From Cyanobacteriota bacterium (GTDB lineage Bacteria > Cyanobacteriota > Cyanobacteriia > Cyanobacteriales > Nostocaceae), in assembly GCA_046045965.1 (NCBI GenBank), contig JBJOKS010000012.1:32001-96000 (forward strand): a stretch of 64,000 nucleotides of DNA, read 5' to 3'. Both the position numbers and the translations under genes were made by a program. Positions 1 to 64,000 of the stretch are shown piece after piece. The notes beneath the pieces were generated by a model that was not told where the DNA came from, ran no database searches, and worked only from the letters and a program-made list of their open reading frames with translations. Position 1 is the stretch's first letter, and each line of letters begins with the position of its first letter.

Positions 1-592
1 AAAGATCCTCTAAATTGGCATATCCTGACATCTCACCCAGTTCTTCTAATTGCTGCCAAATTGTTAGGATAGATTTGTAGTTTTTATGGACACCAATAAA
101 GCCACTATTGTAGTGATAATCTAACTCACGTTCACATATCAGCCCGTTGTTTTGAGCAAATTCTTTCCATGCTAAACGTTTGGGATGATTTGCAGGAACA
201 AGATACCAAGAGTCACCACAAAGAGCAATTCCTCGACTCACCCAATTTTCGTAGAAATCCCACCTACACTTATTGACAATATCAGGATCAAAGTAAAATA
301 AAGCATCAATATCTGGACAATAGCTTTCCCATAATTGGGACATAAAATCAGGCTTATAAAAACCTAGATGCTTTCGGGTTGTTAGCTGCACAAAACGGAT
401 AGCGCAACCCTCAGAGACAGAAAATTCTTGATAACCATTTCCTGCTTTGAGAGGTTTAGCCCAAGGTGGCAAATTACCACGATAACCAGCCCAACATATT
501 CCTCGAAACCCTTTGTGATATAAGGAATTTACTAAAGCTCCTACACCATAGTGGTAGTCTTTTTCAAATACAGTACAAATTGCTGTTTTCAT
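1..592 (-). CDS. Putative glycosyltransferase (GT-A-like, DxD motif); runs off the left window edge
   Basis: Not in the ORF track. Manual translation from ATG at 592: MKTAICTVFEKDYHYGVGALVNSL...LFYFDPDIV...YNSGFIG, open to the edge. DxD (DPD) and NSG motifs; co-oriented downstream of hepC. Confidence 0.65.
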   Translation of the reverse strand, partial: MKTAICTVFEKDYHYGVGALVNSLYHKGFRGICWAGYRGNLPPWAKPLKAGNGYQEFSVSEGCAIRFVQLTTRKHLGFYKPDFMSQLWESYCPDIDALFYFDPDIVNKCRWDFYENWVSRGIALCGDSWYLVPANHPKRLAWKEFAQNNGLICERELDYHYNSGFIGVHKNYKSILTIWQQLEELGEMSGYANLEDL

Positions 593-837
593 GGTGCTAA
601 TTATTTTTAACTAATGTACATAATTCCTGGGTTTAGATATCAAAACAGGAAATAACAATCTTCAGTTAGATAAATATTGAACGTTTTTTTTCCTTGAAGT
701 TTTCATTGGGTTTGGAAAAGGGTTAATGAGTCAGGGTTAAAGGTTTTTTTATCCTTTCCCCTTGAACTACAAAACCCGATAAGTATTGGACTAGGATAGA
801 AAAATATCTCATTATCCTAGTTTGTATTTCCTGGGAT

Positions 838-1593
838 TTATGACAATCTCGCCGGGTTAAATTTAGCATCTATCTGCCATGAGTTTATGACTTCAGGTAG
901 CGCATCTAAATGTTGCATTTGTGCTTCTATACTTAGATTTACTACATCTTCTAAACACCATGATTGATACCTAATCAAACTCATTTCACCGCGCAAAATG
1001 TTGAATAATTTAGGCAAATTATCTAGACTGTATTTACGCATCCATAAACCCAGTGGTGTAATAGTATGTTTTCTAGTTGCACCAAATTTGTAGGCTCGAA
1101 ATAGTTTACCTTTTTCTCCAATATGCCAATCATAGGAAAATATGAACTTTGGTGATTGAAGCCACATTAATATAATTAATCCCATCATTAAAGGACTAAC
1201 TAATAGCAGCAAAATTAACGCCAAAACCCAGTCAATTACTCTTTGTATAACCCTAAATATTTGATTTTTTGGTTTTGGTAATTGATTTTTAAAAGGTAGA
1301 CGGAGGAATATTGGCTTATTAGCTTGCTCACAGGCATCTGCCCAAAATCTCAGCGCAGCATCACCTAATTGTGGCTCGATAGTTACCAAACTAACCGAAG
1401 AATGTTTTAAACAATCTACTAATAATTGTTTATTCTCTAGTGAAGGTAAATATGGCTCTTGCAAATTTCCAGGAGACTTCACCAATAGCTGACCCCTACG
1501 CCACTTAAGTGTGCAGTATTGCGAGTGATAATTTTGGGGCTGTTGGGGTATAGTGCTGAGTTCTTGTAAATTGGGAACAATGGAAGTTGTCAT
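838..1593 (-). CDS. hepC: HepC, heterocyst envelope polysaccharide protein (degenerate bacterial sugar transferase domain)
   Basis: QRVIDWVLALILLLLVSP...GKLFRAYKF...GLWMRKYSLDNLPKLFNILRGEMSL resembles Bac_transf; downstream of wzc as in the Nostocales HEP island; start chosen at MTTSI. Confidence 0.85.
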   Translation of the reverse strand: MTTSIVPNLQELSTIPQQPQNYHSQYCTLKWRRGQLLVKSPGNLQEPYLPSLENKQLLVDCLKHSSVSLVTIEPQLGDAALRFWADACEQANKPIFLRLPFKNQLPKPKNQIFRVIQRVIDWVLALILLLLVSPLMMGLIILMWLQSPKFIFSYDWHIGEKGKLFRAYKFGATRKHTITPLGLWMRKYSLDNLPKLFNILRGEMSLIRYQSWCLEDVVNLSIEAQMQHLDALPEVINSWQIDAKFNPARLS

Positions 1594-2246
1594 AGGTCTT
1601 TGCATTTATACAGTAGCCAATTACTGAACTGAAAATAGGAGTTCACATTTGTGCAATTCTGTAGATTTGAAGATGTACAGAAAGCAACAAGAAGAGTTAA
1701 GCAAGCCGCAATTAAGATAAATGGTGAGTGAGGAAACTTGGTATTTTCTCTGGATATATCTAGAGATAAATTTCCTTTGGGAATCATCGCTACCTTAATT
1801 TAGTTTAAGGTACTTAATCCTGATGTAGCTATCACCAAAAATTACAAAAGTCCTCTACTCTTAGCCTTTTGACTTTTAGTTTTATCCTCATTTTCTAGAA
1901 TATAAGAAGGAGGAGCATTCACTAAGGATTAAATCAATTCTTTATTTAGTCTTTATTTAGTCTTTAAATAGATTTTCACAAAATATTAAGTTTTGATAAA
2001 TTAAAATTTTTTCAGGGCAGCATGAAAGAAAGTTACACTCAATATTCAAGAATTGAGTTTTTGGTAATTCATCAAATATCCATACTGGTCTGTTCATGAT
2101 AAAAGGGAAATGGGAAAGAAAAAAAGGATTGATTAACCTGATTTTCTTTACCCATAACTTTTTCATTTTCATTTAGCCAAATTTTGACTGGAAAATGCAC
2201 AAATCGAGTATTTTGGAAACAAAATGGAGCAGTGGGAATCATTTGG

Positions 2247-4475
2247 CTATTTTTCCACAAATTCTGGTAGCACTAATTGTTGTTGTTTAACATAAGGAAC
2301 ATAAGTGCTATCAGAGTTAGATACTCCATTAGCCACAACTCCAATTAGATTTAACTTGCTCAACATGGCTGTTGCCTGGGCTAAATGGTTGCGTGTGACT
2401 TTACCAATGCTTGCGACCATGACCACACTCCGACAAGATGAGGCTGTGAGCATAGCATCTACCATACCAATAACTGATGGAGCATCTATGAGTACCAAAT
2501 CATAGTTTTCTTCAAATGCAGCCATCAATTCCATCATGCGTGGAGAACTCAAAAGATGAGCCGGATCTACAGGTATGGGTCCAGCGGTTAAAATGTCAAT
2601 ATAGGCTGAACCTGAGTATTGAACTCCAATTTGATTAGGAAGGGTGACATCACTAGCTAATAAAGTTGATAAACCTTGTTCATTAGGAAGATTTAACTGT
2701 TTGTGTAAGCTAGGATCTCGTAAGTTAGCATCAATTAGCAGGACTTTTTTATGTAAGCGAGCCGCACTCATCGCCAAACCTAAAGTTAAAGCTGACTTAC
2801 CCTCATCTGGTAATGCTGATGTCACCATTAAAGATTTCAAGTCATTCACACGATGGAGAAGTTCTATGTTTTTATAAATCAAATCTAGTGATTCCCAACG
2901 TGGTGGAGATTGTAAGACTTGAATTGTCCAGGGGGCAAGAACTTCGGGTTTACCAAAGGGTAACTTGATAATAGATTCTTTCGGTTTTGCTGGTGGTAAT
3001 TTGGGAGTGGTTCCCAACAAAGGCAGGGCAACTTGTTTTTCTAATTCCGCAGTAGTGTGTACTGAATCATCCGATGCTTCTCGAATAAAGGCGGCAACAC
3101 CACCTAACATGAATCCCACTACTGCACCCAACAAAAGATTTTGTTTGAGATCTGGTCCTAATTTTATGCCTTTTTGTGGTTCTTCTACCACTTCCCAATT
3201 AAATCCACCTTTGGAAAGTTCCTGACGCAATTGCTGTTCTGCTCTTAACAATTGCTCCATTCTTTCCCGACTAAATTGTAATTGGGGAAGTATGCGATTG
3301 TAATAAGCCAAAAGAGAGGGAAAGCGTTTTAATTGCGATCGCAGTTCATTTTCTTTTTGTGCCAAAGTTTGATCACGGGCGCTTAAAGAAACTATATTTG
3401 TCTGAGTCTCTACTAATGCACTGGTCAAATTGAGGTCAATTTCCCCAAGTTGTCCTTGTTCGAGAAGATTTTCTCCAAAACTGAATCCAGTGTTAGACTG
3501 TCTACCTAAAGTTCTACTGACTTCTTTTTGCAAAAGTTCTTTTTGACTCCGAAGCTGTTCGTTGAGCTTCTGCACACTGGGAGTATCATCAGTAAAACGT
3601 AAGCGTTCCTGTGCTAAAGCTAGTTCTGTTTTCTGGATTTCATTAAGTAACCCTTGATAGCGTAAAGACTGACTCAGACGGGAAGAAACCAAGGCATTCT
3701 GAGGTGAACGGTTAAGTTGTTGTTGCAAAGACTTTTGCTTTGCTATAGTTTCTTCATATTGAGAACGAGTTGTTTGTCGCTCTTTCTGAATAGTATTTAA
3801 GGTTTCCTCAATTGCTTTGGCCTGCAACTCTGGATCAATTAAATTCTGATTGCTGCGAAATCTTTGCAAATTAGCTTCAGATGCGTTCACTTCATCACTA
3901 GCTTTTCGTAATTGATCTCTGATAACTTGTAGACCTTTTTGTAAACGTACATCCTGTTGTTCTTTGTTATATTCAACATAAACTTGCCGAATGGCAGTTA
4001 ACACTTTTTGCGTTTTTTCTGGATCGCTATCGCTATAGTCAACTTGAAATATCTTAGTAGCGATATTATCTTCTGGAGTCTTGATTTGAGTTAAGATTAA
4101 GGATTTTCTAATTTCCTGTACAGTGATTGTTGGATATTCTGACTTGAGTTTATCCACTGCTTTTTGGATCAGTCCAGAACTCCGCATTAAGTTAAGCTGT
4201 GTTGCAGTGTCTATAACAATGTTAGAATCTGTGAACTGATTTCCTAGCGTGTCTCCTTCTTTTCTGCCTTGATAGTTAGGTTCTACTAACAGTTGCATTG
4301 TACTTTGGAAGGTGGGCTTTGTTTTTAAAGTTATGATTCCTGCCAAAGCTGTAGAACTCAGAAATACTAACACAACCCAGGGAAATCTCCTGAGCAATAC
4401 AGCAAACATTTGTCCATAACCTGGTTCTTGATCTGCTATGGGATTTATCTGGGTATTTAGACTAGTTTGAACCAC
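2247..4475 (-). CDS. wzc: Wzc/GumC polysaccharide co-polymerase / BY-kinase
   Basis: N-terminal TM, long coiled coil, second TM, Walker A (ALPDEGKS), LLIDANLR and LVLIDAP motifs. Confidence 0.92.
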   Translation of the reverse strand: MVQTSLNTQINPIADQEPGYGQMFAVLLRRFPWVVLVFLSSTALAGIITLKTKPTFQSTMQLLVEPNYQGRKEGDTLGNQFTDSNIVIDTATQLNLMRSSGLIQKAVDKLKSEYPTITVQEIRKSLILTQIKTPEDNIATKIFQVDYSDSDPEKTQKVLTAIRQVYVEYNKEQQDVRLQKGLQVIRDQLRKASDEVNASEANLQRFRSNQNLIDPELQAKAIEETLNTIQKERQTTRSQYEETIAKQKSLQQQLNRSPQNALVSSRLSQSLRYQGLLNEIQKTELALAQERLRFTDDTPSVQKLNEQLRSQKELLQKEVSRTLGRQSNTGFSFGENLLEQGQLGEIDLNLTSALVETQTNIVSLSARDQTLAQKENELRSQLKRFPSLLAYYNRILPQLQFSRERMEQLLRAEQQLRQELSKGGFNWEVVEEPQKGIKLGPDLKQNLLLGAVVGFMLGGVAAFIREASDDSVHTTAELEKQVALPLLGTTPKLPPAKPKESIIKLPFGKPEVLAPWTIQVLQSPPRWESLDLIYKNIELLHRVNDLKSLMVTSALPDEGKSALTLGLAMSAARLHKKVLLIDANLRDPSLHKQLNLPNEQGLSTLLASDVTLPNQIGVQYSGSAYIDILTAGPIPVDPAHLLSSPRMMELMAAFEENYDLVLIDAPSVIGMVDAMLTASSCRSVVMVASIGKVTRNHLAQATAMLSKLNLIGVVANGVSNSDSTYVPYVKQQQLVLPEFVEK

Positions 4476-4541
4476 TTTTATTATCCTTCTGTGGGAGACA
4501 CTATGGGTAGTTTCCTGCCCCGTAGGGGTAAAACTAACAAG

Positions 4542-5642
4542 TTAAATAAATGAGTGATGCACACCAGAAGCTTGAACAAGAATTTCCTCAACCTTAGTAA
4601 AGAATGCTTGTTCTGAAAAATTATTGACGGCGTGATTACGAATAGTTTCGTAATTCCAAGATATTCCTCTAGCCTCTAATAATGCTGCTTGTAAAGAATC
4701 GGGTGTTTGCCTCTTAAAAAAAACTCCGGTTTTACCAGGTATCTGAGTATCTAATACCCCACCGGCTCCATAAGCAATTACTGGAGTTCCACTAGCATTT
4801 GCTTCTACTGGAACTAATCCATAATCTTCTAAGGCAGCAACAATAATAGACTTGGCTTTAGAAAATAGGTCTTTACGTTCACCATCACTAACATGACCTA
4901 AGAATTCGATATTACCTAATGCCTTGGATTTTAACCGTTCTAGTTCGGGTCCGTCACCTGATATTAATAAATGCCACCCTAACCAATTAAAAGCCTCGAC
5001 TATGATATCAAGACGTTTATAACTTATCATCCGCGCCGATGCCAAGTAGTATTCCTGTTTGGTATCGGAAAAAACAAACTTATTGGTATCAATTGGATAG
5101 TTGATCACAATTGCTTGTTTCCTATAAATTTTTTGAATGCGACGGGCAACAACGCTGGAATTGGCAATGTAGAGGTCTGGTTCCTGAGAATATTTCAGGT
5201 CTACATTTCTCATCATTTCAAATATTTTTTCAATTAAGGGGGCAAAATAGCGATAGTCTCCATACTCTCGTAAATAAGTTTCTGTATCCCATAGAAAACG
5301 AGTGACATTATGACAGAAACAAATGTGACGTGCTTGTGATTTTTTACGCACTGCTTTGGCAAAACTAGTGCTACTACTAATAATTAAATCATAGTCTTGT
5401 AAATCCAATGCTCGAAAGGCAGGAAAGTACAGAGGAGCCATCAAGCGAAAATACTTGGCAGCACCGGGAATATTTTGTAAACAAGTTGTTCTAACTATCC
5501 GTTCACCCAGGTCAATTGTTTTTTGCGGATCATATAAGGATGTGAAAATGTCGGCTTGGGGGTAGCGTTTACAAAGCAATTCAAACACTCGCTCTGCTCC
5601 ACCGCGCTGGGTTAAGTAATCATGGACAAGAGCAATTTTCAT
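4542..5642 (-). CDS. Glycosyltransferase family 4
   Basis: MKIALVHDYLTQRGGAERV N-terminus; EDYGLVPVEANASGTPVI EX7E motif. Confidence 0.93.
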   Translation of the reverse strand: MKIALVHDYLTQRGGAERVFELLCKRYPQADIFTSLYDPQKTIDLGERIVRTTCLQNIPGAAKYFRLMAPLYFPAFRALDLQDYDLIISSSTSFAKAVRKKSQARHICFCHNVTRFLWDTETYLREYGDYRYFAPLIEKIFEMMRNVDLKYSQEPDLYIANSSVVARRIQKIYRKQAIVINYPIDTNKFVFSDTKQEYYLASARMISYKRLDIIVEAFNWLGWHLLISGDGPELERLKSKALGNIEFLGHVSDGERKDLFSKAKSIIVAALEDYGLVPVEANASGTPVIAYGAGGVLDTQIPGKTGVFFKRQTPDSLQAALLEARGISWNYETIRNHAVNNFSEQAFFTKVEEILVQASGVHHSFI

Positions 5643-6112
5643 GGATGATGCCTTATATGGGAGTGTTAAATAAATTAGGGGCTGTTTCGTAAGGTGTACA
5701 GATGTTAATAATCTCTCTGTTTATAGCAGTATTATGTCTGTACTAAACCCGTCCTTAGATAGTTACAGGCTGCAACTTAAGTTTGGCAAATGTTCGATAG
5801 CTTTGGTCAGCGTAGCTATCGCACTCCAAATCTGATTAACTACAAAACCCGCAAGCTTGTACATTAAATGACATTGCTTAATTAGCCATTTATAGTCAGA
5901 GTAATGAGTATAACTAGGCGGATGTAGAGATACCATTGGCAATCGGCGTAAAATCTACTTTATAGATATCTTTATGTTTTGCCTTTGGCTTTTTTTTACC
6001 AGGTAGATACTTTTGAATAAAACTTTAATTTTTACCTGTAAACTCAAGGTGGTAACAGAATATCAGGTAAATTCTAATTTATTTGCTCGTCTTGAACAGA
6101 AATATGAAAATT

Positions 6113-6138
6113 TGCCAACCCCCTGAAAAAGGGGGCTG
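6113..6138 (-). terminator. Putative stem-loop downstream of the SAF oxidoreductase
   Basis: CCCCC-tgaaaaa-GGGGG inverted repeat about 30 bp past the stop codon. Confidence 0.4.
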
Positions 6139-6167
6139 AATTTCAGTTTTACTATTGAATTTTTACT

Positions 6168-7481
6168 TTATTTGACAACTGCCAAAGTTTTAGCAGGAGC
6201 AAAATAAGCTGTTTGTTCAGTGCGTAATCTGTCGCAAAGTCTACCTTCAGGTAATTCGACATCATCGTAGGTCAGGACTTGATCTTTATCAATATCACGT
6301 TTTAAGCGACATCCTTCTGCTATCCCCATTGGTAGCAAATTTTGTTGTTGGACAATTTCTGAATTTTCACATTGTCCATAGGTCATGTAATAACCGATGC
6401 CATCAAGAGTTTCTCCGGCTTTAAGATCAATTTTGGCAGTAGCGACAACATCAACAATTGGACCAGCTATAGGAGCAAGCACAGCATCATGAAATAGCAC
6501 TGCACGCGCTACAGAAAGGGGAACTTCAAAATGGCAGAGGTGATAAGGGGTGTAGAAACTATAAAGAGGTCCTTCACCAAGTTTATAAAGATTTAGATAA
6601 TGCCGTTGTTTGGGGTCTTCATGGGTGGCAAAAACAAACACTCCTGGACCCGGTTTTGTGCCAACTACATAATCAACAATGCCACCTAATTCTTTGAGTT
6701 GGTCAACATCATACATTTTGGTCATTTCATCAACATGACCTGTGTATTCATATCCCAACATTCCCCTTTTTGCTACTTTCATTCCTGTGCCATTGGCGAC
6801 TATTGCTTGTTCAAAAGAAATTTTTGTGCCATCAGCAAAACTTGTCACCATTGCGGGATTTTGACCCCAGCGTTGAGCAAAACCAGCTTGGGTGGTAGGG
6901 TTGCGGTAGGGGTCTTGTAAACCTTTAATATTGCCACACAATAAGGGAGTTAAACCGATGCTTTTCACAAAGCGGTACAGGTTCATTTCTACCCCTGGTT
7001 GGTCGCCATCACAAGCTGTTAAAATTACTCCAGCGCGGTCTGCGTGAACTTTGAGGATAGGTCCAATTGTGCCATCTAGTTCTGCATTCATCAAAATTAT
7101 ATGCTTTTGATGGGCGATCGCTCTCATCACCAAATGAGCAGCATATTCAATTGTACCTGTGACTTCAATAATTGCATCTATGCCATCAGCTTCACACAGC
7201 AACATGGCATCTTCGGTAATTGCATATTTACCTTGAATCAGTGCATCTTCTAAATCAACTACACTAGAAACAATATTGCAATCCTCAATTCCTGCTTCTG
7301 AATAAGCTCTTTTAGCTCCATCAATGTGACGGTTAGAAATAGCAACCAATTCCATTCCCGGCACAGAATTGATAATTTGATTAGCAATACCCCGACCCAT
7401 AAAACCAGCACCAATCATTGCTACTTTTACAGGTTTACCTAATGCAGCACGAGCTTGTAAAGCTTGATCAACAATAATCAT
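6168..7481 (-). CDS. NAD(P)-dependent oxidoreductase with C-terminal SAF domain (homoserine-dehydrogenase-like, StrU-like)
   Basis: Rossmann motif MIGAGFMGRG; GDQPG; C-terminal SAF-like VVATAKIDLKAGETLDGIG; start MIIVDQ lies 2 bp after the rfbC stop. Confidence 0.85.
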   Translation of the reverse strand: MIIVDQALQARAALGKPVKVAMIGAGFMGRGIANQIINSVPGMELVAISNRHIDGAKRAYSEAGIEDCNIVSSVVDLEDALIQGKYAITEDAMLLCEADGIDAIIEVTGTIEYAAHLVMRAIAHQKHIILMNAELDGTIGPILKVHADRAGVILTACDGDQPGVEMNLYRFVKSIGLTPLLCGNIKGLQDPYRNPTTQAGFAQRWGQNPAMVTSFADGTKISFEQAIVANGTGMKVAKRGMLGYEYTGHVDEMTKMYDVDQLKELGGIVDYVVGTKPGPGVFVFATHEDPKQRHYLNLYKLGEGPLYSFYTPYHLCHFEVPLSVARAVLFHDAVLAPIAGPIVDVVATAKIDLKAGETLDGIGYYMTYGQCENSEIVQQQNLLPMGIAEGCRLKRDIDKDQVLTYDDVELPEGRLCDRLRTEQTAYFAPAKTLAVVK

Positions 7482-7483
7482 GA

Positions 7484-8029
7484 TTAAACTCCTATTAAAA
7501 TAGATTCTAGTAAAGGCCAATTGCGGTCTTTATCAGACATTTCAGTTGCAGCTAAAGGCCAAGAAATTTCTAAAAGTGGATCATCATAACGCAAACCACG
7601 TTCATAACCAGGAGTGTAAAATTCACCCACTTGATAGACAACTTCTGCACCATCTGTTAAAGTTTGATAGCCATGAGCAAACATTTCTGGTACATATAAA
7701 GCGCGGCGATTTTCTGCCGTGAGTTCTACACCAATATGCGACAAATAAGTTGGAGATTCAGGACGCATATCCACAATTACGTCATAAATTGCTCCTTGAG
7801 TACAACGAATTAATTTTGTTTCTGCTGCTGGGAGAATTTGATAGTGCATTCCTCTCAACGTACCTTTTTTATGATTAAAAGATAAGTTACATTGAGCAAC
7901 TGTTGGCTTTAAACCATGTTCAGCAAATTCTTGAGCGCAAAATGTCCGAGCAAAGAAACCACGATGATCTGGTTTTTCTTCTAAGTCAATAATGAATGCA
8001 CCAGGGAGATTAGTTTGAGTAAAAATCAT
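7484..8029 (-). CDS. rfbC: dTDP-4-dehydrorhamnose 3,5-epimerase family (RmlC-like cupin)
   Basis: DHRGFFAR, GTLRGMHYQ, FAHGYQTL and DDP motifs. Confidence 0.92.
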   Translation of the reverse strand: MIFTQTNLPGAFIIDLEEKPDHRGFFARTFCAQEFAEHGLKPTVAQCNLSFNHKKGTLRGMHYQILPAAETKLIRCTQGAIYDVIVDMRPESPTYLSHIGVELTAENRRALYVPEMFAHGYQTLTDGAEVVYQVGEFYTPGYERGLRYDDPLLEISWPLAATEMSDKDRNWPLLESILIGV

Positions 8030-8115
8030 AGTTTTTCAGAAAAAAGGGAACAGGGAACAGGGAACAGGGAACAGGTAAAAGTTTGTGAAAATTATCCATT
8101 ACTTAATATAATTTA

Positions 8116-8964
8116 CTAGCATTTTCCTCTAGCTTCAGGGATAAATTTTTTATTGGGTTTGATAAAAGTATCATCATTGTATTGAGTACAAAGTTCTGGA
8201 CGCTTCGGTGATTTTGCTGTGTAGACAAAAAATATAGTTGAGCGTTCTTCGCTTCTCACAGTACCATGATGTAAAACATTTCTGGGATCTACAAAAATCA
8301 CAGTTCCTGCTTTTCCTGGACAGGATTTCCAAGCTTTTTTAGAAATAATATTCATCATTTGTAGGTCATTAATTCCTAAGAAATTAGACTTCCACAGTGC
8401 ATAATCAACCCGATAATAATTCCACCACTCTAACGGATTATTAGGCAGGGGTATATATTCAAAAGCGCCGTGTTTTTCTGTCACATCATGTAAATAGATG
8501 ATGACTTTCATCATACGTCGGTCTTCAGAATCTTTATGCCAAAGTAGTGTTTGTAATTGCTGATTATTTGGGAAGTCTTTCCGCACATGAACACCATGAA
8601 AAGCTATAGGTAATCCGATATAGTTTTCTATGATATTTTGCAGCCGTTTTTCAATTCCCCAAGTAAAGAATTCTGGTAAATCTGTAACTGTATAAATCTG
8701 CGGTAAGTTATATCCTGATTGCACATTTCTAGGACTTTCCATCATCGCTGCATAATTTTTAGCACTATCTAACATTTGTGCAGTTGATGGTAATTCTAAA
8801 TTCTCTAAGGAAGTGATGTAAACACCTTCTTTTTTCAGAGTTTGGGCAATTAATTGATCTTCATGAGATAATGCAGGTAAATTTTTTCTTTGTTTAGCCA
8901 GAGATGCTTGATAATCTAGCTCAGAAGTCAGTGTATTTATTTTTTCGTTAAGAGTTTCTAACAT
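8116..8964 (-). CDS. Putative 2-oxoglutarate/Fe(II) dioxygenase (PhyH-like)
   Basis: WHKD (HxD) ... IYLHDV ... GTVIFVD...LHHG...R facial triad pattern. Confidence 0.7.
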   Translation of the reverse strand: MLETLNEKINTLTSELDYQASLAKQRKNLPALSHEDQLIAQTLKKEGVYITSLENLELPSTAQMLDSAKNYAAMMESPRNVQSGYNLPQIYTVTDLPEFFTWGIEKRLQNIIENYIGLPIAFHGVHVRKDFPNNQQLQTLLWHKDSEDRRMMKVIIYLHDVTEKHGAFEYIPLPNNPLEWWNYYRVDYALWKSNFLGINDLQMMNIISKKAWKSCPGKAGTVIFVDPRNVLHHGTVRSEERSTIFFVYTAKSPKRPELCTQYNDDTFIKPNKKFIPEARGKC

Positions 8965-8983
8965 GAGACTTATACCTAATTGC

Positions 8984-9994
8984 TTATACTTTACTTCGGC
9001 GGGAAATTTGGTTTAATGGCTGATGAGATTCGGCAATTTTCATTTCAGGAGCGGCCATGACTTCAATAGCAGAAATAGCCGCTAGAGCTAAAAAAGGAAC
9101 GACGGTTTTAATAGCCGTAATTGGCCATCTTCTCAAAGCACCTAAGAAAACTCTCAAGTTAACTTCTTGAAAATTATGCACCATCATTTGTGCATAAAAT
9201 CGCTGAGAATACCCTGCATTTTCTTGCAACTTAAAAATCACCTCTGGGAAGTGTTTATATTGCATTAACAGGGCAGATTGTGGCTCTTTTTGCCAATAAC
9301 TCACACCAACAATACATTCTAAATAGGTATCTTTGCTCACAATTACTTTGCCATTAGCAGCACAATACCCGGCTAAATATGCTAAAGAAATCCAATTATT
9401 GATAGCATCTGGCCAAATTTGGAGCGCGCGTTTAACTAAATCAGTTCTATATACTGAAGCCGTCAAGAAAATGACTGCTCCCACACTTTTAGAGAAGCAA
9501 TATTCAAATATTTCTTTACCATCAACCTCACCATCTTCACTATCAGCATCAAACCAGCGATTACCAACTATTGTTGGTGGATGAACAGGTTCACCAGTAA
9601 TTTTATTTCTACCAGAAAAATTGATAAACGCTAATGACAAATTCTCAATAGTTTTAATTTTATCTATTACATAACTAACTGCTTGATCTTGAATTGGATC
9701 ATCATCACCAATCGTCCAAACATATTTGGTGGTTGCAGAATTTAGGCAATAAATGATATTTCTCATTACGCCCAAATTCTTAAAATTTCTATTGGATTTA
9801 AAAGTTATGTTATTGATAGTATTTTGCCATTTTTTGATAACTTCCTGAGTGTTGTCGCTAGAACAATTATCAGAAACTAATATCTCACAATCAGATTCAT
9901 AACCTTTGATAGCTTTAGACAACCACTCTAATTGTTGATCAAGCAAATCCGCACGATTATAGGTAGGAATAGCAATGGTCAGTAATTTATTCAT
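8984..9994 (-). CDS. Glycosyltransferase family 2
   Basis: LTIAIPTYNR, VSDNCSSD, IGDDD; start moved to the ATG of MNKLL. Confidence 0.92.
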   Translation of the reverse strand: MNKLLTIAIPTYNRADLLDQQLEWLSKAIKGYESDCEILVSDNCSSDNTQEVIKKWQNTINNITFKSNRNFKNLGVMRNIIYCLNSATTKYVWTIGDDDPIQDQAVSYVIDKIKTIENLSLAFINFSGRNKITGEPVHPPTIVGNRWFDADSEDGEVDGKEIFEYCFSKSVGAVIFLTASVYRTDLVKRALQIWPDAINNWISLAYLAGYCAANGKVIVSKDTYLECIVGVSYWQKEPQSALLMQYKHFPEVIFKLQENAGYSQRFYAQMMVHNFQEVNLRVFLGALRRWPITAIKTVVPFLALAAISAIEVMAAPEMKIAESHQPLNQISRRSKV

Positions 9995-10108
9995 AGGTTG
10001 ACATGATCCAAACAAATCAAATTATTTTTCCCACAATGAATTAAATCAAGAATTACGGATTAAAAGCAGTAAAAAATAGTTGTTACTGCTTTCATCCGTT
10101 ATCAATCC

Positions 10109-11143
10109 TTATTTAGTCCAAAAGAAATCTTTGTCAATTTGTTGAGTACGAATCAGGTACTCAAGCTGTTTTAATCTTGTAAATCCTCTAAACAAGAAAG
10201 TATCTTCAGTCATGTCGATTTGACGGAACAAATCAAATAACTGTTGAGCGCCGCGTTGAGCATTCCAATCACACTTAAAGCCTGGTAAAATTGTATTTAT
10301 TTTCTCAAAAGAAACTCGATAACTACGGTTATCTGAACCATTATTACCAAAGGTTAATTTACAACCAGGGAAAGTATCAGCAATAATTTCGGCAATTTCT
10401 TTAACGCGATAATTATTCTGTGTATCTCCCACATTAAAAACTTGATTGTGGACAATATCTCTGGGTGCTTCTAAGGTACAAACAATGGCTTTGCAAATAT
10501 CCAAAGCATGAACTAATGGCCGCCAAGGTGTACCATCACTGGTCATTTTAATTTCTTTGGTAGTCCAAGCTAAACCAGCTAAATTGTTTAAAACAATATC
10601 AAATCTCATTCTGGGAGAAGCACCAAAAGCGGTAGCATTCCGCATGAAGGTAGGAGAGAAATCATCATCCGCTAATGGTTTAATATCTCTTTCTACTAAT
10701 GTTTTACATTCAGCGTAAGCTGTTTGCGGATTTACAGGTGATTCTTCGGTGACATCACCTTCACTCGCAACTCCATAAACACTACAAGAAGACATATAAA
10801 TAAAGCGACGCACCCCCATTGTTTTCGCTAAATTAGCTAAACGTACAGAACCTAAATGATTAATATCATAGGTAATGTTGGGTGCTAATTGTCCAGTAGG
10901 ATCGTTAGAAAGTTCTGCTTTATGAACTATTGCATCTATACCTTCTAAATCTTCCGGTGTAATATCGCGAATATCTTTGTTGAGGGTTTTAGCTGTGATG
11001 TCAGTCCCGTTATATAACCAACCAACTTTATAAAAACCTGTATCTAGTCCGATAACTTCGTGACCTTTAGCAATTAATAAAGGAGGTAATAAAGAACCTA
11101 AATATCCTTCTGTTCCTGTGACTAATATTTTCATTGTTTTCAA
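10109..11143 (-). CDS. NAD-dependent sugar epimerase/dehydratase (extended SDR)
   Basis: ILVTGTEGYLG, SSCSVYG, YAECK (YxxxK). Confidence 0.93.
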   Translation of the reverse strand: MKTMKILVTGTEGYLGSLLPPLLIAKGHEVIGLDTGFYKVGWLYNGTDITAKTLNKDIRDITPEDLEGIDAIVHKAELSNDPTGQLAPNITYDINHLGSVRLANLAKTMGVRRFIYMSSCSVYGVASEGDVTEESPVNPQTAYAECKTLVERDIKPLADDDFSPTFMRNATAFGASPRMRFDIVLNNLAGLAWTTKEIKMTSDGTPWRPLVHALDICKAIVCTLEAPRDIVHNQVFNVGDTQNNYRVKEIAEIIADTFPGCKLTFGNNGSDNRSYRVSFEKINTILPGFKCDWNAQRGAQQLFDLFRQIDMTEDTFLFRGFTRLKQLEYLIRTQQIDKDFFWTK

Positions 11144-11186
11144 TTCCTTGTTATTGATGTTTTAATCTTTTTGCAACCACCTTTTT

Positions 11187-12131
11187 TTAGATTCTGGCGG
11201 TGGTTAATGATGTTAATTTCATGAATTTTCGCCCTAATCTTCTCCAGAAAGTGTCCCGCCATCCTGACCAAGATGTCATGTCAAGATATTGAAAAAATAA
11301 ATCTTTTTTCGGGTGTTTACACTCTGCTTGTAATCCTGCGTGCCAGGGTTTAGGAGAGCTAATAAAGTGAATAATGTAAGGCTTATGCAGCAGTTCCTCA
11401 TAAACATCTTCTGGGTAAGGACTCTCTTTCCAGGACGAATAATCATATATTCTGGGGAGTTGATTCCATCTCGGATGAATTTCTCGCCATTTACCTGCCA
11501 GAATTGCATTTAGACCATCTTGATCGTTGTATTTTACATATTCTTTATTCTGTTTTATATATTCAATTACTTTTTCTCCTATGTTGTCGCTGCGCCATTT
11601 TTTCAAGTTAATTACTAACATTCCAGCATTAAAATATTTAGAATCTGGATCAATTCCCAATTCTTGATAATTCTTTAATCCATCACAGGTTGATATGTAC
11701 ATCTGGACATCATCCTGAACCGCTAATACATAGTTATCTTCTATAGGAATATTCCATAATTCTTCCAAATTTCCCTGTACTACCATGTCGGTATCTAGAT
11801 AAATTGCTTTTTCACAATCTATGGGTAAAAGTTTAGGAATCAGGAGTCTATAATATGTAGCTGTTGTTAGATGTCCGACCAATACCAAATTATTTAACCG
11901 CGTATCATCTATCGGTAGCCAGGAAATATTAACTTGTGCTGATTTCACAGATTTAGTAATTCTATTTTTGTTATATTTACTAATACCTCCATCAAGAATG
12001 AATAACTCTATCTTGTGATTACTTTTGAAATTTGCAAGTGCTGAACGAATCATGACTGCTAGGGGCATGGCATAGTTATTATCAGCAGCACAGACAAGTG
12101 TAATCGGCTGAAGATTGAAGTTAATGGACAT
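11187..12131 (-). CDS. Glycosyltransferase family 8 (GspA/RfaJ-like)
   Basis: TYYRLLI, IYLDTD, YFNAGMLVINL, DQDGLN, IIHF..PKPW motifs. Confidence 0.92.
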   Translation of the reverse strand: MSINFNLQPITLVCAADNNYAMPLAVMIRSALANFKSNHKIELFILDGGISKYNKNRITKSVKSAQVNISWLPIDDTRLNNLVLVGHLTTATYYRLLIPKLLPIDCEKAIYLDTDMVVQGNLEELWNIPIEDNYVLAVQDDVQMYISTCDGLKNYQELGIDPDSKYFNAGMLVINLKKWRSDNIGEKVIEYIKQNKEYVKYNDQDGLNAILAGKWREIHPRWNQLPRIYDYSSWKESPYPEDVYEELLHKPYIIHFISSPKPWHAGLQAECKHPKKDLFFQYLDMTSWSGWRDTFWRRLGRKFMKLTSLTTARI

Positions 12132-12278
12132 AATGAAAATCCTATAACTAACGTTGTTGAAGATGAAAATATGCTTGACAGCGACTGCAATAATAAGTGA
12201 TTAGGTATAATTTTCTTATTCACTTATTCTGGAGTAAATGAAGAGTATACCTGGTGAATATAGGCTAGATGCAAAAGG

Positions 12279-12439
12279 GAGAGCATCCCAAGAACAGCAA
12301 AAATCACGAGACTGAACGGAAAAAACTTTTAAGCTTTCTTCCCTTTGCGCTCTATGGGTTTTTGGCGTTAAGTTTTTTTATTTCCTGGATCAGTGATCAG
12401 CTCAGATAAAAAGTAAACTTACACATTTGGGATGCTCTC
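12279..12439. mobile_element. MITE-like element, 161 bp
   Basis: Perfect 13-bp terminal inverted repeats GAGAGCATCCCAA / TTGGGATGCTCTC; no ORF; no clean TSD. Confidence 0.65.
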
Positions 12440-12462
12440 GATGGCAAGTAATTAATCAAAAG

Positions 12463-13680
12463 TTAATTTTTTACTGCCATTTCTAGGAGGGGAGACTGTT
12501 GGGCAATTTTCTCTACAATTGCTTTGCCAATTTCTAGAGAAGAAGTTGCTGCGGGAGATGGTGCGTTGCAAACATGAATTGAGTTGTCACTTTGGATAAT
12601 TAAAAAATCATCTACTAGAGAACCATTATTCATTAATGCTTGAGCGCGAACTCCTGCATGGGTGGGTACTAAATCTTCGGCTTTAACTTCGGGAATTAGT
12701 TTTTGTAAACTGCTAACAAAGGCCGCTTTACTAAAGGAACGAATTATTTCTTGAATTCCTTCATCAGCGTGTTTTGCTGCTAGTTTCCAGAAACCAGGAT
12801 AGGTGATTACTTCTGCAAAGTCTTTTAAGTCAAAGTCGGTTTTTTTGTACCCTTCACGTTTGAGACTCAAGACTGCATTTGGTCCTGCATGAACGCTGTT
12901 ATCAATCATGCGGGTGAAATGGACACCTAGAAAGGGAAAATCAGGGTTAGGAACTGGATAAATGAGAGTTTTCACCAAATAGCGTTTTTCGGGGGTGAGT
13001 TCGTAATATTCGCCCCGAAAGGGGACAATTTTAGCTTCGGGGTTGGCTTTACCTAATTTTGCAATGCGATCGCTATGCAATCCGGCACAATTAATTACAA
13101 ATCTCGTTTCAAAACTACCCTGGTTAGTTTCTAATACTTGATTTTTCCCACTTTGGAATATTTGTAAAACTTTGGTATTGAGACGTAAATCTCCGCCTTG
13201 GTTTTTAATCAGTTCAGCGTATTTTAAACAAACTTGTTTGTAATTAACAATTCCTGTAGAAAATACCCGAATTCCACCAACACAACTCACATGAGGTTCA
13301 ATTTCTTTGACTTCTTCAGCACTAATTTTCTGCACTGCTATTCCATTATCTAAACCTCGTTGGTAGAGGTTTTCTAGCCGTGGTAGTTCTTGTGCATTTG
13401 TCGCCACAATTACTTTACCACAAATGTCATGTTCAATATCATGTTTCTGGCAGAATTCTACCATTGAGCTACTACCATCACGGCAAAATTGAGCTTTAAA
13501 GCTACCTGGTTTGTAGTAAATTCCTGAATGAATTACGCCGCTATTATTACCTGTTTGGTGAAATGCCCATTGACTTTCTTTTTCTAATACTAAAATCCGT
13601 GCATCAGGATAGCGTGATCCTAACGCCATTCCTGTAGAAAGTCCCACGATTCCCCCACCAATAATGGCAAAATCATACAT
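12463..13680 (-). CDS. lhgO: L-2-hydroxyglutarate oxidase family FAD oxidoreductase
   Basis: IIGGGIVG, QTGNNSGVIHSGIYY, FPFLGVHFT, NAPSPAATSSLEIG. Confidence 0.92.
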   Translation of the reverse strand: MYDFAIIGGGIVGLSTGMALGSRYPDARILVLEKESQWAFHQTGNNSGVIHSGIYYKPGSFKAQFCRDGSSSMVEFCQKHDIEHDICGKVIVATNAQELPRLENLYQRGLDNGIAVQKISAEEVKEIEPHVSCVGGIRVFSTGIVNYKQVCLKYAELIKNQGGDLRLNTKVLQIFQSGKNQVLETNQGSFETRFVINCAGLHSDRIAKLGKANPEAKIVPFRGEYYELTPEKRYLVKTLIYPVPNPDFPFLGVHFTRMIDNSVHAGPNAVLSLKREGYKKTDFDLKDFAEVITYPGFWKLAAKHADEGIQEIIRSFSKAAFVSSLQKLIPEVKAEDLVPTHAGVRAQALMNNGSLVDDFLIIQSDNSIHVCNAPSPAATSSLEIGKAIVEKIAQQSPLLEMAVKN

Positions 13681-13845
13681 TAGTAATTTTTCCCCAATCT
13701 AAAATTTAAACTTGCTATATCAGCTTTCAGCTATTAGTTGTCAGCTTGTTAGTACACTAAGAATCGCTATTTTAACATCTACTGATTGCTCAAATATTCT
13801 CACTTCTGACTCCTGAATCCTGACTCCTGACTTCTTACATTGCTA

Positions 13846-14619
13846 TTACCAAACCTTCCAAGGAGCTTGATCAGCTTTCCATAGATCCTCTAAGTAATTT
13901 TTATCTCTTAAAGTATCCATTGGTTGCCAAAAACCATTATGTTTGAAAGCTGATAACTCTTGCATATCAGCTAACTTTTCTAATGGTTCTTTCTCCCAAA
14001 CAGTAGTGTCATCAGTAATAAAGTTGATCACTTCAGGTTCTAAGACAAAATAACCGCCATTTATCCAAGCCCCATCACCTTCAGGTTTTTCTCGAAAACT
14101 AGCAATTTTCGTTTGTTCTTGTCCTAGAGAAATTGCACCAAACCTTCCTGCTGGTTGCACTGCGCTGAGTGTCGCTAATGTTTTTTGTTCTTGATGAAAT
14201 TTAATTAATTCCGTGATATTTACATCACTTACACCATCACCATAGGTAAAGCAAAATGTGTCATTACCAATATGTTCTCTAACTCTCTTTAAACGTCCAC
14301 CAGTCATGGTATTATCACCTGTGTTGACTAAGGTAACACGCCAAGGTTCCGCATATCCAGAATGTATACTCATTTGATTAAATCGCATATCAAAAGTCAC
14401 ATCTGACATATGTAAGAAGTAATTGGCAAAATACTCTTTGATGATGTAACCTTTATACCCACAACAGATGATAAATTCATTAATACCATGAGCCGAGTAT
14501 ATCTTCATGATATGCCAGAGAATGGGCTTACCTCCAATCTCAACCATCGGCTTCGGTCTGATACTAGTTTCTTCACTGAGGCGTGTACCAAGACCCCCAG
14601 CCAAAATTACTGCTTTCAT
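13846..14619 (-). CDS. rfbF: Glucose-1-phosphate cytidylyltransferase
   Basis: ILAGGLGTRLSEET..PKPMVEIG, TGGRLKR, TYGDGV, FWQPMDTLRDK. Confidence 0.95.
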   Translation of the reverse strand: MKAVILAGGLGTRLSEETSIRPKPMVEIGGKPILWHIMKIYSAHGINEFIICCGYKGYIIKEYFANYFLHMSDVTFDMRFNQMSIHSGYAEPWRVTLVNTGDNTMTGGRLKRVREHIGNDTFCFTYGDGVSDVNITELIKFHQEQKTLATLSAVQPAGRFGAISLGQEQTKIASFREKPEGDGAWINGGYFVLEPEVINFITDDTTVWEKEPLEKLADMQELSAFKHNGFWQPMDTLRDKNYLEDLWKADQAPWKVW

Positions 14620-15136
14620 GTAATTACCTCAAAGATTTGCTGGTCGGTGATGATTTGAGTTTTTTGGGATGAAGAGGATGCACAAGAAATAGAGAAAAAA
14701 TAAATTTTTGCAAGAATTTAGGAGTCAGTAGAGACGTGCCGCCGGAACACCTCTACAAAACCGAAAAGCTTGTACAGAAGCCATGATGCTTGTATTAATA
14801 ATCTCAACAATAGATACAGCGTTTTGCAGCAAAAGAGTTTTACTGCTGACCACTCACCGCTGTTGTATTTGCTGAAATTCATCATTTCCATAGCTGCAAG
14901 CATCATTCATTCTGTAATTTGAATCCTTGACGAATTTTTATATGTTTTTCTCTACAAAGAATCTAGAAATAATTTAACTGTAAAATGCTGAAAATTTATG
15001 AAGAAAAAGTAAATTTAAAATAAGTTCTCTGTAAAAAAATTATGAATACCAGTATTTAAATTTCAGCTTTATATAGCTGTGGACAGGGTGGTTAGGACAT
15101 CAATTGATAATGAAACTTCCACTACAAGAGGGTTTT

Positions 15137-15171
<35 letters not shown>

Positions 15172-15251
15172 CTATACAACAAAAAAAGCAACCAAGATCA
15201 AATCACTAGTACAGGTTGGCGTAAATAAACCAACCATTCTATCAGCAGGGT

Positions 15252-17447
15252 TTAACGGTTGAGAGGGTCAAACATAGTTGAGCTTTGGAATAAAGCATCA
15301 CATCTTTTGGATACAATTACACAAATGCTGCTGAGTGCTTGCTGGTAGTTATCCATGTCTTTTTGTTCCAGGTAAATTTGAGCCGATTTTTCTAAATCTT
15401 CAATGGCTTTTGCTTGGTTTTCTTGAGATTTAGTTTCCCCATATTGGGCTAACTCATAATGAACCATTCCCCGTTTGAGGTAAACCTGAGCCATGCGGGG
15501 ATTGATATTTAATGCTTCGTTAAAATCTGCAATTGCCTGTTTATATATTTGAGTGTAATTACTACTATATTGGGCAAATTGATAACGAGCAAGACCACGC
15601 TGAAAGTAAGCTTCTGCTTTGGAAGTATTAAGTTGAATTGCTTCGGTAAAATCCGCAATTGATTTTTGGTATTCTTGTTGAAAATTCTGGCTATATTTAG
15701 CTATTTGCGAACGAACAATACCTCGTCTGATATAAGCTTCGGTGTCACGCTCATTAATGTTGATAGCAGTATTAAAGTTTTGGATAGCTTTCTTATACTC
15801 TTGGTCAGGATCATTACTATAGTCGGCCAGCATAAAATAGGCATTGCCCCGATTCACAAAAGCTTTGACTTCCTGCGGATTAATTTTCAGAGCTTGGTTA
15901 TAGTCTGCCAATGCTCCTTCATAATCGTTCAAGTTGTAGCGAGCATTGCCACGATTGATATACAGTTTAGAAAAATTAGGATTTTTTTTGATACCTTGGG
16001 TAAAATTTTCAATTGCTTGCTCATAGTCTTGCTTTTGATAAGCAGCATTACCACGGTCATAGTAATCTACAAAAGTGAGACTTTCATCTTGATGAATATT
16101 CTTGTTTTGATTAGGCATCAAGCTTTGTTGAGTGTAAGGATTTTGAGAAACAAAGGGACGAGTAAATTTGATCATTATGTCCAAATACCCCAATAATCCC
16201 AAACCCAACAGGCTAAACATAATAGTATAAAATCTTGATTTGTTGGACTTTTTGGCAGCTTGATAAGCAGAAAAGTTTGGGTTAAATACTGGTTGCCAAT
16301 GATGTAGATGAGATGCGGGAATAGCTGGTCTGCGTACACGAGGAGTATGTGTTGGGCGCTTTCTAGATTTTCGGCGGGGTTTGAGATGTTCCTTAGCAGC
16401 GATCGCCTTCAGTGATGGAAAAGGATCACGTCCACCTAACTGGGCGGTACGTTCACACCAAGGACACTTGTCAAGATGATTATGGTAGAGATGCTGGGGG
16501 TTAACAGCACAAGTAACAAGACTTTCTTCAGCTGTAATTAGGGCTGACAACCAAGTTTGAGCCGTAGGACGTAAATGCGGGTTGTGATGCCCATCCTCAA
16601 AACAACGCACAAACAAATCCCGTAAACCAGGATGGAGCTTTTCCCAAGCCGGTGCTATGGGGGTAGGCAAATAGGGAACTTGTTGCTTTTGACTGTAAGT
16701 AAAATGACCTGCAACTATTCTGGCTTCGTAAGTGGGTGGATCAAACAGACCTTGAAAAATCCCAGAAAATGGGTGAGTTCCTTCCATTAATAATTGAAAG
16801 ATCAGCACCGCTAACCCAAATAAATCATGAGAAATTTCACGATCATATTCAGCAAAAGTTTTATTCTGTAGTTCTGGGGGAGTATACTCTGGTTTACCGA
16901 CTGAACAACGATAGACAATATTTTGCTCTCTTTCACGAACTTGGAATGAGTCTGTGTCTACCAAAGTAACTAAGGCGGCATCACTAACTAAAATATTGGA
17001 CTCATTGACATCACCAATGCAGTATTGACTTGTGTGTAAAGCTGCAAAAGCTGCTGCCAAATTACGGGCTGCCCTGAGTAAATACTGATAATTAAATAAA
17101 GGACAATTTTGACGACGGTTTCCCGGATTATAAAAGTCCATGATCGGCCGCATCCCTCGAATACGCGGCATTAAAAAGCCGATGATACTACCACTGCCAT
17201 CGGCAGCTTGTAACAACTCTTGTGGCCACGCAATGGAAATATGCCCCAAATTAGCTGTTGGGTTTTCTGGGGGGTTGGCAATCATCGCTTGAAGTTTGTG
17301 GGCATGAGTCAGAATTGGCTTATGATAGATTTTGGCCACTAAATTTTCATCTGATGGCACTGCATAGACACAAGCTTCACCGCCACGCCCCAAATTGACT
17401 GTGAGATTGAGAATTTCCGGCTGGGGAAGAGAACGTAGTACCTGCAT
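15252..17447 (-). CDS. YegI/TerY-P-type Ser/Thr kinase with Zn ribbon, TM helix and C-terminal TPR array
   Basis: GRGGEACVY, VAKIY, GDVNESNILV, DTDSF, PPEL; CAVNPQH...CPWC; hydrophobic TIMFSLLGLGLLGYL; several TPRs (YINRGNARYNLNDYEGALADYNQALKINP). Confidence 0.9.
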   Translation of the reverse strand: MQVLRSLPQPEILNLTVNLGRGGEACVYAVPSDENLVAKIYHKPILTHAHKLQAMIANPPENPTANLGHISIAWPQELLQAADGSGSIIGFLMPRIRGMRPIMDFYNPGNRRQNCPLFNYQYLLRAARNLAAAFAALHTSQYCIGDVNESNILVSDAALVTLVDTDSFQVREREQNIVYRCSVGKPEYTPPELQNKTFAEYDREISHDLFGLAVLIFQLLMEGTHPFSGIFQGLFDPPTYEARIVAGHFTYSQKQQVPYLPTPIAPAWEKLHPGLRDLFVRCFEDGHHNPHLRPTAQTWLSALITAEESLVTCAVNPQHLYHNHLDKCPWCERTAQLGGRDPFPSLKAIAAKEHLKPRRKSRKRPTHTPRVRRPAIPASHLHHWQPVFNPNFSAYQAAKKSNKSRFYTIMFSLLGLGLLGYLDIMIKFTRPFVSQNPYTQQSLMPNQNKNIHQDESLTFVDYYDRGNAAYQKQDYEQAIENFTQGIKKNPNFSKLYINRGNARYNLNDYEGALADYNQALKINPQEVKAFVNRGNAYFMLADYSNDPDQEYKKAIQNFNTAININERDTEAYIRRGIVRSQIAKYSQNFQQEYQKSIADFTEAIQLNTSKAEAYFQRGLARYQFAQYSSNYTQIYKQAIADFNEALNINPRMAQVYLKRGMVHYELAQYGETKSQENQAKAIEDLEKSAQIYLEQKDMDNYQQALSSICVIVSKRCDALFQSSTMFDPLNR

Positions 17448-17601
17448 AGTGGAATTACGGTTAACAGTGGTTATGGAAAGGGACTGGGGATTGAGTTACA
17501 AACGACCCATTGGATCGTCTCTACGGAATGGAAGATTGGAAAAAGGCTGATCCTGAACCTTACAGCTTGCACCCTAAACCCTACCCAATAAACATTGTTC
17601 A

Positions 17602-18381
17602 TCAATTGTTTAATGCTGCTAATACCAAAGTCAAATCATCATCAGTGCGTTTTGTAATTCTTTCAGAACATAAAAACTTTACTAATTGCTCTTTAGCTAT
17701 CATTTTATCTTCAGCATTGGCTACAAAGTCAAATAAAGGAAAAAAGAATGGTTTATGAGGTTCACCAACCAGCATATTTAAAGCCAGCATTTGTAGTCCA
17801 TCGGTGAGAACACCAATATTAACTATGTTATGACGCAATATTTTGATTTGGGTTGTAGCTAAAGCATCAGGTGAAGTCAAAAATGTGGTTTCATTAATGT
17901 ATTCACCGCTGTTGGGGATAGTTAGCGCCTGTAAGTTACCTGTGCTATCCTTGGCCACAGCTAAACCATCTCCGATTTGAGCTACTGCTGCAATTTTTGG
18001 TGTGGCGATCGCAATAATTAAGGTGGTTGCTAAATCAGATGGCTGATGTTTGGAAACCTCTGCTTCATTTTCTACTGCTTTTTGAGCGGCTAACATCGTC
18101 TGGGTTAGCAGATCACGCAAAAGATGATCATCAGCCAGGATGCTGTGAGTATCTTCGCAGTTCGAGATATGTTCTATTGCTGTTTCTACCGCTATCATCG
18201 CTCCCACTTTTCCCAAAGTTGCTGAACCAGCCCCATCTGCGGCTGCTATCACTAACAGATTATTTGGCAATATCTGCCAATGGTGAGCATCCTGGCACAA
18301 CTGCTGGTTTTTGATGTGGCTAGTCCCACATACAGAAGCGGCTACTATCCGCCATTGAGGAATTTGTTTTGGTGTGTTCAT
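17602..18381 (-). CDS. PP2C-family (PP2C_2/YegK) Ser/Thr phosphatase
   Basis: ASVCGTSH..CQD, AADGAGSA, QIGDG, LTDGL, DDDLT; likely start is the ATG at 18381 because the longer ORF reads through STRRs. Confidence 0.9.
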   Translation of the reverse strand: MNTPKQIPQWRIVAASVCGTSHIKNQQLCQDAHHWQILPNNLLVIAAADGAGSATLGKVGAMIAVETAIEHISNCEDTHSILADDHLLRDLLTQTMLAAQKAVENEAEVSKHQPSDLATTLIIAIATPKIAAVAQIGDGLAVAKDSTGNLQALTIPNSGEYINETTFLTSPDALATTQIKILRHNIVNIGVLTDGLQMLALNMLVGEPHKPFFFPLFDFVANAEDKMIAKEQLVKFLCSERITKRTDDDLTLVLAALNN

Positions 18382-18569
18382 AAATTTGTTCTCACAGCTA
18401 TAGCAGGTGACAGGTGACAGGGAACAGGTGATCGGTGACAGAGTTGAACGTCTGTTTGTATTTTCAGTTTTGTCCATACCTACTGTACGTTGACACGTTG
18501 GCGTTAACCGTGCGTTAGCACTACAGTTGATGTCCTCACCACCTTGTTTGTTGCTATAACTGCTAACTT

Positions 18570-19244
18570 TTAAACAGACCCCCAACCAATTGGTGGTAGT
18601 GCTACTTGCTCATCTACCTGGGAATGGGAGACGGCTGACATACTCGCAGAAAGCCAAACAAACATTTCAATAAAGTTTAATCCTTGAAGTTTGAGGGGAG
18701 TACGCACCGCTATTTGATTTAAACGGTTCATGTTGGCATTTTCTACTCCTACCGTAAAAAAAGCTACACGTTTATTTGCTTCGTCTCCTTGCAGACGCTG
18801 TATTGCTTGTTCTATAACATCATCTAGCTCACCTTGCGGCTCACCATCTGTAATCATAAATACCCAAGGACGGTAGTACGCAATGCCATTAGCACGATAT
18901 TGGGATTTGCGTTCTTGAATTATTTCTAACGATTTATGAATTCCTGCCCCCATTGTCGTTAGTCCTTGGGCTGTTAGAATAGGTGGGTTGAATTGGTCTG
19001 CGGTGACAAAATCTTGCACAACATTGACATGACTATCAAAAGTAACAATTGCTACTTCCACCCTTCTGGCTGCCAAGGAATTTTTTACCAGTTCATCCTT
19101 AAAAGTCAATAAGCCCTGATTTAAAGCCTCAATCCGTTCTCCTTGCATGGAGCCAGATGTGTCTAGCAATAGCACGCACGGGCAACGAGGTTCAGGGTTT
19201 TCTGCAAATTCTACGATTTCATCTAGTTTTAGTGTATCCAGCAT
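18570..19244 (-). CDS. TerY/YegL-family vWA domain protein
   Basis: RCPCVLLLDTSGSM (MIDAS DxSxS), GLTTMG, YYRPWVFMITDGEP. Confidence 0.92.
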   Translation of the reverse strand: MLDTLKLDEIVEFAENPEPRCPCVLLLDTSGSMQGERIEALNQGLLTFKDELVKNSLAARRVEVAIVTFDSHVNVVQDFVTADQFNPPILTAQGLTTMGAGIHKSLEIIQERKSQYRANGIAYYRPWVFMITDGEPQGELDDVIEQAIQRLQGDEANKRVAFFTVGVENANMNRLNQIAVRTPLKLQGLNFIEMFVWLSASMSAVSHSQVDEQVALPPIGWGSV

Positions 19245-19860
19245 AACCTTTTGTGTTATGTTATAGTCCAACGTTTTAATTTCCTTTTCTCAAAGTATAT
19301 AGTTTGCCAGACTAATGCGACTACAAGTATGGTATTTGGCAGTAGATGGATGAAAATTCATCTATCAACCTATTCTCATTAAATAGTCTATTTCAGGAAA
19401 CTTGATCATCACCATATAGTTTAGTTAAAGCCAATTGTTCGGGGGGTGAACATTATTTATTTGGGCGCAGTTACCATCATTTATCTGCAAATAAATAAGA
19501 ATATAATATTCAATATATCCATTGACAATAAATAAGAATTTAAAGATTTTATGTGGAAAATTTGCTAATTATCAACCACTCAGTAAACATAATTAATGCA
19601 GCAATTTGATAATGGACACACTGTAAAAATGAAACCTGATAATTTGTATCACCTTGGCAATACGAACACAGTTGACGGTCTAGTAGTATTATGTAACCAA
19701 AAGAGGGGTAATTGATATAGCTTGAGATAGATATATTAATTTCCTAATCCATAATTAGTTGGTTTATAGATAACTATGAGAAGAAAGACATATTGAATCC
19801 TAACCTGAAATTTATTCTGTCTCCATCCTAAGTCAATTTTTCGGAAAAAACTGTAAAAAT

Positions 19861-21225
19861 ATGAATAATACTGGCACATTTACCAAACTATCTCCTGAAA
19901 GTTTATTAAGACAGTTAACCAATTCTTCTGACACTACTTGTTTACAAGTCCTGAACAATTCAGTGTTATGGTCTATATACTTAGATCAGGGAAAAATCCT
20001 CTATGCCACCCATTCAGTAGAACCCTTTGATAGACTGGAACGGCATCTGCGTCGTCTGGGCCAGCAAATTCCCTTACTAACTAATGAGATTCGTGTACAA
20101 TTACGCATGACGTTTGAAGCTGAGGGTCCAACTCAGTTCAGCGAACCTCGTGATGATAATCCCAGCCAACCGCCGGAATATCAAGCTATTCACTGGCTTG
20201 TTACTGAAAAACATCTACTCTCTCACCATGCAGCATTATTGATTCAAGAGTTAGTCAAAGAAGTGATTGAATCTTTTTTGCTGATTCGAGAAGGAACTTA
20301 TGAATTAACAGCACCAGTTAATAGCTTACCTAAAATTTGCAGGCTGGATGTGGAAAATATCATGGAACGCTGCCACAAGCGGTTACAAAATTGGCAGTCT
20401 TTCGCTCCCCAAATCTCTTCTCCCTATCAGCGTCCATACCTGTTGATTAACAGTAGATTCTATGATAAGCAACTACCAGAACTACAGCAAAATATCACTA
20501 CCTGGATGAAGGGTTTTAGCCTACGTCATTTGGCGGTAATTATGAATCTGGATGAGGTGGAACTGGCTCGAACTTTATACCCACATATCCTTCAGGGTTC
20601 GATTATTTTACATGAACCAGACCCCCCATTTGATAAATTACCTAAAACCTTTGAAGATGTTTTACTAGCTCCTCGATACAGCACAATCAGAATTAATGGC
20701 AAATCGTTTAAGGTAGAAGCATCACCATCCACTACCCTGGGAGAGAACCCTATACCTCAAGTTTCTGCTTTACCAAAAGAAAACCTTGAGCAATCAACCA
20801 TACCAAATAACATACAAGCTGATGGGGAAAACGTAAACGCTGCTACCATAACGGCTAAAAAACCCTACAAAATTATTTCTGTCGATGATAGTCCGACAGT
20901 TCTCAAAGAAATAAGTCGTTGTTTGGAAGATGAAAATGTTGCTGTAGTGACTATTAATGATCCAATCAAAGCGGTGATGTCCATTATTAGGCACAAACCC
21001 GATTTAATTTTGTTGGATCTGAGTATGGCGGGAATTGATGGTTATGAGTTATGCCGAATTATTCGCAATAATTCCATGTTTAAGGAAATTCCCATTATTT
21101 TCGTTACTGGTAGTAAGGGAATTGTTGATAAGGTAAAAGCAAGAATGGTAGGAGCTTCTGGTTATTTAACTAAACCTTTTACTCGTGCTGAATTGTTAAA
21201 GATGATTTTTATGCACTTGGCATAA
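19861..21225 (+). CDS. PatA-family response regulator (PATAN/DUF4388 + receiver)
   Basis: N-terminal WSIYLDQGKILYATHS and SPYQRPY PATAN-like segments; C-terminal REC (VDDS, LLDLSM, FVTG, LTKPF). Confidence 0.88.
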   Translation: MNNTGTFTKLSPESLLRQLTNSSDTTCLQVLNNSVLWSIYLDQGKILYATHSVEPFDRLERHLRRLGQQIPLLTNEIRVQLRMTFEAEGPTQFSEPRDDNPSQPPEYQAIHWLVTEKHLLSHHAALLIQELVKEVIESFLLIREGTYELTAPVNSLPKICRLDVENIMERCHKRLQNWQSFAPQISSPYQRPYLLINSRFYDKQLPELQQNITTWMKGFSLRHLAVIMNLDEVELARTLYPHILQGSIILHEPDPPFDKLPKTFEDVLLAPRYSTIRINGKSFKVEASPSTTLGENPIPQVSALPKENLEQSTIPNNIQADGENVNAATITAKKPYKIISVDDSPTVLKEISRCLEDENVAVVTINDPIKAVMSIIRHKPDLILLDLSMAGIDGYELCRIIRNNSMFKEIPIIFVTGSKGIVDKVKARMVGASGYLTKPFTRAELLKMIFMHLA

Positions 21226-21232
21226 AAGTTAC

Positions 21233-21435
21233 TGGTGACTGGGGACTGGGGACTGGTGACTGGTGACTGGGGACTGGGGACTGGTGACTGGTGACTGGGT
21301 TATTAACTTCCCTTTCTTCCCCTACCTCCCCTGCTTCCCCTGCTTCCCCTACCTCCCCTGCTTCCCCTACCTCCCCTGCTTCCTTTTCTTCCCCTGCTTC
21401 CCCTACCTCCCCTATTCCCTATTCCCTATTCCCTG
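21233..21435. repeat. Compound tandem repeat: (GG[G/T]GACT)n, then 9-mer (CCCCTGCTT/CCCCTACCT)n, then (CCCTATT)n
   Basis: Directly visible; G-rich arm followed by a C-rich arm. Confidence 0.92.
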
Positions 21436-21441
21436 AGAACT

Positions 21442-22740
21442 GTGGCACAAGTTGTATTAGAAAACGTTTATAAAAGTTTTCCTCCCCGGAAGGGGGAAAG
21501 TCTGACTACACAACAGTCATCACCAGAAAAAGAGGGTGCAGATAGTATTAATGTCCTCAGACGCATTAATTTAACCATCGCTGATGGTGAATTTATGGTA
21601 TTGGTGGGTCCTTCTGGTTGCGGTAAAAGTACCTTGCTGCGCTTAATAGCAGGGTTAGAGGTGATGACTGGTGGTAATATTTGGGTGGGCGATAGCGAAG
21701 CTGACCAAAAGTATCGCTTAATTAATGATTTACCCCCGAAAGAAAGAGACATCGCTATGGTGTTTCAAAATTATGCCCTCTATCCCCACATGAGTGTTTA
21801 TGACAATATCGCCTTTGGGTTGCGTCGTCGTTTAGGATCTCAAGACACAACTTCTTCACCTCTGGTTCGTCAGTGGGGGGAAAAATTGCTAGTGGGAGTA
21901 ACGAAAAAACTACCCAAAGGACTGCGTTATATTTCTCAAAAAGAACGCACAATAGAACAACAAGTGTTAAATGTTGCCCAATTATTACAAATTGAAAATT
22001 TATTAAATCGCTTACCTAAACAGTTATCCGGGGGACAAAGACAACGGGTAGCATTAGGGAGAGCGATCGCCCGTAACCCCCAAGTATTTTTAATGGATGA
22101 ACCATTATCTAACTTAGATGCTAAATTACGGGCAGAAACCCGCACCCAAATAGTTAAACTTCAGCGTCAGTTGGGAACAACAACAATTTACGTTACCCAT
22201 GATCAAACTGAAGCTATGACAATGGGCGATCGCATTGCCATCATGTATGGCGGACAAATTCAACAAGTTGCCCCACCCTTAGAATTATATAATTATCCTG
22301 CGAATCGGTTTGTAGCCGAATTTATTGGTTCACCACCAATGAATTTTATCCCGGTAGAATTTCACGCACCTTTATTAATTACCCATGCTAATTTTCGCTT
22401 TACCCTCCCAGAAGCATGGGGAAAAGCACTGCAAAAATACGATGGACAAACTGTAATTTTAGGTATTCGTCCAGAACACTTGAGTTTAAGTGTACCAGCA
22501 ACCAAAAATTTACCAGTAAAAGTAGATTTAGTAGAAAATTTAGGAAATGATAGTTTTCTTGCTGTAAGAATATCTGACCCTGATTTAACAAATTCAGATG
22601 GTCAAACCTTACAAGTACGAATTCCCCCAGATAGATTCATCAGTTTGGGTGAGCAACTTTGGTTATCATTGGTTCCTGAAAAACTGCACTTTTTTGACCC
22701 AGAAACCGAGTTAGCCATATTTCCTAAAAGCAGGGAATAG
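21442..22740 (+). CDS. Sugar ABC transporter ATP-binding protein (MalK/MsmX type; possibly a GlsC orthologue)
   Basis: GPSGCGKS, VFQNYALYPHM, LSGGQRQR, MDEPLSNLD, YVTHDQ, C-terminal TOBE region. Confidence 0.93.
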   Translation: MAQVVLENVYKSFPPRKGESLTTQQSSPEKEGADSINVLRRINLTIADGEFMVLVGPSGCGKSTLLRLIAGLEVMTGGNIWVGDSEADQKYRLINDLPPKERDIAMVFQNYALYPHMSVYDNIAFGLRRRLGSQDTTSSPLVRQWGEKLLVGVTKKLPKGLRYISQKERTIEQQVLNVAQLLQIENLLNRLPKQLSGGQRQRVALGRAIARNPQVFLMDEPLSNLDAKLRAETRTQIVKLQRQLGTTTIYVTHDQTEAMTMGDRIAIMYGGQIQQVAPPLELYNYPANRFVAEFIGSPPMNFIPVEFHAPLLITHANFRFTLPEAWGKALQKYDGQTVILGIRPEHLSLSVPATKNLPVKVDLVENLGNDSFLAVRISDPDLTNSDGQTLQVRIPPDRFISLGEQLWLSLVPEKLHFFDPETELAIFPKSRE

Positions 22741-22770
22741 GGAGATGGGGAGATGGGGGGAAATATTTAC

Positions 22771-22803
<33 letters not shown>

Positions 22804-22848
22804 TGAACTTTGTTTGGTGTTGAGATTATTAACTATCATTATTGTCGG

Positions 22849-23235
22849 CTATGCCAACTTCTTCTCCCTATGGCTATTACGTACTTCTGTTTTTTGCTTA
22901 CTCCCAACTTCCAGATAAGCTATATCCTTAATTTTTTTGCTCAAGCTGCTAGGTGCTAAATGAGTATCAGACCTTTTCTCAGTTGGTGATGTGGCAATTT
23001 TCAGAGTTTCATTCGGTTGAGAGTTTGACCGACTGTTGCGGGAGTTTTCTTTGAGTAGTCGGTTATAAGTACGGTAAGGAATGTAATGCAGAGGATTGTA
23101 ACCCACAAACCGCAGCATTAACACACAAGCCCAGGAATACTTACCAGCGAGAATAGCTTCTACTACTTGGTCGAACTGCTCAGGATTGATTTTTTTATCA
23201 GGGAGTCCACTATTGCCAGAAATATCTTGATTCAT
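22849..23235 (-). CDS. hetP: Heterocyst commitment protein HetP
   Basis: EQFDQVVEAILAGKYSWACVLMLRFVGYNPLHYIPYRTYNRLLKEN is the HetP family core. Confidence 0.92.
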   Translation of the reverse strand: MNQDISGNSGLPDKKINPEQFDQVVEAILAGKYSWACVLMLRFVGYNPLHYIPYRTYNRLLKENSRNSRSNSQPNETLKIATSPTEKRSDTHLAPSSLSKKIKDIAYLEVGSKQKTEVRNSHREKKLA

Positions 23236-23526
23236 GGTGAGTTTTAGTTTTATTTCAATGAGGTAAACTAGTCGAGTTTCGCCGAGTGTTATTCTGTCAA
23301 GTGCTATTTACAAACTGCATACAAAAACTGCAATACCAGTCCACCACACCAACATTTATGGGTTGATAATGCGTACCTTCACCCAGCAATTTTGGTTTGG
23401 TTGATTAATAGTTTTGCGGCAGTTGTTGAATTAATTACAGGAATATATTGGTAATAGATGAGTAGCGAATGTTGAAAAATATAGATTCACCTGTTCAACA
23501 GGCACATCCAGAAATTTCGCAACTTC

Positions 23527-24090
23527 TCAGCACTTCCCGTAACTAAGAGTAAAAAAGCTATTGCTAAAACTGCTCTGTTGTGTTCGTTGCATCCAGATAC
23601 TATGGAGCCAAGTTTTAGTTTTCGCAATTTTTACCGCTAACTGGGTCGTTTTCCGTATGTTGGGGAGAAACTTCCATAAACTAACTTTCAAAACTAAGGT
23701 GCTTGGGGTTGCTTGTTCTGCTTTAGCTTTCATCTTCCCCAGGGTCCTAGTCATCCAAGTTGTGATTTGTTTTTCTGGGATGTGACTGACTTGTGCAGTG
23801 TTTCCTGTACACTCCCACATCACAACTCTGGGCAAAATATCTAACTTCTTCTCCCAAACTACATACAGAAGGGCTGAAAGTGCCTTATTCTCGCAGGATG
23901 TTGACTTGTTGCTGTTATTTTTAATTACTATGTCGCTACTTTTTGGTAGGACTGATAAATTTACTTTTGGTGAAAGTACGGAACTTTCTGCAATGGATGC
24001 CTGACGAGAATGTAATTCAGAGTGTTGTCTCTCTAAATTATTTCGTTGGCTTGGTGTTTCGACTGCAATTGACCTGATGATTTGTTTCAT
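23527..24090 (-). CDS. Hypothetical protein, 187 aa, basic and Ser-rich
   Basis: ATG-initiated long ORF co-oriented upstream of hetP; no recognisable domain. Confidence 0.5.
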   Translation of the reverse strand: MKQIIRSIAVETPSQRNNLERQHSELHSRQASIAESSVLSPKVNLSVLPKSSDIVIKNNSNKSTSCENKALSALLYVVWEKKLDILPRVVMWECTGNTAQVSHIPEKQITTWMTRTLGKMKAKAEQATPSTLVLKVSLWKFLPNIRKTTQLAVKIAKTKTWLHSIWMQRTQQSSFSNSFFTLSYGKC

Positions 24091-24592
24091 GACCTGACCT
24101 GTGATTGAAAACCTGACTGTTTTTAATCAAGTCTGTGTGCTGCTTTGCTGTATGACCCTGTTGTGCAGTTTTGTAACCTGGTAGCTTTGGTTGCTGGTAA
24201 AAGCAACTGCTATTGGTTACTTATGTTCTGTGATTTTTGCTGACTCTTGAATGAAAGGTAAAAATTTACCCTCTTTCTCTCATCTAGCAGGTTTAGTAGA
24301 TGCAGTTGTGTCCTTTAAAAATTCCACAAGCTGTAATTCAATAGATTTTCCCTGGATATTATTGTATAACTTACCGCCGAAAATTAGGAAGGCTTTTCAG
24401 TAAAGTCTCATAATTTTCAATTCGGCCGAGAAGATGATTCATATTTGCTTCTCACAAGCTACATTCGTATTTATACTATTTTTTCTCGCCAATGTCATCT
24501 GCCACTTTGGCAGTCTTATAAGTTAAATTTACTGAATATCTCAAAATGTTCATTTAGGCATTGTGCAACTTTGACTTTTGTCCCAAATTTAT

Positions 24593-24623
24593 CAAAAAAA
24601 TGAGGGGTGTTACCCCTCATTTT
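24593..24623 (-). terminator. Intrinsic terminator in the middle of an intergenic region
   Basis: AAAATGAGGGG-tgtta-CCCCTCATTTT stem; on the minus strand it is followed by a long T run. Confidence 0.6.
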
Positions 24624-26117
24624 GGGTAATTTAAAAAGTGTATTATGTTTAATTTTTCAGCAAATATTACTATTAAGTAAACCTTGTAAACCTTATAAAT
24701 CAAGAATTTTAGGCATTTTTGTAAAAACTCAATCCTCTATTTTGAGGTAAATTACTCTGAACTGTTTAGTGATTATATATTGTTATATGTTTTGTTTAAA
24801 GGTCTGATCGGAAAATCATTCTAGTTACACCTATCCTCAATAGGAGCTTGTGAATACAGAGTAATAATTGTATAGCAAACAGTCAGATCATCTAGACAAT
24901 AAGTTGTTGCTGATACTATTTTATGATATGCTATATTCAGCATCTCTATCAGACAAAGTTACATACAAGAACACACCCTTAAGCGGGCGTATTAACAAAA
25001 AAAATAACAGGCTTAACCTGCACTTAATCATACAATTACACCGCTAAATAAAAATTAAGCGACAAAATATTATTTTGAATTTATTTACAAATAATTTTTA
25101 GTTTTTATGAAGCAAATTAACCAAGATGATAATTGTCATCTCAATTTTCTTAATTGCAAATGTAAAGGGTTAATTATTATTAGTTGGTATCTAAAGCATT
25201 CGTAATAAATGATACTTTGTTTTCAGCCACAATTTAGTCAGGATGGAACAAAGTTGATGAGTAATGAGGTTAGTTGGTCTGGTAATATGCCAAGCTTGAA
25301 GGTTAAGAGGTAATTAACATCGTCTTTGACTTGCCAATCAGAACCAAAGGAGTTAGAATATAATTCCGAATCACCCAAACTCGTTTCTACTGGTAGAGGG
25401 TGAGGCTGCTTGCGAACCTGACTCAATCAATATAACTGCTGCTGCTTTCGCTTTCCCTACATAGACCTAGATTTTATTTTCCAGTGGCTTTTTGTAAGTC
25501 AAAGTTGATAAAACACAATTAACCGCAATATCCTATTGCATCTGACACTAGACCATTGATCATCCTGTGTTTTTTACATAATGTTCTATGGGTGAGATAA
25601 ATTTTCCTGGTGGTGTATTTGGTATTCATTTTTCTAGTTTTCCTTTAGCTCCCTGGTGATAGATGTTTGAAAAATGCTACTAAGGCTTTGTTGTATGGTT
25701 TTACGTTTTTAAAACGACTGTGCTTGTACAAAAAATTTGCTCATCATAGATTTTTTTTCAGGGAATAAATAAACAGGGCATATTTTTAGACATGGTATGG
25801 AGGTTTAAAACTTTCAACTATTATCATTTCTTATTTTTTCTAAGGTTTCCGGGAATAACCGGAAAATAATATCATATTTTACTCGGATTCTTTTATCAAA
25901 AAATAGGCTGAAAACCTACCAACTAAACCCTGAAAACCAAAAAGATTTCAGGTTTACGGTCTTTTAGGGGTGGGAGTTGGTCAAAGACAAATCTTAAGAA
26001 AATGTGTAATTTTTAATTACGGTTTGTCAATAAGCTTATAGGGGGAGATGGGGAGATGGGGAGAATAACTTTCTACCTGTTACCTATTCCCTATTCCCTA
26101 TTCCCTTTTATACGTTA

Positions 26118-28523
26118 TTAAAAACAAAGGTAAACTGCCCAAATAGCCATTGCGCGGAGATATGTACTAGCGCGGAAAGTACCAGCAGAGGTAATAGCTT
26201 CTGGGGTGCGGAATTGTAATCCATTGTCGTATATTTGCCTAACTACAGCCTCAGTTAAACGCAGACCTTCATTTTTCATCCCCATCTGTAATAAAAATGC
26301 AGCCAAACCAAAATTGATACCCGTCCAAACTTCCAGAGGATGAGTAGCGTTAGGGTTTTCAGGAGAACCATCAGGAAGCACACCATTAGCAGCACCAAAC
26401 TTACCATCTTGGAACTTCAAAAAACAGGCCTCATATACAGTAGTTAAAGCAGAAAGGGCGCGATCGCTCGGTACAATATCTGGTAAATTGAGTAAACGAG
26501 CGTAAAACTGCCCACATAACTGATCAGCCATCACCACATGAGAACCACTTTCACTATCCAAACGGTAAAACTGACCATTCCACAGCTTTTCTTGATAAAT
26601 AGGTTTAGCTTGCTGTAACCAACCTTGATAAATTAACCTCCGTTCCTCTGCGTCCTCTGCGCCTCTGCGGTTCGTTAAAATATCACAAATAGCAATGGCC
26701 GCCTCCAAAGCTGCTAACCACAACCCCCCACAATAAGCACTAACACCATTTAACCGCCAATCATCAAAAGTTTGGTCAGGTGCGCCAGAATTTTCTGGAA
26801 TACCATCCCCATCTAAATCAAATTGTTTCACATAATCCAAAGTTTGCACAATGGCATCCCAACATTCTGCCAAAAACTCGATGTCATTGGTAAAAAGGTA
26901 GTCGCGGTATACTTGCAATACAAAATCAGAACCTAAGTCTTTCCACAAATTGCAATCTTGATAAGCGGTATAATTAGTTCTTTCCCAAACGTGTTCATTA
27001 GGTGCGCCTAAGTCGTGGGGTGTAGCACCTGCTACCTTACGGATAGCTTGGGGACTTTCAGCGTTGATGGTGAGATAATAACCGATAATTCTAGTTCTAT
27101 CATCACTTTGGGGAATTGCTCTAGCGAAGGCACGAATTACGGCTTTTTCTAGTTCTGGGTATAACATTAATAACCCGAAAGAACCGTATAACCGCACATC
27201 TAAACTTTCATACCAGCGGTAATCAAAACATTCTAACACTGCAAATTGGCCGATGGGGTCTTTTTCTGTGGCTGCACTCCAGAGAGTACCACCGCTGGTT
27301 AAGTCGTAGAGTTCGTTAAATAAGGCCATTTTCAACCAGTCGGGTAAGTCTTCCCGGTTTAAAATGGGTTGTTGCCAGTTTTGGATTTGCGATCGCCAGT
27401 TATGATATTCTTTCAGTGCAGTAGTCGCAATTTGCCAAGCGTTATCACCACTACAACCAAAAAAGTCTGTATATCTGCGATTATAGTTTACACCTTGAGC
27501 AAATTCTGTAATTGGAAAATCCCAACTTAACACAAAAGGAACTTCTAAAGTTTCTCCTGGTTGCAAAGTGAAACGTACAGCAACAGCAGCACCTAAACGA
27601 GTATTTTCATCTGCGGGAGTTTCATCTAAATAATTAGTTAAAGAACCATCTTGAGAGAAACTATTCCAAATTTCCTCACCATTTCCTAAAGTGTTAAAAC
27701 GAGAATGATAGAATAATTCAACTAGGGGATTTTTAAGAGTAGCAATACACCATGTTCCGTCACCTTCTTGGACAGTTTCATTATTATCAACTCGACCTAA
27801 AACACAACCTAAATATTTATCATCTTCTGCTAACCAATTATAGTTATTTTTGCTTTCTCCCCAACGTGGTTTATATTCATAAACAGGACTACCATCATTT
27901 CTAAATTCCACTTTAGGAGATTTTAAAGAATTGGTAAACCAACCACTCATATTTTCCCAAGTTAGCATAATGCTAATAGTAATTGGTTGGTTTGTTGGGT
28001 TGTGTGCAGTCCATAAAAAAACCGCTACAGGATAACTTGTTTCTTGGTAATTATTAGCCCAGATAGGTGAAAATTGTTCACAGGTTAATTGAATTGGAAA
28101 AACATTTTCATAGACAAACCAACTGCGGGGATAAAGTGCATGATAAGTTCCTGTTTCTTGTGGGGTGGGCATCTTGCCCGCCTCTAATTCTGATACATTT
28201 GAAATATTAGGATACCATTGCCAAGTTTGTAATGTGTTATCTTCTGGGGGTTGGGTGGATAATGCGTAGGTTTTATCTGATGTAAAGATGCTAAATTGAC
28301 AAGCGGGAACGTTTTTAAATGTATGTTCACCGCCGTCTATTTGCCATAAATTGAAGTCTCCGCGTGAGGAACGGCCGATACAACCTGCACCAAAACCACC
28401 TAATGGCATTCCGTGAAATGGTCCATCGTCGAGGTTGCTGGGGTTGCGGACGGTGTAGGGTTTTTCCCATCCTAAACCGATGGGACGTTTCCAGGTGTAG
28501 GGGGGTATTTTTGGGTTGTTCAT
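26118..28523 (-). CDS. GH116 (GBA2-like) beta-glucosidase
   Basis: GMPLGGFGAGCIGR, LECFDYRWYESLDV, PHDLG, WKDL, DQTFDDW, QFRTPEA, YLRAMAIW. Confidence 0.93.
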   Translation of the reverse strand: MNNPKIPPYTWKRPIGLGWEKPYTVRNPSNLDDGPFHGMPLGGFGAGCIGRSSRGDFNLWQIDGGEHTFKNVPACQFSIFTSDKTYALSTQPPEDNTLQTWQWYPNISNVSELEAGKMPTPQETGTYHALYPRSWFVYENVFPIQLTCEQFSPIWANNYQETSYPVAVFLWTAHNPTNQPITISIMLTWENMSGWFTNSLKSPKVEFRNDGSPVYEYKPRWGESKNNYNWLAEDDKYLGCVLGRVDNNETVQEGDGTWCIATLKNPLVELFYHSRFNTLGNGEEIWNSFSQDGSLTNYLDETPADENTRLGAAVAVRFTLQPGETLEVPFVLSWDFPITEFAQGVNYNRRYTDFFGCSGDNAWQIATTALKEYHNWRSQIQNWQQPILNREDLPDWLKMALFNELYDLTSGGTLWSAATEKDPIGQFAVLECFDYRWYESLDVRLYGSFGLLMLYPELEKAVIRAFARAIPQSDDRTRIIGYYLTINAESPQAIRKVAGATPHDLGAPNEHVWERTNYTAYQDCNLWKDLGSDFVLQVYRDYLFTNDIEFLAECWDAIVQTLDYVKQFDLDGDGIPENSGAPDQTFDDWRLNGVSAYCGGLWLAALEAAIAICDILTNRRGAEDAEERRLIYQGWLQQAKPIYQEKLWNGQFYRLDSESGSHVVMADQLCGQFYARLLNLPDIVPSDRALSALTTVYEACFLKFQDGKFGAANGVLPDGSPENPNATHPLEVWTGINFGLAAFLLQMGMKNEGLRLTEAVVRQIYDNGLQFRTPEAITSAGTFRASTYLRAMAIWAVYLCF

Positions 28524-28797
28524 GGTTTTGGGGATGATATTTTTGATGCTAATGCAGGGTAGCTGTTTATGTGGTTTTTTTCAAGTGTTTTGATTTGGAA
28601 ATAACGAACCGCTCCAGACGCAGAGGACGCAGAGAGGAGGAGAGGGTTTTATTTCGCGCAAAGTCGCTAAGGAGCAAAGGCGCAAAGGTTTGGTTGATGG
28701 ATAGTAATTTTAGGGGTTTTGTATGATAAAATAAGGATTGTTTGTTGGAGCATTTGTGAAAATATTGATGTTGAGTTAATTTGAGGTTAATACAAAT

Positions 28798-29316
28798 ATG
28801 ACACAGGAATTAATAGACCTCAGAAATTGTATTTTAGAACAGCGTTATAGTGATGCTTTAGCTATTGTGGATGAGTTGGAGGGGATGAGTAAACAGGCTA
28901 TTATTAGAAATATTCTGTCTTTTGTGAATATTTTGTTAATTCATTTGATTAAAAATCAGATTGAAGAAAGATTAACTAATTCTTGGGCTACATCTATCCG
29001 TAATTCTATTATGGAAATTCACAAATTGAATCTCAAGGAAAATAAAAAATCATATTATGTTGATGTTGATGAATGGGAAGATTTAATTTTAGAAGAAGTA
29101 ATAGAGAAAGCTATTGCTGATGCTAGTGATGAGGTTTTAAATGGTGCATATAATCAATTTCAATTAGAGGAAATGATTGATAAAACGGAGTTGATAGCAA
29201 AAGGTTGTCAATTTTTAAGTTTGACTTATGAACATTCTGCGAAAACTTTACCGAAAGCTATAGCGGAAGTTTTAATACAGTTACCAGGTGGGGAAAGTTG
29301 GTTTTATCGTAAGTAG
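28798..29316 (+). CDS. DUF29 family protein
   Basis: DELEGMSKQAI...ILLIHLIK...SWATSIRNS pattern. Confidence 0.75.
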   Translation: MTQELIDLRNCILEQRYSDALAIVDELEGMSKQAIIRNILSFVNILLIHLIKNQIEERLTNSWATSIRNSIMEIHKLNLKENKKSYYVDVDEWEDLILEEVIEKAIADASDEVLNGAYNQFQLEEMIDKTELIAKGCQFLSLTYEHSAKTLPKAIAEVLIQLPGGESWFYRK

Positions 29317-29447
29317 TTAAATAAGTCGGGGATCTGGGTATTAATAGTTTTATCATTTTGGTTTTTTGCTTCTTTCCCAAACTTTTGATGTTGGTGGTGG
29401 AGGTGATGATGGTTTTTCTATAATTTCAATACCTTTAATTAAATGTT

Positions 29448-29729
29448 CTATAGATCCTTCCATGCTTCGTATTCCTCTGGATCAAGCCAAACCTTATTTA
29501 ATGATGATTCACTTATTTCTAAAAATTCTTTAACTATTATTTTATCATCATCTATATCAACAGCTTGTAAATTTTTAACTACTTCTAATGGCAGTCCAGT
29601 TAGTTTAACGATAAAATCTAATTCAATACCTTCTCGTAACATATTTACAGCAACTTGGGTTAAACCTTGCTGTACACCTTTTTCCCATGCTTCCTGTAAT
29701 GTTTGCGCTGGAATTGATAGGTTATTCAT
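29448..29729 (-). CDS. Small protein: Rpn/DUF4351-like C-terminal domain plus DUF2281-like tail
   Basis: EKGVQQGLTQVAVNMLREGIELDFIVKLTGLPLEVV followed by SESSLNKVWLDPEEYEAWKDL; start ATG at 29729 (the longer track ORF begins inside the MITE). Confidence 0.65.
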   Translation of the reverse strand: MNNLSIPAQTLQEAWEKGVQQGLTQVAVNMLREGIELDFIVKLTGLPLEVVKNLQAVDIDDDKIIVKEFLEISESSLNKVWLDPEEYEAWKDL

Positions 29730-29732
29730 ATT

Positions 29733-29903
29733 CCAATACTTTTCGGTTAAACTCAAAACAACGAAATCACGTAGGTTGGGTTGTTCGCGTTAGCGTTGCG
29801 AAGCAATGGAACGAAACCCAACGTTTACAAGGGTTTGTTGGGTTTCCTATCGTCAACCCAACCTACATCATTATATTTTTTGGGCTTAACCGAAAAGTAT
29901 TGG
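29733..29903. mobile_element. MITE, 171 bp, with 8-bp TSD
   Basis: TIRs CCAATACTTTTCGGTTAA / TTAACCGAAAAGTATTGG; direct repeat TTCATATT at 29725-29732 and 29904-29911; internal GTAGGTTGGGTT...AACCCAACCTAC palindromic repeats. Confidence 0.88.
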
Positions 29904-30077
29904 TTCATATTCTTTGTATTTATGTAGTTGTATTTTTGTAACTTGATTATATTGTATCATAATAAAATGATGTTATTTTAATATCATGAGGCATAGCCTC
30001 TATCTATATGGCATTCTCAGTCGGAGACTGGAAGGGGAAGGAGGGGAAATTAATAAATGAAGTCGGGGATCTGAATT

Positions 30078-30923
30078 TTAATCTATCTCAGGTTCAACAC
30101 CTAAAGCACGTAGTTGGGCAATTAATTTTTCTGTTTTTTGTTTTTCCTGTTCTGCACGTTGTTTTTCCTGTTCTGCACGTTGTCTTTCTTGGTTTGCACG
30201 CTGTTTTTCCTGTTCTGCACGCTGTCTTTCTTGTTCTGCTTTTTCTCTTTCCTGTTCTGCGGGAGTTAATACCCAATTACCATTTTGATCATACCATCGT
30301 AACCAAGGCATTTGTACATTTTTATAGCTACCTTCCCAAATTCCTAAACCTAACTCTAACCCAGGAATCCAAAAACGAGAATTAGCATCTGAAGGTGTAG
30401 ATCGCAAAGTTTCAATATAGCGATCGCCTGTCAATTCAAACATTCTAAATTCTGATTGATAACGGTCAAAAATTGCATAATAAGGTATTCTTAAAATCTT
30501 TTCGTAAACTTCCCATTTACCAGGCGGTTTTTCTACATCTCGCAACATTTGACCTAAATCTTCTTTTTCCGTTCCTGGTGATAATAACTCTACCACAATA
30601 TAAGGATTAACAGATTCTTGCCAAACAACATAACTTAACCGCAAATCTCTTTTTTCATATAAATAAGGAACACCCACAACCGCAAACCAATCTGGGCGTT
30701 TATACCACAATGGATGACGAGAATCAAAATAAAGATTCATGTCACTTCCTGTAAATATTTCCTCATTTGGATAATTAGGAGGAATAAAAGTATCTGCTAA
30801 TAATTGTGGTTGTAATAAATGAAATTGATCTGGCAAACCTTTCTCCTCTGGATCTTCGCTAGGAAGATCATACATCGTCGGTAATGTTTCTTTTGCCGCT
30901 AAAGGTGGATCTGTTTGATACAT
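30078..30923 (-). CDS. Uma2 family endonuclease with C-terminal heptad repeat tail
   Basis: LPTMYDLPSE, RPDWFAV, VELLSPGT, YAIFDR; tail of AEQE(R/K)QR repeats (21-nt units). Confidence 0.9.
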   Translation of the reverse strand: MYQTDPPLAAKETLPTMYDLPSEDPEEKGLPDQFHLLQPQLLADTFIPPNYPNEEIFTGSDMNLYFDSRHPLWYKRPDWFAVVGVPYLYEKRDLRLSYVVWQESVNPYIVVELLSPGTEKEDLGQMLRDVEKPPGKWEVYEKILRIPYYAIFDRYQSEFRMFELTGDRYIETLRSTPSDANSRFWIPGLELGLGIWEGSYKNVQMPWLRWYDQNGNWVLTPAEQEREKAEQERQRAEQEKQRANQERQRAEQEKQRAEQEKQKTEKLIAQLRALGVEPEID

Positions 30924-31091
30924 TTTTTAATGTCCTAAATATCAAACTTTTGTATTTTAATTATACTCTATCTATATTTGATATTTTTACTATTGGGTGT
31001 ACTTTTATTTTATAAAATCTAAATATTAACAGACAATTTATCAATAACCATCCTGTAAATCCTAAAATCCTGGACATCCTGATTCAGACAT

Positions 31092-31748
31092 TTATTTAAT
31101 ATTTTCTACTTGTGTTTTTAACCAACTCCGAAAATTCCTAATCATTGCCACCTCACCCACTTCTAAACTTGCAGCCAAAAACCGAGGAACTTCTGTATTT
31201 AAAGGTAAATTGGCACAGGTTGGTGAACTATTACAAGGAATATATTTACCATCAGATAAACTATAAATTTGCATCACAGGTTCATCATAACGCCACACTT
31301 CAGGAACACCTAAAGCTAAATAAATCGGTAATTTATCAATAGAAGAACTAGCATAATCAACTTCTATCACTAAATCGGGTGGGGGATCTTGGGTTAAATC
31401 TAAAGTTTTTTTATTTCTCATGATTGGTTCATTTTGAATATAGAAACTAGAATCAGGTTCTACACCTCTCGCTAAATCTTCTCTTTTACAAGTTAATGAA
31501 CCAGTGCTTTTAACATTGAGATTTAATTCCTCAACTAAAGTATCAATTAGCTTTTCTAGTAAGCGTTTATTGTGTTCATGAGGCATTAATGGAGTCATAA
31601 TTTCTAAAATTCCCTGATTATAAGTAAATCTGTTGTTGCGAGTATCACCTGTTTCTAATAAAATCCTTTCAAAAGTATTCCAGGAAATATTATGGAGGAT
31701 GACGCTATTGGTGTGAGTGTTGCTGTGAGTAGGTGCTAGAGTTACCAT
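31092..31748 (-). CDS. Uma2 family endonuclease
   Basis: LHNISWNTF, LEIMTP..HE, EPDSSFYI, PPDLVIEVD, LGVPEVWRYD. Confidence 0.92.
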   Translation of the reverse strand: MVTLAPTHSNTHTNSVILHNISWNTFERILLETGDTRNNRFTYNQGILEIMTPLMPHEHNKRLLEKLIDTLVEELNLNVKSTGSLTCKREDLARGVEPDSSFYIQNEPIMRNKKTLDLTQDPPPDLVIEVDYASSSIDKLPIYLALGVPEVWRYDEPVMQIYSLSDGKYIPCNSSPTCANLPLNTEVPRFLAASLEVGEVAMIRNFRSWLKTQVENIK

Positions 31749-31831
31749 AGAAATTCACCTCGCAGTTTTAATTATTCTATTATATCACTTTAGATAATAG
31801 GGAAGAAGAAATAGGAAATAGAAAATAATAA

Positions 31832-31862
31832 ATCCCCGACTTATTTACAAAATCGGGGATCT
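31832..31862. repeat. REP-like palindrome ATCCCCGAC...TCGGGGATCT; half-copies at 29323-29336 and 30060-30073
   Basis: The same AAGTCGGGGATCTG motif occurs at gene 3' ends. Confidence 0.75.
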
Positions 31863-31892
31863 AAATATGCTCAAATTCTGAAATCTCAACTA

Positions 31893-33092
31893 TTAAGAAA
31901 TATCTTGCAATTCAGCAGTACGAACTGAAAGCACCTGAGTTTGATTTCCTCTTTGTATTTTCACATCCAACATTTCACCCAAACGACTATCTTCCACAAC
32001 TCCTTGTAATTGTTCAGCAGTAGTAATTGCTTTATTATCAATTTGGACAATGACATCTCCGCGTCGAATACCAGCATTTGCAGCAGGAGAATTGGGTACA
32101 ACTCGCATCACTAAAACACCTTTGACTTCAGGAATTGCAAACATGGAATTAGGATCAGAATTATTTTGTTTAGCTAACTGGGGTGTTAAAGTGATCATTT
32201 GTACACCTAAATAGGGGTGAGCAACTTTACCATCACGTTGCAATTGAGCAGCGATCGCTTTTGCTTTATCAATAGGAATAGCAAACCCTATCCCCATCGC
32301 ATCTGCACGAATAGCGGTATTAATGCCAATTACCTCACCTTGACCATTTAACAACGGTCCACCAGAGTTACCAGGGTTAATCGCTGCGTCAGTTTGAATG
32401 AAATCTAAACGTTTATCACTAATTCCCACCTGGGCGCTAGAACGTTTTAAAGTGCTGACAATCCCCAAAGTTACAGTATTATCAAATCCTAACGGATTAC
32501 CAACAGCGATCGCCCAATCTCCCACCTGCACATTACTAGAAGAACCCAAAGGAGCAACAGGTAAATCGCTACCAGCATTAATCTTGACTACCGCCAAATC
32601 AGTAACTTCATCAATACCTTTAACTTTACCCTCATAAGTGCGACCATCTTTCAACCGGACAGTCACCTTATCAGCTTGATCAACAACGTGAGCATTAGTG
32701 AGAATTATGCCACTTTTATCCAGAATAAAACCAGAACCTAAACCCCGTAATTGTTCAGTCGGTGACATTTGGGGGAAACTCTCACCAAAAAACCGCCGGA
32801 AAAACGGATCTTCCATAATTGGATCAACAGGACGGGTAATGGTTTTTTCTGTATCAATTCTCACTACAGCAGAACCCACACGATTTACTGCTGCTGTGAC
32901 AAAGCTACTGCTACCAATAGCACCAACAGCAGCAGATGGCCTTTGAGAAACTACTGTATCCGGTGCTGGTTCAGCTTGGGAAGGTAAAACCAGCAAACAA
33001 GAAACCGTTAACACCACTCCTAGACAAATCGCCAAAACATGGGTACTGAGTTTGCGTATAGACCAAGGTACTGGGGAAATTTGCATAATCAA
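31893..33092 (-). CDS. hhoA: HtrA/HhoA/HhoB serine protease (trypsin + PDZ)
   Basis: GSGFI, TNAHVV, DLAVV, QTDAAINPGNSGGPL, C-terminal PDZ; paralogue identity uncertain. Confidence 0.85.
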   Translation of the reverse strand: MIMQISPVPWSIRKLSTHVLAICLGVVLTVSCLLVLPSQAEPAPDTVVSQRPSAAVGAIGSSSFVTAAVNRVGSAVVRIDTEKTITRPVDPIMEDPFFRRFFGESFPQMSPTEQLRGLGSGFILDKSGIILTNAHVVDQADKVTVRLKDGRTYEGKVKGIDEVTDLAVVKINAGSDLPVAPLGSSSNVQVGDWAIAVGNPLGFDNTVTLGIVSTLKRSSAQVGISDKRLDFIQTDAAINPGNSGGPLLNGQGEVIGINTAIRADAMGIGFAIPIDKAKAIAAQLQRDGKVAHPYLGVQMITLTPQLAKQNNSDPNSMFAIPEVKGVLVMRVVPNSPAANAGIRRGDVIVQIDNKAITTAEQLQGVVEDSRLGEMLDVKIQRGNQTQVLSVRTAELQDIS

Positions 33093-33336
33093 AACCTAAA
33101 TTTAGAAGTCCAATGTTTGCTATCTATTTACAAATCTAGCTACAATTATTTTTATAGCTGTCGGTGCTGATTGAAGTTTTTACCTGACTCGTGTTCTAAC
33201 AACTTCTGTCATCAAGTTAATAGAACATACACCAACCAAGCTATTATGGAAATTTGCCCCTATTCAGTTCGGTTTTTCCACCAATCTCAGATGCTTCTAG
33301 GCTAGGATCTAATTAATACCAAAACCTGAATGACCC

Positions 33337-33738
33337 ATGAATGGATCAAACCGATTAGCTGAAGAATCCTTATCTTCATCTGTGCAAGCAGAACACACAC
33401 ACCATCACCATTTAGACCACGAACATACAAATCATACTCCGAAAGCAGCCGAATCAGTTCATCCCCATGTGCATAGTGAAGAGTCATTACGGCGAATTGT
33501 TAACCGACTATCACGAATAGAAGGACACATTCGGGGAGTGAAAACAATGGTGCAACAAAACACCCCTTGTCCTGATGTATTATTACAAATTGCTGCTGTC
33601 AGAGGTGCATTAGACAAAGTAGCACGCATTGTTTTGGATGAACATTTAACCGAATGTATTGCTAGAGCTTCAGAAAATGGCAATATTGATGTAGAACTTG
33701 AACAACTCAAAGCTGCTTTAGATCGGTTTTTACCGTAG
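33337..33738 (+). CDS. inrS: CsoR/RcnR-family metal-sensing repressor, InrS-like, with His-rich N-terminus
   Basis: HPHVHSEESL..VNRLSRIEGHIRGV, CPDVLLQIAAVRGAL, EHLTEC (C-H-C ligands). Confidence 0.85.
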   Translation: MNGSNRLAEESLSSSVQAEHTHHHHLDHEHTNHTPKAAESVHPHVHSEESLRRIVNRLSRIEGHIRGVKTMVQQNTPCPDVLLQIAAVRGALDKVARIVLDEHLTECIARASENGNIDVELEQLKAALDRFLP

Positions 33739-33752
33739 TTTCACAACAGGAG

Positions 33753-34871
33753 TCAGGATTCTTCTGTATTTGTATTTGTGAAAATATGCTGATCTGGAAT
33801 GCTACGGATACGACTCATTTGATTTAAAGCATACTTTGCAGTTTCCTGTACTTCTGGGTCTGGATCTTCCATCGCATGAAGTACAATCTTACTCATTTGT
33901 CCCATTGTGTCATAAATACGAACCAAATCACGAATAGCATTTTTTCGCACTTGGGGATTTTCATCTTGCATGGATATTGCTAAAGCACGGTTCATAGGTT
34001 TAAGTGTGCGAGTACCAATTTCTGACAAGGCTGATAAAATTAAACCTTGTTGTTGAGAATCTGCATCAATCATCAAGTCTACTAAAGGTTGAACTGCTCG
34101 TGAGTCACCTTGTTGAGCTATATTCCAAATTGCTTTTCGTTGCTGTGTCAAATCAGCACTATGTAATTCTGCTATAAAATTCTCAAACAAATTGACGGAA
34201 GATACAGAAGATACAACAGATGTCTGTTCAACTGGTAATATTTCTGTAGAAACTGGTGATGGCAGGTTAGAGCCAGGTTTGAGAAAAAATTTTGGCCTTT
34301 TTTGAGCAGATGGACTCAAAAGTTTTTGCTCAGAACTTGCCGACTCTAAAGCTGGTTTGCTATCAGCTAACTTTTGTGCAAAATAAAAAAATGCGCTCAA
34401 ACTGCCGACAACACCCAAACTAATTAATTTCCACCAAAGATCATTTTCCTGTGATGGTGGTGTCTGAATGTTTTTTTCCTGCGTCACAGTAGCAACAGCG
34501 TTACATTGAGTTTTACCAGCTAAAATTTCTTGAAGCTGCTGTCTGGTGGACCAGTCTGCAAGGCCATCTACTCTTTTCAAACCTTGTTCTTGCTGAAATC
34601 GAGTTACAGCATTTTGGGTACTTGGGCCGTACTGTCCATCTATCAAGCCATTGTAATAACCTAAAGCTTTGAGTTGCACCTGCACTACCTGTACTTCTGC
34701 ACCTTGAATATCTGGAGTGAGAATGGTTGGCTGGATAGGTACTGATGTATCTGTAACACTTATCGCGCGACTTGGGTATAAACAAAGGCACAGACAAGAG
34801 GATAGTATCAGGAGGGAATTGGTAATTGGTAATTGGTAATTGATCATTGATAATTGCTTTTTATCCCTCAT
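33753..34871 (-). CDS. Peptidoglycan-binding domain + TM + HEAT-repeat protein
   Basis: VQVQLKALGYYNGLIDGQYGPSTQNAVTRFQ (PG_binding_1), TM segment, HEAT repeats (DENPQVRKNAI, DPDPEVQETA); start uncertain. Confidence 0.8.
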   Translation of the reverse strand: MRDKKQLSMINYQLPITNSLLILSSCLCLCLYPSRAISVTDTSVPIQPTILTPDIQGAEVQVVQVQLKALGYYNGLIDGQYGPSTQNAVTRFQQEQGLKRVDGLADWSTRQQLQEILAGKTQCNAVATVTQEKNIQTPPSQENDLWWKLISLGVVGSLSAFFYFAQKLADSKPALESASSEQKLLSPSAQKRPKFFLKPGSNLPSPVSTEILPVEQTSVVSSVSSVNLFENFIAELHSADLTQQRKAIWNIAQQGDSRAVQPLVDLMIDADSQQQGLILSALSEIGTRTLKPMNRALAISMQDENPQVRKNAIRDLVRIYDTMGQMSKIVLHAMEDPDPEVQETAKYALNQMSRIRSIPDQHIFTNTNTEES

Positions 34872-34936
34872 TTTCACCATCTCCAACTGATTAAGTTACT
34901 GTTTAAATTAAGGTAAAATTTCTGATTTTGATTTTC

Positions 34937-35959
34937 TCAAAGTTTCTTAGTCACAGATGCTTCTAAAACTGGTTGCTGCTGATTAGTTTTTTCACTGATG
35001 GTAACTTTTTGATTTTGTCCTGCTAAATTTTCCCGCTGGTTGATTAAATAAATACTAATTAAAGTGAGGCTAACTCCTACCCATTGAATAGGAGTGAGAA
35101 CTTCTGAAAGAAAAATATGACCAAATATCAACGCAAACACTGGTGTGAGAAAGGTGAGAGAACTTAAACTTGTTAAATTACCACTAGAAGCAAAGTAGAA
35201 GAATAAACCATAAGCGATCGCACTCCCGAAAATAGTTGCATAACTTAAAGCTAACCAATCGGATAATACAAGATTTTCCCAATGTTGTACTTCTACAACA
35301 GCAGAAATTCCCCACAATGGCAACCCTGCTATAATCATGTGCCATCCTGTAGCAATTACCGGATCAGCATATCTACAGACAAACCGAATTAGTACGGTTC
35401 CTACAGCCATTGACAAAGCTGCTAGTAACATCAACCATTCACCACTCGCAAACAATTGTTGCCAATTATCGGTTGTGATTTTTACACCTGAGTCGAGAAG
35501 ATGAAAAATCCACTCTTCTGGTAAGCCAATCAAACTTATACCAGCTACTCCCAATCCTAACCCTAACCATCCCCAAAGGCCAATATGTTCTTGAAATAAC
35601 CACAAAGACAGTAAAGCTACGGCTAAAGGTTGAGAGTCAATCATCACAGAACCTAACCCCGCACTGGTTCTCACTAACCCTTCTGCTAAAAAGCCCTGAA
35701 ACAGCGTACCATCAACCAGGGCAAATATTGTAATCCATAACCATGCTAACCATCCTTTGGGTTGTGGTCTGCCCATAAATGCCGCAGCGATGAGAATTAA
35801 CACCCCCGCAGGTAGTAAACGTACTCCTGCCATAAATAAAGGTGTGGTATGAGGTATTACCCCTTTCATTGCTACCATTGCTGTACCCCAGAGGAAAAAA
35901 GGGGCAATTAACAATAGGGAAGCTAAGGTAGATTTTGATCCTCTCAGTTGCAGTTGCAT
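34937..35959 (-). CDS. DMT/EamA family transporter
   Basis: About 10 hydrophobic segments in two EamA repeats. Confidence 0.9.
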   Translation of the reverse strand: MQLQLRGSKSTLASLLLIAPFFLWGTAMVAMKGVIPHTTPLFMAGVRLLPAGVLILIAAAFMGRPQPKGWLAWLWITIFALVDGTLFQGFLAEGLVRTSAGLGSVMIDSQPLAVALLSLWLFQEHIGLWGWLGLGLGVAGISLIGLPEEWIFHLLDSGVKITTDNWQQLFASGEWLMLLAALSMAVGTVLIRFVCRYADPVIATGWHMIIAGLPLWGISAVVEVQHWENLVLSDWLALSYATIFGSAIAYGLFFYFASSGNLTSLSSLTFLTPVFALIFGHIFLSEVLTPIQWVGVSLTLISIYLINQRENLAGQNQKVTISEKTNQQQPVLEASVTKKL

Positions 35960-36156
35960 GATAGGCTATGGTGTTTTGTTAATTAGGTGGAAACATTACT
36001 TTACCTAATTTTACAGAAACATTTACTTTTATGTTTATGTAGCATCTCGCAAACCAGGAATTAATACTCAAAGGTAGTAAAAGTTACAAAAAATCATCTT
36101 GAAGACTCAAATCCGAATTGTGTTTGATACGTATAAAATAGTCCTAAAAATCTGCT

Positions 36157-37173
36157 ATGATACTAAATTTCACCCCTGACTATACAACAAAATTTGGTGC
36201 TGCTTATTTGGGAAACAGCCTAGAATTAATGGCAAATATCCCTGATGAAAGTATTGATTTAATTTGCACATCTCCACCTTTTGCGCTAGTTAGAAAAAAA
36301 GAATATGGTAATGTTGATGCAGACAAATATGTGGAATGGTTTGAAGATTTTGCAGTTCAATTTCACCGCATTCTTAAACCCACAGGTTCATTAGTTATTG
36401 ATATTGGTGGTAGTTGGCTTAAAGGAATGCCAGTTCGTTCTCTTTATCATTTTGAATTGGTTATTTCTCTGTGTAAATCCAAAGAAAAAGGTGGATTAGG
36501 ATTTTATTTAGCACAGGAATTATATTGGTATAATCCTGCTAAACTTCCTACACCTGCTGAATGGGTGACAGTTCGCAGAGAAAGAGTTAAAGATGCGGTA
36601 AATACAGTGTGGTGGTTATCTAAAGAACCCCATCCTAAAGCTAATAATAGAAGAGTTTTAAAACCTTATAGCAAGTCAATGAAAAATTTGCTCAAGAATG
36701 GTTATAAACCTAAAATTAGACCATCAGGACATGATATTTCTAGTAAATTTGGCAATGACAGAGGAGGTGCTATTCCTCCTAATATAATTGATGGACGTTG
36801 CAATATAGATAAAGAAGAAATAGGACAACAAACGCTTTTAGAAAAAACATCTTCCGAAGATTTAATACATTCTGTCAATGTAATTTCTGCTTCAAATACT
36901 GCTTCCAATGATTATTATCAAAAGCGGTGTAAAGAAGAAGGTTTTAAACCACATCCGGCAAGATTTCCATACGCATTACCAGAATTTGTGATTAACCTTT
37001 GTACAGAACCAGGGGATATTGTTTTAGATCCTTTTGCTGGTTCTAATATGACTGGTAGAGTAGCAGAAAATTTACAAAGACATTGGTTAGCGTTTGAGAT
37101 TGATGAAGATTATATTAGGAGTTCAAGGTTAAGATTTGCGGAAAATGAATTGAGTGGAAACAGCTATAATTAG
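36157..37173 (+). CDS. Beta-class N4-cytosine DNA methyltransferase, M.PvuII-like
   Basis: TSPPF catalytic motif, RKKEYGN, VKDAVNTVWW, RPSGHDI, HPARFP, LDPFAGS. Confidence 0.9.
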   Translation: MILNFTPDYTTKFGAAYLGNSLELMANIPDESIDLICTSPPFALVRKKEYGNVDADKYVEWFEDFAVQFHRILKPTGSLVIDIGGSWLKGMPVRSLYHFELVISLCKSKEKGGLGFYLAQELYWYNPAKLPTPAEWVTVRRERVKDAVNTVWWLSKEPHPKANNRRVLKPYSKSMKNLLKNGYKPKIRPSGHDISSKFGNDRGGAIPPNIIDGRCNIDKEEIGQQTLLEKTSSEDLIHSVNVISASNTASNDYYQKRCKEEGFKPHPARFPYALPEFVINLCTEPGDIVLDPFAGSNMTGRVAENLQRHWLAFEIDEDYIRSSRLRFAENELSGNSYN

Positions 37174-37589
37174 GATTTTATCAGCAATGATTTATCTATA
37201 ACTCTTGTATTATCAAGCTGATATGACTCTGGATTCCGTGAAAATACCCGTGTTAGGTTAGGTGTTAACTGGTTAATGCAATTCTAGACAAACTTCCTGC
37301 ATCTTTTCGTGATAACAATCGACAGATAGATTTGTATAGGAATAGCTTTAAACCTCCAGAAAAATAACTTTTTTATTCAGGAGTATTTTCTAAGCAAAGT
37401 AGTCAGAATCAAGATTTACATTATTTTAATATTTACAGAATGTTATTAACAAAGTAGGTAGGCATTAAAAATTGTCGTTATGACAAGGGAACAGGGAACA
37501 GGGAACGGGGAACAGAGAAGAGGGTTTTAATGACTAGAATATTTTCCAGGTGCGTTAAATTCCAAATAACGCACCATGAACACTAAAAA

Positions 37590-39242
37590 TCAGGAATTAC
37601 CGACGACACTAGAATTAACTAAAATTGCCCCTAATTTCACATTGAATTCTTGTTCAAAAACTCCTTTCTTATAATCTAAACTCCACAGTTCCAATGCACA
37701 ATCATCACCTAATTTAGCAGCAAAGATGCACATTTTCAATTGCTGCATATTAGGAAAGTATTCACACTGCACGCGAGATACTGCTCCAATTTGTCTTCTA
37801 TCTAAAGCAACTGCTAATCTTAAAATTGCACTCAGTTGACATACCATTTGCCGATGTTCTTTATGCAATAAATTCCGGTAGTTTTCGTGCTTTTTCTTAG
37901 GTGGTGATTTGCGGTGATAACGGGCTAAATTAGCAATGATTTCTATCTCAGTTTCGTTATAACCAAGTAATTCACCATTTCTAATTAAATAGTATGAATG
38001 CTTGTGGTGTGAAGAATGGCTGATGTAGTGACCGCAGTTGTGTAAAATGGCAGCAGCCCAAAGTAATTGTCTTTCATCTTTACCCCAATTATGTATTTTA
38101 CCTTGAGTTTGATCAAATAAACTCAATGCAAATGCAGCAACGCGATCGCTATGTTCTAGGTTGGTCTGGTATTTCTTGGCAATTTTTAAAACATTACGTT
38201 CTCTAATGGAACTTTGATAACGCAGTCTGTTGTCAATTAAACCATGTGTCAGCATCCAGTCTACTATTACACCTTCCCGCAAGGAACGTTCACAAAGAGT
38301 TACTGATTCCACATCTAGCAGGGTCATGGCTTCCTGTAATATCACTGCCCCAGCGAGTATCACTTCTGACCGCTTTTCTGGCATTCCTGAAATTGCCGCC
38401 CGTTCTACGTTATTCATCCGTCGCAAGCGCGTTACCCATGTCCGCAAGTCTTGGAGACTAAATTTATAACCGTTGAGGGTGGAAGGAACAACCCCCATTT
38501 TTTCCTTAGCATGAATCATGGCTATGGTTTCAATTGTGCCAGATGTTCCTATCAATTTGGGAATTTCACCAGGTTGGAGTTTAGAAAGTACGTCTTCTAC
38601 AGAACGTTCTAACATTCCCCGTGCGTAGGCTTGCAGATATTGAAACTCAGTATTGCTAATGGGGTCGGTGCTGATTAATTCCCCAGTTAGTCTTACTGCA
38701 CCTACCTTTGTACTGGTGAGACTGCGGGGGTCTTCCGAGTCGCCTAAAATTATTTCTGTGGAACCACCACCAATATCAACAATGATATGCGGTTGTTGAT
38801 TAAATTCCATGCCAGAAAGCACACCTAAATAGATGCGTCGCGCTTCTTCCTGACCAGAAATTAAGTCAACACTTAAGCCTATTTCTGTTTCAATTTGGTG
38901 TAAAAATTCTCGACCATTGGGGGATTCACGGACGGCGCTAGTAGCTACTGCAATAATGCTTTCTGCTTCTAGACTTTTGGCTAGTTCTTGGAAGCGTTTT
39001 AAACAAGCGATCGCTTTTTTGATCACTTCTAGTTTGAGTTCTCCAGTTTCTAAATCGCGATCGCCTAATCTCACCGTTTCTTTTTCTTTGGCAATCATCG
39101 TAAAAGCTGGTAGCGTCGGTTCAATCCGTACTATTACCATGTGCAAAGAATTAGTACCGATATCAATAGACGCAATAATCGGGTTTTGCTTCACTGGTGG
39201 AGTTGGTACACTCTCCCAGTTAGCAGAAACTACATTCAGCAT
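37590..39242 (-). CDS. ppx: Exopolyphosphatase Ppx/GppA with HD domain
   Basis: IDIGTNS, ATSAVRE, EEAR, DIGGGSTE, LREG, HHKHSYYLI. Confidence 0.93.
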   Translation of the reverse strand: MLNVVSANWESVPTPPVKQNPIIASIDIGTNSLHMVIVRIEPTLPAFTMIAKEKETVRLGDRDLETGELKLEVIKKAIACLKRFQELAKSLEAESIIAVATSAVRESPNGREFLHQIETEIGLSVDLISGQEEARRIYLGVLSGMEFNQQPHIIVDIGGGSTEIILGDSEDPRSLTSTKVGAVRLTGELISTDPISNTEFQYLQAYARGMLERSVEDVLSKLQPGEIPKLIGTSGTIETIAMIHAKEKMGVVPSTLNGYKFSLQDLRTWVTRLRRMNNVERAAISGMPEKRSEVILAGAVILQEAMTLLDVESVTLCERSLREGVIVDWMLTHGLIDNRLRYQSSIRERNVLKIAKKYQTNLEHSDRVAAFALSLFDQTQGKIHNWGKDERQLLWAAAILHNCGHYISHSSHHKHSYYLIRNGELLGYNETEIEIIANLARYHRKSPPKKKHENYRNLLHKEHRQMVCQLSAILRLAVALDRRQIGAVSRVQCEYFPNMQQLKMCIFAAKLGDDCALELWSLDYKKGVFEQEFNVKLGAILVNSSVVGNS

Positions 39243-39597
39243 TTAGGTTTCTCTCTCTTAACAATGGATGGACAAAGCTGGTGTGCTGATTTAATCCGCA
39301 CTAAATACTTAGTACGTACAATCTATAGAATGTTCAGGTTAATTGTCTGGTGAAATTACTCACAACAAACAACTGACAATTAAAGTAATGAAAAGTAATG
39401 AATTTGTATCCCCAGCTGTAACCTTAGTTGATGTGTAGGGATGATCAAAAAAATAAACCGCAGGATGCAAAGGAAAGAGGATTAAATCAGGTTTTTACAT
39501 CAGTGCTGTTGATTTTTCCCAAATTTGGATGCTCCCTGTATGTACAGTTATCAAATAACGATATTCTATAGATGTGAAGATATGTGAATCGAGCAAT

Positions 39598-40479
39598 ATG
39601 CTAACAACACCAGAAAGCAACCAAGAACCCTTATGGCTGGTCATTATTCGGCTGTTACGGTGGCATAAACCAGAAGGCAGGTTAATTTTAATGATTCCTG
39701 CTTTATGGGCTGTGTTTTTGGCAGCTGCTGGTAAACCACCTTTACCCCTAGTTGGGGTAATTATCTTAGGTACTTTAGCCACTAGTGCCGCAGGTTGTGT
39801 AGTTAATGATCTATGGGATCGAGATATAGATCCGCAAGTCGAGAGAACACGCGATCGCCCTCTGGCTTCCCGCACTCTTTCCATCAAAGTTGGTATAGCT
39901 GTGGGAATAGTTTCCCTCGCTTGTGCCGCAATTCTCGCTTTCTATCTTAACCCCTTAAGCTTCTGGTTGTCTGTAGCAGCAGTACCCGTAATTTTACTTT
40001 ATCCCGGTGCAAAACGGGTGTTTCCTGTACCACAGTTGGTACTTTCCATCGCTTGGGGTTTTGCAGTTTTAATTAGTTGGAGTGCAGTTACACAAAACAT
40101 TTCCCCACCTACTTGGTTATTGTGGGGTGCAACTGTTCTCTGGACCTTGGGATTTGATACAATTTATGCCATGAGCGATCGCGAAGATGATCAGCGCATT
40201 GGTGTTAATTCCAGCGCCCTCTTTTTTGGTAAATACACCTCTACAATCATTGGTATTTTCTTCGGCGGTACGATCATTCTCCTCGCTGGGGAAGGTTTCT
40301 TAACTCATCTCAATGGATTTTTCTGGATCAGTTTAATAATTTCTACTATTGGCTGGTTTTGGCAATTTATCCGCTTGAGAAACCCAGAACTACCCAACCC
40401 TGCTTATGGTGAAATGTTTCGTCAAAATGTCTGGATTGGATTTCTGATTTTAGCAGGAATGATTTTTGGTTCTTTCTAA
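39598..40479 (+). CDS. plqA: 4-hydroxybenzoate solanesyltransferase (UbiA family)
   Basis: NDLWDRDID..VERT..RPLA, YPGAKR, FDTIYAMSDREDD; ATG at 39598. Confidence 0.9.
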   Translation: MLTTPESNQEPLWLVIIRLLRWHKPEGRLILMIPALWAVFLAAAGKPPLPLVGVIILGTLATSAAGCVVNDLWDRDIDPQVERTRDRPLASRTLSIKVGIAVGIVSLACAAILAFYLNPLSFWLSVAAVPVILLYPGAKRVFPVPQLVLSIAWGFAVLISWSAVTQNISPPTWLLWGATVLWTLGFDTIYAMSDREDDQRIGVNSSALFFGKYTSTIIGIFFGGTIILLAGEGFLTHLNGFFWISLIISTIGWFWQFIRLRNPELPNPAYGEMFRQNVWIGFLILAGMIFGSF

Positions 40480-40570
40480 AACGGACTGGGGAGAATCAAG
40501 TCAAAAGTCAAAAGTCAAAAGTCAAAAATTCTGTTCCCTGTTCCCTGTTCCCTGTTCCCTTCTTTCCCAA

Positions 40571-42436
40571 TTACCCATTACCCATTAGGTGCTTTATCGG
40601 CAAAGTAATCACAAACTTTGTTCCCTCTCCCACAGCCGAAACCACCTCTATTTTACCCTGGTGCTTATCAATTATTTGATAACAAATACTCAAACCTAAG
40701 CCCGTACCTTGTCCTACTGGCTTAGTAGTGAAAAAAGGGTCAAATAGCTTAGTGATAATTTCCGGTAAAATTCCTTCTCCATTATCTTTAATTCCTACTT
40801 TAATATATTGATCATCAACTTTTGATGTCTCTATAACTATTTGTTTATTAGCTTGCTTTTTAGATTCTATCAGTGCATCTATAGCATTACTAATAATATT
40901 CATAAATACCTGATTCAGTTGCGCTGGATAACAATCAATTAAAGGCAAATCACCATATTTTTTAATAACTTTAATTTCTTGATTCAGGCGATGATTTAAA
41001 ATTAATAAAGTATTATCAATACCTTCATGAATATCCACATCCTTCATTTCAGATTCATCTAATCTGGAGAAATTACGCAACGACAACACAATTTCCCGAA
41101 TACGCTGAGATCCTACTTTCATCGATGACAACATTTTTGACAAATCTTCCATCAGAAATTCTAAATCTATTTCTTCAATTTTCTCCTCAATGAACAAATT
41201 TTTATCAGGATATTGTTCTTGATACAAATTTAATAAACTGATTAAATCTTGCAGATAATTTTCCGCACATTGAATATTACCATAAATAAAGTTAACAGGA
41301 TTATTAATTTCATGGGCTATCCCTGCTACCATTTCCCCAAGAGAAGACATCTTTTCTGTTTGAATTAATTGCGCTTGGGTATTTTTTAAATCTTGCAGTG
41401 CTTGTTGCAGTTCTTGAGTTCTTTCTTCTACCCTTTGTTCTAAAGTTCGTTGTGCTTGTCGCAGTTCTTGAGTTCTTTCTTCTACCCTTTGTTCTAAAGT
41501 TTTGCGAGCAAATTCAAGCTGTTCTGTATAATCTCCCACCCATTCCACTAATCTATTTAAAGATGCTGCTAATGTCCCTACTTCATCATTGCTGATCACA
41601 TTAGCTCTGATGTTAAAATTTGATTCTTCCGTGATCTTCCTAGCAGTATTAGTAACCGCTTGTAGTGGACGAGTAATTAATTTAGTAGTGAAAAATGCGA
41701 GAGCTACTGCTATGAAAGATGACAATACTATACCACTAATAATAATTTGAACTCGCAGTTCTTTAGCTTTAGCAAAACTAATATTTGCCTCATCTCTTTG
41801 AGTATCTGCACTTTTAATAATTTGATTTAGCTGCTCTGAAAGTCTCTCAAATTCAATATTAAGCTTAGTATATTCTGGATCATTGAGTAAGATTAAGAGA
41901 ATAGACTGTGCAGAACTATTTTTTTGAAATGTTAAGCTATTTCCTTCTAGATATCTCCAAAAACCTTGGATAGTTGCCGTATATAACTGTGTAGTATTTT
42001 GATATCCTTCCACTAAGATTGTAAAATTGCTATCATTTACAGCCAGAACATTAGGGTTGTCTTGGATGAACTTTCTGAGTTGAGATAATTGTTGATTAAC
42101 TTGAGTAATATTATCAGAAAACTGCTCTTTTTCAAAATCTAACAAAACATAATTTTCTATGACATTAGCTAATCTTTGCGGATACATTCTGATTGTGGTT
42201 ACTGCATTTTTTAAATCTTTCAAAAGTAATTGTTGTTGATAAGATATTAATAATTGCTTCTGAGCGGTTTCTTCATAGTGATTGGCAATCAACAAACCAC
42301 TTGCTGTCCCTATAGCAGCAATGCTCAGTATGACTGTATAACCAAAAGTTATTTTCTTGGCTATATTCCAATTATTGGTTAAGTAGCCAAGATGTAGTAA
42401 AAAAGGTTTTATCTTTCTCTTAATAATATATATCAT
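40571..42436 (-). CDS. Membrane HAMP-domain sensor histidine kinase
   Basis: Two TMs, HAMP (DEVGTLA..LN), H-box AHEINNP, N/G boxes, FDPFFTTK, GTGLGL. Confidence 0.93.
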   Translation of the reverse strand: MIYIIKRKIKPFLLHLGYLTNNWNIAKKITFGYTVILSIAAIGTASGLLIANHYEETAQKQLLISYQQQLLLKDLKNAVTTIRMYPQRLANVIENYVLLDFEKEQFSDNITQVNQQLSQLRKFIQDNPNVLAVNDSNFTILVEGYQNTTQLYTATIQGFWRYLEGNSLTFQKNSSAQSILLILLNDPEYTKLNIEFERLSEQLNQIIKSADTQRDEANISFAKAKELRVQIIISGIVLSSFIAVALAFFTTKLITRPLQAVTNTARKITEESNFNIRANVISNDEVGTLAASLNRLVEWVGDYTEQLEFARKTLEQRVEERTQELRQAQRTLEQRVEERTQELQQALQDLKNTQAQLIQTEKMSSLGEMVAGIAHEINNPVNFIYGNIQCAENYLQDLISLLNLYQEQYPDKNLFIEEKIEEIDLEFLMEDLSKMLSSMKVGSQRIREIVLSLRNFSRLDESEMKDVDIHEGIDNTLLILNHRLNQEIKVIKKYGDLPLIDCYPAQLNQVFMNIISNAIDALIESKKQANKQIVIETSKVDDQYIKVGIKDNGEGILPEIITKLFDPFFTTKPVGQGTGLGLSICYQIIDKHQGKIEVVSAVGEGTKFVITLPIKHLMGNG

Positions 42437-42707
42437 TCATTTATCAACTAATTTAATAAACCTGCGTATCATTTTTTTAATTCAAATCACGGATCATATC
42501 ATCAACAAAGTTATTTGTTGTAACTAATTGTATTCATCAACTTTAGCAAAAGCTCTTGTAGAAATTATTGCTTTCTCCAATATTCTGACTCCTGTACAGG
42601 CGGGGTAACTTCTGAAAATGAATATATCTGGCGATAGATTCAAAATTATCATGACGGTTGTTGGATTAGTTGGGATATTAATCTACCAGCTAGATTCACT
42701 TAACTAA

Positions 42708-43286
42708 ATGCAGCCATCTCTTTTTGTAAAAATCGCTACAGTAGGTTTATTTTCTGTTGGGAGTTTCAGTGTAGCTGCGGGAAGTTTTCTCTTCACAAAA
42801 ACTTTAAGCAATACTGCAACAGCACAGATAATTACTGATATATCACGCTATCCAGAAATTCGCAATCAAAAATGGTCTGATATTCACCAAATAAAACATT
42901 TTCCTGTAGAAATTATAGGTGGTGCTAAGGCCTTATCTATGGCTTACTCTCCTGGTTTGATGCAAGGAAGCAGTTTTTTTCAAATCCGTCTTCAACAGCC
43001 TCCAGATCAGATTCAAAAATTACTTTCACAGTACAGTAAAATTGCAGTGCATCAGTATTGGGGAGGTGATACAAACGACCATATCAAACAGGCTAATGGT
43101 GTACCCACAACTTTTTTTTATACTGGCAAATCTGAGGATCTAGCTTTTCCCAATACATATCAAATATTGGTATTAAAGGCACAAGATCAAGGTCAGCCTG
43201 GGTTTCAATGGCAGCATGGTCATAGCTATGGAGTTGCTATTGATAGTTCAGCCTCAGAAATTATCTATTGGGTAGAGAAATGGTAA
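42708..43286 (+). CDS. Hypothetical protein with signal peptide or TM anchor
   Basis: 192-aa ORF with hydrophobic N-terminus, followed by STRR arrays. Confidence 0.7.
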   Translation: MQPSLFVKIATVGLFSVGSFSVAAGSFLFTKTLSNTATAQIITDISRYPEIRNQKWSDIHQIKHFPVEIIGGAKALSMAYSPGLMQGSSFFQIRLQQPPDQIQKLLSQYSKIAVHQYWGGDTNDHIKQANGVPTTFFYTGKSEDLAFPNTYQILVLKAQDQGQPGFQWQHGHSYGVAIDSSASEIIYWVEKW

Positions 43287-43386
43287 TTGGTAATTGGTAA
43301 TTGGTAATTGGTAATGGGTAATTAGTAAACTTCCTTCAGTCACCAGTCACCAGTCACCAGTCCCCAGTCCCCAGTCCCCAGTCCCT
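43280..43386. repeat. STRR arrays (TGGTAAT)n and (CAGTCAC/CAGTCCC)n
   Basis: Directly visible; more STRRs at 8046-8073, 18405-18440, 26085-26105, 34816-34845, 37487-37515, 40498-40560, 46414-46530. Confidence 0.9.
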
Positions 43387-43493
43387 AACTATTACAGTTC
43401 GTTGCAAATCAATAAGCTAAGTAAAACAAATATGATAAGTTTTGATCATGTTCAGACAACCGCACAAAATTGATCAAGGAGAATACAGTGGCA

Positions 43494-43694
43494 ATGGAAT
43501 CAAATGTATTAACTGGCGCAGTTGCAGAAAACCAAGATATCAGTGAATATGTGGCGCATCTACAATTGCACATGACACTCCAAGCTCGCAACCTGGTTCC
43601 AACCCTCAAACATATACAAGAAGATAGTCGCCAACAGTTACTTCATCAAACCCAAGCTTACTTTGAAAAGCTGGCTTCTCGACAGGGTTTATAG
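43494..43694 (+). CDS. Small hypothetical protein
   Basis: ISEYVAHLQLHMTLQARNLVP; GGAG upstream; followed by a terminator-like hairpin. Confidence 0.7.
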   Translation: MESNVLTGAVAENQDISEYVAHLQLHMTLQARNLVPTLKHIQEDSRQQLLHQTQAYFEKLASRQGL

Positions 43695-43740
43695 AACCGT
43701 TTATAATATAGAAAAATTTCACAAAAAAATCATAAAATAG

Positions 43741-43795
43741 AAGCAGAAATGATGCTGTCTACGCTGACAGTGTCATCACAATTTCTGCTTTTTAT
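43741..43795 (+). terminator. Long hairpin plus T run
   Basis: AAGCAGAAAT...ATTTCTGCTT inverted repeat with inner GATG..TGTC/GACA..CATC, then Ts. Confidence 0.6.
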
Positions 43796-43929
43796 GCTTT
43801 TTTCGGTATGTAGTTGCGAAAATCACTCTTTTGGAGCAATAGCTAGGAGTGAAAAGCCGTTAAGATTATTATTGCAGCAGTACCTCACCGATCGCAATTA
43901 GTAAAGGCTAAATGGCGGCTTGAATCAAA

Positions 43930-45162
43930 ATGAATTCACTACTTCCTCGAAATCTCAGCCTCGTAATTCGTCCCGTCCAATATCGGGATCTGGACGGTAT
44001 TGAACGCCTCACACAAGATTCCTTTGCGGATCTATCTCCCAAAGGCAGCTTTTTTACCATACAATGGCTGCGTCACTGGTTTGGGTTGCTCAAGTTTTTG
44101 AGTTGGTTTCCCAACCCATTACAATATCGCTTCTGTGGATTTGTAGCAGAACAAGGGCGATCGCTGCTGGCGATGATTCAAGTGTCACCATTTAACCGTA
44201 CCCGCAGCACTTGGCGCATTGACAGGGTGATGCTAGACCGTGCAGTTGATAAGCAAGGGGTAGGCTCACAACTGCTACGACACTGCTTTGAATCAATTTT
44301 AGAAGCTCGTACCTGGCTACTAGAAGTTAATATTAATGATGTTGAAGCCCTAGCACTTTATCGGCAAAATGGCTTTCAGCGGTTGGCAGAAATGACCTAC
44401 TGGGAAATTAGCCCAGAGTTACTGCGGGAATTAGCACAAGCAGAACCAGACTTACCCAACCTCTTACCAGTCAGTAATGCTGATGCACCATTGTTATATC
44501 AACTAGATACAGCATCCATGCCGCCTTTGGTACGTCAGGTTTTTGACCGCCACACCCATGACTTCAAAACCAGTTTATTTGGCGTTCTCTCTGATGCGAT
44601 TAAGCAATGGGTGACTAAAACAGAAGTTGTTAGCGGCTATGTGTTTGAACCCCAACGCAAAGCAGCTATTGGCTATTTTCAGGTACAACTTGACCGGAAA
44701 GGCGAAAATCCTCATGTAGCGAGTTTGACGGTTCACCCGGCTTATACCTGGTTGTATCCAGAATTATTATCCCAACTAGCTCGCATCGCCCAAGATTTTC
44801 CCCAACAAGGTTTACAACTGGCTTCCTCTGATTATCAGCCAGAACGGGAAGAATATTTAGAAAGAATTGGTGCTAAACGCATTGAACATACACTGATTAT
44901 GTCCCGCTCAGTTTGGCATAAAATCCGCGAATCAAAATTAGTTTCCTTGGAAGGAATTCAGTGGCCGGAAGTGCTGCAAGGACTACAACCAGCACGTAAA
45001 CCCATACCAGGGGGAATGTCATGGGTTCCCAAACACCAGCCCACCTCAGACCGCCCAGCACCAACTAAATCAGAAATTGTTGCATTTGGCAGTCAAAAAT
45101 TTCATAATATGGAAATATCTCGCCAATCTGAACCACCAGAGGCACAGCAGGAGAATAATTAG
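43930..45162 (+). CDS. GNAT family N-acetyltransferase
   Basis: KQGVGSQLL, LEVNINDVEALALYRQNGF; tandem GNAT folds. Confidence 0.85.
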   Translation: MNSLLPRNLSLVIRPVQYRDLDGIERLTQDSFADLSPKGSFFTIQWLRHWFGLLKFLSWFPNPLQYRFCGFVAEQGRSLLAMIQVSPFNRTRSTWRIDRVMLDRAVDKQGVGSQLLRHCFESILEARTWLLEVNINDVEALALYRQNGFQRLAEMTYWEISPELLRELAQAEPDLPNLLPVSNADAPLLYQLDTASMPPLVRQVFDRHTHDFKTSLFGVLSDAIKQWVTKTEVVSGYVFEPQRKAAIGYFQVQLDRKGENPHVASLTVHPAYTWLYPELLSQLARIAQDFPQQGLQLASSDYQPEREEYLERIGAKRIEHTLIMSRSVWHKIRESKLVSLEGIQWPEVLQGLQPARKPIPGGMSWVPKHQPTSDRPAPTKSEIVAFGSQKFHNMEISRQSEPPEAQQENN

Positions 45163-45163
45163 A

Positions 45164-45640
45164 GTGATACCTCAGCCGCAATCAAAATCTTTTATATCCG
45201 CCTTGGGTCTGGATGTCGGTAGCAAGCGCATCGGTCTGGCTGGGTGTGATGGTACTGGTTTGATTGCCACAGGTATAACTACAATAGAACGCAGATCCTT
45301 TCAAGAGGATGTAGAGCAAATACAACAAATTTTGCATGAACGCCAAGTTCAAGTTCTGGTGGTTGGTCTACCATATTCAATGGATGGATCTTTAGGGTTT
45401 CAAGCTCGACACGTCCAGAAATTTGCTAAGAGGTTGGCTAAAGCTGTGCAACTGCCTGTGGAATACGTCGATGAGCGATTAACTTCTTTTCAGGCAGAAC
45501 AAATGCTGATTGCGGAAAATCGCTCTCCATCACGTCATAAGGGTTTGATTGACCGGAAAGCCGCAGCTTTAATTTTGCAACAGTGGCTAGATGCTAGACG
45601 CAGCACCGCCAACAGATCAGTAGCATTTGTTGAGGATTAA
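45164..45640 (+). CDS. ruvX: YqgF/RuvX family nuclease
   Basis: ALGLDVGSKRIGLA, VVGLP, VDERLTS, IDRKAAALILQ; GTG start at 45164. Confidence 0.92.
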   Translation: MIPQPQSKSFISALGLDVGSKRIGLAGCDGTGLIATGITTIERRSFQEDVEQIQQILHERQVQVLVVGLPYSMDGSLGFQARHVQKFAKRLAKAVQLPVEYVDERLTSFQAEQMLIAENRSPSRHKGLIDRKAAALILQQWLDARRSTANRSVAFVED

Positions 45641-45771
45641 TACCTTTGAACATGGTATTCTAAAAACTATTACTCAACTGTATATCCAGCTTTTTAGCTG
45701 ACATTGGCTGTCATAAAACAGTTAAATGATTTGCATAGGTTTGAGTATTGATAAATTTACATAATATGACT

Positions 45772-46344
45772 ATGTATTACTCTGAATTTTCTGAAGAACA
45801 TGATCGTGCTGATGCTGATGTTATTACCTTGACAGATGAAAAAGGGCGATCGCTCGAATGTTATATTGAGCATTCCCTCTCGGTAGACGGACAAGAATAT
45901 GTTTTACTTCTACCTGTTGATACCCCAATAGAAATTTTTGCTTGGGAAGGTGATGGCGAAGAAGAAGAAGCAATTTTGGTAGAAGATGATGCCATCATTG
46001 ACGAGATTTTTACCACCGCTCAAGCAGTTCTCTCTGAGCAAAATTTGATCATCAAAAATACTGCTTATGCTTTGACAGTAGCCGGTGAATTGCCACCAGT
46101 AGAAGAATCAGAAATCTTCACCCTAGAAATTGAAGATGAAGAAGCTGATTTGGAACCGGAGCAACTACAGCTACTGGCTAGTTTCTATCATCAAAACCAA
46201 GAGTATGCAGTTTACACCCCCCTCGATCCGCTGCTGTTTTTTGCCCGCATTACCAAGTTAGGTGAGCCTAAATTGCTCTCTCCCGAAGAATTCCGTCAAG
46301 TCCAACCGCTCTTAGAAGAACATCTGTTTAATCAGGTGGAATAA
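45772..46344 (+). CDS. DUF3727/DUF1292 domain acidic protein
   Basis: LTDEKGRSLECYIE, EYVLLLPVD, YTPLDP; conserved ruvX-yqeG neighbourhood. Confidence 0.8.
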   Translation: MYYSEFSEEHDRADADVITLTDEKGRSLECYIEHSLSVDGQEYVLLLPVDTPIEIFAWEGDGEEEEAILVEDDAIIDEIFTTAQAVLSEQNLIIKNTAYALTVAGELPPVEESEIFTLEIEDEEADLEPEQLQLLASFYHQNQEYAVYTPLDPLLFFARITKLGEPKLLSPEEFRQVQPLLEEHLFNQVE

Positions 46345-46555
46345 TGAGCAAGTAAAATGAATTTTTCCATTGCTAATCTCCTCTTAATTAGCAGTGGAAT
46401 TTTGTTACAGTAGGCAGGAGGCAGGAGGCAGGAGGCAGGAGGCAGGAGGTAAATATTTTTCCCTATCTCCCCTACACCCTACACCCTACAGCCTATTCCT
46501 TGTCACCTGTCACCTGTTCCCTGTTCCCTGATGTATGAATTATGAATTATGAATT

Positions 46556-47098
46556 ATGATGACTTGGAATAATCTCTTACAGCCTGACTTGATTTTAGAA
46601 GGTTCAGTGTTGAACCTGACACCAGATATCATCCAACAATATGGACTCAAAGGGCTAGTATTGGATGTAGATGAAACCTTAGTACCAATTACTGTCAGTA
46701 CAGCTTCCCCAGAAATGCAAAAGTGGGTAGAAGAAATGCGTTGCTGTGCTGCACTGTGGTTAGTTAGCAACAACTTAAGTGAAACCCGAATTGGTAGTAT
46801 TGCTCGTTCTTTGAATCTCCCCTACTATCTGGGTGCTGCTAAACCCTCACGGCGCAAACTTAGGGCAGCACTGCAAGGTATGAATTTACCTGTACATCAA
46901 GTGGGTATGGTAGGCGATCGCTTGTTTACCGATGTTATAGCAGGTAATCGCTTAGGAATGTTTACAATCTTAGTAGAACCAATTGTTCATGCAGATACCG
47001 TCCTTCGTTCTCATCCTATCCGCAACTTTGAAGTCTGGGTATCAGAAATACTCGGCGCTTCTATCACTCCCAAGCACACAAAAATTAACAAAGATTGA
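46556..47098 (+). CDS. yqeG: YqeG family HAD IIIA phosphatase
   Basis: LVLDVDETL, VSNN, AAKP, MVGDRLFTDV. Confidence 0.9.
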   Translation: MMTWNNLLQPDLILEGSVLNLTPDIIQQYGLKGLVLDVDETLVPITVSTASPEMQKWVEEMRCCAALWLVSNNLSETRIGSIARSLNLPYYLGAAKPSRRKLRAALQGMNLPVHQVGMVGDRLFTDVIAGNRLGMFTILVEPIVHADTVLRSHPIRNFEVWVSEILGASITPKHTKINKD

Positions 47099-47233
47099 TA
47101 AATCATTAGAAAACTAAATCTAAAGAAATACTTAAGAAATCTCAAGTTTCTCCCAAAATCGGAGACTATAAGTATTAATAACATCGGGTCAAGCAAATAA
47201 AGACCCTAGACGATAACAGATAAACATAAACCC

Positions 47234-47282
47234 GTACAGCGTCAACCTTCACCATAGAGGGATTGGCGCTGTACAATTTTTT
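47234..47282 (+). terminator. Stem-loop plus T run upstream of proB
   Basis: GTACAGCGTCAA...TTGGCGCTGTAC followed by aatttttt. Confidence 0.6.
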
Positions 47283-47342
47283 AGGTATTGATAGGTGACA
47301 GGTGACAGAAGAGAATAACAAATAGCTAATGACTAATGACTA

Positions 47343-48452
47343 ATGACTAAAACAATTGTTGTTAAAATCGGTACATCTAGCCTGACGCAACCAGAAACGG
47401 GACAATTAGCCCTTTCTACTATTGCCAGCTTAACGGAAACCCTATGTAATTTAAGACACCAAAGGCATAATGTAATTTTAGTTTCCTCTGGTGCTGTGGG
47501 AGTGGGTTGTGCGCGTCTGGGTTTAACAGAACGTCCCAAGGCGATCGCCCTCAAACAAGCAGTAGCAGCAGTTGGGCAAGGTCGCTTAATGCGTATATAT
47601 GACGATTTATTTACTACCTTGCAACAACCAATAGCCCAAGTATTATTAACGAGAGCAGATTTAGTACAACGTAGCCGCTATCTTAATGCTTATAATACTT
47701 TTCAGGAATTACTAGGACTGGGAGTAATTCCCATAGTTAACGAAAATGATACAGTTGCAGTAGAAGAATTAAAATTTGGCGATAATGACACCCTTTCCGC
47801 CTTAGTTGCCAGCTTAGTCGAAGCAGATTGGTTATTTTTACTGACAGACGTTGATAGATTATATTCAGCAGATCCCCGGACTGTACCCGATGCTCGTCCT
47901 ATCAGTTTAATCAGTAATATGAAGGAATTAGCGGAATTACAGATTCAAACTGGGGGACAGGGTTCACAGTGGGGTACTGGGGGGATGGTAACAAAAATAT
48001 CCGCTGCCAGAATTGCGATCGCTGCGGGAGTGAGAACTGTAATAACTCAAGGACGTTTTCCCCACAACATTGAAAAAATTATTCAAGGGGAACTCATAGG
48101 AACACACTTTGCACCCCAACCAGAACCTACATCAGCGAGAAAACGCTGGATAGCGTATGGTTTAGTTCCAGCAGGGAAATTATATTTAGATGATGGTGCA
48201 ATTACAGCTATTTCTCAAGCAGGAAAATCCTTATTACCAGCAGGAATTAAAACAGTAGAAGGGGAATTTGATAACCAAGAAGCAGTGCAGATATGTGATA
48301 GTAATGGTAATGAAATTGCCAGAGGTTTGGTGAATTATAACAGCGAAGAACTACAAAAAATTCGTGGTTGTCATTCACGGGATATTGAAGGAATTTTAGG
48401 TTATGCAGGTGCAGAAACCGTCATTCATAGAGATAATTTAGTTTTAACATAA
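47343..48452 (+). CDS. proB: Glutamate 5-kinase with PUA domain
   Basis: [36 protein letters not shown]. Confidence 0.96.
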
Positions 48453-48601
48453 AATCAATATTAGCCCCTTTTTTAAGGGGGGTTGGGGGGATATAATTTT
48501 TGGGAATCTTGCAATTCCTACAAGGTTTGATATGACTGAACCGCAAAGAACGCAAAGGACACAAAGGTAAGAGGATTTAAGAGAGTTGAATTTTTACCAT
48601 A

Positions 48602-48633
48602 AACTGTATTCCCTGTCAGAGACAGGGGACAAG
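48602..48633. repeat. REP-like palindromic direct repeat, copy 1 (copy 2 at 49556-49587)
   Basis: AACTGTATTCCCTGTCAGAGACAGGG[G/A]ACAAG, 31/32 identical. Confidence 0.9.
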
Positions 48634-48676
48634 AAAATATAAAGGTTGATAAATTAGCGGTAGCATGGAGGTGTGG

Positions 48677-49039
48677 GTGAGTCGATTATCTGAAGAGGAG
48701 ATTTTTCAAGAAATTGGTAAAATAATTCAAAATTTTGACCTTTATCAATGTGATGATTGTGCTAGGGCTATATACCAATGGTTACAAAATAACAATATTC
48801 AAGCTAAAATTCTCAAATTAAAAACAAAAAACAGAACAGATGAATATATTTTGAGTAATCGTTTAGAAAGACAGGATATCACAAATTCAATTACACAAAA
48901 TGGTACTCATTATGGAGTGGAAGTTTTCGGTAAAGTTTTTGATAATCTCTCAGTTGAAGGAATGACGCGAGAAGATTGGGTGAATGATTTTGATTGTCTC
49001 AGCCGTGAGTTTATTATCACTGAAATAGATTTGCTATAG
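48677..49039 (+). CDS. Papain-fold toxin (Tox-PL-2-like) standalone domain
   Basis: QCDDCA (catalytic Cys), ITQNGTHYGVEV.GKVFDNL (His, Asp); GGAGG 5-6 bp before the GTG at 48677. Confidence 0.75.
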   Translation: MSRLSEEEIFQEIGKIIQNFDLYQCDDCARAIYQWLQNNNIQAKILKLKTKNRTDEYILSNRLERQDITNSITQNGTHYGVEVFGKVFDNLSVEGMTREDWVNDFDCLSREFIITEIDLL

Positions 49040-49072
49040 TAAGAGAATCACAACCATAGTCAGGAGGTTAAT

Positions 49073-49441
49073 ATGGCAGGAATATATGAAGTTTTACAGA
49101 AAATCAAAGATAGACCAGGAATGTATATTGGTAATTCTTCCATTACTGTTTTACGTCATTTTTTAGTAGGATATAAATTCGCCAGGAATGAGTTAGGAGT
49201 GGAATTAAATCAGGAAGAAGCAGATTTTTACGAAAATTTTCAGCCTTGGATACAGCAACATTTTAATGTGAGAACTTCCAATTCTTGGGCGAATATTATT
49301 TTGCTATTTACTCGTGATGAAAAAGATGCTTTTAACAGGTTTTTTACTTTGTTAGAGGAATTTCAACAGCGTGATCAAAATCAAGATATAAAAGCTACGC
49401 GGAAAGAATTTGATCATGAAAACCTACTATCAAAATTATGA
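49073..49441 (+). CDS. Hypothetical protein, candidate immunity/antitoxin partner
   Basis: LQKIKDRPGMYIG..SI..L..FL.GY...FQPWI...SW..II...F..FF.LLEEF; strong AGGAGG RBS; directly downstream of the toxin. Confidence 0.7.
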   Translation: MAGIYEVLQKIKDRPGMYIGNSSITVLRHFLVGYKFARNELGVELNQEEADFYENFQPWIQQHFNVRTSNSWANIILLFTRDEKDAFNRFFTLLEEFQQRDQNQDIKATRKEFDHENLLSKL

Positions 49442-49590
49442 AAAATGATACAAATATATATTCTCCTCCTTCTCCTCGTTCCCAGGTTCTACCTGGGAAT
49501 GCAATCAAGAAGGCTCTGCCTTCTGCTAACATTAAACATGAGTCAGAGACTCATTAACTGTATTCCCTGTCAGAGACAGGGAACAAGTAA

Positions 49591-51162
49591 TTAAACTTTT
49601 GCCTGATTCAAATTCACAACATCTTGTAATCTCGAAATCACAAAAGACTTCTCTAAATAAGAGAACAAACCACCAGCTTTTGGACCACGTTCTTTATTTA
49701 AAAACGCCAAATATAAGGCTTTAAAAGCATTCGCTGGAGGTATTTGTAATTCCTTAGTAGTTGAGAAAATCACAGTTTGCAATGCTTCCGCTTCCCAGTT
49801 AGCAGCATTTTCTAAATTCTCCGCTAACTTCTGTACATAAGTAACCTGTTCAGCAGTTAAGGTATTAGCTTTTTCGGGAACTTGTTCTAAGTAAAGAACT
49901 AACTTTTCTTCTTCATCAGCGTAATCTTGCAACCATTTTTGAGCAGAAGCGATTCTTTGATCTACAATGAATTGATCATACTCATTTAAAGGCTGTTGAC
50001 TACGTTGTACAACCTCATCCTGAATATTTAAACGCGGAACTTGCAACAGCGAAATCAATGTACTGTAATCAAAAGGTTGGAAAGGTTTAATTTCATCACC
50101 CAATTGAGCATAAAATAAAGACATTAATTCTTCAGTTAATTCAGAATTATCTTGATACTTACTAATTAAAGTATCGTAATCCCTAAATAACCGAGTAACT
50201 GTTTCATAGTTGGGAGAAAAATTAATTACTGTTCTGGGTTGCGTTCTTAACATTAAAAACCGTAATAACTCAGGTGGTAATAAATCCGCAATTTCCCTAG
50301 CACTAGAACCCACACCCTTAGATGAACTCATTTTTGTGCCATTAACAAGAATAAATTCATAAGGTGAATGAAAAGGCGGTTGTTTTTGTAAAACTTTGCG
50401 AGAAATAGCATTTGCAACATCCCTAGAACCACCTTTTTGAGAGTGGTCTTTTCCTGCCATTTCAATAGTTACACCTAACACATCCCATTTAGCTACCCAT
50501 TCCACTTTCCAGGGTAATTTACCATTACCATTAAAAGGAGAAACCCAACCAGAATGACCACAACCTTTTGTATAGTCAGTTGCATCTGGGTTACAAGTGT
50601 AAAAAACTTCTGAACCGTTATAATCTGTGGTTACAGTTGTGGCGATTTTACCGCAATTTTCACAAATAACTTGAAAAGGATACCAGTTATTGGGTCGGTC
50701 TGCTTTACTTACTTCTTTATATGCTTCTCTGACAAGATGAGCATTTTTTAAGAAAGTGTCAATGTGGGAATTAAGTTTACCAGAACGATATAAATCACGT
50801 AAAAAATAAGTTTCTGGTTTAATTCCTAAATACTCGAAAATTTCAAAAAATTCGCCAATGAAATATTTAGCATAATCACTCGCACCCTCACCAGGAGAAG
50901 GTACATTACACAGTGGAAAACCCAAATATGGTTTAAATTTTTCTTTGTCTAAATATTTGGGAACGGTATCCAACGCGTCGTAGTCATCCACACCGTACAT
51001 GAATTTTACGGGCTTACCTGCGTGTTTTAAGGCACGGTAAATAACGTCATGGATAACCACACCCCGCAATGATCCGACGTGTACTCTCCCTGAAGGAGTT
51101 TTAGAATCATTAACTACCTGGTAGCCTTGTGCATCAGCAGCGATTTTATCAGCCCAAAACAT
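49591..51162 (-). CDS. lysS: Class I lysyl-tRNA synthetase
   Basis: MFWAD, TPSGRVHVGS (HIGH-like), CENCG and CGH Zn motifs, KLPWKVEW..KW, GKDH, KMSSSKG, GPKAG. Confidence 0.93.
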   Translation of the reverse strand: MFWADKIAADAQGYQVVNDSKTPSGRVHVGSLRGVVIHDVIYRALKHAGKPVKFMYGVDDYDALDTVPKYLDKEKFKPYLGFPLCNVPSPGEGASDYAKYFIGEFFEIFEYLGIKPETYFLRDLYRSGKLNSHIDTFLKNAHLVREAYKEVSKADRPNNWYPFQVICENCGKIATTVTTDYNGSEVFYTCNPDATDYTKGCGHSGWVSPFNGNGKLPWKVEWVAKWDVLGVTIEMAGKDHSQKGGSRDVANAISRKVLQKQPPFHSPYEFILVNGTKMSSSKGVGSSAREIADLLPPELLRFLMLRTQPRTVINFSPNYETVTRLFRDYDTLISKYQDNSELTEELMSLFYAQLGDEIKPFQPFDYSTLISLLQVPRLNIQDEVVQRSQQPLNEYDQFIVDQRIASAQKWLQDYADEEEKLVLYLEQVPEKANTLTAEQVTYVQKLAENLENAANWEAEALQTVIFSTTKELQIPPANAFKALYLAFLNKERGPKAGGLFSYLEKSFVISRLQDVVNLNQAKV

Positions 51163-51337
51163 TTGTCATATATCTTTTCACAATCCCTCTATTTTAACTC
51201 TATGCTCAATTATTGATGATTTTTTTCTCAAAGTGAATTTTTTAACTAACCGCAGAGACGCAGAGGACACAGAGAGAAGAAAAAATGCTTAACTGAACTG
51301 TATTGGTTCATATACAGAATTTAAAGCAAATTGATGA

Positions 51338-52159
51338 TTACTGTTCATTTTTTGTCAATTCCTGTACAGCGTTTCTGGTAATTTCTTGGATGGTTGCTAA
51401 ATTTGGTGGTTGAGTTTCACTTTCCATATTTAACCATAAAAGATATTCAATATTTCCCGCAGGTCCTGTGATGGGAGAAAACGTTAAACCACGATATTTC
51501 CATCCTAATTCTAACGCAGTTTGTAAAACCTGAAAAATTGCATCGGCATGGTCTTTTGAATCACGCACTACACCTTTTTTACCTACACGGTTTTTACCAA
51601 CTTCAAACTGTGGTTTTACTAATAAAATTACTTCCCTTGGTGTTTGGGTTAAACGCCAAATTGCTGGTAAAACTTTAGTTAGGGAAATAAAGGAAACATC
51701 AACAACTGCTAAATCTGGAAATGTTGTTCCATCTGTATATAATTGTTCTGGTTCTAGTTCTCGTAAATTGGTACGTTCTTTTAAAATAACTCGTTCATCA
51801 TTTCTAATTTTCCAGTCAACTTGTCCATAACCCACATCAATTCCATAAACTTGGGTTGCACCATTTTGTAATAAACAATCTGTAAAACCACCTGTAGATA
51901 TTCCCCCATCTAAACAAATACGTTCATTGGCGGAAATTCCAAAAAAGGCTAAAGCTTTCGATAGTTTTTCGCCACCACGGGAAACAAAAGGAGGACGTTC
52001 TTTAACTACTATTTGTGCTGCTGTATCTACCTCAGTTCCAGGTTTATCTATCAGTTGTTCATTTACCTTCACTTCCCCAGCTTGAATTAGTCTTTGTGCT
52101 TGTTGACGGGAAGGACATAAACCCAAATCTACTAATAATGTATCTAGTCTTTGTTTCAT
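51338..52159 (-). CDS. tlyA: TlyA family rRNA methyltransferase
   Basis: S4 domain RLDTLL, FVSRGGEKL, ISTGGFTDCLLQ, DVSFISL, LVKPQFE, GNIEY. Confidence 0.95.
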   Translation of the reverse strand: MKQRLDTLLVDLGLCPSRQQAQRLIQAGEVKVNEQLIDKPGTEVDTAAQIVVKERPPFVSRGGEKLSKALAFFGISANERICLDGGISTGGFTDCLLQNGATQVYGIDVGYGQVDWKIRNDERVILKERTNLRELEPEQLYTDGTTFPDLAVVDVSFISLTKVLPAIWRLTQTPREVILLVKPQFEVGKNRVGKKGVVRDSKDHADAIFQVLQTALELGWKYRGLTFSPITGPAGNIEYLLWLNMESETQPPNLATIQEITRNAVQELTKNEQ

Positions 52160-52245
52160 ATAGCAGGGAACAGGGAACAGGGAACAGAGAAGAGATTTTG
52201 GGATATTTTACTTTTCGTTACATACTTCGTTTTTTTTCTGTTCAC

Positions 52246-52447
52246 CTACTTATATTCTCCTCTATATCTTCGTCCATATCCTTCGGATATATTAGCACCG
52301 AATAGATACAGCACTTCTTCTAATTTGTTGAACCATACCATATAACTCATCTTTGGGAAAAAGTTTAGTGAGGAAATAGCATCTTTGAGCAATATCCATT
52401 CCTTTTTGCCAAATTATTAAGTCTTTAAAGTCATTAATATCTGACAT
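52246..52447 (-). pseudogene. Four-helix-bundle (23S rRNA IVS protein / Avd-like) pseudogene, frameshifted and truncated
   Basis: Manual translation MSDINDFKDLIIWQKGMDIAQRCYFLTKLFPKDELYGMVQQIRRSAVSI, then a +1 frameshift into GANISEGYGR, stop at 52246; not in the ORF track. Confidence 0.85.
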
Positions 52448-52540
52448 TCTTCCTGTTCCCTGTTCCCTGTTCCCTGTTCCCTTCTCTCAACTTATCACTT
52501 TAGCATAACAAGTACCGAAGAACCAAATTTTCTTGATTCC

Positions 52541-55500
52541 TTACCCTAAATATTTCTCCAACATTTCTCGCACTTGTTCCACTCGAATAGGTTTAGTTAA
52601 AAAATCATTCATCCCCGCTTGTAAACAAGATTCTCTATCTTTATCTTCTTCATTGGCTGTCATGGCAATAATAACAGGACGTTGATCCGTTTGCCAATGT
52701 TCACAGATTTGGCGTGTTGCTTCTAAACCATCCATTTCTGGCATTTGCATATCCATTAATACTAAATTATAATATTTTTGGTCTAGTGCTGATATAGCTT
52801 CTTGACCATTATTCACAACATCAGCAGAATATCCTAATGTTTGCAAAACACGCAAAGCCACTTTTTGATTTACTAGGTTATCTTCTGCTATGAGAATTTT
52901 CACTTCAGATGAAGTTTTAAGGGGGTTTTTAACTAAGGGTTGAGGCAGTTTTTTGGGAGGTTTAATTTCATTATCGTTGTAAATGTACTGCAACTTTAAA
53001 AATTCAGCTAATTTATCAAAAATAATTTGTGGTTGCAATGGTTTACGTACCATATCATCACAGCCAGCAGCTTTAATTTCGGCTCTTTGTTCTTCAAATA
53101 CACTGGCAGTTAAAGCAATAATAACTACTGGTTTGTTTTGTTCTTGGCTAAGTTTCCGAATGATTTTAGTAGCCTCATATCCGTCTAATTCTGGCATTCG
53201 CATATCCATCCAAATTAGTTGCGGTTGCCATTCTTGCCATAATGTTATTGCCTCTTTTCCATTTTTGGCTTCTCTCACTTCAAACCCAATAGGTTGAAGT
53301 AACTTAACTAACAACTGACGATTATTTTCTATGTCATCAGCAATCATAATTCTATAATGAGTTTGGTCGGGTGCTAAAGTAATAATTCTGCGTGTTGATA
53401 ATGGTGAAGTAACTGCATTTGCCAAAACTGAACGGAAGCGAATTGTAAACTGAAATATACTACCCTTGCCTAAAGTGCTGTCAACGTGAATATTACCTCC
53501 CATGAGTTGTACAAATTTACGAGTGATGACTAAACCTAAGCCTGTGCCTTGATTAGATTTACGCCCTGATTCAGTTTGCACAAAAGGACTAAAAAGATGA
53601 TTTAATTCATCTGTTTCAATACCTGTTCCTGTGTCTATAACTGCAAATTTGAGAGTATTTTTTTCTTGAATTTCTACTTGAAGAGTGACGCTTCCTTGAT
53701 GAGTAAATTTAATCGCGTTACTGAGCAGATTCAGGAGAATTTGTCTGAGTTTACCCTTGTCTGTGCGAATACAATGGGGTAAATTTGGGGCTAAATCAAA
53801 ATTAAGTTTAATTCCTTTTTCTGTAGCTTTGAGTTGTAGCATTGATTGGAGTGATTCAATCAGTGTATAAAGATGAAAATTAGTTTTATTAAATGTGATT
53901 TTCCCTGCTTCAATTTTTGACATTTCTAACACATCATTAATTAAAGACAGCAAGTGTTCACCACTGGCAATAACAATATCTAAATTCTCTTTATGTTCAG
54001 CGTTGAGAGTCGGATCTCCCTGCATTAATTGAGTGAATCCTAAAATAGCATTTAAGGGTGTTCTTAATTCATGACTCATATTTGCTAAAAATTCACTTTT
54101 GGCACGGTTGGCAGCTTCTGCGGCTTTTTTTGCCTGTGCTAGTTCTAATTCTGCCTGTTTACGTTCAGTAATATCCCGTACCATGACTAATACTTCATTA
54201 TCATTGAGGGGAGTAATGCGGGTTTCTTCATATTGAATTTTTCCCTCAATTTCTAGTTGCTGTTCGTAGGTTTGTACCTTACTTATTTTTAGTGCTTTTT
54301 CTACATAATACATTCGCTCTTCTGCTCTGTCGGTGGGCAGGATATCAAAGATATTTTTCCCGTATCGACTGCGATCAGGATGGATAGGTTGAAATTCGTT
54401 ACCTACAAATATATTCAGGTAATTACCATTGCGATCTAATCGCAAAAGTAAATCGGGAATAGCTGCAATTAAAGCGCGGGTTGTAGCTTCACTCTGACCC
54501 AAATCAGCTTCAATCTTTTTGCGTTCTGTAATATCTTTGGCAATAATTATGGCGCATTTTTGTCCATAAACTTCAATAACTTCTGCTGAACTTAATAGGG
54601 TTCTGATTTCTCCTGATTTAGTACGAAATTTTGCTTCGTAATTTTGAATAAAACCGTCAGTTTGCATTGCTTGAATATAGCGATCACGGTCTTGGGGATT
54701 AATCCAACAGTTTAATGCTAGAGAATTTCTACCTATTACCTCATCTCGACTATATCCGGAAACCTCTAAAAAACTTTGATTGACTTCTAAATAGATTCCT
54801 TCTTTTAAAGTTGCGATCGCCATCGGATCAGGACTATTGCCAAACAGTGTGGTAAATTTGGCTTCTGATTCCTGTAAAGCAACTGCTAAACTAGCAAATG
54901 CTTGACGCAGTTGCTCAGACATTAGATTAAATGATTTAGCCAACTTTGATAATTCTTGAATTGGCAAATTTTCGGGGATTTTTTGATGAGGATCACCTGT
55001 TGCTATTGCTTCACTCATAATCATCAAACGTCGCAGAGGTTTAGTAATCCAACTTGATATCATTGTTCCTAGTGCGATCGCTCCCAATAATGCTCCCACA
55101 CATAATATAATTGTTGTGCGGCGATTAGCATTAATTTCCGCCATAAAATCATTTTCTGGGACAACCGTTATCACCAACCAATCCAAACCATACTCATCTT
55201 GATAAGGTTGAACTCTGACAAATTCCCGGTTTCCTTTTTCTGAAAAAATTAATTTTTCTGTGGCTTCAATTTCTTTAAATTTACCAAATTTATGCTGGAT
55301 TTCTTTGGCAGTTTTTTGTGTTAATTGATTTTTACTATCTGCACTTGCTAGGCGAATAAACTGGTTATCAATATTAGTATATGGCTTTTCTAAAGTCGAA
55401 CTTGCTACTAAATCACCAGACTTTTCAATAATAAAAATTTGTCCATGTGGAGAGGGTTTTAAATAATCTAAAAAATTGCTAATATTATCCAATGTTAAGT

Positions 55501-56164
55501 GAATAGATATTATGGCTTTTAGCTTTTCTTCCCCCTCATATATAGGTGTGCTGATAGCAATGGCGGCTGCTGGATAATTAGCCCAAGGATAAATAGAAGT
55601 CCAAACTGACTTTTTGGCCATTTTACCTGCTTGATACCAAGGACGTTGGCGAGTATCAAAATGTCTGACTAAAAATATTTCACGGGAGTTGCCTTGATTG
55701 TCTACTTCATAAGCAATATTTTTGTTACCATCAACACCATTCTGCTTGATTAACAAATACCGACCAAGCTGTCTTGCATAACCTATAGAATTGCCTTGTT
55801 CATCACCGTAAATAATTAAACTCACAGAATCGAAAAGTTTGATTTGTTCCCAAAAATTATATTTGACTTCGTTCAATTTCTTAATATTTAATTGGTTTAA
55901 TTTAACTGCATTCAAATTTAGTTTATTAATGAGATGAGGTGTGCTTAAATATTCGTTAAGGCGCAAGTTAACTTGATTATTAGTACCTTCTATGACCTGA
56001 TCTACTAGATTTTCGACTGCTTTTTGTCCACTGATAAAGGATAGATACCCAGTTATACTCACTGCTACCACAATCAGCAGCACAAAAGAAACTACCAATA
56101 GCAGCTGCAATGGTATATTTTGCGAACGACGAGTAAACTGAGTCAAGTTGTAGATTAAGCGCAT
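52541..56164 (-). CDS. Hybrid sensor histidine kinase (Cache, HAMP, 2 PAS, HisKA, HATPase, 2 REC)
   Basis: FDTRQRPWY Cache motif, DITERK twice, FLANMSHELRTPLN, GTGLGL, two receiver domains. Confidence 0.95.
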   Translation of the reverse strand: MRLIYNLTQFTRRSQNIPLQLLLVVSFVLLIVVAVSITGYLSFISGQKAVENLVDQVIEGTNNQVNLRLNEYLSTPHLINKLNLNAVKLNQLNIKKLNEVKYNFWEQIKLFDSVSLIIYGDEQGNSIGYARQLGRYLLIKQNGVDGNKNIAYEVDNQGNSREIFLVRHFDTRQRPWYQAGKMAKKSVWTSIYPWANYPAAAIAISTPIYEGEEKLKAIISIHLTLDNISNFLDYLKPSPHGQIFIIEKSGDLVASSTLEKPYTNIDNQFIRLASADSKNQLTQKTAKEIQHKFGKFKEIEATEKLIFSEKGNREFVRVQPYQDEYGLDWLVITVVPENDFMAEINANRRTTIILCVGALLGAIALGTMISSWITKPLRRLMIMSEAIATGDPHQKIPENLPIQELSKLAKSFNLMSEQLRQAFASLAVALQESEAKFTTLFGNSPDPMAIATLKEGIYLEVNQSFLEVSGYSRDEVIGRNSLALNCWINPQDRDRYIQAMQTDGFIQNYEAKFRTKSGEIRTLLSSAEVIEVYGQKCAIIIAKDITERKKIEADLGQSEATTRALIAAIPDLLLRLDRNGNYLNIFVGNEFQPIHPDRSRYGKNIFDILPTDRAEERMYYVEKALKISKVQTYEQQLEIEGKIQYEETRITPLNDNEVLVMVRDITERKQAELELAQAKKAAEAANRAKSEFLANMSHELRTPLNAILGFTQLMQGDPTLNAEHKENLDIVIASGEHLLSLINDVLEMSKIEAGKITFNKTNFHLYTLIESLQSMLQLKATEKGIKLNFDLAPNLPHCIRTDKGKLRQILLNLLSNAIKFTHQGSVTLQVEIQEKNTLKFAVIDTGTGIETDELNHLFSPFVQTESGRKSNQGTGLGLVITRKFVQLMGGNIHVDSTLGKGSIFQFTIRFRSVLANAVTSPLSTRRIITLAPDQTHYRIMIADDIENNRQLLVKLLQPIGFEVREAKNGKEAITLWQEWQPQLIWMDMRMPELDGYEATKIIRKLSQEQNKPVVIIALTASVFEEQRAEIKAAGCDDMVRKPLQPQIIFDKLAEFLKLQYIYNDNEIKPPKKLPQPLVKNPLKTSSEVKILIAEDNLVNQKVALRVLQTLGYSADVVNNGQEAISALDQKYYNLVLMDMQMPEMDGLEATRQICEHWQTDQRPVIIAMTANEEDKDRESCLQAGMNDFLTKPIRVEQVREMLEKYLG

Positions 56165-56397
56165 TTGAGTAGGTAATAAGTATTACCAAAAATCACATGA
56201 TCAGACACAGCAGAATATGGCTCACGCCACGCTATCAGGAGTTAGGAGTCAAACCATCAACCTAAATAAAAATGTTCGTAGCAAGGAATCAAATCCTCAC
56301 TACCAACTCTATTTGTATTAAAAATTCACAACTCCATATTAATTGATCAACAACACGAAGTTACCAAAAATCCTGTTTAATTTCCTTCCTTTAGATC

Positions 56398-58411
56398 AAT
56401 TTACAGTAATAATCACACCCACACTCTCATTACCCAACCTATCCACCGCAGACACCGCATAGCTTCCTGGTTGTACAGTTGCAAAGGTAGTACCAGCAGA
56501 CAAAATTCTCTGAATGATCCAATTATCTCCACTTTGACGGTAAAGAGTCCAAGAACGTACAGGTTGATTATCACCAGTTTGCCAATTTAATCTCCCATCT
56601 TGAAATTTAAGTTCTTTGGGAGGAGATGGAGGTGTTATACTTCGCCATGACATAGTAGGAACTATGGCCGGACGGGAATAATAAACTTGTTGAAATTGAT
56701 CAGCAATACCTTGGCGGTTGTCTTTGATGGAACTCATACTAAAAAAGATATTCCCCAAAGAAAAGTTTGTGGCTAAGTTGCGAGAAATTTGAATCTGTTT
56801 TTCAATTTCTGAATTTTTCCAAACTTTACCATCCAGTTGAGAAATATTGTTCCCTGTGTAAATATGTCGTTGTTTAGTATTAGTTTGAGTCCACCATTTC
56901 AGCAGAACTTCATAACTCTGTTGTGTTTGGTCTGTACGCCAATAAAGTTGAGGGGCTAAATAATCTATCCAACCTTCTTGTAACCATTTTCTAGAGTCAG
57001 CATACAGGGCATTATAGGGATCTAAACCAACAATACCTGGTGGTTGTCCAGGTCGATAAATACCAAAAGGACTAATGCCAAATTTTACATGGGATTTGGT
57101 TTTTTTAATGCCCTCAGATAAACGGAATACCATTTGATTAACGTTTTCTCTTCGCCAGTCTTCTAAGCTCAATTTACCGCCATTGGCTTTATAAGCGGCG
57201 TAGGTTTTATTATCAGGAAAAGATTGACCAGATATAGGATAGGGGTAAAAATAATCATCTAGATGAATACCATCTACATCGTAACGGTTGAGAACATCAA
57301 TAATCACATTGTAAGCTCGATCTTGAACAATTTTTGCACCAGGGTCCATCCATAATTGATTACCCCATTGATAGACAACTTCGGGATTAGTGATAGCTAT
57401 ATGGGGACGGACATTAGCACCACTTTTGGTAGTAGTTTTGGCACGATATGGGTTAAACCAAGCATGAACTTCAATATTGCGTTTATGACATTCAGCGATC
57501 GCAAATTCTAAAGGATCATAAAATGGTTCTGGTGCTTTTCCCTGGGTTCCCGTAATCCAAGCACTCCAAGGTTCTAACGCCGAAGCATATAAAGCATCAC
57601 CTTCTGGCCGCACCTGTAAAATCAAAGCATTAAAATTTAAAGACTGTAATTGTTTAATAATTTCCAGTAGTTCCGTTTTCTGTTGTTCAACACTCAACCC
57701 CGCTTTAGAAGGCCAATCACTATTCCACACAGTCGTCACCCAAGCACCTCGAAACTCGCGGTTATGACTTACCCGCACAGTCTTGGGTTCAGTTCCAGAT
57801 GATGGCGGTACGACAATATATTCAGAAGCAATTTTTTCTGCCTTTCCCAAATATACCAAAGCTTGATATACCATCACAGCCACCTCAGCACGAGTAGCAG
57901 CCATTCTGGGGTTGAGTAATTTAATATTCGGATAACTAGCCACCCAACCAACACCAGTGGCGATCGCCGCCTGATTTATCCCATAATTAGGAATTGCAGC
58001 TGCATCCTGATAGATTTGCGGTAATTTACTTAATAGGTCAGGCTGGACTTGACCAGCAATTCCCAAACCATTCACCATCGCAACTAAAACATCACCCCTG
58101 GAAATACTATCATTAGGGCGAAAAGTCCGATCAGGGTAGCCAACCAGAAATCCAGTTTCGTAAACCTTTTTAACTGCACTATTAGCCCAGAACGTAATAG
58201 GAACATCCGCAAAAGGTACGTATTCCCGTTTTTTAGTCACCGTAAATACAGCACCGATAATAGCCGCAAATTCCGCACGAGTAACAGGAAAATCAGGGCG
58301 AAAAGTCCCATCCCGATAGCCATTCAATATCCGACGCTGGGCTAAAGCCTGAATAAATAAACGCGCCCAATGATTTTGAATATCAGGAAATGATGTAGAA
58401 GTAGATACCAT
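56398..58411 (-). CDS. SLH-domain protein with GHL10 (DUF187) glycoside hydrolase domain
   Basis: Three SLH repeats (GYRDGTFRPD..VTRAEFA); EFRGAWVTTV, HAWFNPYR, DGIHLDDYFYP, DYLAPQLYW. Confidence 0.92.
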
Positions 58412-58482
58412 TGTTGATTGTTATATCAAGTACATTTAAATAGTTATCATATCTGTGAGAGCAGGGAATAGGGAATAGGGAA

Positions 58483-58835
58483 TATAGCGATCCTAAATAA
58501 GATGTGAACACCTCTTTTTTGTCTGCCTCTGCGCTCTCTGCGTCTGGAGCGGTATGGCTAACGCCACGCTCCGCGAACGTTAAAAAAAATACCGTGATGC
58601 CTCCGGCACACTAAGTGAACTCATATCTTGCACCAGGCGACCGTAAGTCTGTAAGTCACAACTACACAAACAAAACCCACCTGCGTGGGTTTCAAACCCT
58701 TGATTTTCCGTGAGTCCATGCAGACGGACTTAGTTTGTATAGCGGTGTATCCCTAACGGGATCTGGAGGCATCTTTCTAATCACCTAGTCTTGGTGCAAG
58801 ATGTGTGTGAACACAACTCAAATAGGATTGCTATA
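58483..58835. mobile_element. Outer MITE-like element carrying nested insertions
   Basis: Imperfect TIRs of about 24 bp: TATAGCGATCCTAAATAAGATGTG / CACAACTCAAATAGGATTGCTATA. Confidence 0.75.
58620..58807. mobile_element. Inner MITE, 188 bp, with 4-bp TSD TGAA
   Basis: TIRs CTCATATCTTGCACCA / TGGTGCAAGATGTGTG; TGAA at 58616-58619 and 58808-58811. Confidence 0.8.
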
Positions 58836-58906
58836 GAGAGCAGTCAGGGGAAGCAGGGGAGAAAAGGGAAAATATTTCCCCAATTCCCAATTCCCTTATT
58901 TACGAA

Positions 58907-59866
58907 TTACGAATTAGCACACTCAAATAAATGCAACCCCAACCTTTGCGATAGTTCCTCACACACCTTCACCCCCCGCACACTATTACCTCGCACATCT
59001 AGCAGAGGTGAAAACACACCAATTCCCATCTGTCCGGGAACAACTGCAATAATTCCCCCACAAACGCCGCTTTTCGCCGGAATTCCCACTTTATAAGCCC
59101 ATTCACCCGCAAAGTTATACATCCCACAGGTGTACATCACACTTAATATATCTTTGATATAACAACTATCTACCGCTTTCTCTTTGGTAATTGGGTTAAC
59201 TCCTTTATTAGCGAGAGTGGCAGCCATAATTGCCAAATCTCGACAATTTACCATCACAGAACATTGTTGAAAATATAAATCTAGTGCTTCTTCAATATTT
59301 TGGTCAATCATGCCAAAATTTAGCATCAAATGGGCAGTAGCGCGGTTACGGTGTCCCGTGCTGCGTTCGGAAGTAAATACCGAAATATCCACAAACACAT
59401 CCCGACCAATATAGCGCCGATACATTGCTAATAAGCGATTGAGCCGTTCTGTTGCCCCATTACCTTTAATTAAACTAGTAGTAGCTATAGCCCCAGCATT
59501 TACCATTGGGTTATAGGGTCGCTTAGATTGTTCATCAAGGATAATGGCGTTAAATGCCTCCCCAGTCGGTTCTACCCCCACCCTAGTTAACACATAATCC
59601 CGTCCATGATCCTCTAAAGCTTGTCCATAGACAAACACCTTAGAAATTGATTGGATAGTAAATAGCTGTTGAAAATCACCGACTTCATAAATCTGACCAT
59701 CTATAGTAGCAATACAGATGCTAAACAAGTTGGGGTTTACTTTTGCCAGTTCGGGAATATAGTTTGCTACTGTACCCTCTTGCAGAGATTTGTACTGGGA
59801 ATGCAAATCTTTGAGAACTTCCGAAAATGCTGATGAACCTATTTCTTGATCTTGTAAGTTTGCCAT
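58907..59866 (-). CDS. glsA: Glutaminase A
   Basis: [15 protein letters not shown] (SxxK), [25 protein letters not shown]. Confidence 0.95.
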
Positions 59867-60670
59867 AGGGCTGATAACTTGCTAATAACTATTATATGTG
59901 ATGGATCAGTCCTGTCCAGTCGTATAAATGTATTTTTTTTGACATTCAAAACTCAACTTTACAAGCTGACAACTCTTTTTTATTTTCCCATCATTGCTTT
60001 TTTTTTGATTTCCAAAATGGATAATGCCATTATTGCCAGTTTTACAATCGTAAAATTACGTAAATTAATAATTTTTACTATACTAAAATTTTTGGAATTT
60101 ACTAGAATTATTTTGATGATGATTTACTAAATTTTTCCTGGGAATTAAAAAAATCTCATCATCGGTTTTTTCTTAAAAATCCTTTATTTTATGCTTAAAA
60201 AGGAAATTATATCAAAATATTAATCAAAAAAATTTACGTGTAAATCTATAGAATTTGAATTGTCATCTGTAATTTTTTACCAAAAATCAAATTTGTTTTG
60301 AGTTAAATATATTACTTTATGTGAAATATTGTCTATCTATCAATCAAGGTATTAGCATACTCATTTAACATCAGCCTAATATTTTGTTTTCATAAAAAAT
60401 TATTCAGATCCCGAAAAAAAATGTTACATATCCCAAAACCTGACTTGCAAAAGGTTTTGACCGAGAAAATCGAATGTGTTGAGGGAGAACCTGAGCAAGA
60501 CTTACGCTAAAACCCTGATCCCCAAGCCTAAAAGTTCATGTTACTCTGTTGCAGTTATAAACAAAAAGTGAAAGCGGAACGAGTTCGAGTTTCAGGGTCT
60601 ATCACCATCACAAGTGAAAAACCCACAGATTAAAAAACTTAAGTTCTACAGTCGCTTTAAAATCGGACGC

Positions 60671-61780
60671 ATGAATCAAAGACATTTGTGGACTACTGTC
60701 GCTGTGTTTCTGTCTGTTTTGAGTCTACCCGCAGTGGGTCATGCTCAAACCACCAAGGGAAACACTCCAACTTCCCAAACATCTGCTCTAGCTGATGTAG
60801 TGAAAGTGGGAGAGTATCAATCCCCGACACAGGAAACCTCCTTGGATGCTGTGAACACACAAATTCATCCTCACAGCATTGAAGGCCGTCAAGCGGCAAC
60901 TCTTTACATCCGAAATATTCCCGTTCTTACCTTTTTGGGTTCTGCCCCAGTCAAGAGTGCAGAAACAAAAGTGGGAACAATTGGAAATAGTGAGGGTGTT
61001 AAATCATCTACCCTGGCAGCTAGTAACTCAGCCAAGGTAGCCAGTGTAGGAAGTGGGATAGATGTGAGCAAATCTCCTAGCTCCATTATTGCCGATGACC
61101 CAGTACAGAGAGCCGGCTTATTAGCCTCGAAAATCAATCAGCTAATTCGGGAAAATGCAGACGCAAGCCAAATTACCGTCAGCTGGAAAACAGGGGAAAA
61201 ATCTCCAGTCAATCATAATAAAGCCCAAGACAAAGGCTCCTCTGTTCAACAACAGCTAGATCGCTACACCATCAAAATCAACGGTAAAGAATTGGTGGAA
61301 ATCAATGCAGCCACCCAACTAGCAGATAGTACCAGAAATCCAGCACAAGATGCTTTACAAGCAACCAATCGCCTGCGGAGACTCATAGGTAACGCATCTC
61401 CAATTAGCGAAATTGCCAACTTACCAGCAAATACAACCATCTCCATGCCCAAGTTACCTCAACAGGTTGCTATTGGTGGCATCAAACTCAACTTCAAAGG
61501 CATAGCTTCCTGGTATGGTTATGATTGGGCGGGCAGGAAAACTGCCAATGGAGAGAGATATAATCCCGAAGGAATGACAGCAGCACACCGCAGTTTACCG
61601 ATGGGAACAAAAGTTCGTGTGACTAACACCCGGAATGGCCAGTCTGTGGTTGTGCGAATTAATGACCGTGGTCCCTACATCGGTGGTCGAATTATTGACC
61701 TTTCTCTGGGTGCAGCCCGGATGTTAGGAATGATCAACAGTGGAGTTGCTCCAGTGCGTATTGATGTGCTGGGAAGATAA
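60671..61780 (+). CDS. rlpA: Septal ring lytic transglycosylase RlpA family protein
   Basis: Signal peptide; C-terminal DPBB domain [36 protein letters not shown] at 60671. Confidence 0.92.
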
Positions 61781-61905
61781 CGCGCTTTTTCGGACAAACT
61801 CATTTTCGCTCTTCACTATTGTTGTTTCCCCTGGTTCATTTATCCCTAACCCCAATTTTCGATAAACTAACGGGGGAGAGGATAGAGAAGAACTAGGGGT
61901 ATTTT

Positions 61906-63525
61906 GTGCGCTTGTTGACAACCGTTGCCGCTTTACGCTGTTATTTAAATCAACGTCGCCGGGAAAGCAATGTTAAGCTTTCAGATGAACTATTATTTGA
62001 TGATCAGACTACTTGGTATCCGACAGCAGTTGGTTTAGTACCAACTATGGGTGGGCTGCATCAAGGTCATCTGAGCCTGATTGAAAATGCTAGACAAGAA
62101 AATTCTACAGTGATTGTGAGTATTTTTGTCAATCCCTTGCAATTTGGACCCAATGAGGATTATCAACGCTATCCCCGGACTATAGACCAAGACCAAGAAT
62201 TGTGTGAACAAGCTGGAGTAGACGCAATTTTTGCTCCGACTCCGGAAGAAATGGGAATTCCTCAGAAGAATATACAAGAAACTCAAGTGACACAAGTAAT
62301 CCCTCCATCTGGTATGATAAGTAGCTTGTGTGGTAGATATCGGCCGGGTCATTTTCAAGGTGTGGCGACGATTGTCACCAAGCTTTTCAATTTGGTACAG
62401 CCTGACCGAGCCTACTTTGGTCAAAAAGATGGTCAGCAACTGGCAATTATTAAACGTCTGGTGGCTGATTTAAATTTGCCAGTGGAAATTGTTGCTTGTC
62501 CAACGGTACGGGAAGCGTCTGGCTTGGCTTTGAGTTCTCGTAATCAATATTTGACTGCAACAGAAAAAGAGCAGGCAACAGTGTTATATAAAGGCTTGCA
62601 GCAAGCTGAGGCGGCGTTTCGTGCTGGCGTTCGCAACAGTAGTCAGCTGATAGCATTGGTGTGGGACCAAATAGCAAAGGTCAGCACTATCTATGTGGAA
62701 TATATTGAATTGGTTGAACCGACTACATTGATGTTTTTAGCAAAAGTTGAGGAGGAAGGAATGCTGGCGATCGCAGCCCGTCTTGGTTCTACACGTCTGA
62801 TTGATAATACTATCTTGCGCGATGTCTACAACGGGCTACGCCAACCTATTATCGCTATTGATGGTCCGGCTGGTGCTGGTAAGTCTACTGTGGCTCGTCA
62901 AGTGGCAACCCAGTTAGGTTTGGTGTATTTAGATACGGGTGCTATGTACCGGGCTATTACTTGGCTAGTGCTGCAAACAGGTATTGCTATTGATGATGAA
63001 TGTGCGATCGCTGAATTAGCAAGCCAGTGTAATATTGAACTTACTCCCAGTCAAAATCTGGACACTCCCGTGCGAGTATGGATTAATGGTCATGATGTCA
63101 CTCCAGAAATTCGCACCATTGAGGTAACATCACAAGTATCAGCGATCGCTGCTCAAAGTGCAGTCCGCAAAGCCCTAGTCACACAACAGCAAGGTTGGGG
63201 TAAACGGGGTGGTTTGGTAGCTGAAGGCCGGGACATCGGTACTCATGTTTTCCCTGATGCAGAAGTGAAAATCTTTTTAACTGCTTCTGTTGGTGAACGC
63301 GCACGTCGTCGTCAGCAAGATTTTACCAAACAAGGACAACCCGAAGTAAGTTTAGAACAACTGGAACGGGATATAGCCGAACGTGATCACAAAGATAGCA
63401 CTCGCAAAATTTCCCCCTTGCGAAAAGCCGCAGATGCAGTGGAAGTTCAAACTGATGGACTTACCCCGTCGGAAGTAGCAACGCAAATTGTTAATTATTA
63501 CCAAGATCGTTTGTCTCATCGGTAA
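61906..63525 (+). CDS. panC/cmk: Bifunctional pantoate--beta-alanine ligase / cytidylate kinase
   Basis: VPTMGGLHQGH, FVNPLQF, RPGHFQGV, FGQKD, LSSRN; IAIDGPAGAGKST, LDTGAMYR, EGRDIGT. Confidence 0.96.
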   Translation: MRLLTTVAALRCYLNQRRRESNVKLSDELLFDDQTTWYPTAVGLVPTMGGLHQGHLSLIENARQENSTVIVSIFVNPLQFGPNEDYQRYPRTIDQDQELCEQAGVDAIFAPTPEEMGIPQKNIQETQVTQVIPPSGMISSLCGRYRPGHFQGVATIVTKLFNLVQPDRAYFGQKDGQQLAIIKRLVADLNLPVEIVACPTVREASGLALSSRNQYLTATEKEQATVLYKGLQQAEAAFRAGVRNSSQLIALVWDQIAKVSTIYVEYIELVEPTTLMFLAKVEEEGMLAIAARLGSTRLIDNTILRDVYNGLRQPIIAIDGPAGAGKSTVARQVATQLGLVYLDTGAMYRAITWLVLQTGIAIDDECAIAELASQCNIELTPSQNLDTPVRVWINGHDVTPEIRTIEVTSQVSAIAAQSAVRKALVTQQQGWGKRGGLVAEGRDIGTHVFPDAEVKIFLTASVGERARRRQQDFTKQGQPEVSLEQLERDIAERDHKDSTRKISPLRKAADAVEVQTDGLTPSEVATQIVNYYQDRLSHR

Positions 63526-64000
63526 GAATTCAGGAGTTAGGAGTCAATATTCCCAAAACTCAACCTGCAATCAAATTTATTGCATAAAGTAGGGGTTTAG
63601 CAATGCTAAACCCTCCCCCAAATTCCGGGAAATTGTCAACTGAAAATATGGCAAAAATTGGGAACACAAATTAAATAGCAGTGTTATATCTTCAATCGCC
63701 AATCAGAAAGTATTGTATTCAACATTGTAAAGCCTTTAAATCATAATTCATCTCACCAAAGATAGATTTAAAATATTTCCCTTGTTATATCTCAAAACTA
63801 TAAGTCGAGTTTCTTGTTGTGCGACTAACTTCTGAATTCTTAGCTGTGCATTATACTTGATCTGTGCATATTTGGAAATCTGAATTTGAGGATCATCTTC
63901 CGCAAACGGCTAATTAACTCGGCAGATGAACCATTAGCAATTTTTATTTATAACCATAAATATCTCCAAATAGGACTTATTCCCAAAGTTCTGTGGTTTA

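Follow-up and report, generated by a model that had tools for sequence, protein, structure and literature searches.

The DNA analysed here, a stretch of 64,000 nucleotides referred to as the window, contains three adjacent open reading frames that share the same orientation on the minus strand, and whose products match the Pfam families VWA, PP2C_2, Pkinase and TPR above cut-off. These genes, together with the segments that can be distinguished within the kinase, are the following:

18570..19271, minus strand: TerY-type vWA protein, orthologue of YegL and Alr2822 (Pfam VWA; 55% identity to YegL)
17602..18381, minus strand: PP2C-like Ser/Thr phosphatase of 259 aa, orthologue of PphC (YegK) and Alr2823 (Pfam PP2C_2, E 6e-61; 39% identity to PphC)
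15252..17447, minus strand: YegI-type atypical Ser/Thr kinase of 731 aa, orthologue of Alr2824, composed of kinase domain, Zn ribbon, basic linker, TM segment and TPR array
16518..17405, minus strand: kinase domain, residues 15-310 (K39, D146, D164-T-D-S167)
16455..16511, minus strand: zinc-ribbon motif C313..H319..C328xxC331, a predicted metal site common to YegI
16182..16232, minus strand: single hydrophobic segment, residues 406-422, a membrane anchor predicted from hydropathy and charge counts with a marginal score
15300..16070, minus strand: six TPR units (Pfam TPR), closed by a capping helix that holds the Cys pair C709/C716

The vWA protein carries the MIDAS motif D-x-S-x-S..T..D, with DTSGS at residue 37, and its residues D28, S30, S32, T96 and D133 (224-aa numbering) are conserved among 46 aligned vWA proteins. 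The TTG at 19271, which is preceded by an AAGGA box, is its probable start rather than the alternative ATG at 19244, and the resulting 233-aa frame is present in 17 of 20 family loci. For the phosphatase, a longer TTG frame crosses an intergenic repeat, and the ATG at 18381 is the most likely start; the Asp aligned to D46 of PphC is retained. The kinase shows the motifs GRGGE at residue 20, K39, GDVNESN at 145, DTDS at 164 and C313..H319..C328PWC331. Within the ribbon, C313 is invariant and H319, C328 and C331 are each conserved in at least 90% of 46 kinases. The protein passes the Pkinase cut-off of Pfam by a narrow margin and is labelled a TPR protein in NCBI and UniRef; among solved structures, its nearest relatives are generic eukaryotic kinases (best E 2e-9), with none closer.

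This set of genes corresponds to YegL, PphC (YegK) and YegI from E. coli, encoded by three genes in the same order, at 55%, 39% and 36% identity, respectively. In the kinase, the 36% identity spans residues 11-331, including CPWC, and K39, D146, D164-T-D and S167 align with K39, D141, DSD and S162 of YegI, so that the catalytic Asp, the D-[ST]-D-S motif and the C..H..CPWC ribbon are common to both proteins, as is membrane anchoring. The two kinases differ beyond the ribbon, since YegI crosses the membrane with two TM helices, keeps both termini cytoplasmic and has another C-terminal part, whereas the kinase studied here combines one marginal TM segment with six TPRs. They also differ in expression: transcription of E. 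coli pphC was unseen under any condition, while the orthologue of the present triad in PCC 7120 is strongly induced in development, as described below. According to PMC11090510, the TerY-P triad of Anantharaman et al. (2012) comprises a MIDAS vWA protein, a PP2C phosphatase and a Ser/Thr kinase with a C-terminal Zn ribbon, and these defining parts and their adjacency are all present here, in a setting devoid of tellurite, restriction or CoCoNuT context and as a fixed, single-copy, chromosomal unit in a developmental cluster.

The C-terminal part of the kinase deserves separate consideration. By manual reading, the TPR units start at residues 460, 494, 528, 570, 612 and 654, the last four carry inserts of 8-10 residues, and an atlas search with this part retrieved generic TPR clusters only. 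The hydrophobic segment is directly followed by a conserved D-x-M-I-K-F-T-R-P motif, and no second such segment was detected in 120 homologues. Its summed insertion score is +0.3 as a 17-mer and +2.1 as a 19-mer (homologue mean +3.4), compared with -0.3 and +1.1 for the two helices of YegI in the same scoring, and the TM helix is thus a marginal prediction. A location of the TPR array outside, in the periplasm, is moderately supported by the charge bias (15 K/R before the segment vs 3 after), by the lone segment and by the Cys pair: exactly two Cys occur in the C-terminal part of 119 of 121 proteins, and C709 and C716 are both invariant in 38 aligned sequences. The original prediction had recognised a TerY-P (YegLKI) triad from the window, an identity borne out by the degree of similarity and by the catalytic residues kept. 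Its kinase with a TM helix and TPRs holds for the array and only marginally for the helix, and its vWA gene is real, with a start that is probably TTG 19271 instead of the 19244 proposed.

On both sides of the triad lie the following genes:

838..14619, minus strand: HEP island genes rfbF, lhgO-like oxidoreductase, GT8, epimerase, GT2, unknown, rfbC, DRL oxidoreductase, GT4, wzc and hepC
19861..21225, plus strand: PatA-family regulator, PATAN(DUF4388)+REC, orthologue of All2821 by position and length

The island runs downstream of the triad in the same orientation, from rfbF (TIGR02623 above cut-off) through hepC (NF045514 above cut-off), and further island genes lie left of the window. The triad had been placed directly upstream of rfbF; co-orientation is confirmed, immediate adjacency is not, as 632 bp separate the kinase from rfbF. 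The PatA-family gene, present and divergent from the triad as had been described, heads a CheY-CheW-MCP-CheA cluster in another locus (L075). It was considered as a fourth component of the triad and rejected on account of its expression, which does not follow that of the triad in PCC 7120 or A. variabilis, and of its origin; it is probably inherited synteny and no partner of the switch. The gene hetP is close to the triad in the window and in some relatives. An arrangement syntenic with that of PCC 7120, as the original prediction had stated, was also found: alr2822-alr2824 are the orthologues of the triad and occupy the same place, between a response regulator and a G1P cytidylyltransferase. 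Their lengths of 675, 783 and 2199 nt match (listed length minus 100, an inferred offset that fits alr2825 too), and a peptide window of Alr2822 matches the vWA protein with K158 in register. In print, the HEP island is given as alr2825-alr2841, leaving the triad out. The A. variabilis genes Ava_1103-1105 are labelled vWA, hypothetical and TPR. No paper was found that names alr2822-24 a kinase, a phosphatase or a TerY-P triad, the labels there being 'hypothetical' or 'hep island', and neither a mutant report nor substrate or interaction data on these genes appeared in the literature searched.

Across the family, the kinase gives a single match in 327 of 331 genomes. In the remaining four it is broken in frame. 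A frame break in the kinase was noted in five genomes; two of the four inspected loci have breaks in neighbouring genes too, and assembly error is a possible cause. All 20 of 20 family loci preserve the order of the triad. The gene rfbF comes next after the kinase in 16 of these 20 and is located elsewhere in 3 of 19 evaluable loci (L033, L034 and L040), where the triad itself is intact. In 40 of 47 genomes hepC lies 12-20 kb downstream and co-oriented, and in the rest it is either rearranged yet within 50 kb (three genomes) or on another contig (four). A patchy distribution unlinked to HEP genes, named at the outset as an outcome against a role in the envelope, was therefore not what these counts returned. 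The dN/dS ratios of 0.02-0.24 across the triad, with dS similar to that of the HEP genes, denote purifying selection, which acts on the vWA gene (0.02-0.08) and also on the TPR array (0.11-0.24).

The expression data are all published and concern the orthologues in PCC 7120 and A. variabilis. After 12 h of nitrogen step-down, alr2822, alr2823 and alr2824 are up 262-, 225- and 461-fold in the PCC 7120 RNA-seq, from 2, 3 and 1 reads, and they drop again by 21 h, such that the anticipated induction is seen; alr2825 (rfbF) follows the same time course at 589-fold. Loss of sigC or of sigE lowers the expression of the three genes along with that of the island; a sigJ-linked cluster in print turned out to be a different one. 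At the protein level, Alr2822 and Alr2823 were detected, up 1.6- and 1.3-fold at N12, and Alr2824 is absent from the proteomic quantification table. In A. variabilis, Ava_1103-1105 follow Ava_1106 across cell fractions; the signal sits in the 'vegetative' fraction, and the cell type is not settled by it. Three environmental RNA runs (X1-X3) covered 30, 28 and 16 of 30 bins, respectively, for contigs only and with DNA as a possible source.

The triad comprises the first genes of the run, so read-through from hep promoters is not possible, and one further feature lies upstream:

19535..19560, minus strand: conserved block with a -10-like TAAAAT, probable promoter

This block, which suggests that the triad has its own promoter, recurs, when no more than 3 mismatches are allowed, in 22 of 25 loci vs 7% of shuffles, the pattern having been drawn from the same alignment. 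A σ70-like site spans 19575-19546, from a scan whose total count of such sites is near chance. As a HEP-promoter motif shared with the island the block was discarded, given that its matrix gave no second site there and that the next-best genome match precedes an unrelated permease. No DIF1/σ-HetZ site (TCCGGA-N16-17-TGNA) is conserved upstream of the vWA gene (25 loci) or of rfbF, nor does any occur in the window, and NtcA sites show no conservation upstream of either gene. For a predicted FurC box at alr2822, PMC10406281 gives a negative binding result, and rows for alr2822-25 are absent from four supplement files of PMC13342950, a possibly incomplete set.

Co-induction and linkage would fit equally well if the triad were a differentiation-stage signalling module within the island regulon that controls a process other than Hep formation in differentiating cells, for instance the remodelling of wall or membrane, an arrest of division, or polarity. 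The proximity of hetP, the position outside the genetically defined island and the integrity of the triad where rfbF has moved away agree with such a role. It is nonetheless considered unlikely, because the profile peaks at 12 h like that of the hep genes and not at 21 h like those of hgl and nif, and because the triad is kept with the island in three nif-less genomes. As these genomes retain both, the comparison based on heterocyst loss is not discriminating.

Regarding its ancestry, the kinase clade (FastTree with local supports; L054, with no complete kinase, and L063 left out) is found in 26 of 26, 6 of 6, 2 of 2 and 2 of 2 genomes of the families f3, f4, f5 and f7, most of which have no HepC. 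Its members there are unlinked to HEP genes and end in WD40, multi-TM or GUN4 tails or in the same TM-TPR tail, which unicellular relatives likewise carry at a distance from HEP genes. Where the triad is split, 5 of 5 genomes retain the vWA orthologue at another site. The clade predates heterocysts and is vertically inherited, and its presence in other families without HEP linkage implies that it has, or had, another job. That a defence system was domesticated for the heterocyst, as the original prediction had suggested, is not supported; this distribution, the tail of the unicellular relatives and the survival of triad and island after nif loss speak against a recent event of this kind. An ancestral sensor of general envelope state or stress that keeps its old function, with the closeness to HEP genes as historical synteny and the co-expression as incidental, would account for the breadth of the clade, its variable tails and the persistence of the vWA gene, and the PatA-family neighbour demonstrates that non-functional synteny can persist at this locus. 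Such a sensor would hardly be expected to be nearly silent (1-3 reads) before step-down in PCC 7120, nor, in the face of a probable promoter of its own and no possible read-through, would its induction be readily incidental, which makes this explanation rather improbable.

An anti-phage function, whereby a TerY-P system would protect differentiating cells through kinase-triggered shutdown or a changed phage-binding coat, is less probable still. Defence systems are generally patchy, mobile or located in defence islands. The triad is single-copy, near-universal and chromosomal, its neighbours are envelope genes and selection purifies even its TPR array. YegI-type kinases do occur on 48 plasmid records, none of them with at least 60% identity to the kinase described here, and a separate, patchy paralogous clade exists in cyanobacteria. 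Around these paralogues, 15 of 98 neighbouring proteins match PADLOC at 1e-15, eight of them to partial mad2, and no clear defence islands emerged among the 98. PMC11090510, citing Gao (2020), reports TerY-P-like modules as stand-alone anti-phage systems in which an OB-fold on the kinase replaces the Zn ribbon; the triad kinase has Zn ribbon, TM and TPR instead, and no OB-fold family of Pfam matched it. PADLOC 2.0 returned weak generic kinase matches only and none for the vWA and PP2C proteins, a weak point given that no TerY-P-named model figures in its output.

The preferred explanation, held at about even odds (0.5), is that the triad is a candidate developmentally timed membrane phospho-switch for envelope polysaccharide of the Hep/akinete type. 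It starts from a triad that is complete, catalytically intact, conserved and linked to the island. In the heterocyst-forming family, an old cyanobacterial branch of TerY-P would have come to head the HEP island and to follow its developmental timetable, and the membrane-anchored Ser/Thr switch would act while the Hep-type layer, of the heterocyst and probably also of the akinete, is laid down. By analogy with the E. coli homologues, the kinase may autophosphorylate (S167 corresponding to S162 of YegI) and the PP2C phosphatase may reset it. Kinase domain and Zn ribbon would lie on the cytoplasmic side, the TPR array, with a disulfide between C709 and C716 as its cap, would bind a protein or nascent glycan in the periplasm, and the vWA protein would serve, in a metal-dependent manner, as partner or substrate. 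As output, enzymes of Hep synthesis or export might be tuned, with Wzc and the glycosyltransferases as candidates; the kinase would probably hold them back and the phosphatase set them free. TerY-P has so far been associated with stress and defence against phage. A more specific version, in which the triad is a receptor-kinase checkpoint of a bacterial differentiation programme whose periplasmic TPRs read assembly of the heterocyst or akinete coat while the kinase/phosphatase pair directly phosphorylates the synthesis or export machinery encoded downstream, is put forward tentatively, as a possibility with the odds against it.

Reversible Ser/Thr phosphorylation is already known to govern Hep formation: PMC13555669 describes HepS, HepK and HepN as regulators of the Hep layer, together with the kinase Alr3423 and the phosphatase HenR, which control the glycosyltransferase All4160. 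The latter form a partner-switching module (STAS, SpoIIE-like), unlike the triad, and Alr2824 is not among the Hep regulators or kinase candidates in the first third of the text. The same 2026 paper calls the control of Hep-layer formation poorly understood, and an atypical kinase that heads the island of the model strain has so far escaped recognition. The named catalytic residues make a direct test easy. Should mutants prove normal, what would be left is a corrected annotation of three genes that belong to the core set of heterocyst-forming cyanobacteria. If the switch is confirmed, the TerY-P family would gain a member whose trigger, nitrogen step-down, is known and whose host is open to genetic manipulation, and the checkpoint, if true, would link a YegI-type kinase to a physiological input and output for the first time within the literature searched. 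In these cyanobacteria, the triad is thus a candidate coat-control switch rather than an anti-virus system.

The triad at the head of the gene island for heterocyst envelope polysaccharide (HEP) comprises three co-oriented genes in the window:

18570-19271, minus strand, vWA gene (Pfam VWA)
17602-18381, minus strand, PP2C gene (Pfam PP2C_2)
15252-17447, minus strand, kinase gene, 731 aa (Pfam Pkinase and TPR)

The Pkinase match is narrow (32.2 bits against a Pfam cut-off of 31.7), and the vWA gene probably starts at TTG 19271, because the resulting 233-aa frame recurs in 17 of 20 family loci. Identity to E. coli K-12 proteins is 55% for vWA and YegL, 39% for PP2C and PphC, and 36% for the kinase and YegI over residues 11-331. 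Kinase K39, D146, D164-T-D and S167 align with YegI K39, D141, the DSD motif and S162, reported as required for activity (bioRxiv 10.1101/819920). YegI is described as a substrate dephosphorylated by PphC, with PphC D46 required (10.1101/303594), and the alignment retains this Asp in the PP2C. These identities and conserved catalytic residues bear out the original prediction of a complete YegL/YegK/YegI-like set, which fits the TerY-P definition in PMC11090510. According to that source, an OB-fold replaces the Zn ribbon in stand-alone anti-phage TerY-P, whereas the kinase described here keeps the ribbon, followed by a hydrophobic segment and six TPRs. Downstream come rfbF, genes for other sugar enzymes and for glycosyltransferases, wzc and hepC. 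The predicted co-oriented order is correct, with "directly upstream" to be understood as 632 bp between the kinase and rfbF; the neighbouring PatA-family gene (PATAN+REC) is divergent, as proposed. Short tandem heptamers and small dispersed repeats occupy intergenic gaps of the triad (15137-15170 and 18399-18430), lengthen the apparent PP2C frame and drew many unrelated contigs in a search of environmental RNA runs. At a separate locus (G000:C17:30345-35604, L136), two vWA-like ORFs precede a further vWA gene, only distantly related (31% identity), which a 610-aa PP2C-like gene follows; no YegI-type kinase was found there.

Family f1 is taken to be heterocyst-forming Nostocaceae, judged from named homologues and a nifK match in 326 of 331 genomes. 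Exactly one kinase-domain match at E 1e-150 or better is present in 327 of these 331 genomes, covering 67/67 genera. The four others do carry the kinase gene, in intact order with vWA, PP2C and rfbF, but its frame is broken close to the start, and in a fifth genome the kinase is broken after its kinase domain. Of 20 loci, each from a different genus, all have an intact triad and 19 a divergent PatA gene; rfbF comes next after the kinase in 16 (once with a small ORF between), is absent there in three, and one locus stops at a contig edge. Where both positions were available (47 genomes), hepC is co-oriented 12-20 kb downstream of the kinase in 40; three have it rearranged but no more than 50 kb away, and four have it on another contig. 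The distribution is thus near-universal and HEP-linked, not patchy, although it amounts to one ancient linkage kept, since related genomes are not independent. Nine pairwise comparisons gave dN/dS values of 0.02-0.08 (vWA), 0.08-0.18 (PP2C), 0.07-0.12 (kinase domain) and 0.11-0.24 (TPR), with dS similar to that of rfbF and its neighbours. In one genome (G127; L071/L034) the island is flipped with respect to the triad but still adjoins it, its distal end facing the kinase.

Five f1 genomes lack a nifK match, and three of them (G420, G495, G527) also lack nifH over the cut-off; in these three the reading frames of the triad are intact, and the run from rfbF through wzc and hepC comes after them. 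Neither nifH nor nifK was found in G527 (7.3 Mb, 4 contigs) or G420 (4.5 Mb, 240 contigs), possibly reflecting independent losses of nitrogen fixation. The kinase is also in open frame in the Raphidiopsis brookii D9 record, not tallied as an additional case; this strain is reported to lack heterocysts, nif and glycolipid clusters, to retain envelope polysaccharide genes and to make akinetes (PMC2821919). It is therefore the polysaccharide island, rather than nitrogen fixation, that the triad tracks. Such retention fits a role in the Hep or akinete envelope and does not separate function from linkage; that the triad is an ancestral general sensor, incidentally linked to HEP genes, is rather improbable.

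In Anabaena PCC 7120, alr2822-24 lie between the response regulator all2821 and the G1P cytidylyltransferase alr2825, with fitting lengths (PMC3141674), and a peptide window of Alr2822 corresponds to the vWA here, K158 falling in register (PMC8557916), in agreement with the predicted synteny before the HEP island. The corresponding A. variabilis genes are labelled vWA, hypothetical and TPR (PMC4046671). Reads at 0, 6, 12 and 21 h after nitrogen step-down were 2, 4, 543 and 216 for alr2822; 3, 5, 697 and 238 for alr2823; 1, 1, 477 and 193 for alr2824; and 1, 1, 610 and 281 for alr2825 (PMC3141674). Induction on step-down, from 1-3 to 477-697 reads for the triad, is thus evident in these published data, in which the peak comes at 12 h for hepA and at 21 h for hgl and nif. 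The three genes are down together with the HEP island in sigC and sigE mutants (PMC4390870), and are placed with it in PMC7065334 and PMC7797909. Alr2822 and Alr2823 rise 1.6-fold (3 peptides) and 1.3-fold (1 peptide) at N12, Alr2824 being missing from the protein table (PMC8557916). Vegetative/heterocyst signals in phototrophic A. variabilis are 7152/710 (Ava_1103), 3820/240 (Ava_1104), 1660/151 (Ava_1105) and 577/31 (Ava_1106); to the authors, the weak hep signal in the heterocyst fraction points to mature cells (PMC4046671), and these fractions do not show which cell type expresses the triad. Control of another differentiation target is an unlikely reading. Upstream of the triad, no conserved DIF1 (motif from PMC13342950) or NtcA site was found in 25 loci, 22 of which share a conserved block with a -10-like hexamer. 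A 187-aa ORF (23527-24090, minus strand), upstream of hetP (22849-23235), has no match in Pfam, NCBIfam or Atlas and is kept before hetP in L025 (53%) and L027 (74%); no hetC-sized gene lies near hetP in the window, and PCC 7120 numbering has alr2817 (hetC) before alr2818 (hetP).

The published data on the regulator orthologues, with 7, 7, 15 and 20 reads for all2821 at the same times (PMC3141674) and a signal of 83/260 for Ava_1102 (PMC4046671), indicate that the PatA gene is not co-expressed with the triad. In locus L075 it heads CheY, CheW, MCP (Cache, HAMP, GAF) and CheA genes, a complete cluster adjoining PP2C-kinase, while L077 instead has a CheA-like gene downstream of the kinase. In f1 loci the cluster is reduced to the PatA gene, in some cases plus CheY; the PatA gene is read as a remnant of old synteny.

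Phylum-wide, the kinase matches in 110 of 401 cyanobacterial genomes, at 72-94% identity in f1 (46/46) and 53-67% in f3 (26/26), f4 (6/6), f5 (2/2), f7 (2/2) and f29. HepC occurs in 4/26 (f3), 0/6 (f4), 2/2 (f5) and 0/2 (f7), on a different contig from the kinase in 6/6 non-f1 genomes examined with both, and no rfbF or hep genes were seen at 20 non-f1 kinase loci (one of only 2.8 kb). One f5 genome has a wzc-hepC-hepA-glycosyltransferase cluster like the distal HEP island, on a contig other than that of the kinase (L069). In a FastTree phylogeny built from 68 kinase domains with YegI as the root, f1 (support 0.90) joins f5 and named Aliterella and Chlorogloea records (1.0), next f7 (0.99), then f3 and f4, an order resembling what we take to be the species tree; patchy copies (33-42% identity) form a separate clade (1.0). 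Among 32 tails scanned, TPRs occur in f1 and f5, WD40 in f7 and f4, and many hydrophobic segments in f3. The named Gloeocapsopsis, Aliterella and Chlorogloea loci, from unicellular cyanobacteria without heterocysts, show the order PatA gene, divergent PP2C, kinase, and the vWA orthologue lies elsewhere in 5/5 split-triad genomes searched. The TM-TPR form and PatA adjacency therefore predate the HEP linkage, and the kinase clade is older than heterocysts, and domestication of a defence module for their envelope is not supported. In f3, same-clade kinases (L008-L015, L085) end in about 5-8 hydrophobic segments without Pfam match. Often the vWA and PP2C genes do not adjoin the kinase gene; in L008 and L009, genes for Uma2 or an RNase III domain intervene.

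Phage defence, reported for TerY-P systems with an OB-fold kinase, is a very unlikely role for the triad: none of 48 plasmid records with a YegI-type kinase reaches 60% identity, and the one matching phage record stands at 31%. The patchy clade (L044-L063), with interchangeable WD40, TPR, FGE-sulfatase, PQQ propeller, pilin-like and DUF1036 tails, is a better candidate. Similar WD40 forms occur on Trichormus plasmids, and L063 encodes a 1204-aa vWA fusion.

The predicted membrane-spanning, TPR-bearing tail is upheld as to its six TPRs and single hydrophobic segment (406-422), but this segment scores below YegI's proven helices and is followed by a conserved Asp. On its N-side there are 15 K/R and 1 D/E, on its C-side 3 K/R; 95 of 121 proteins likewise have more K/R on the N-side (20-residue flanks), and a second segment occurs in 0/120 homologues. 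Exactly two Cys occur in the C-terminal part of 119/121 proteins, invariant in 38 aligned and present also in f5, Aliterella and Chlorogloea, which suggests an extracytoplasmic disulfide. A periplasmic TPR array is accordingly rated as fairly likely from the protein sequences.

The TerY-P triad type and the co-regulation of alr2822-24 are already known. No publication was found that identifies these genes as a TerY-P kinase switch carrying a TM-TPR tail: full-text searches yielded neither a naming of alr2822-24 as kinase, phosphatase or TerY-P triad nor a mutant, and subscription papers outside this scope (e.g., Huang 2005, Anantharaman 2012) may say more. Phospho-control of Hep formation has a precedent in the Alr3423/HenR/All4160 switch (PMC13555669). 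By analogy with E. coli, the kinase would autophosphorylate and be reset by the PP2C; from their context, the TPRs may act as sensor, and the output may, as in that precedent, act on Hep enzymes. A restraining role of the kinase could also account for its being overlooked in a Fox-minus mutant screen. The most likely reading, with a probability of about 0.5, is that the triad is a membrane phospho-switch timed to the building of the Hep-type envelope.
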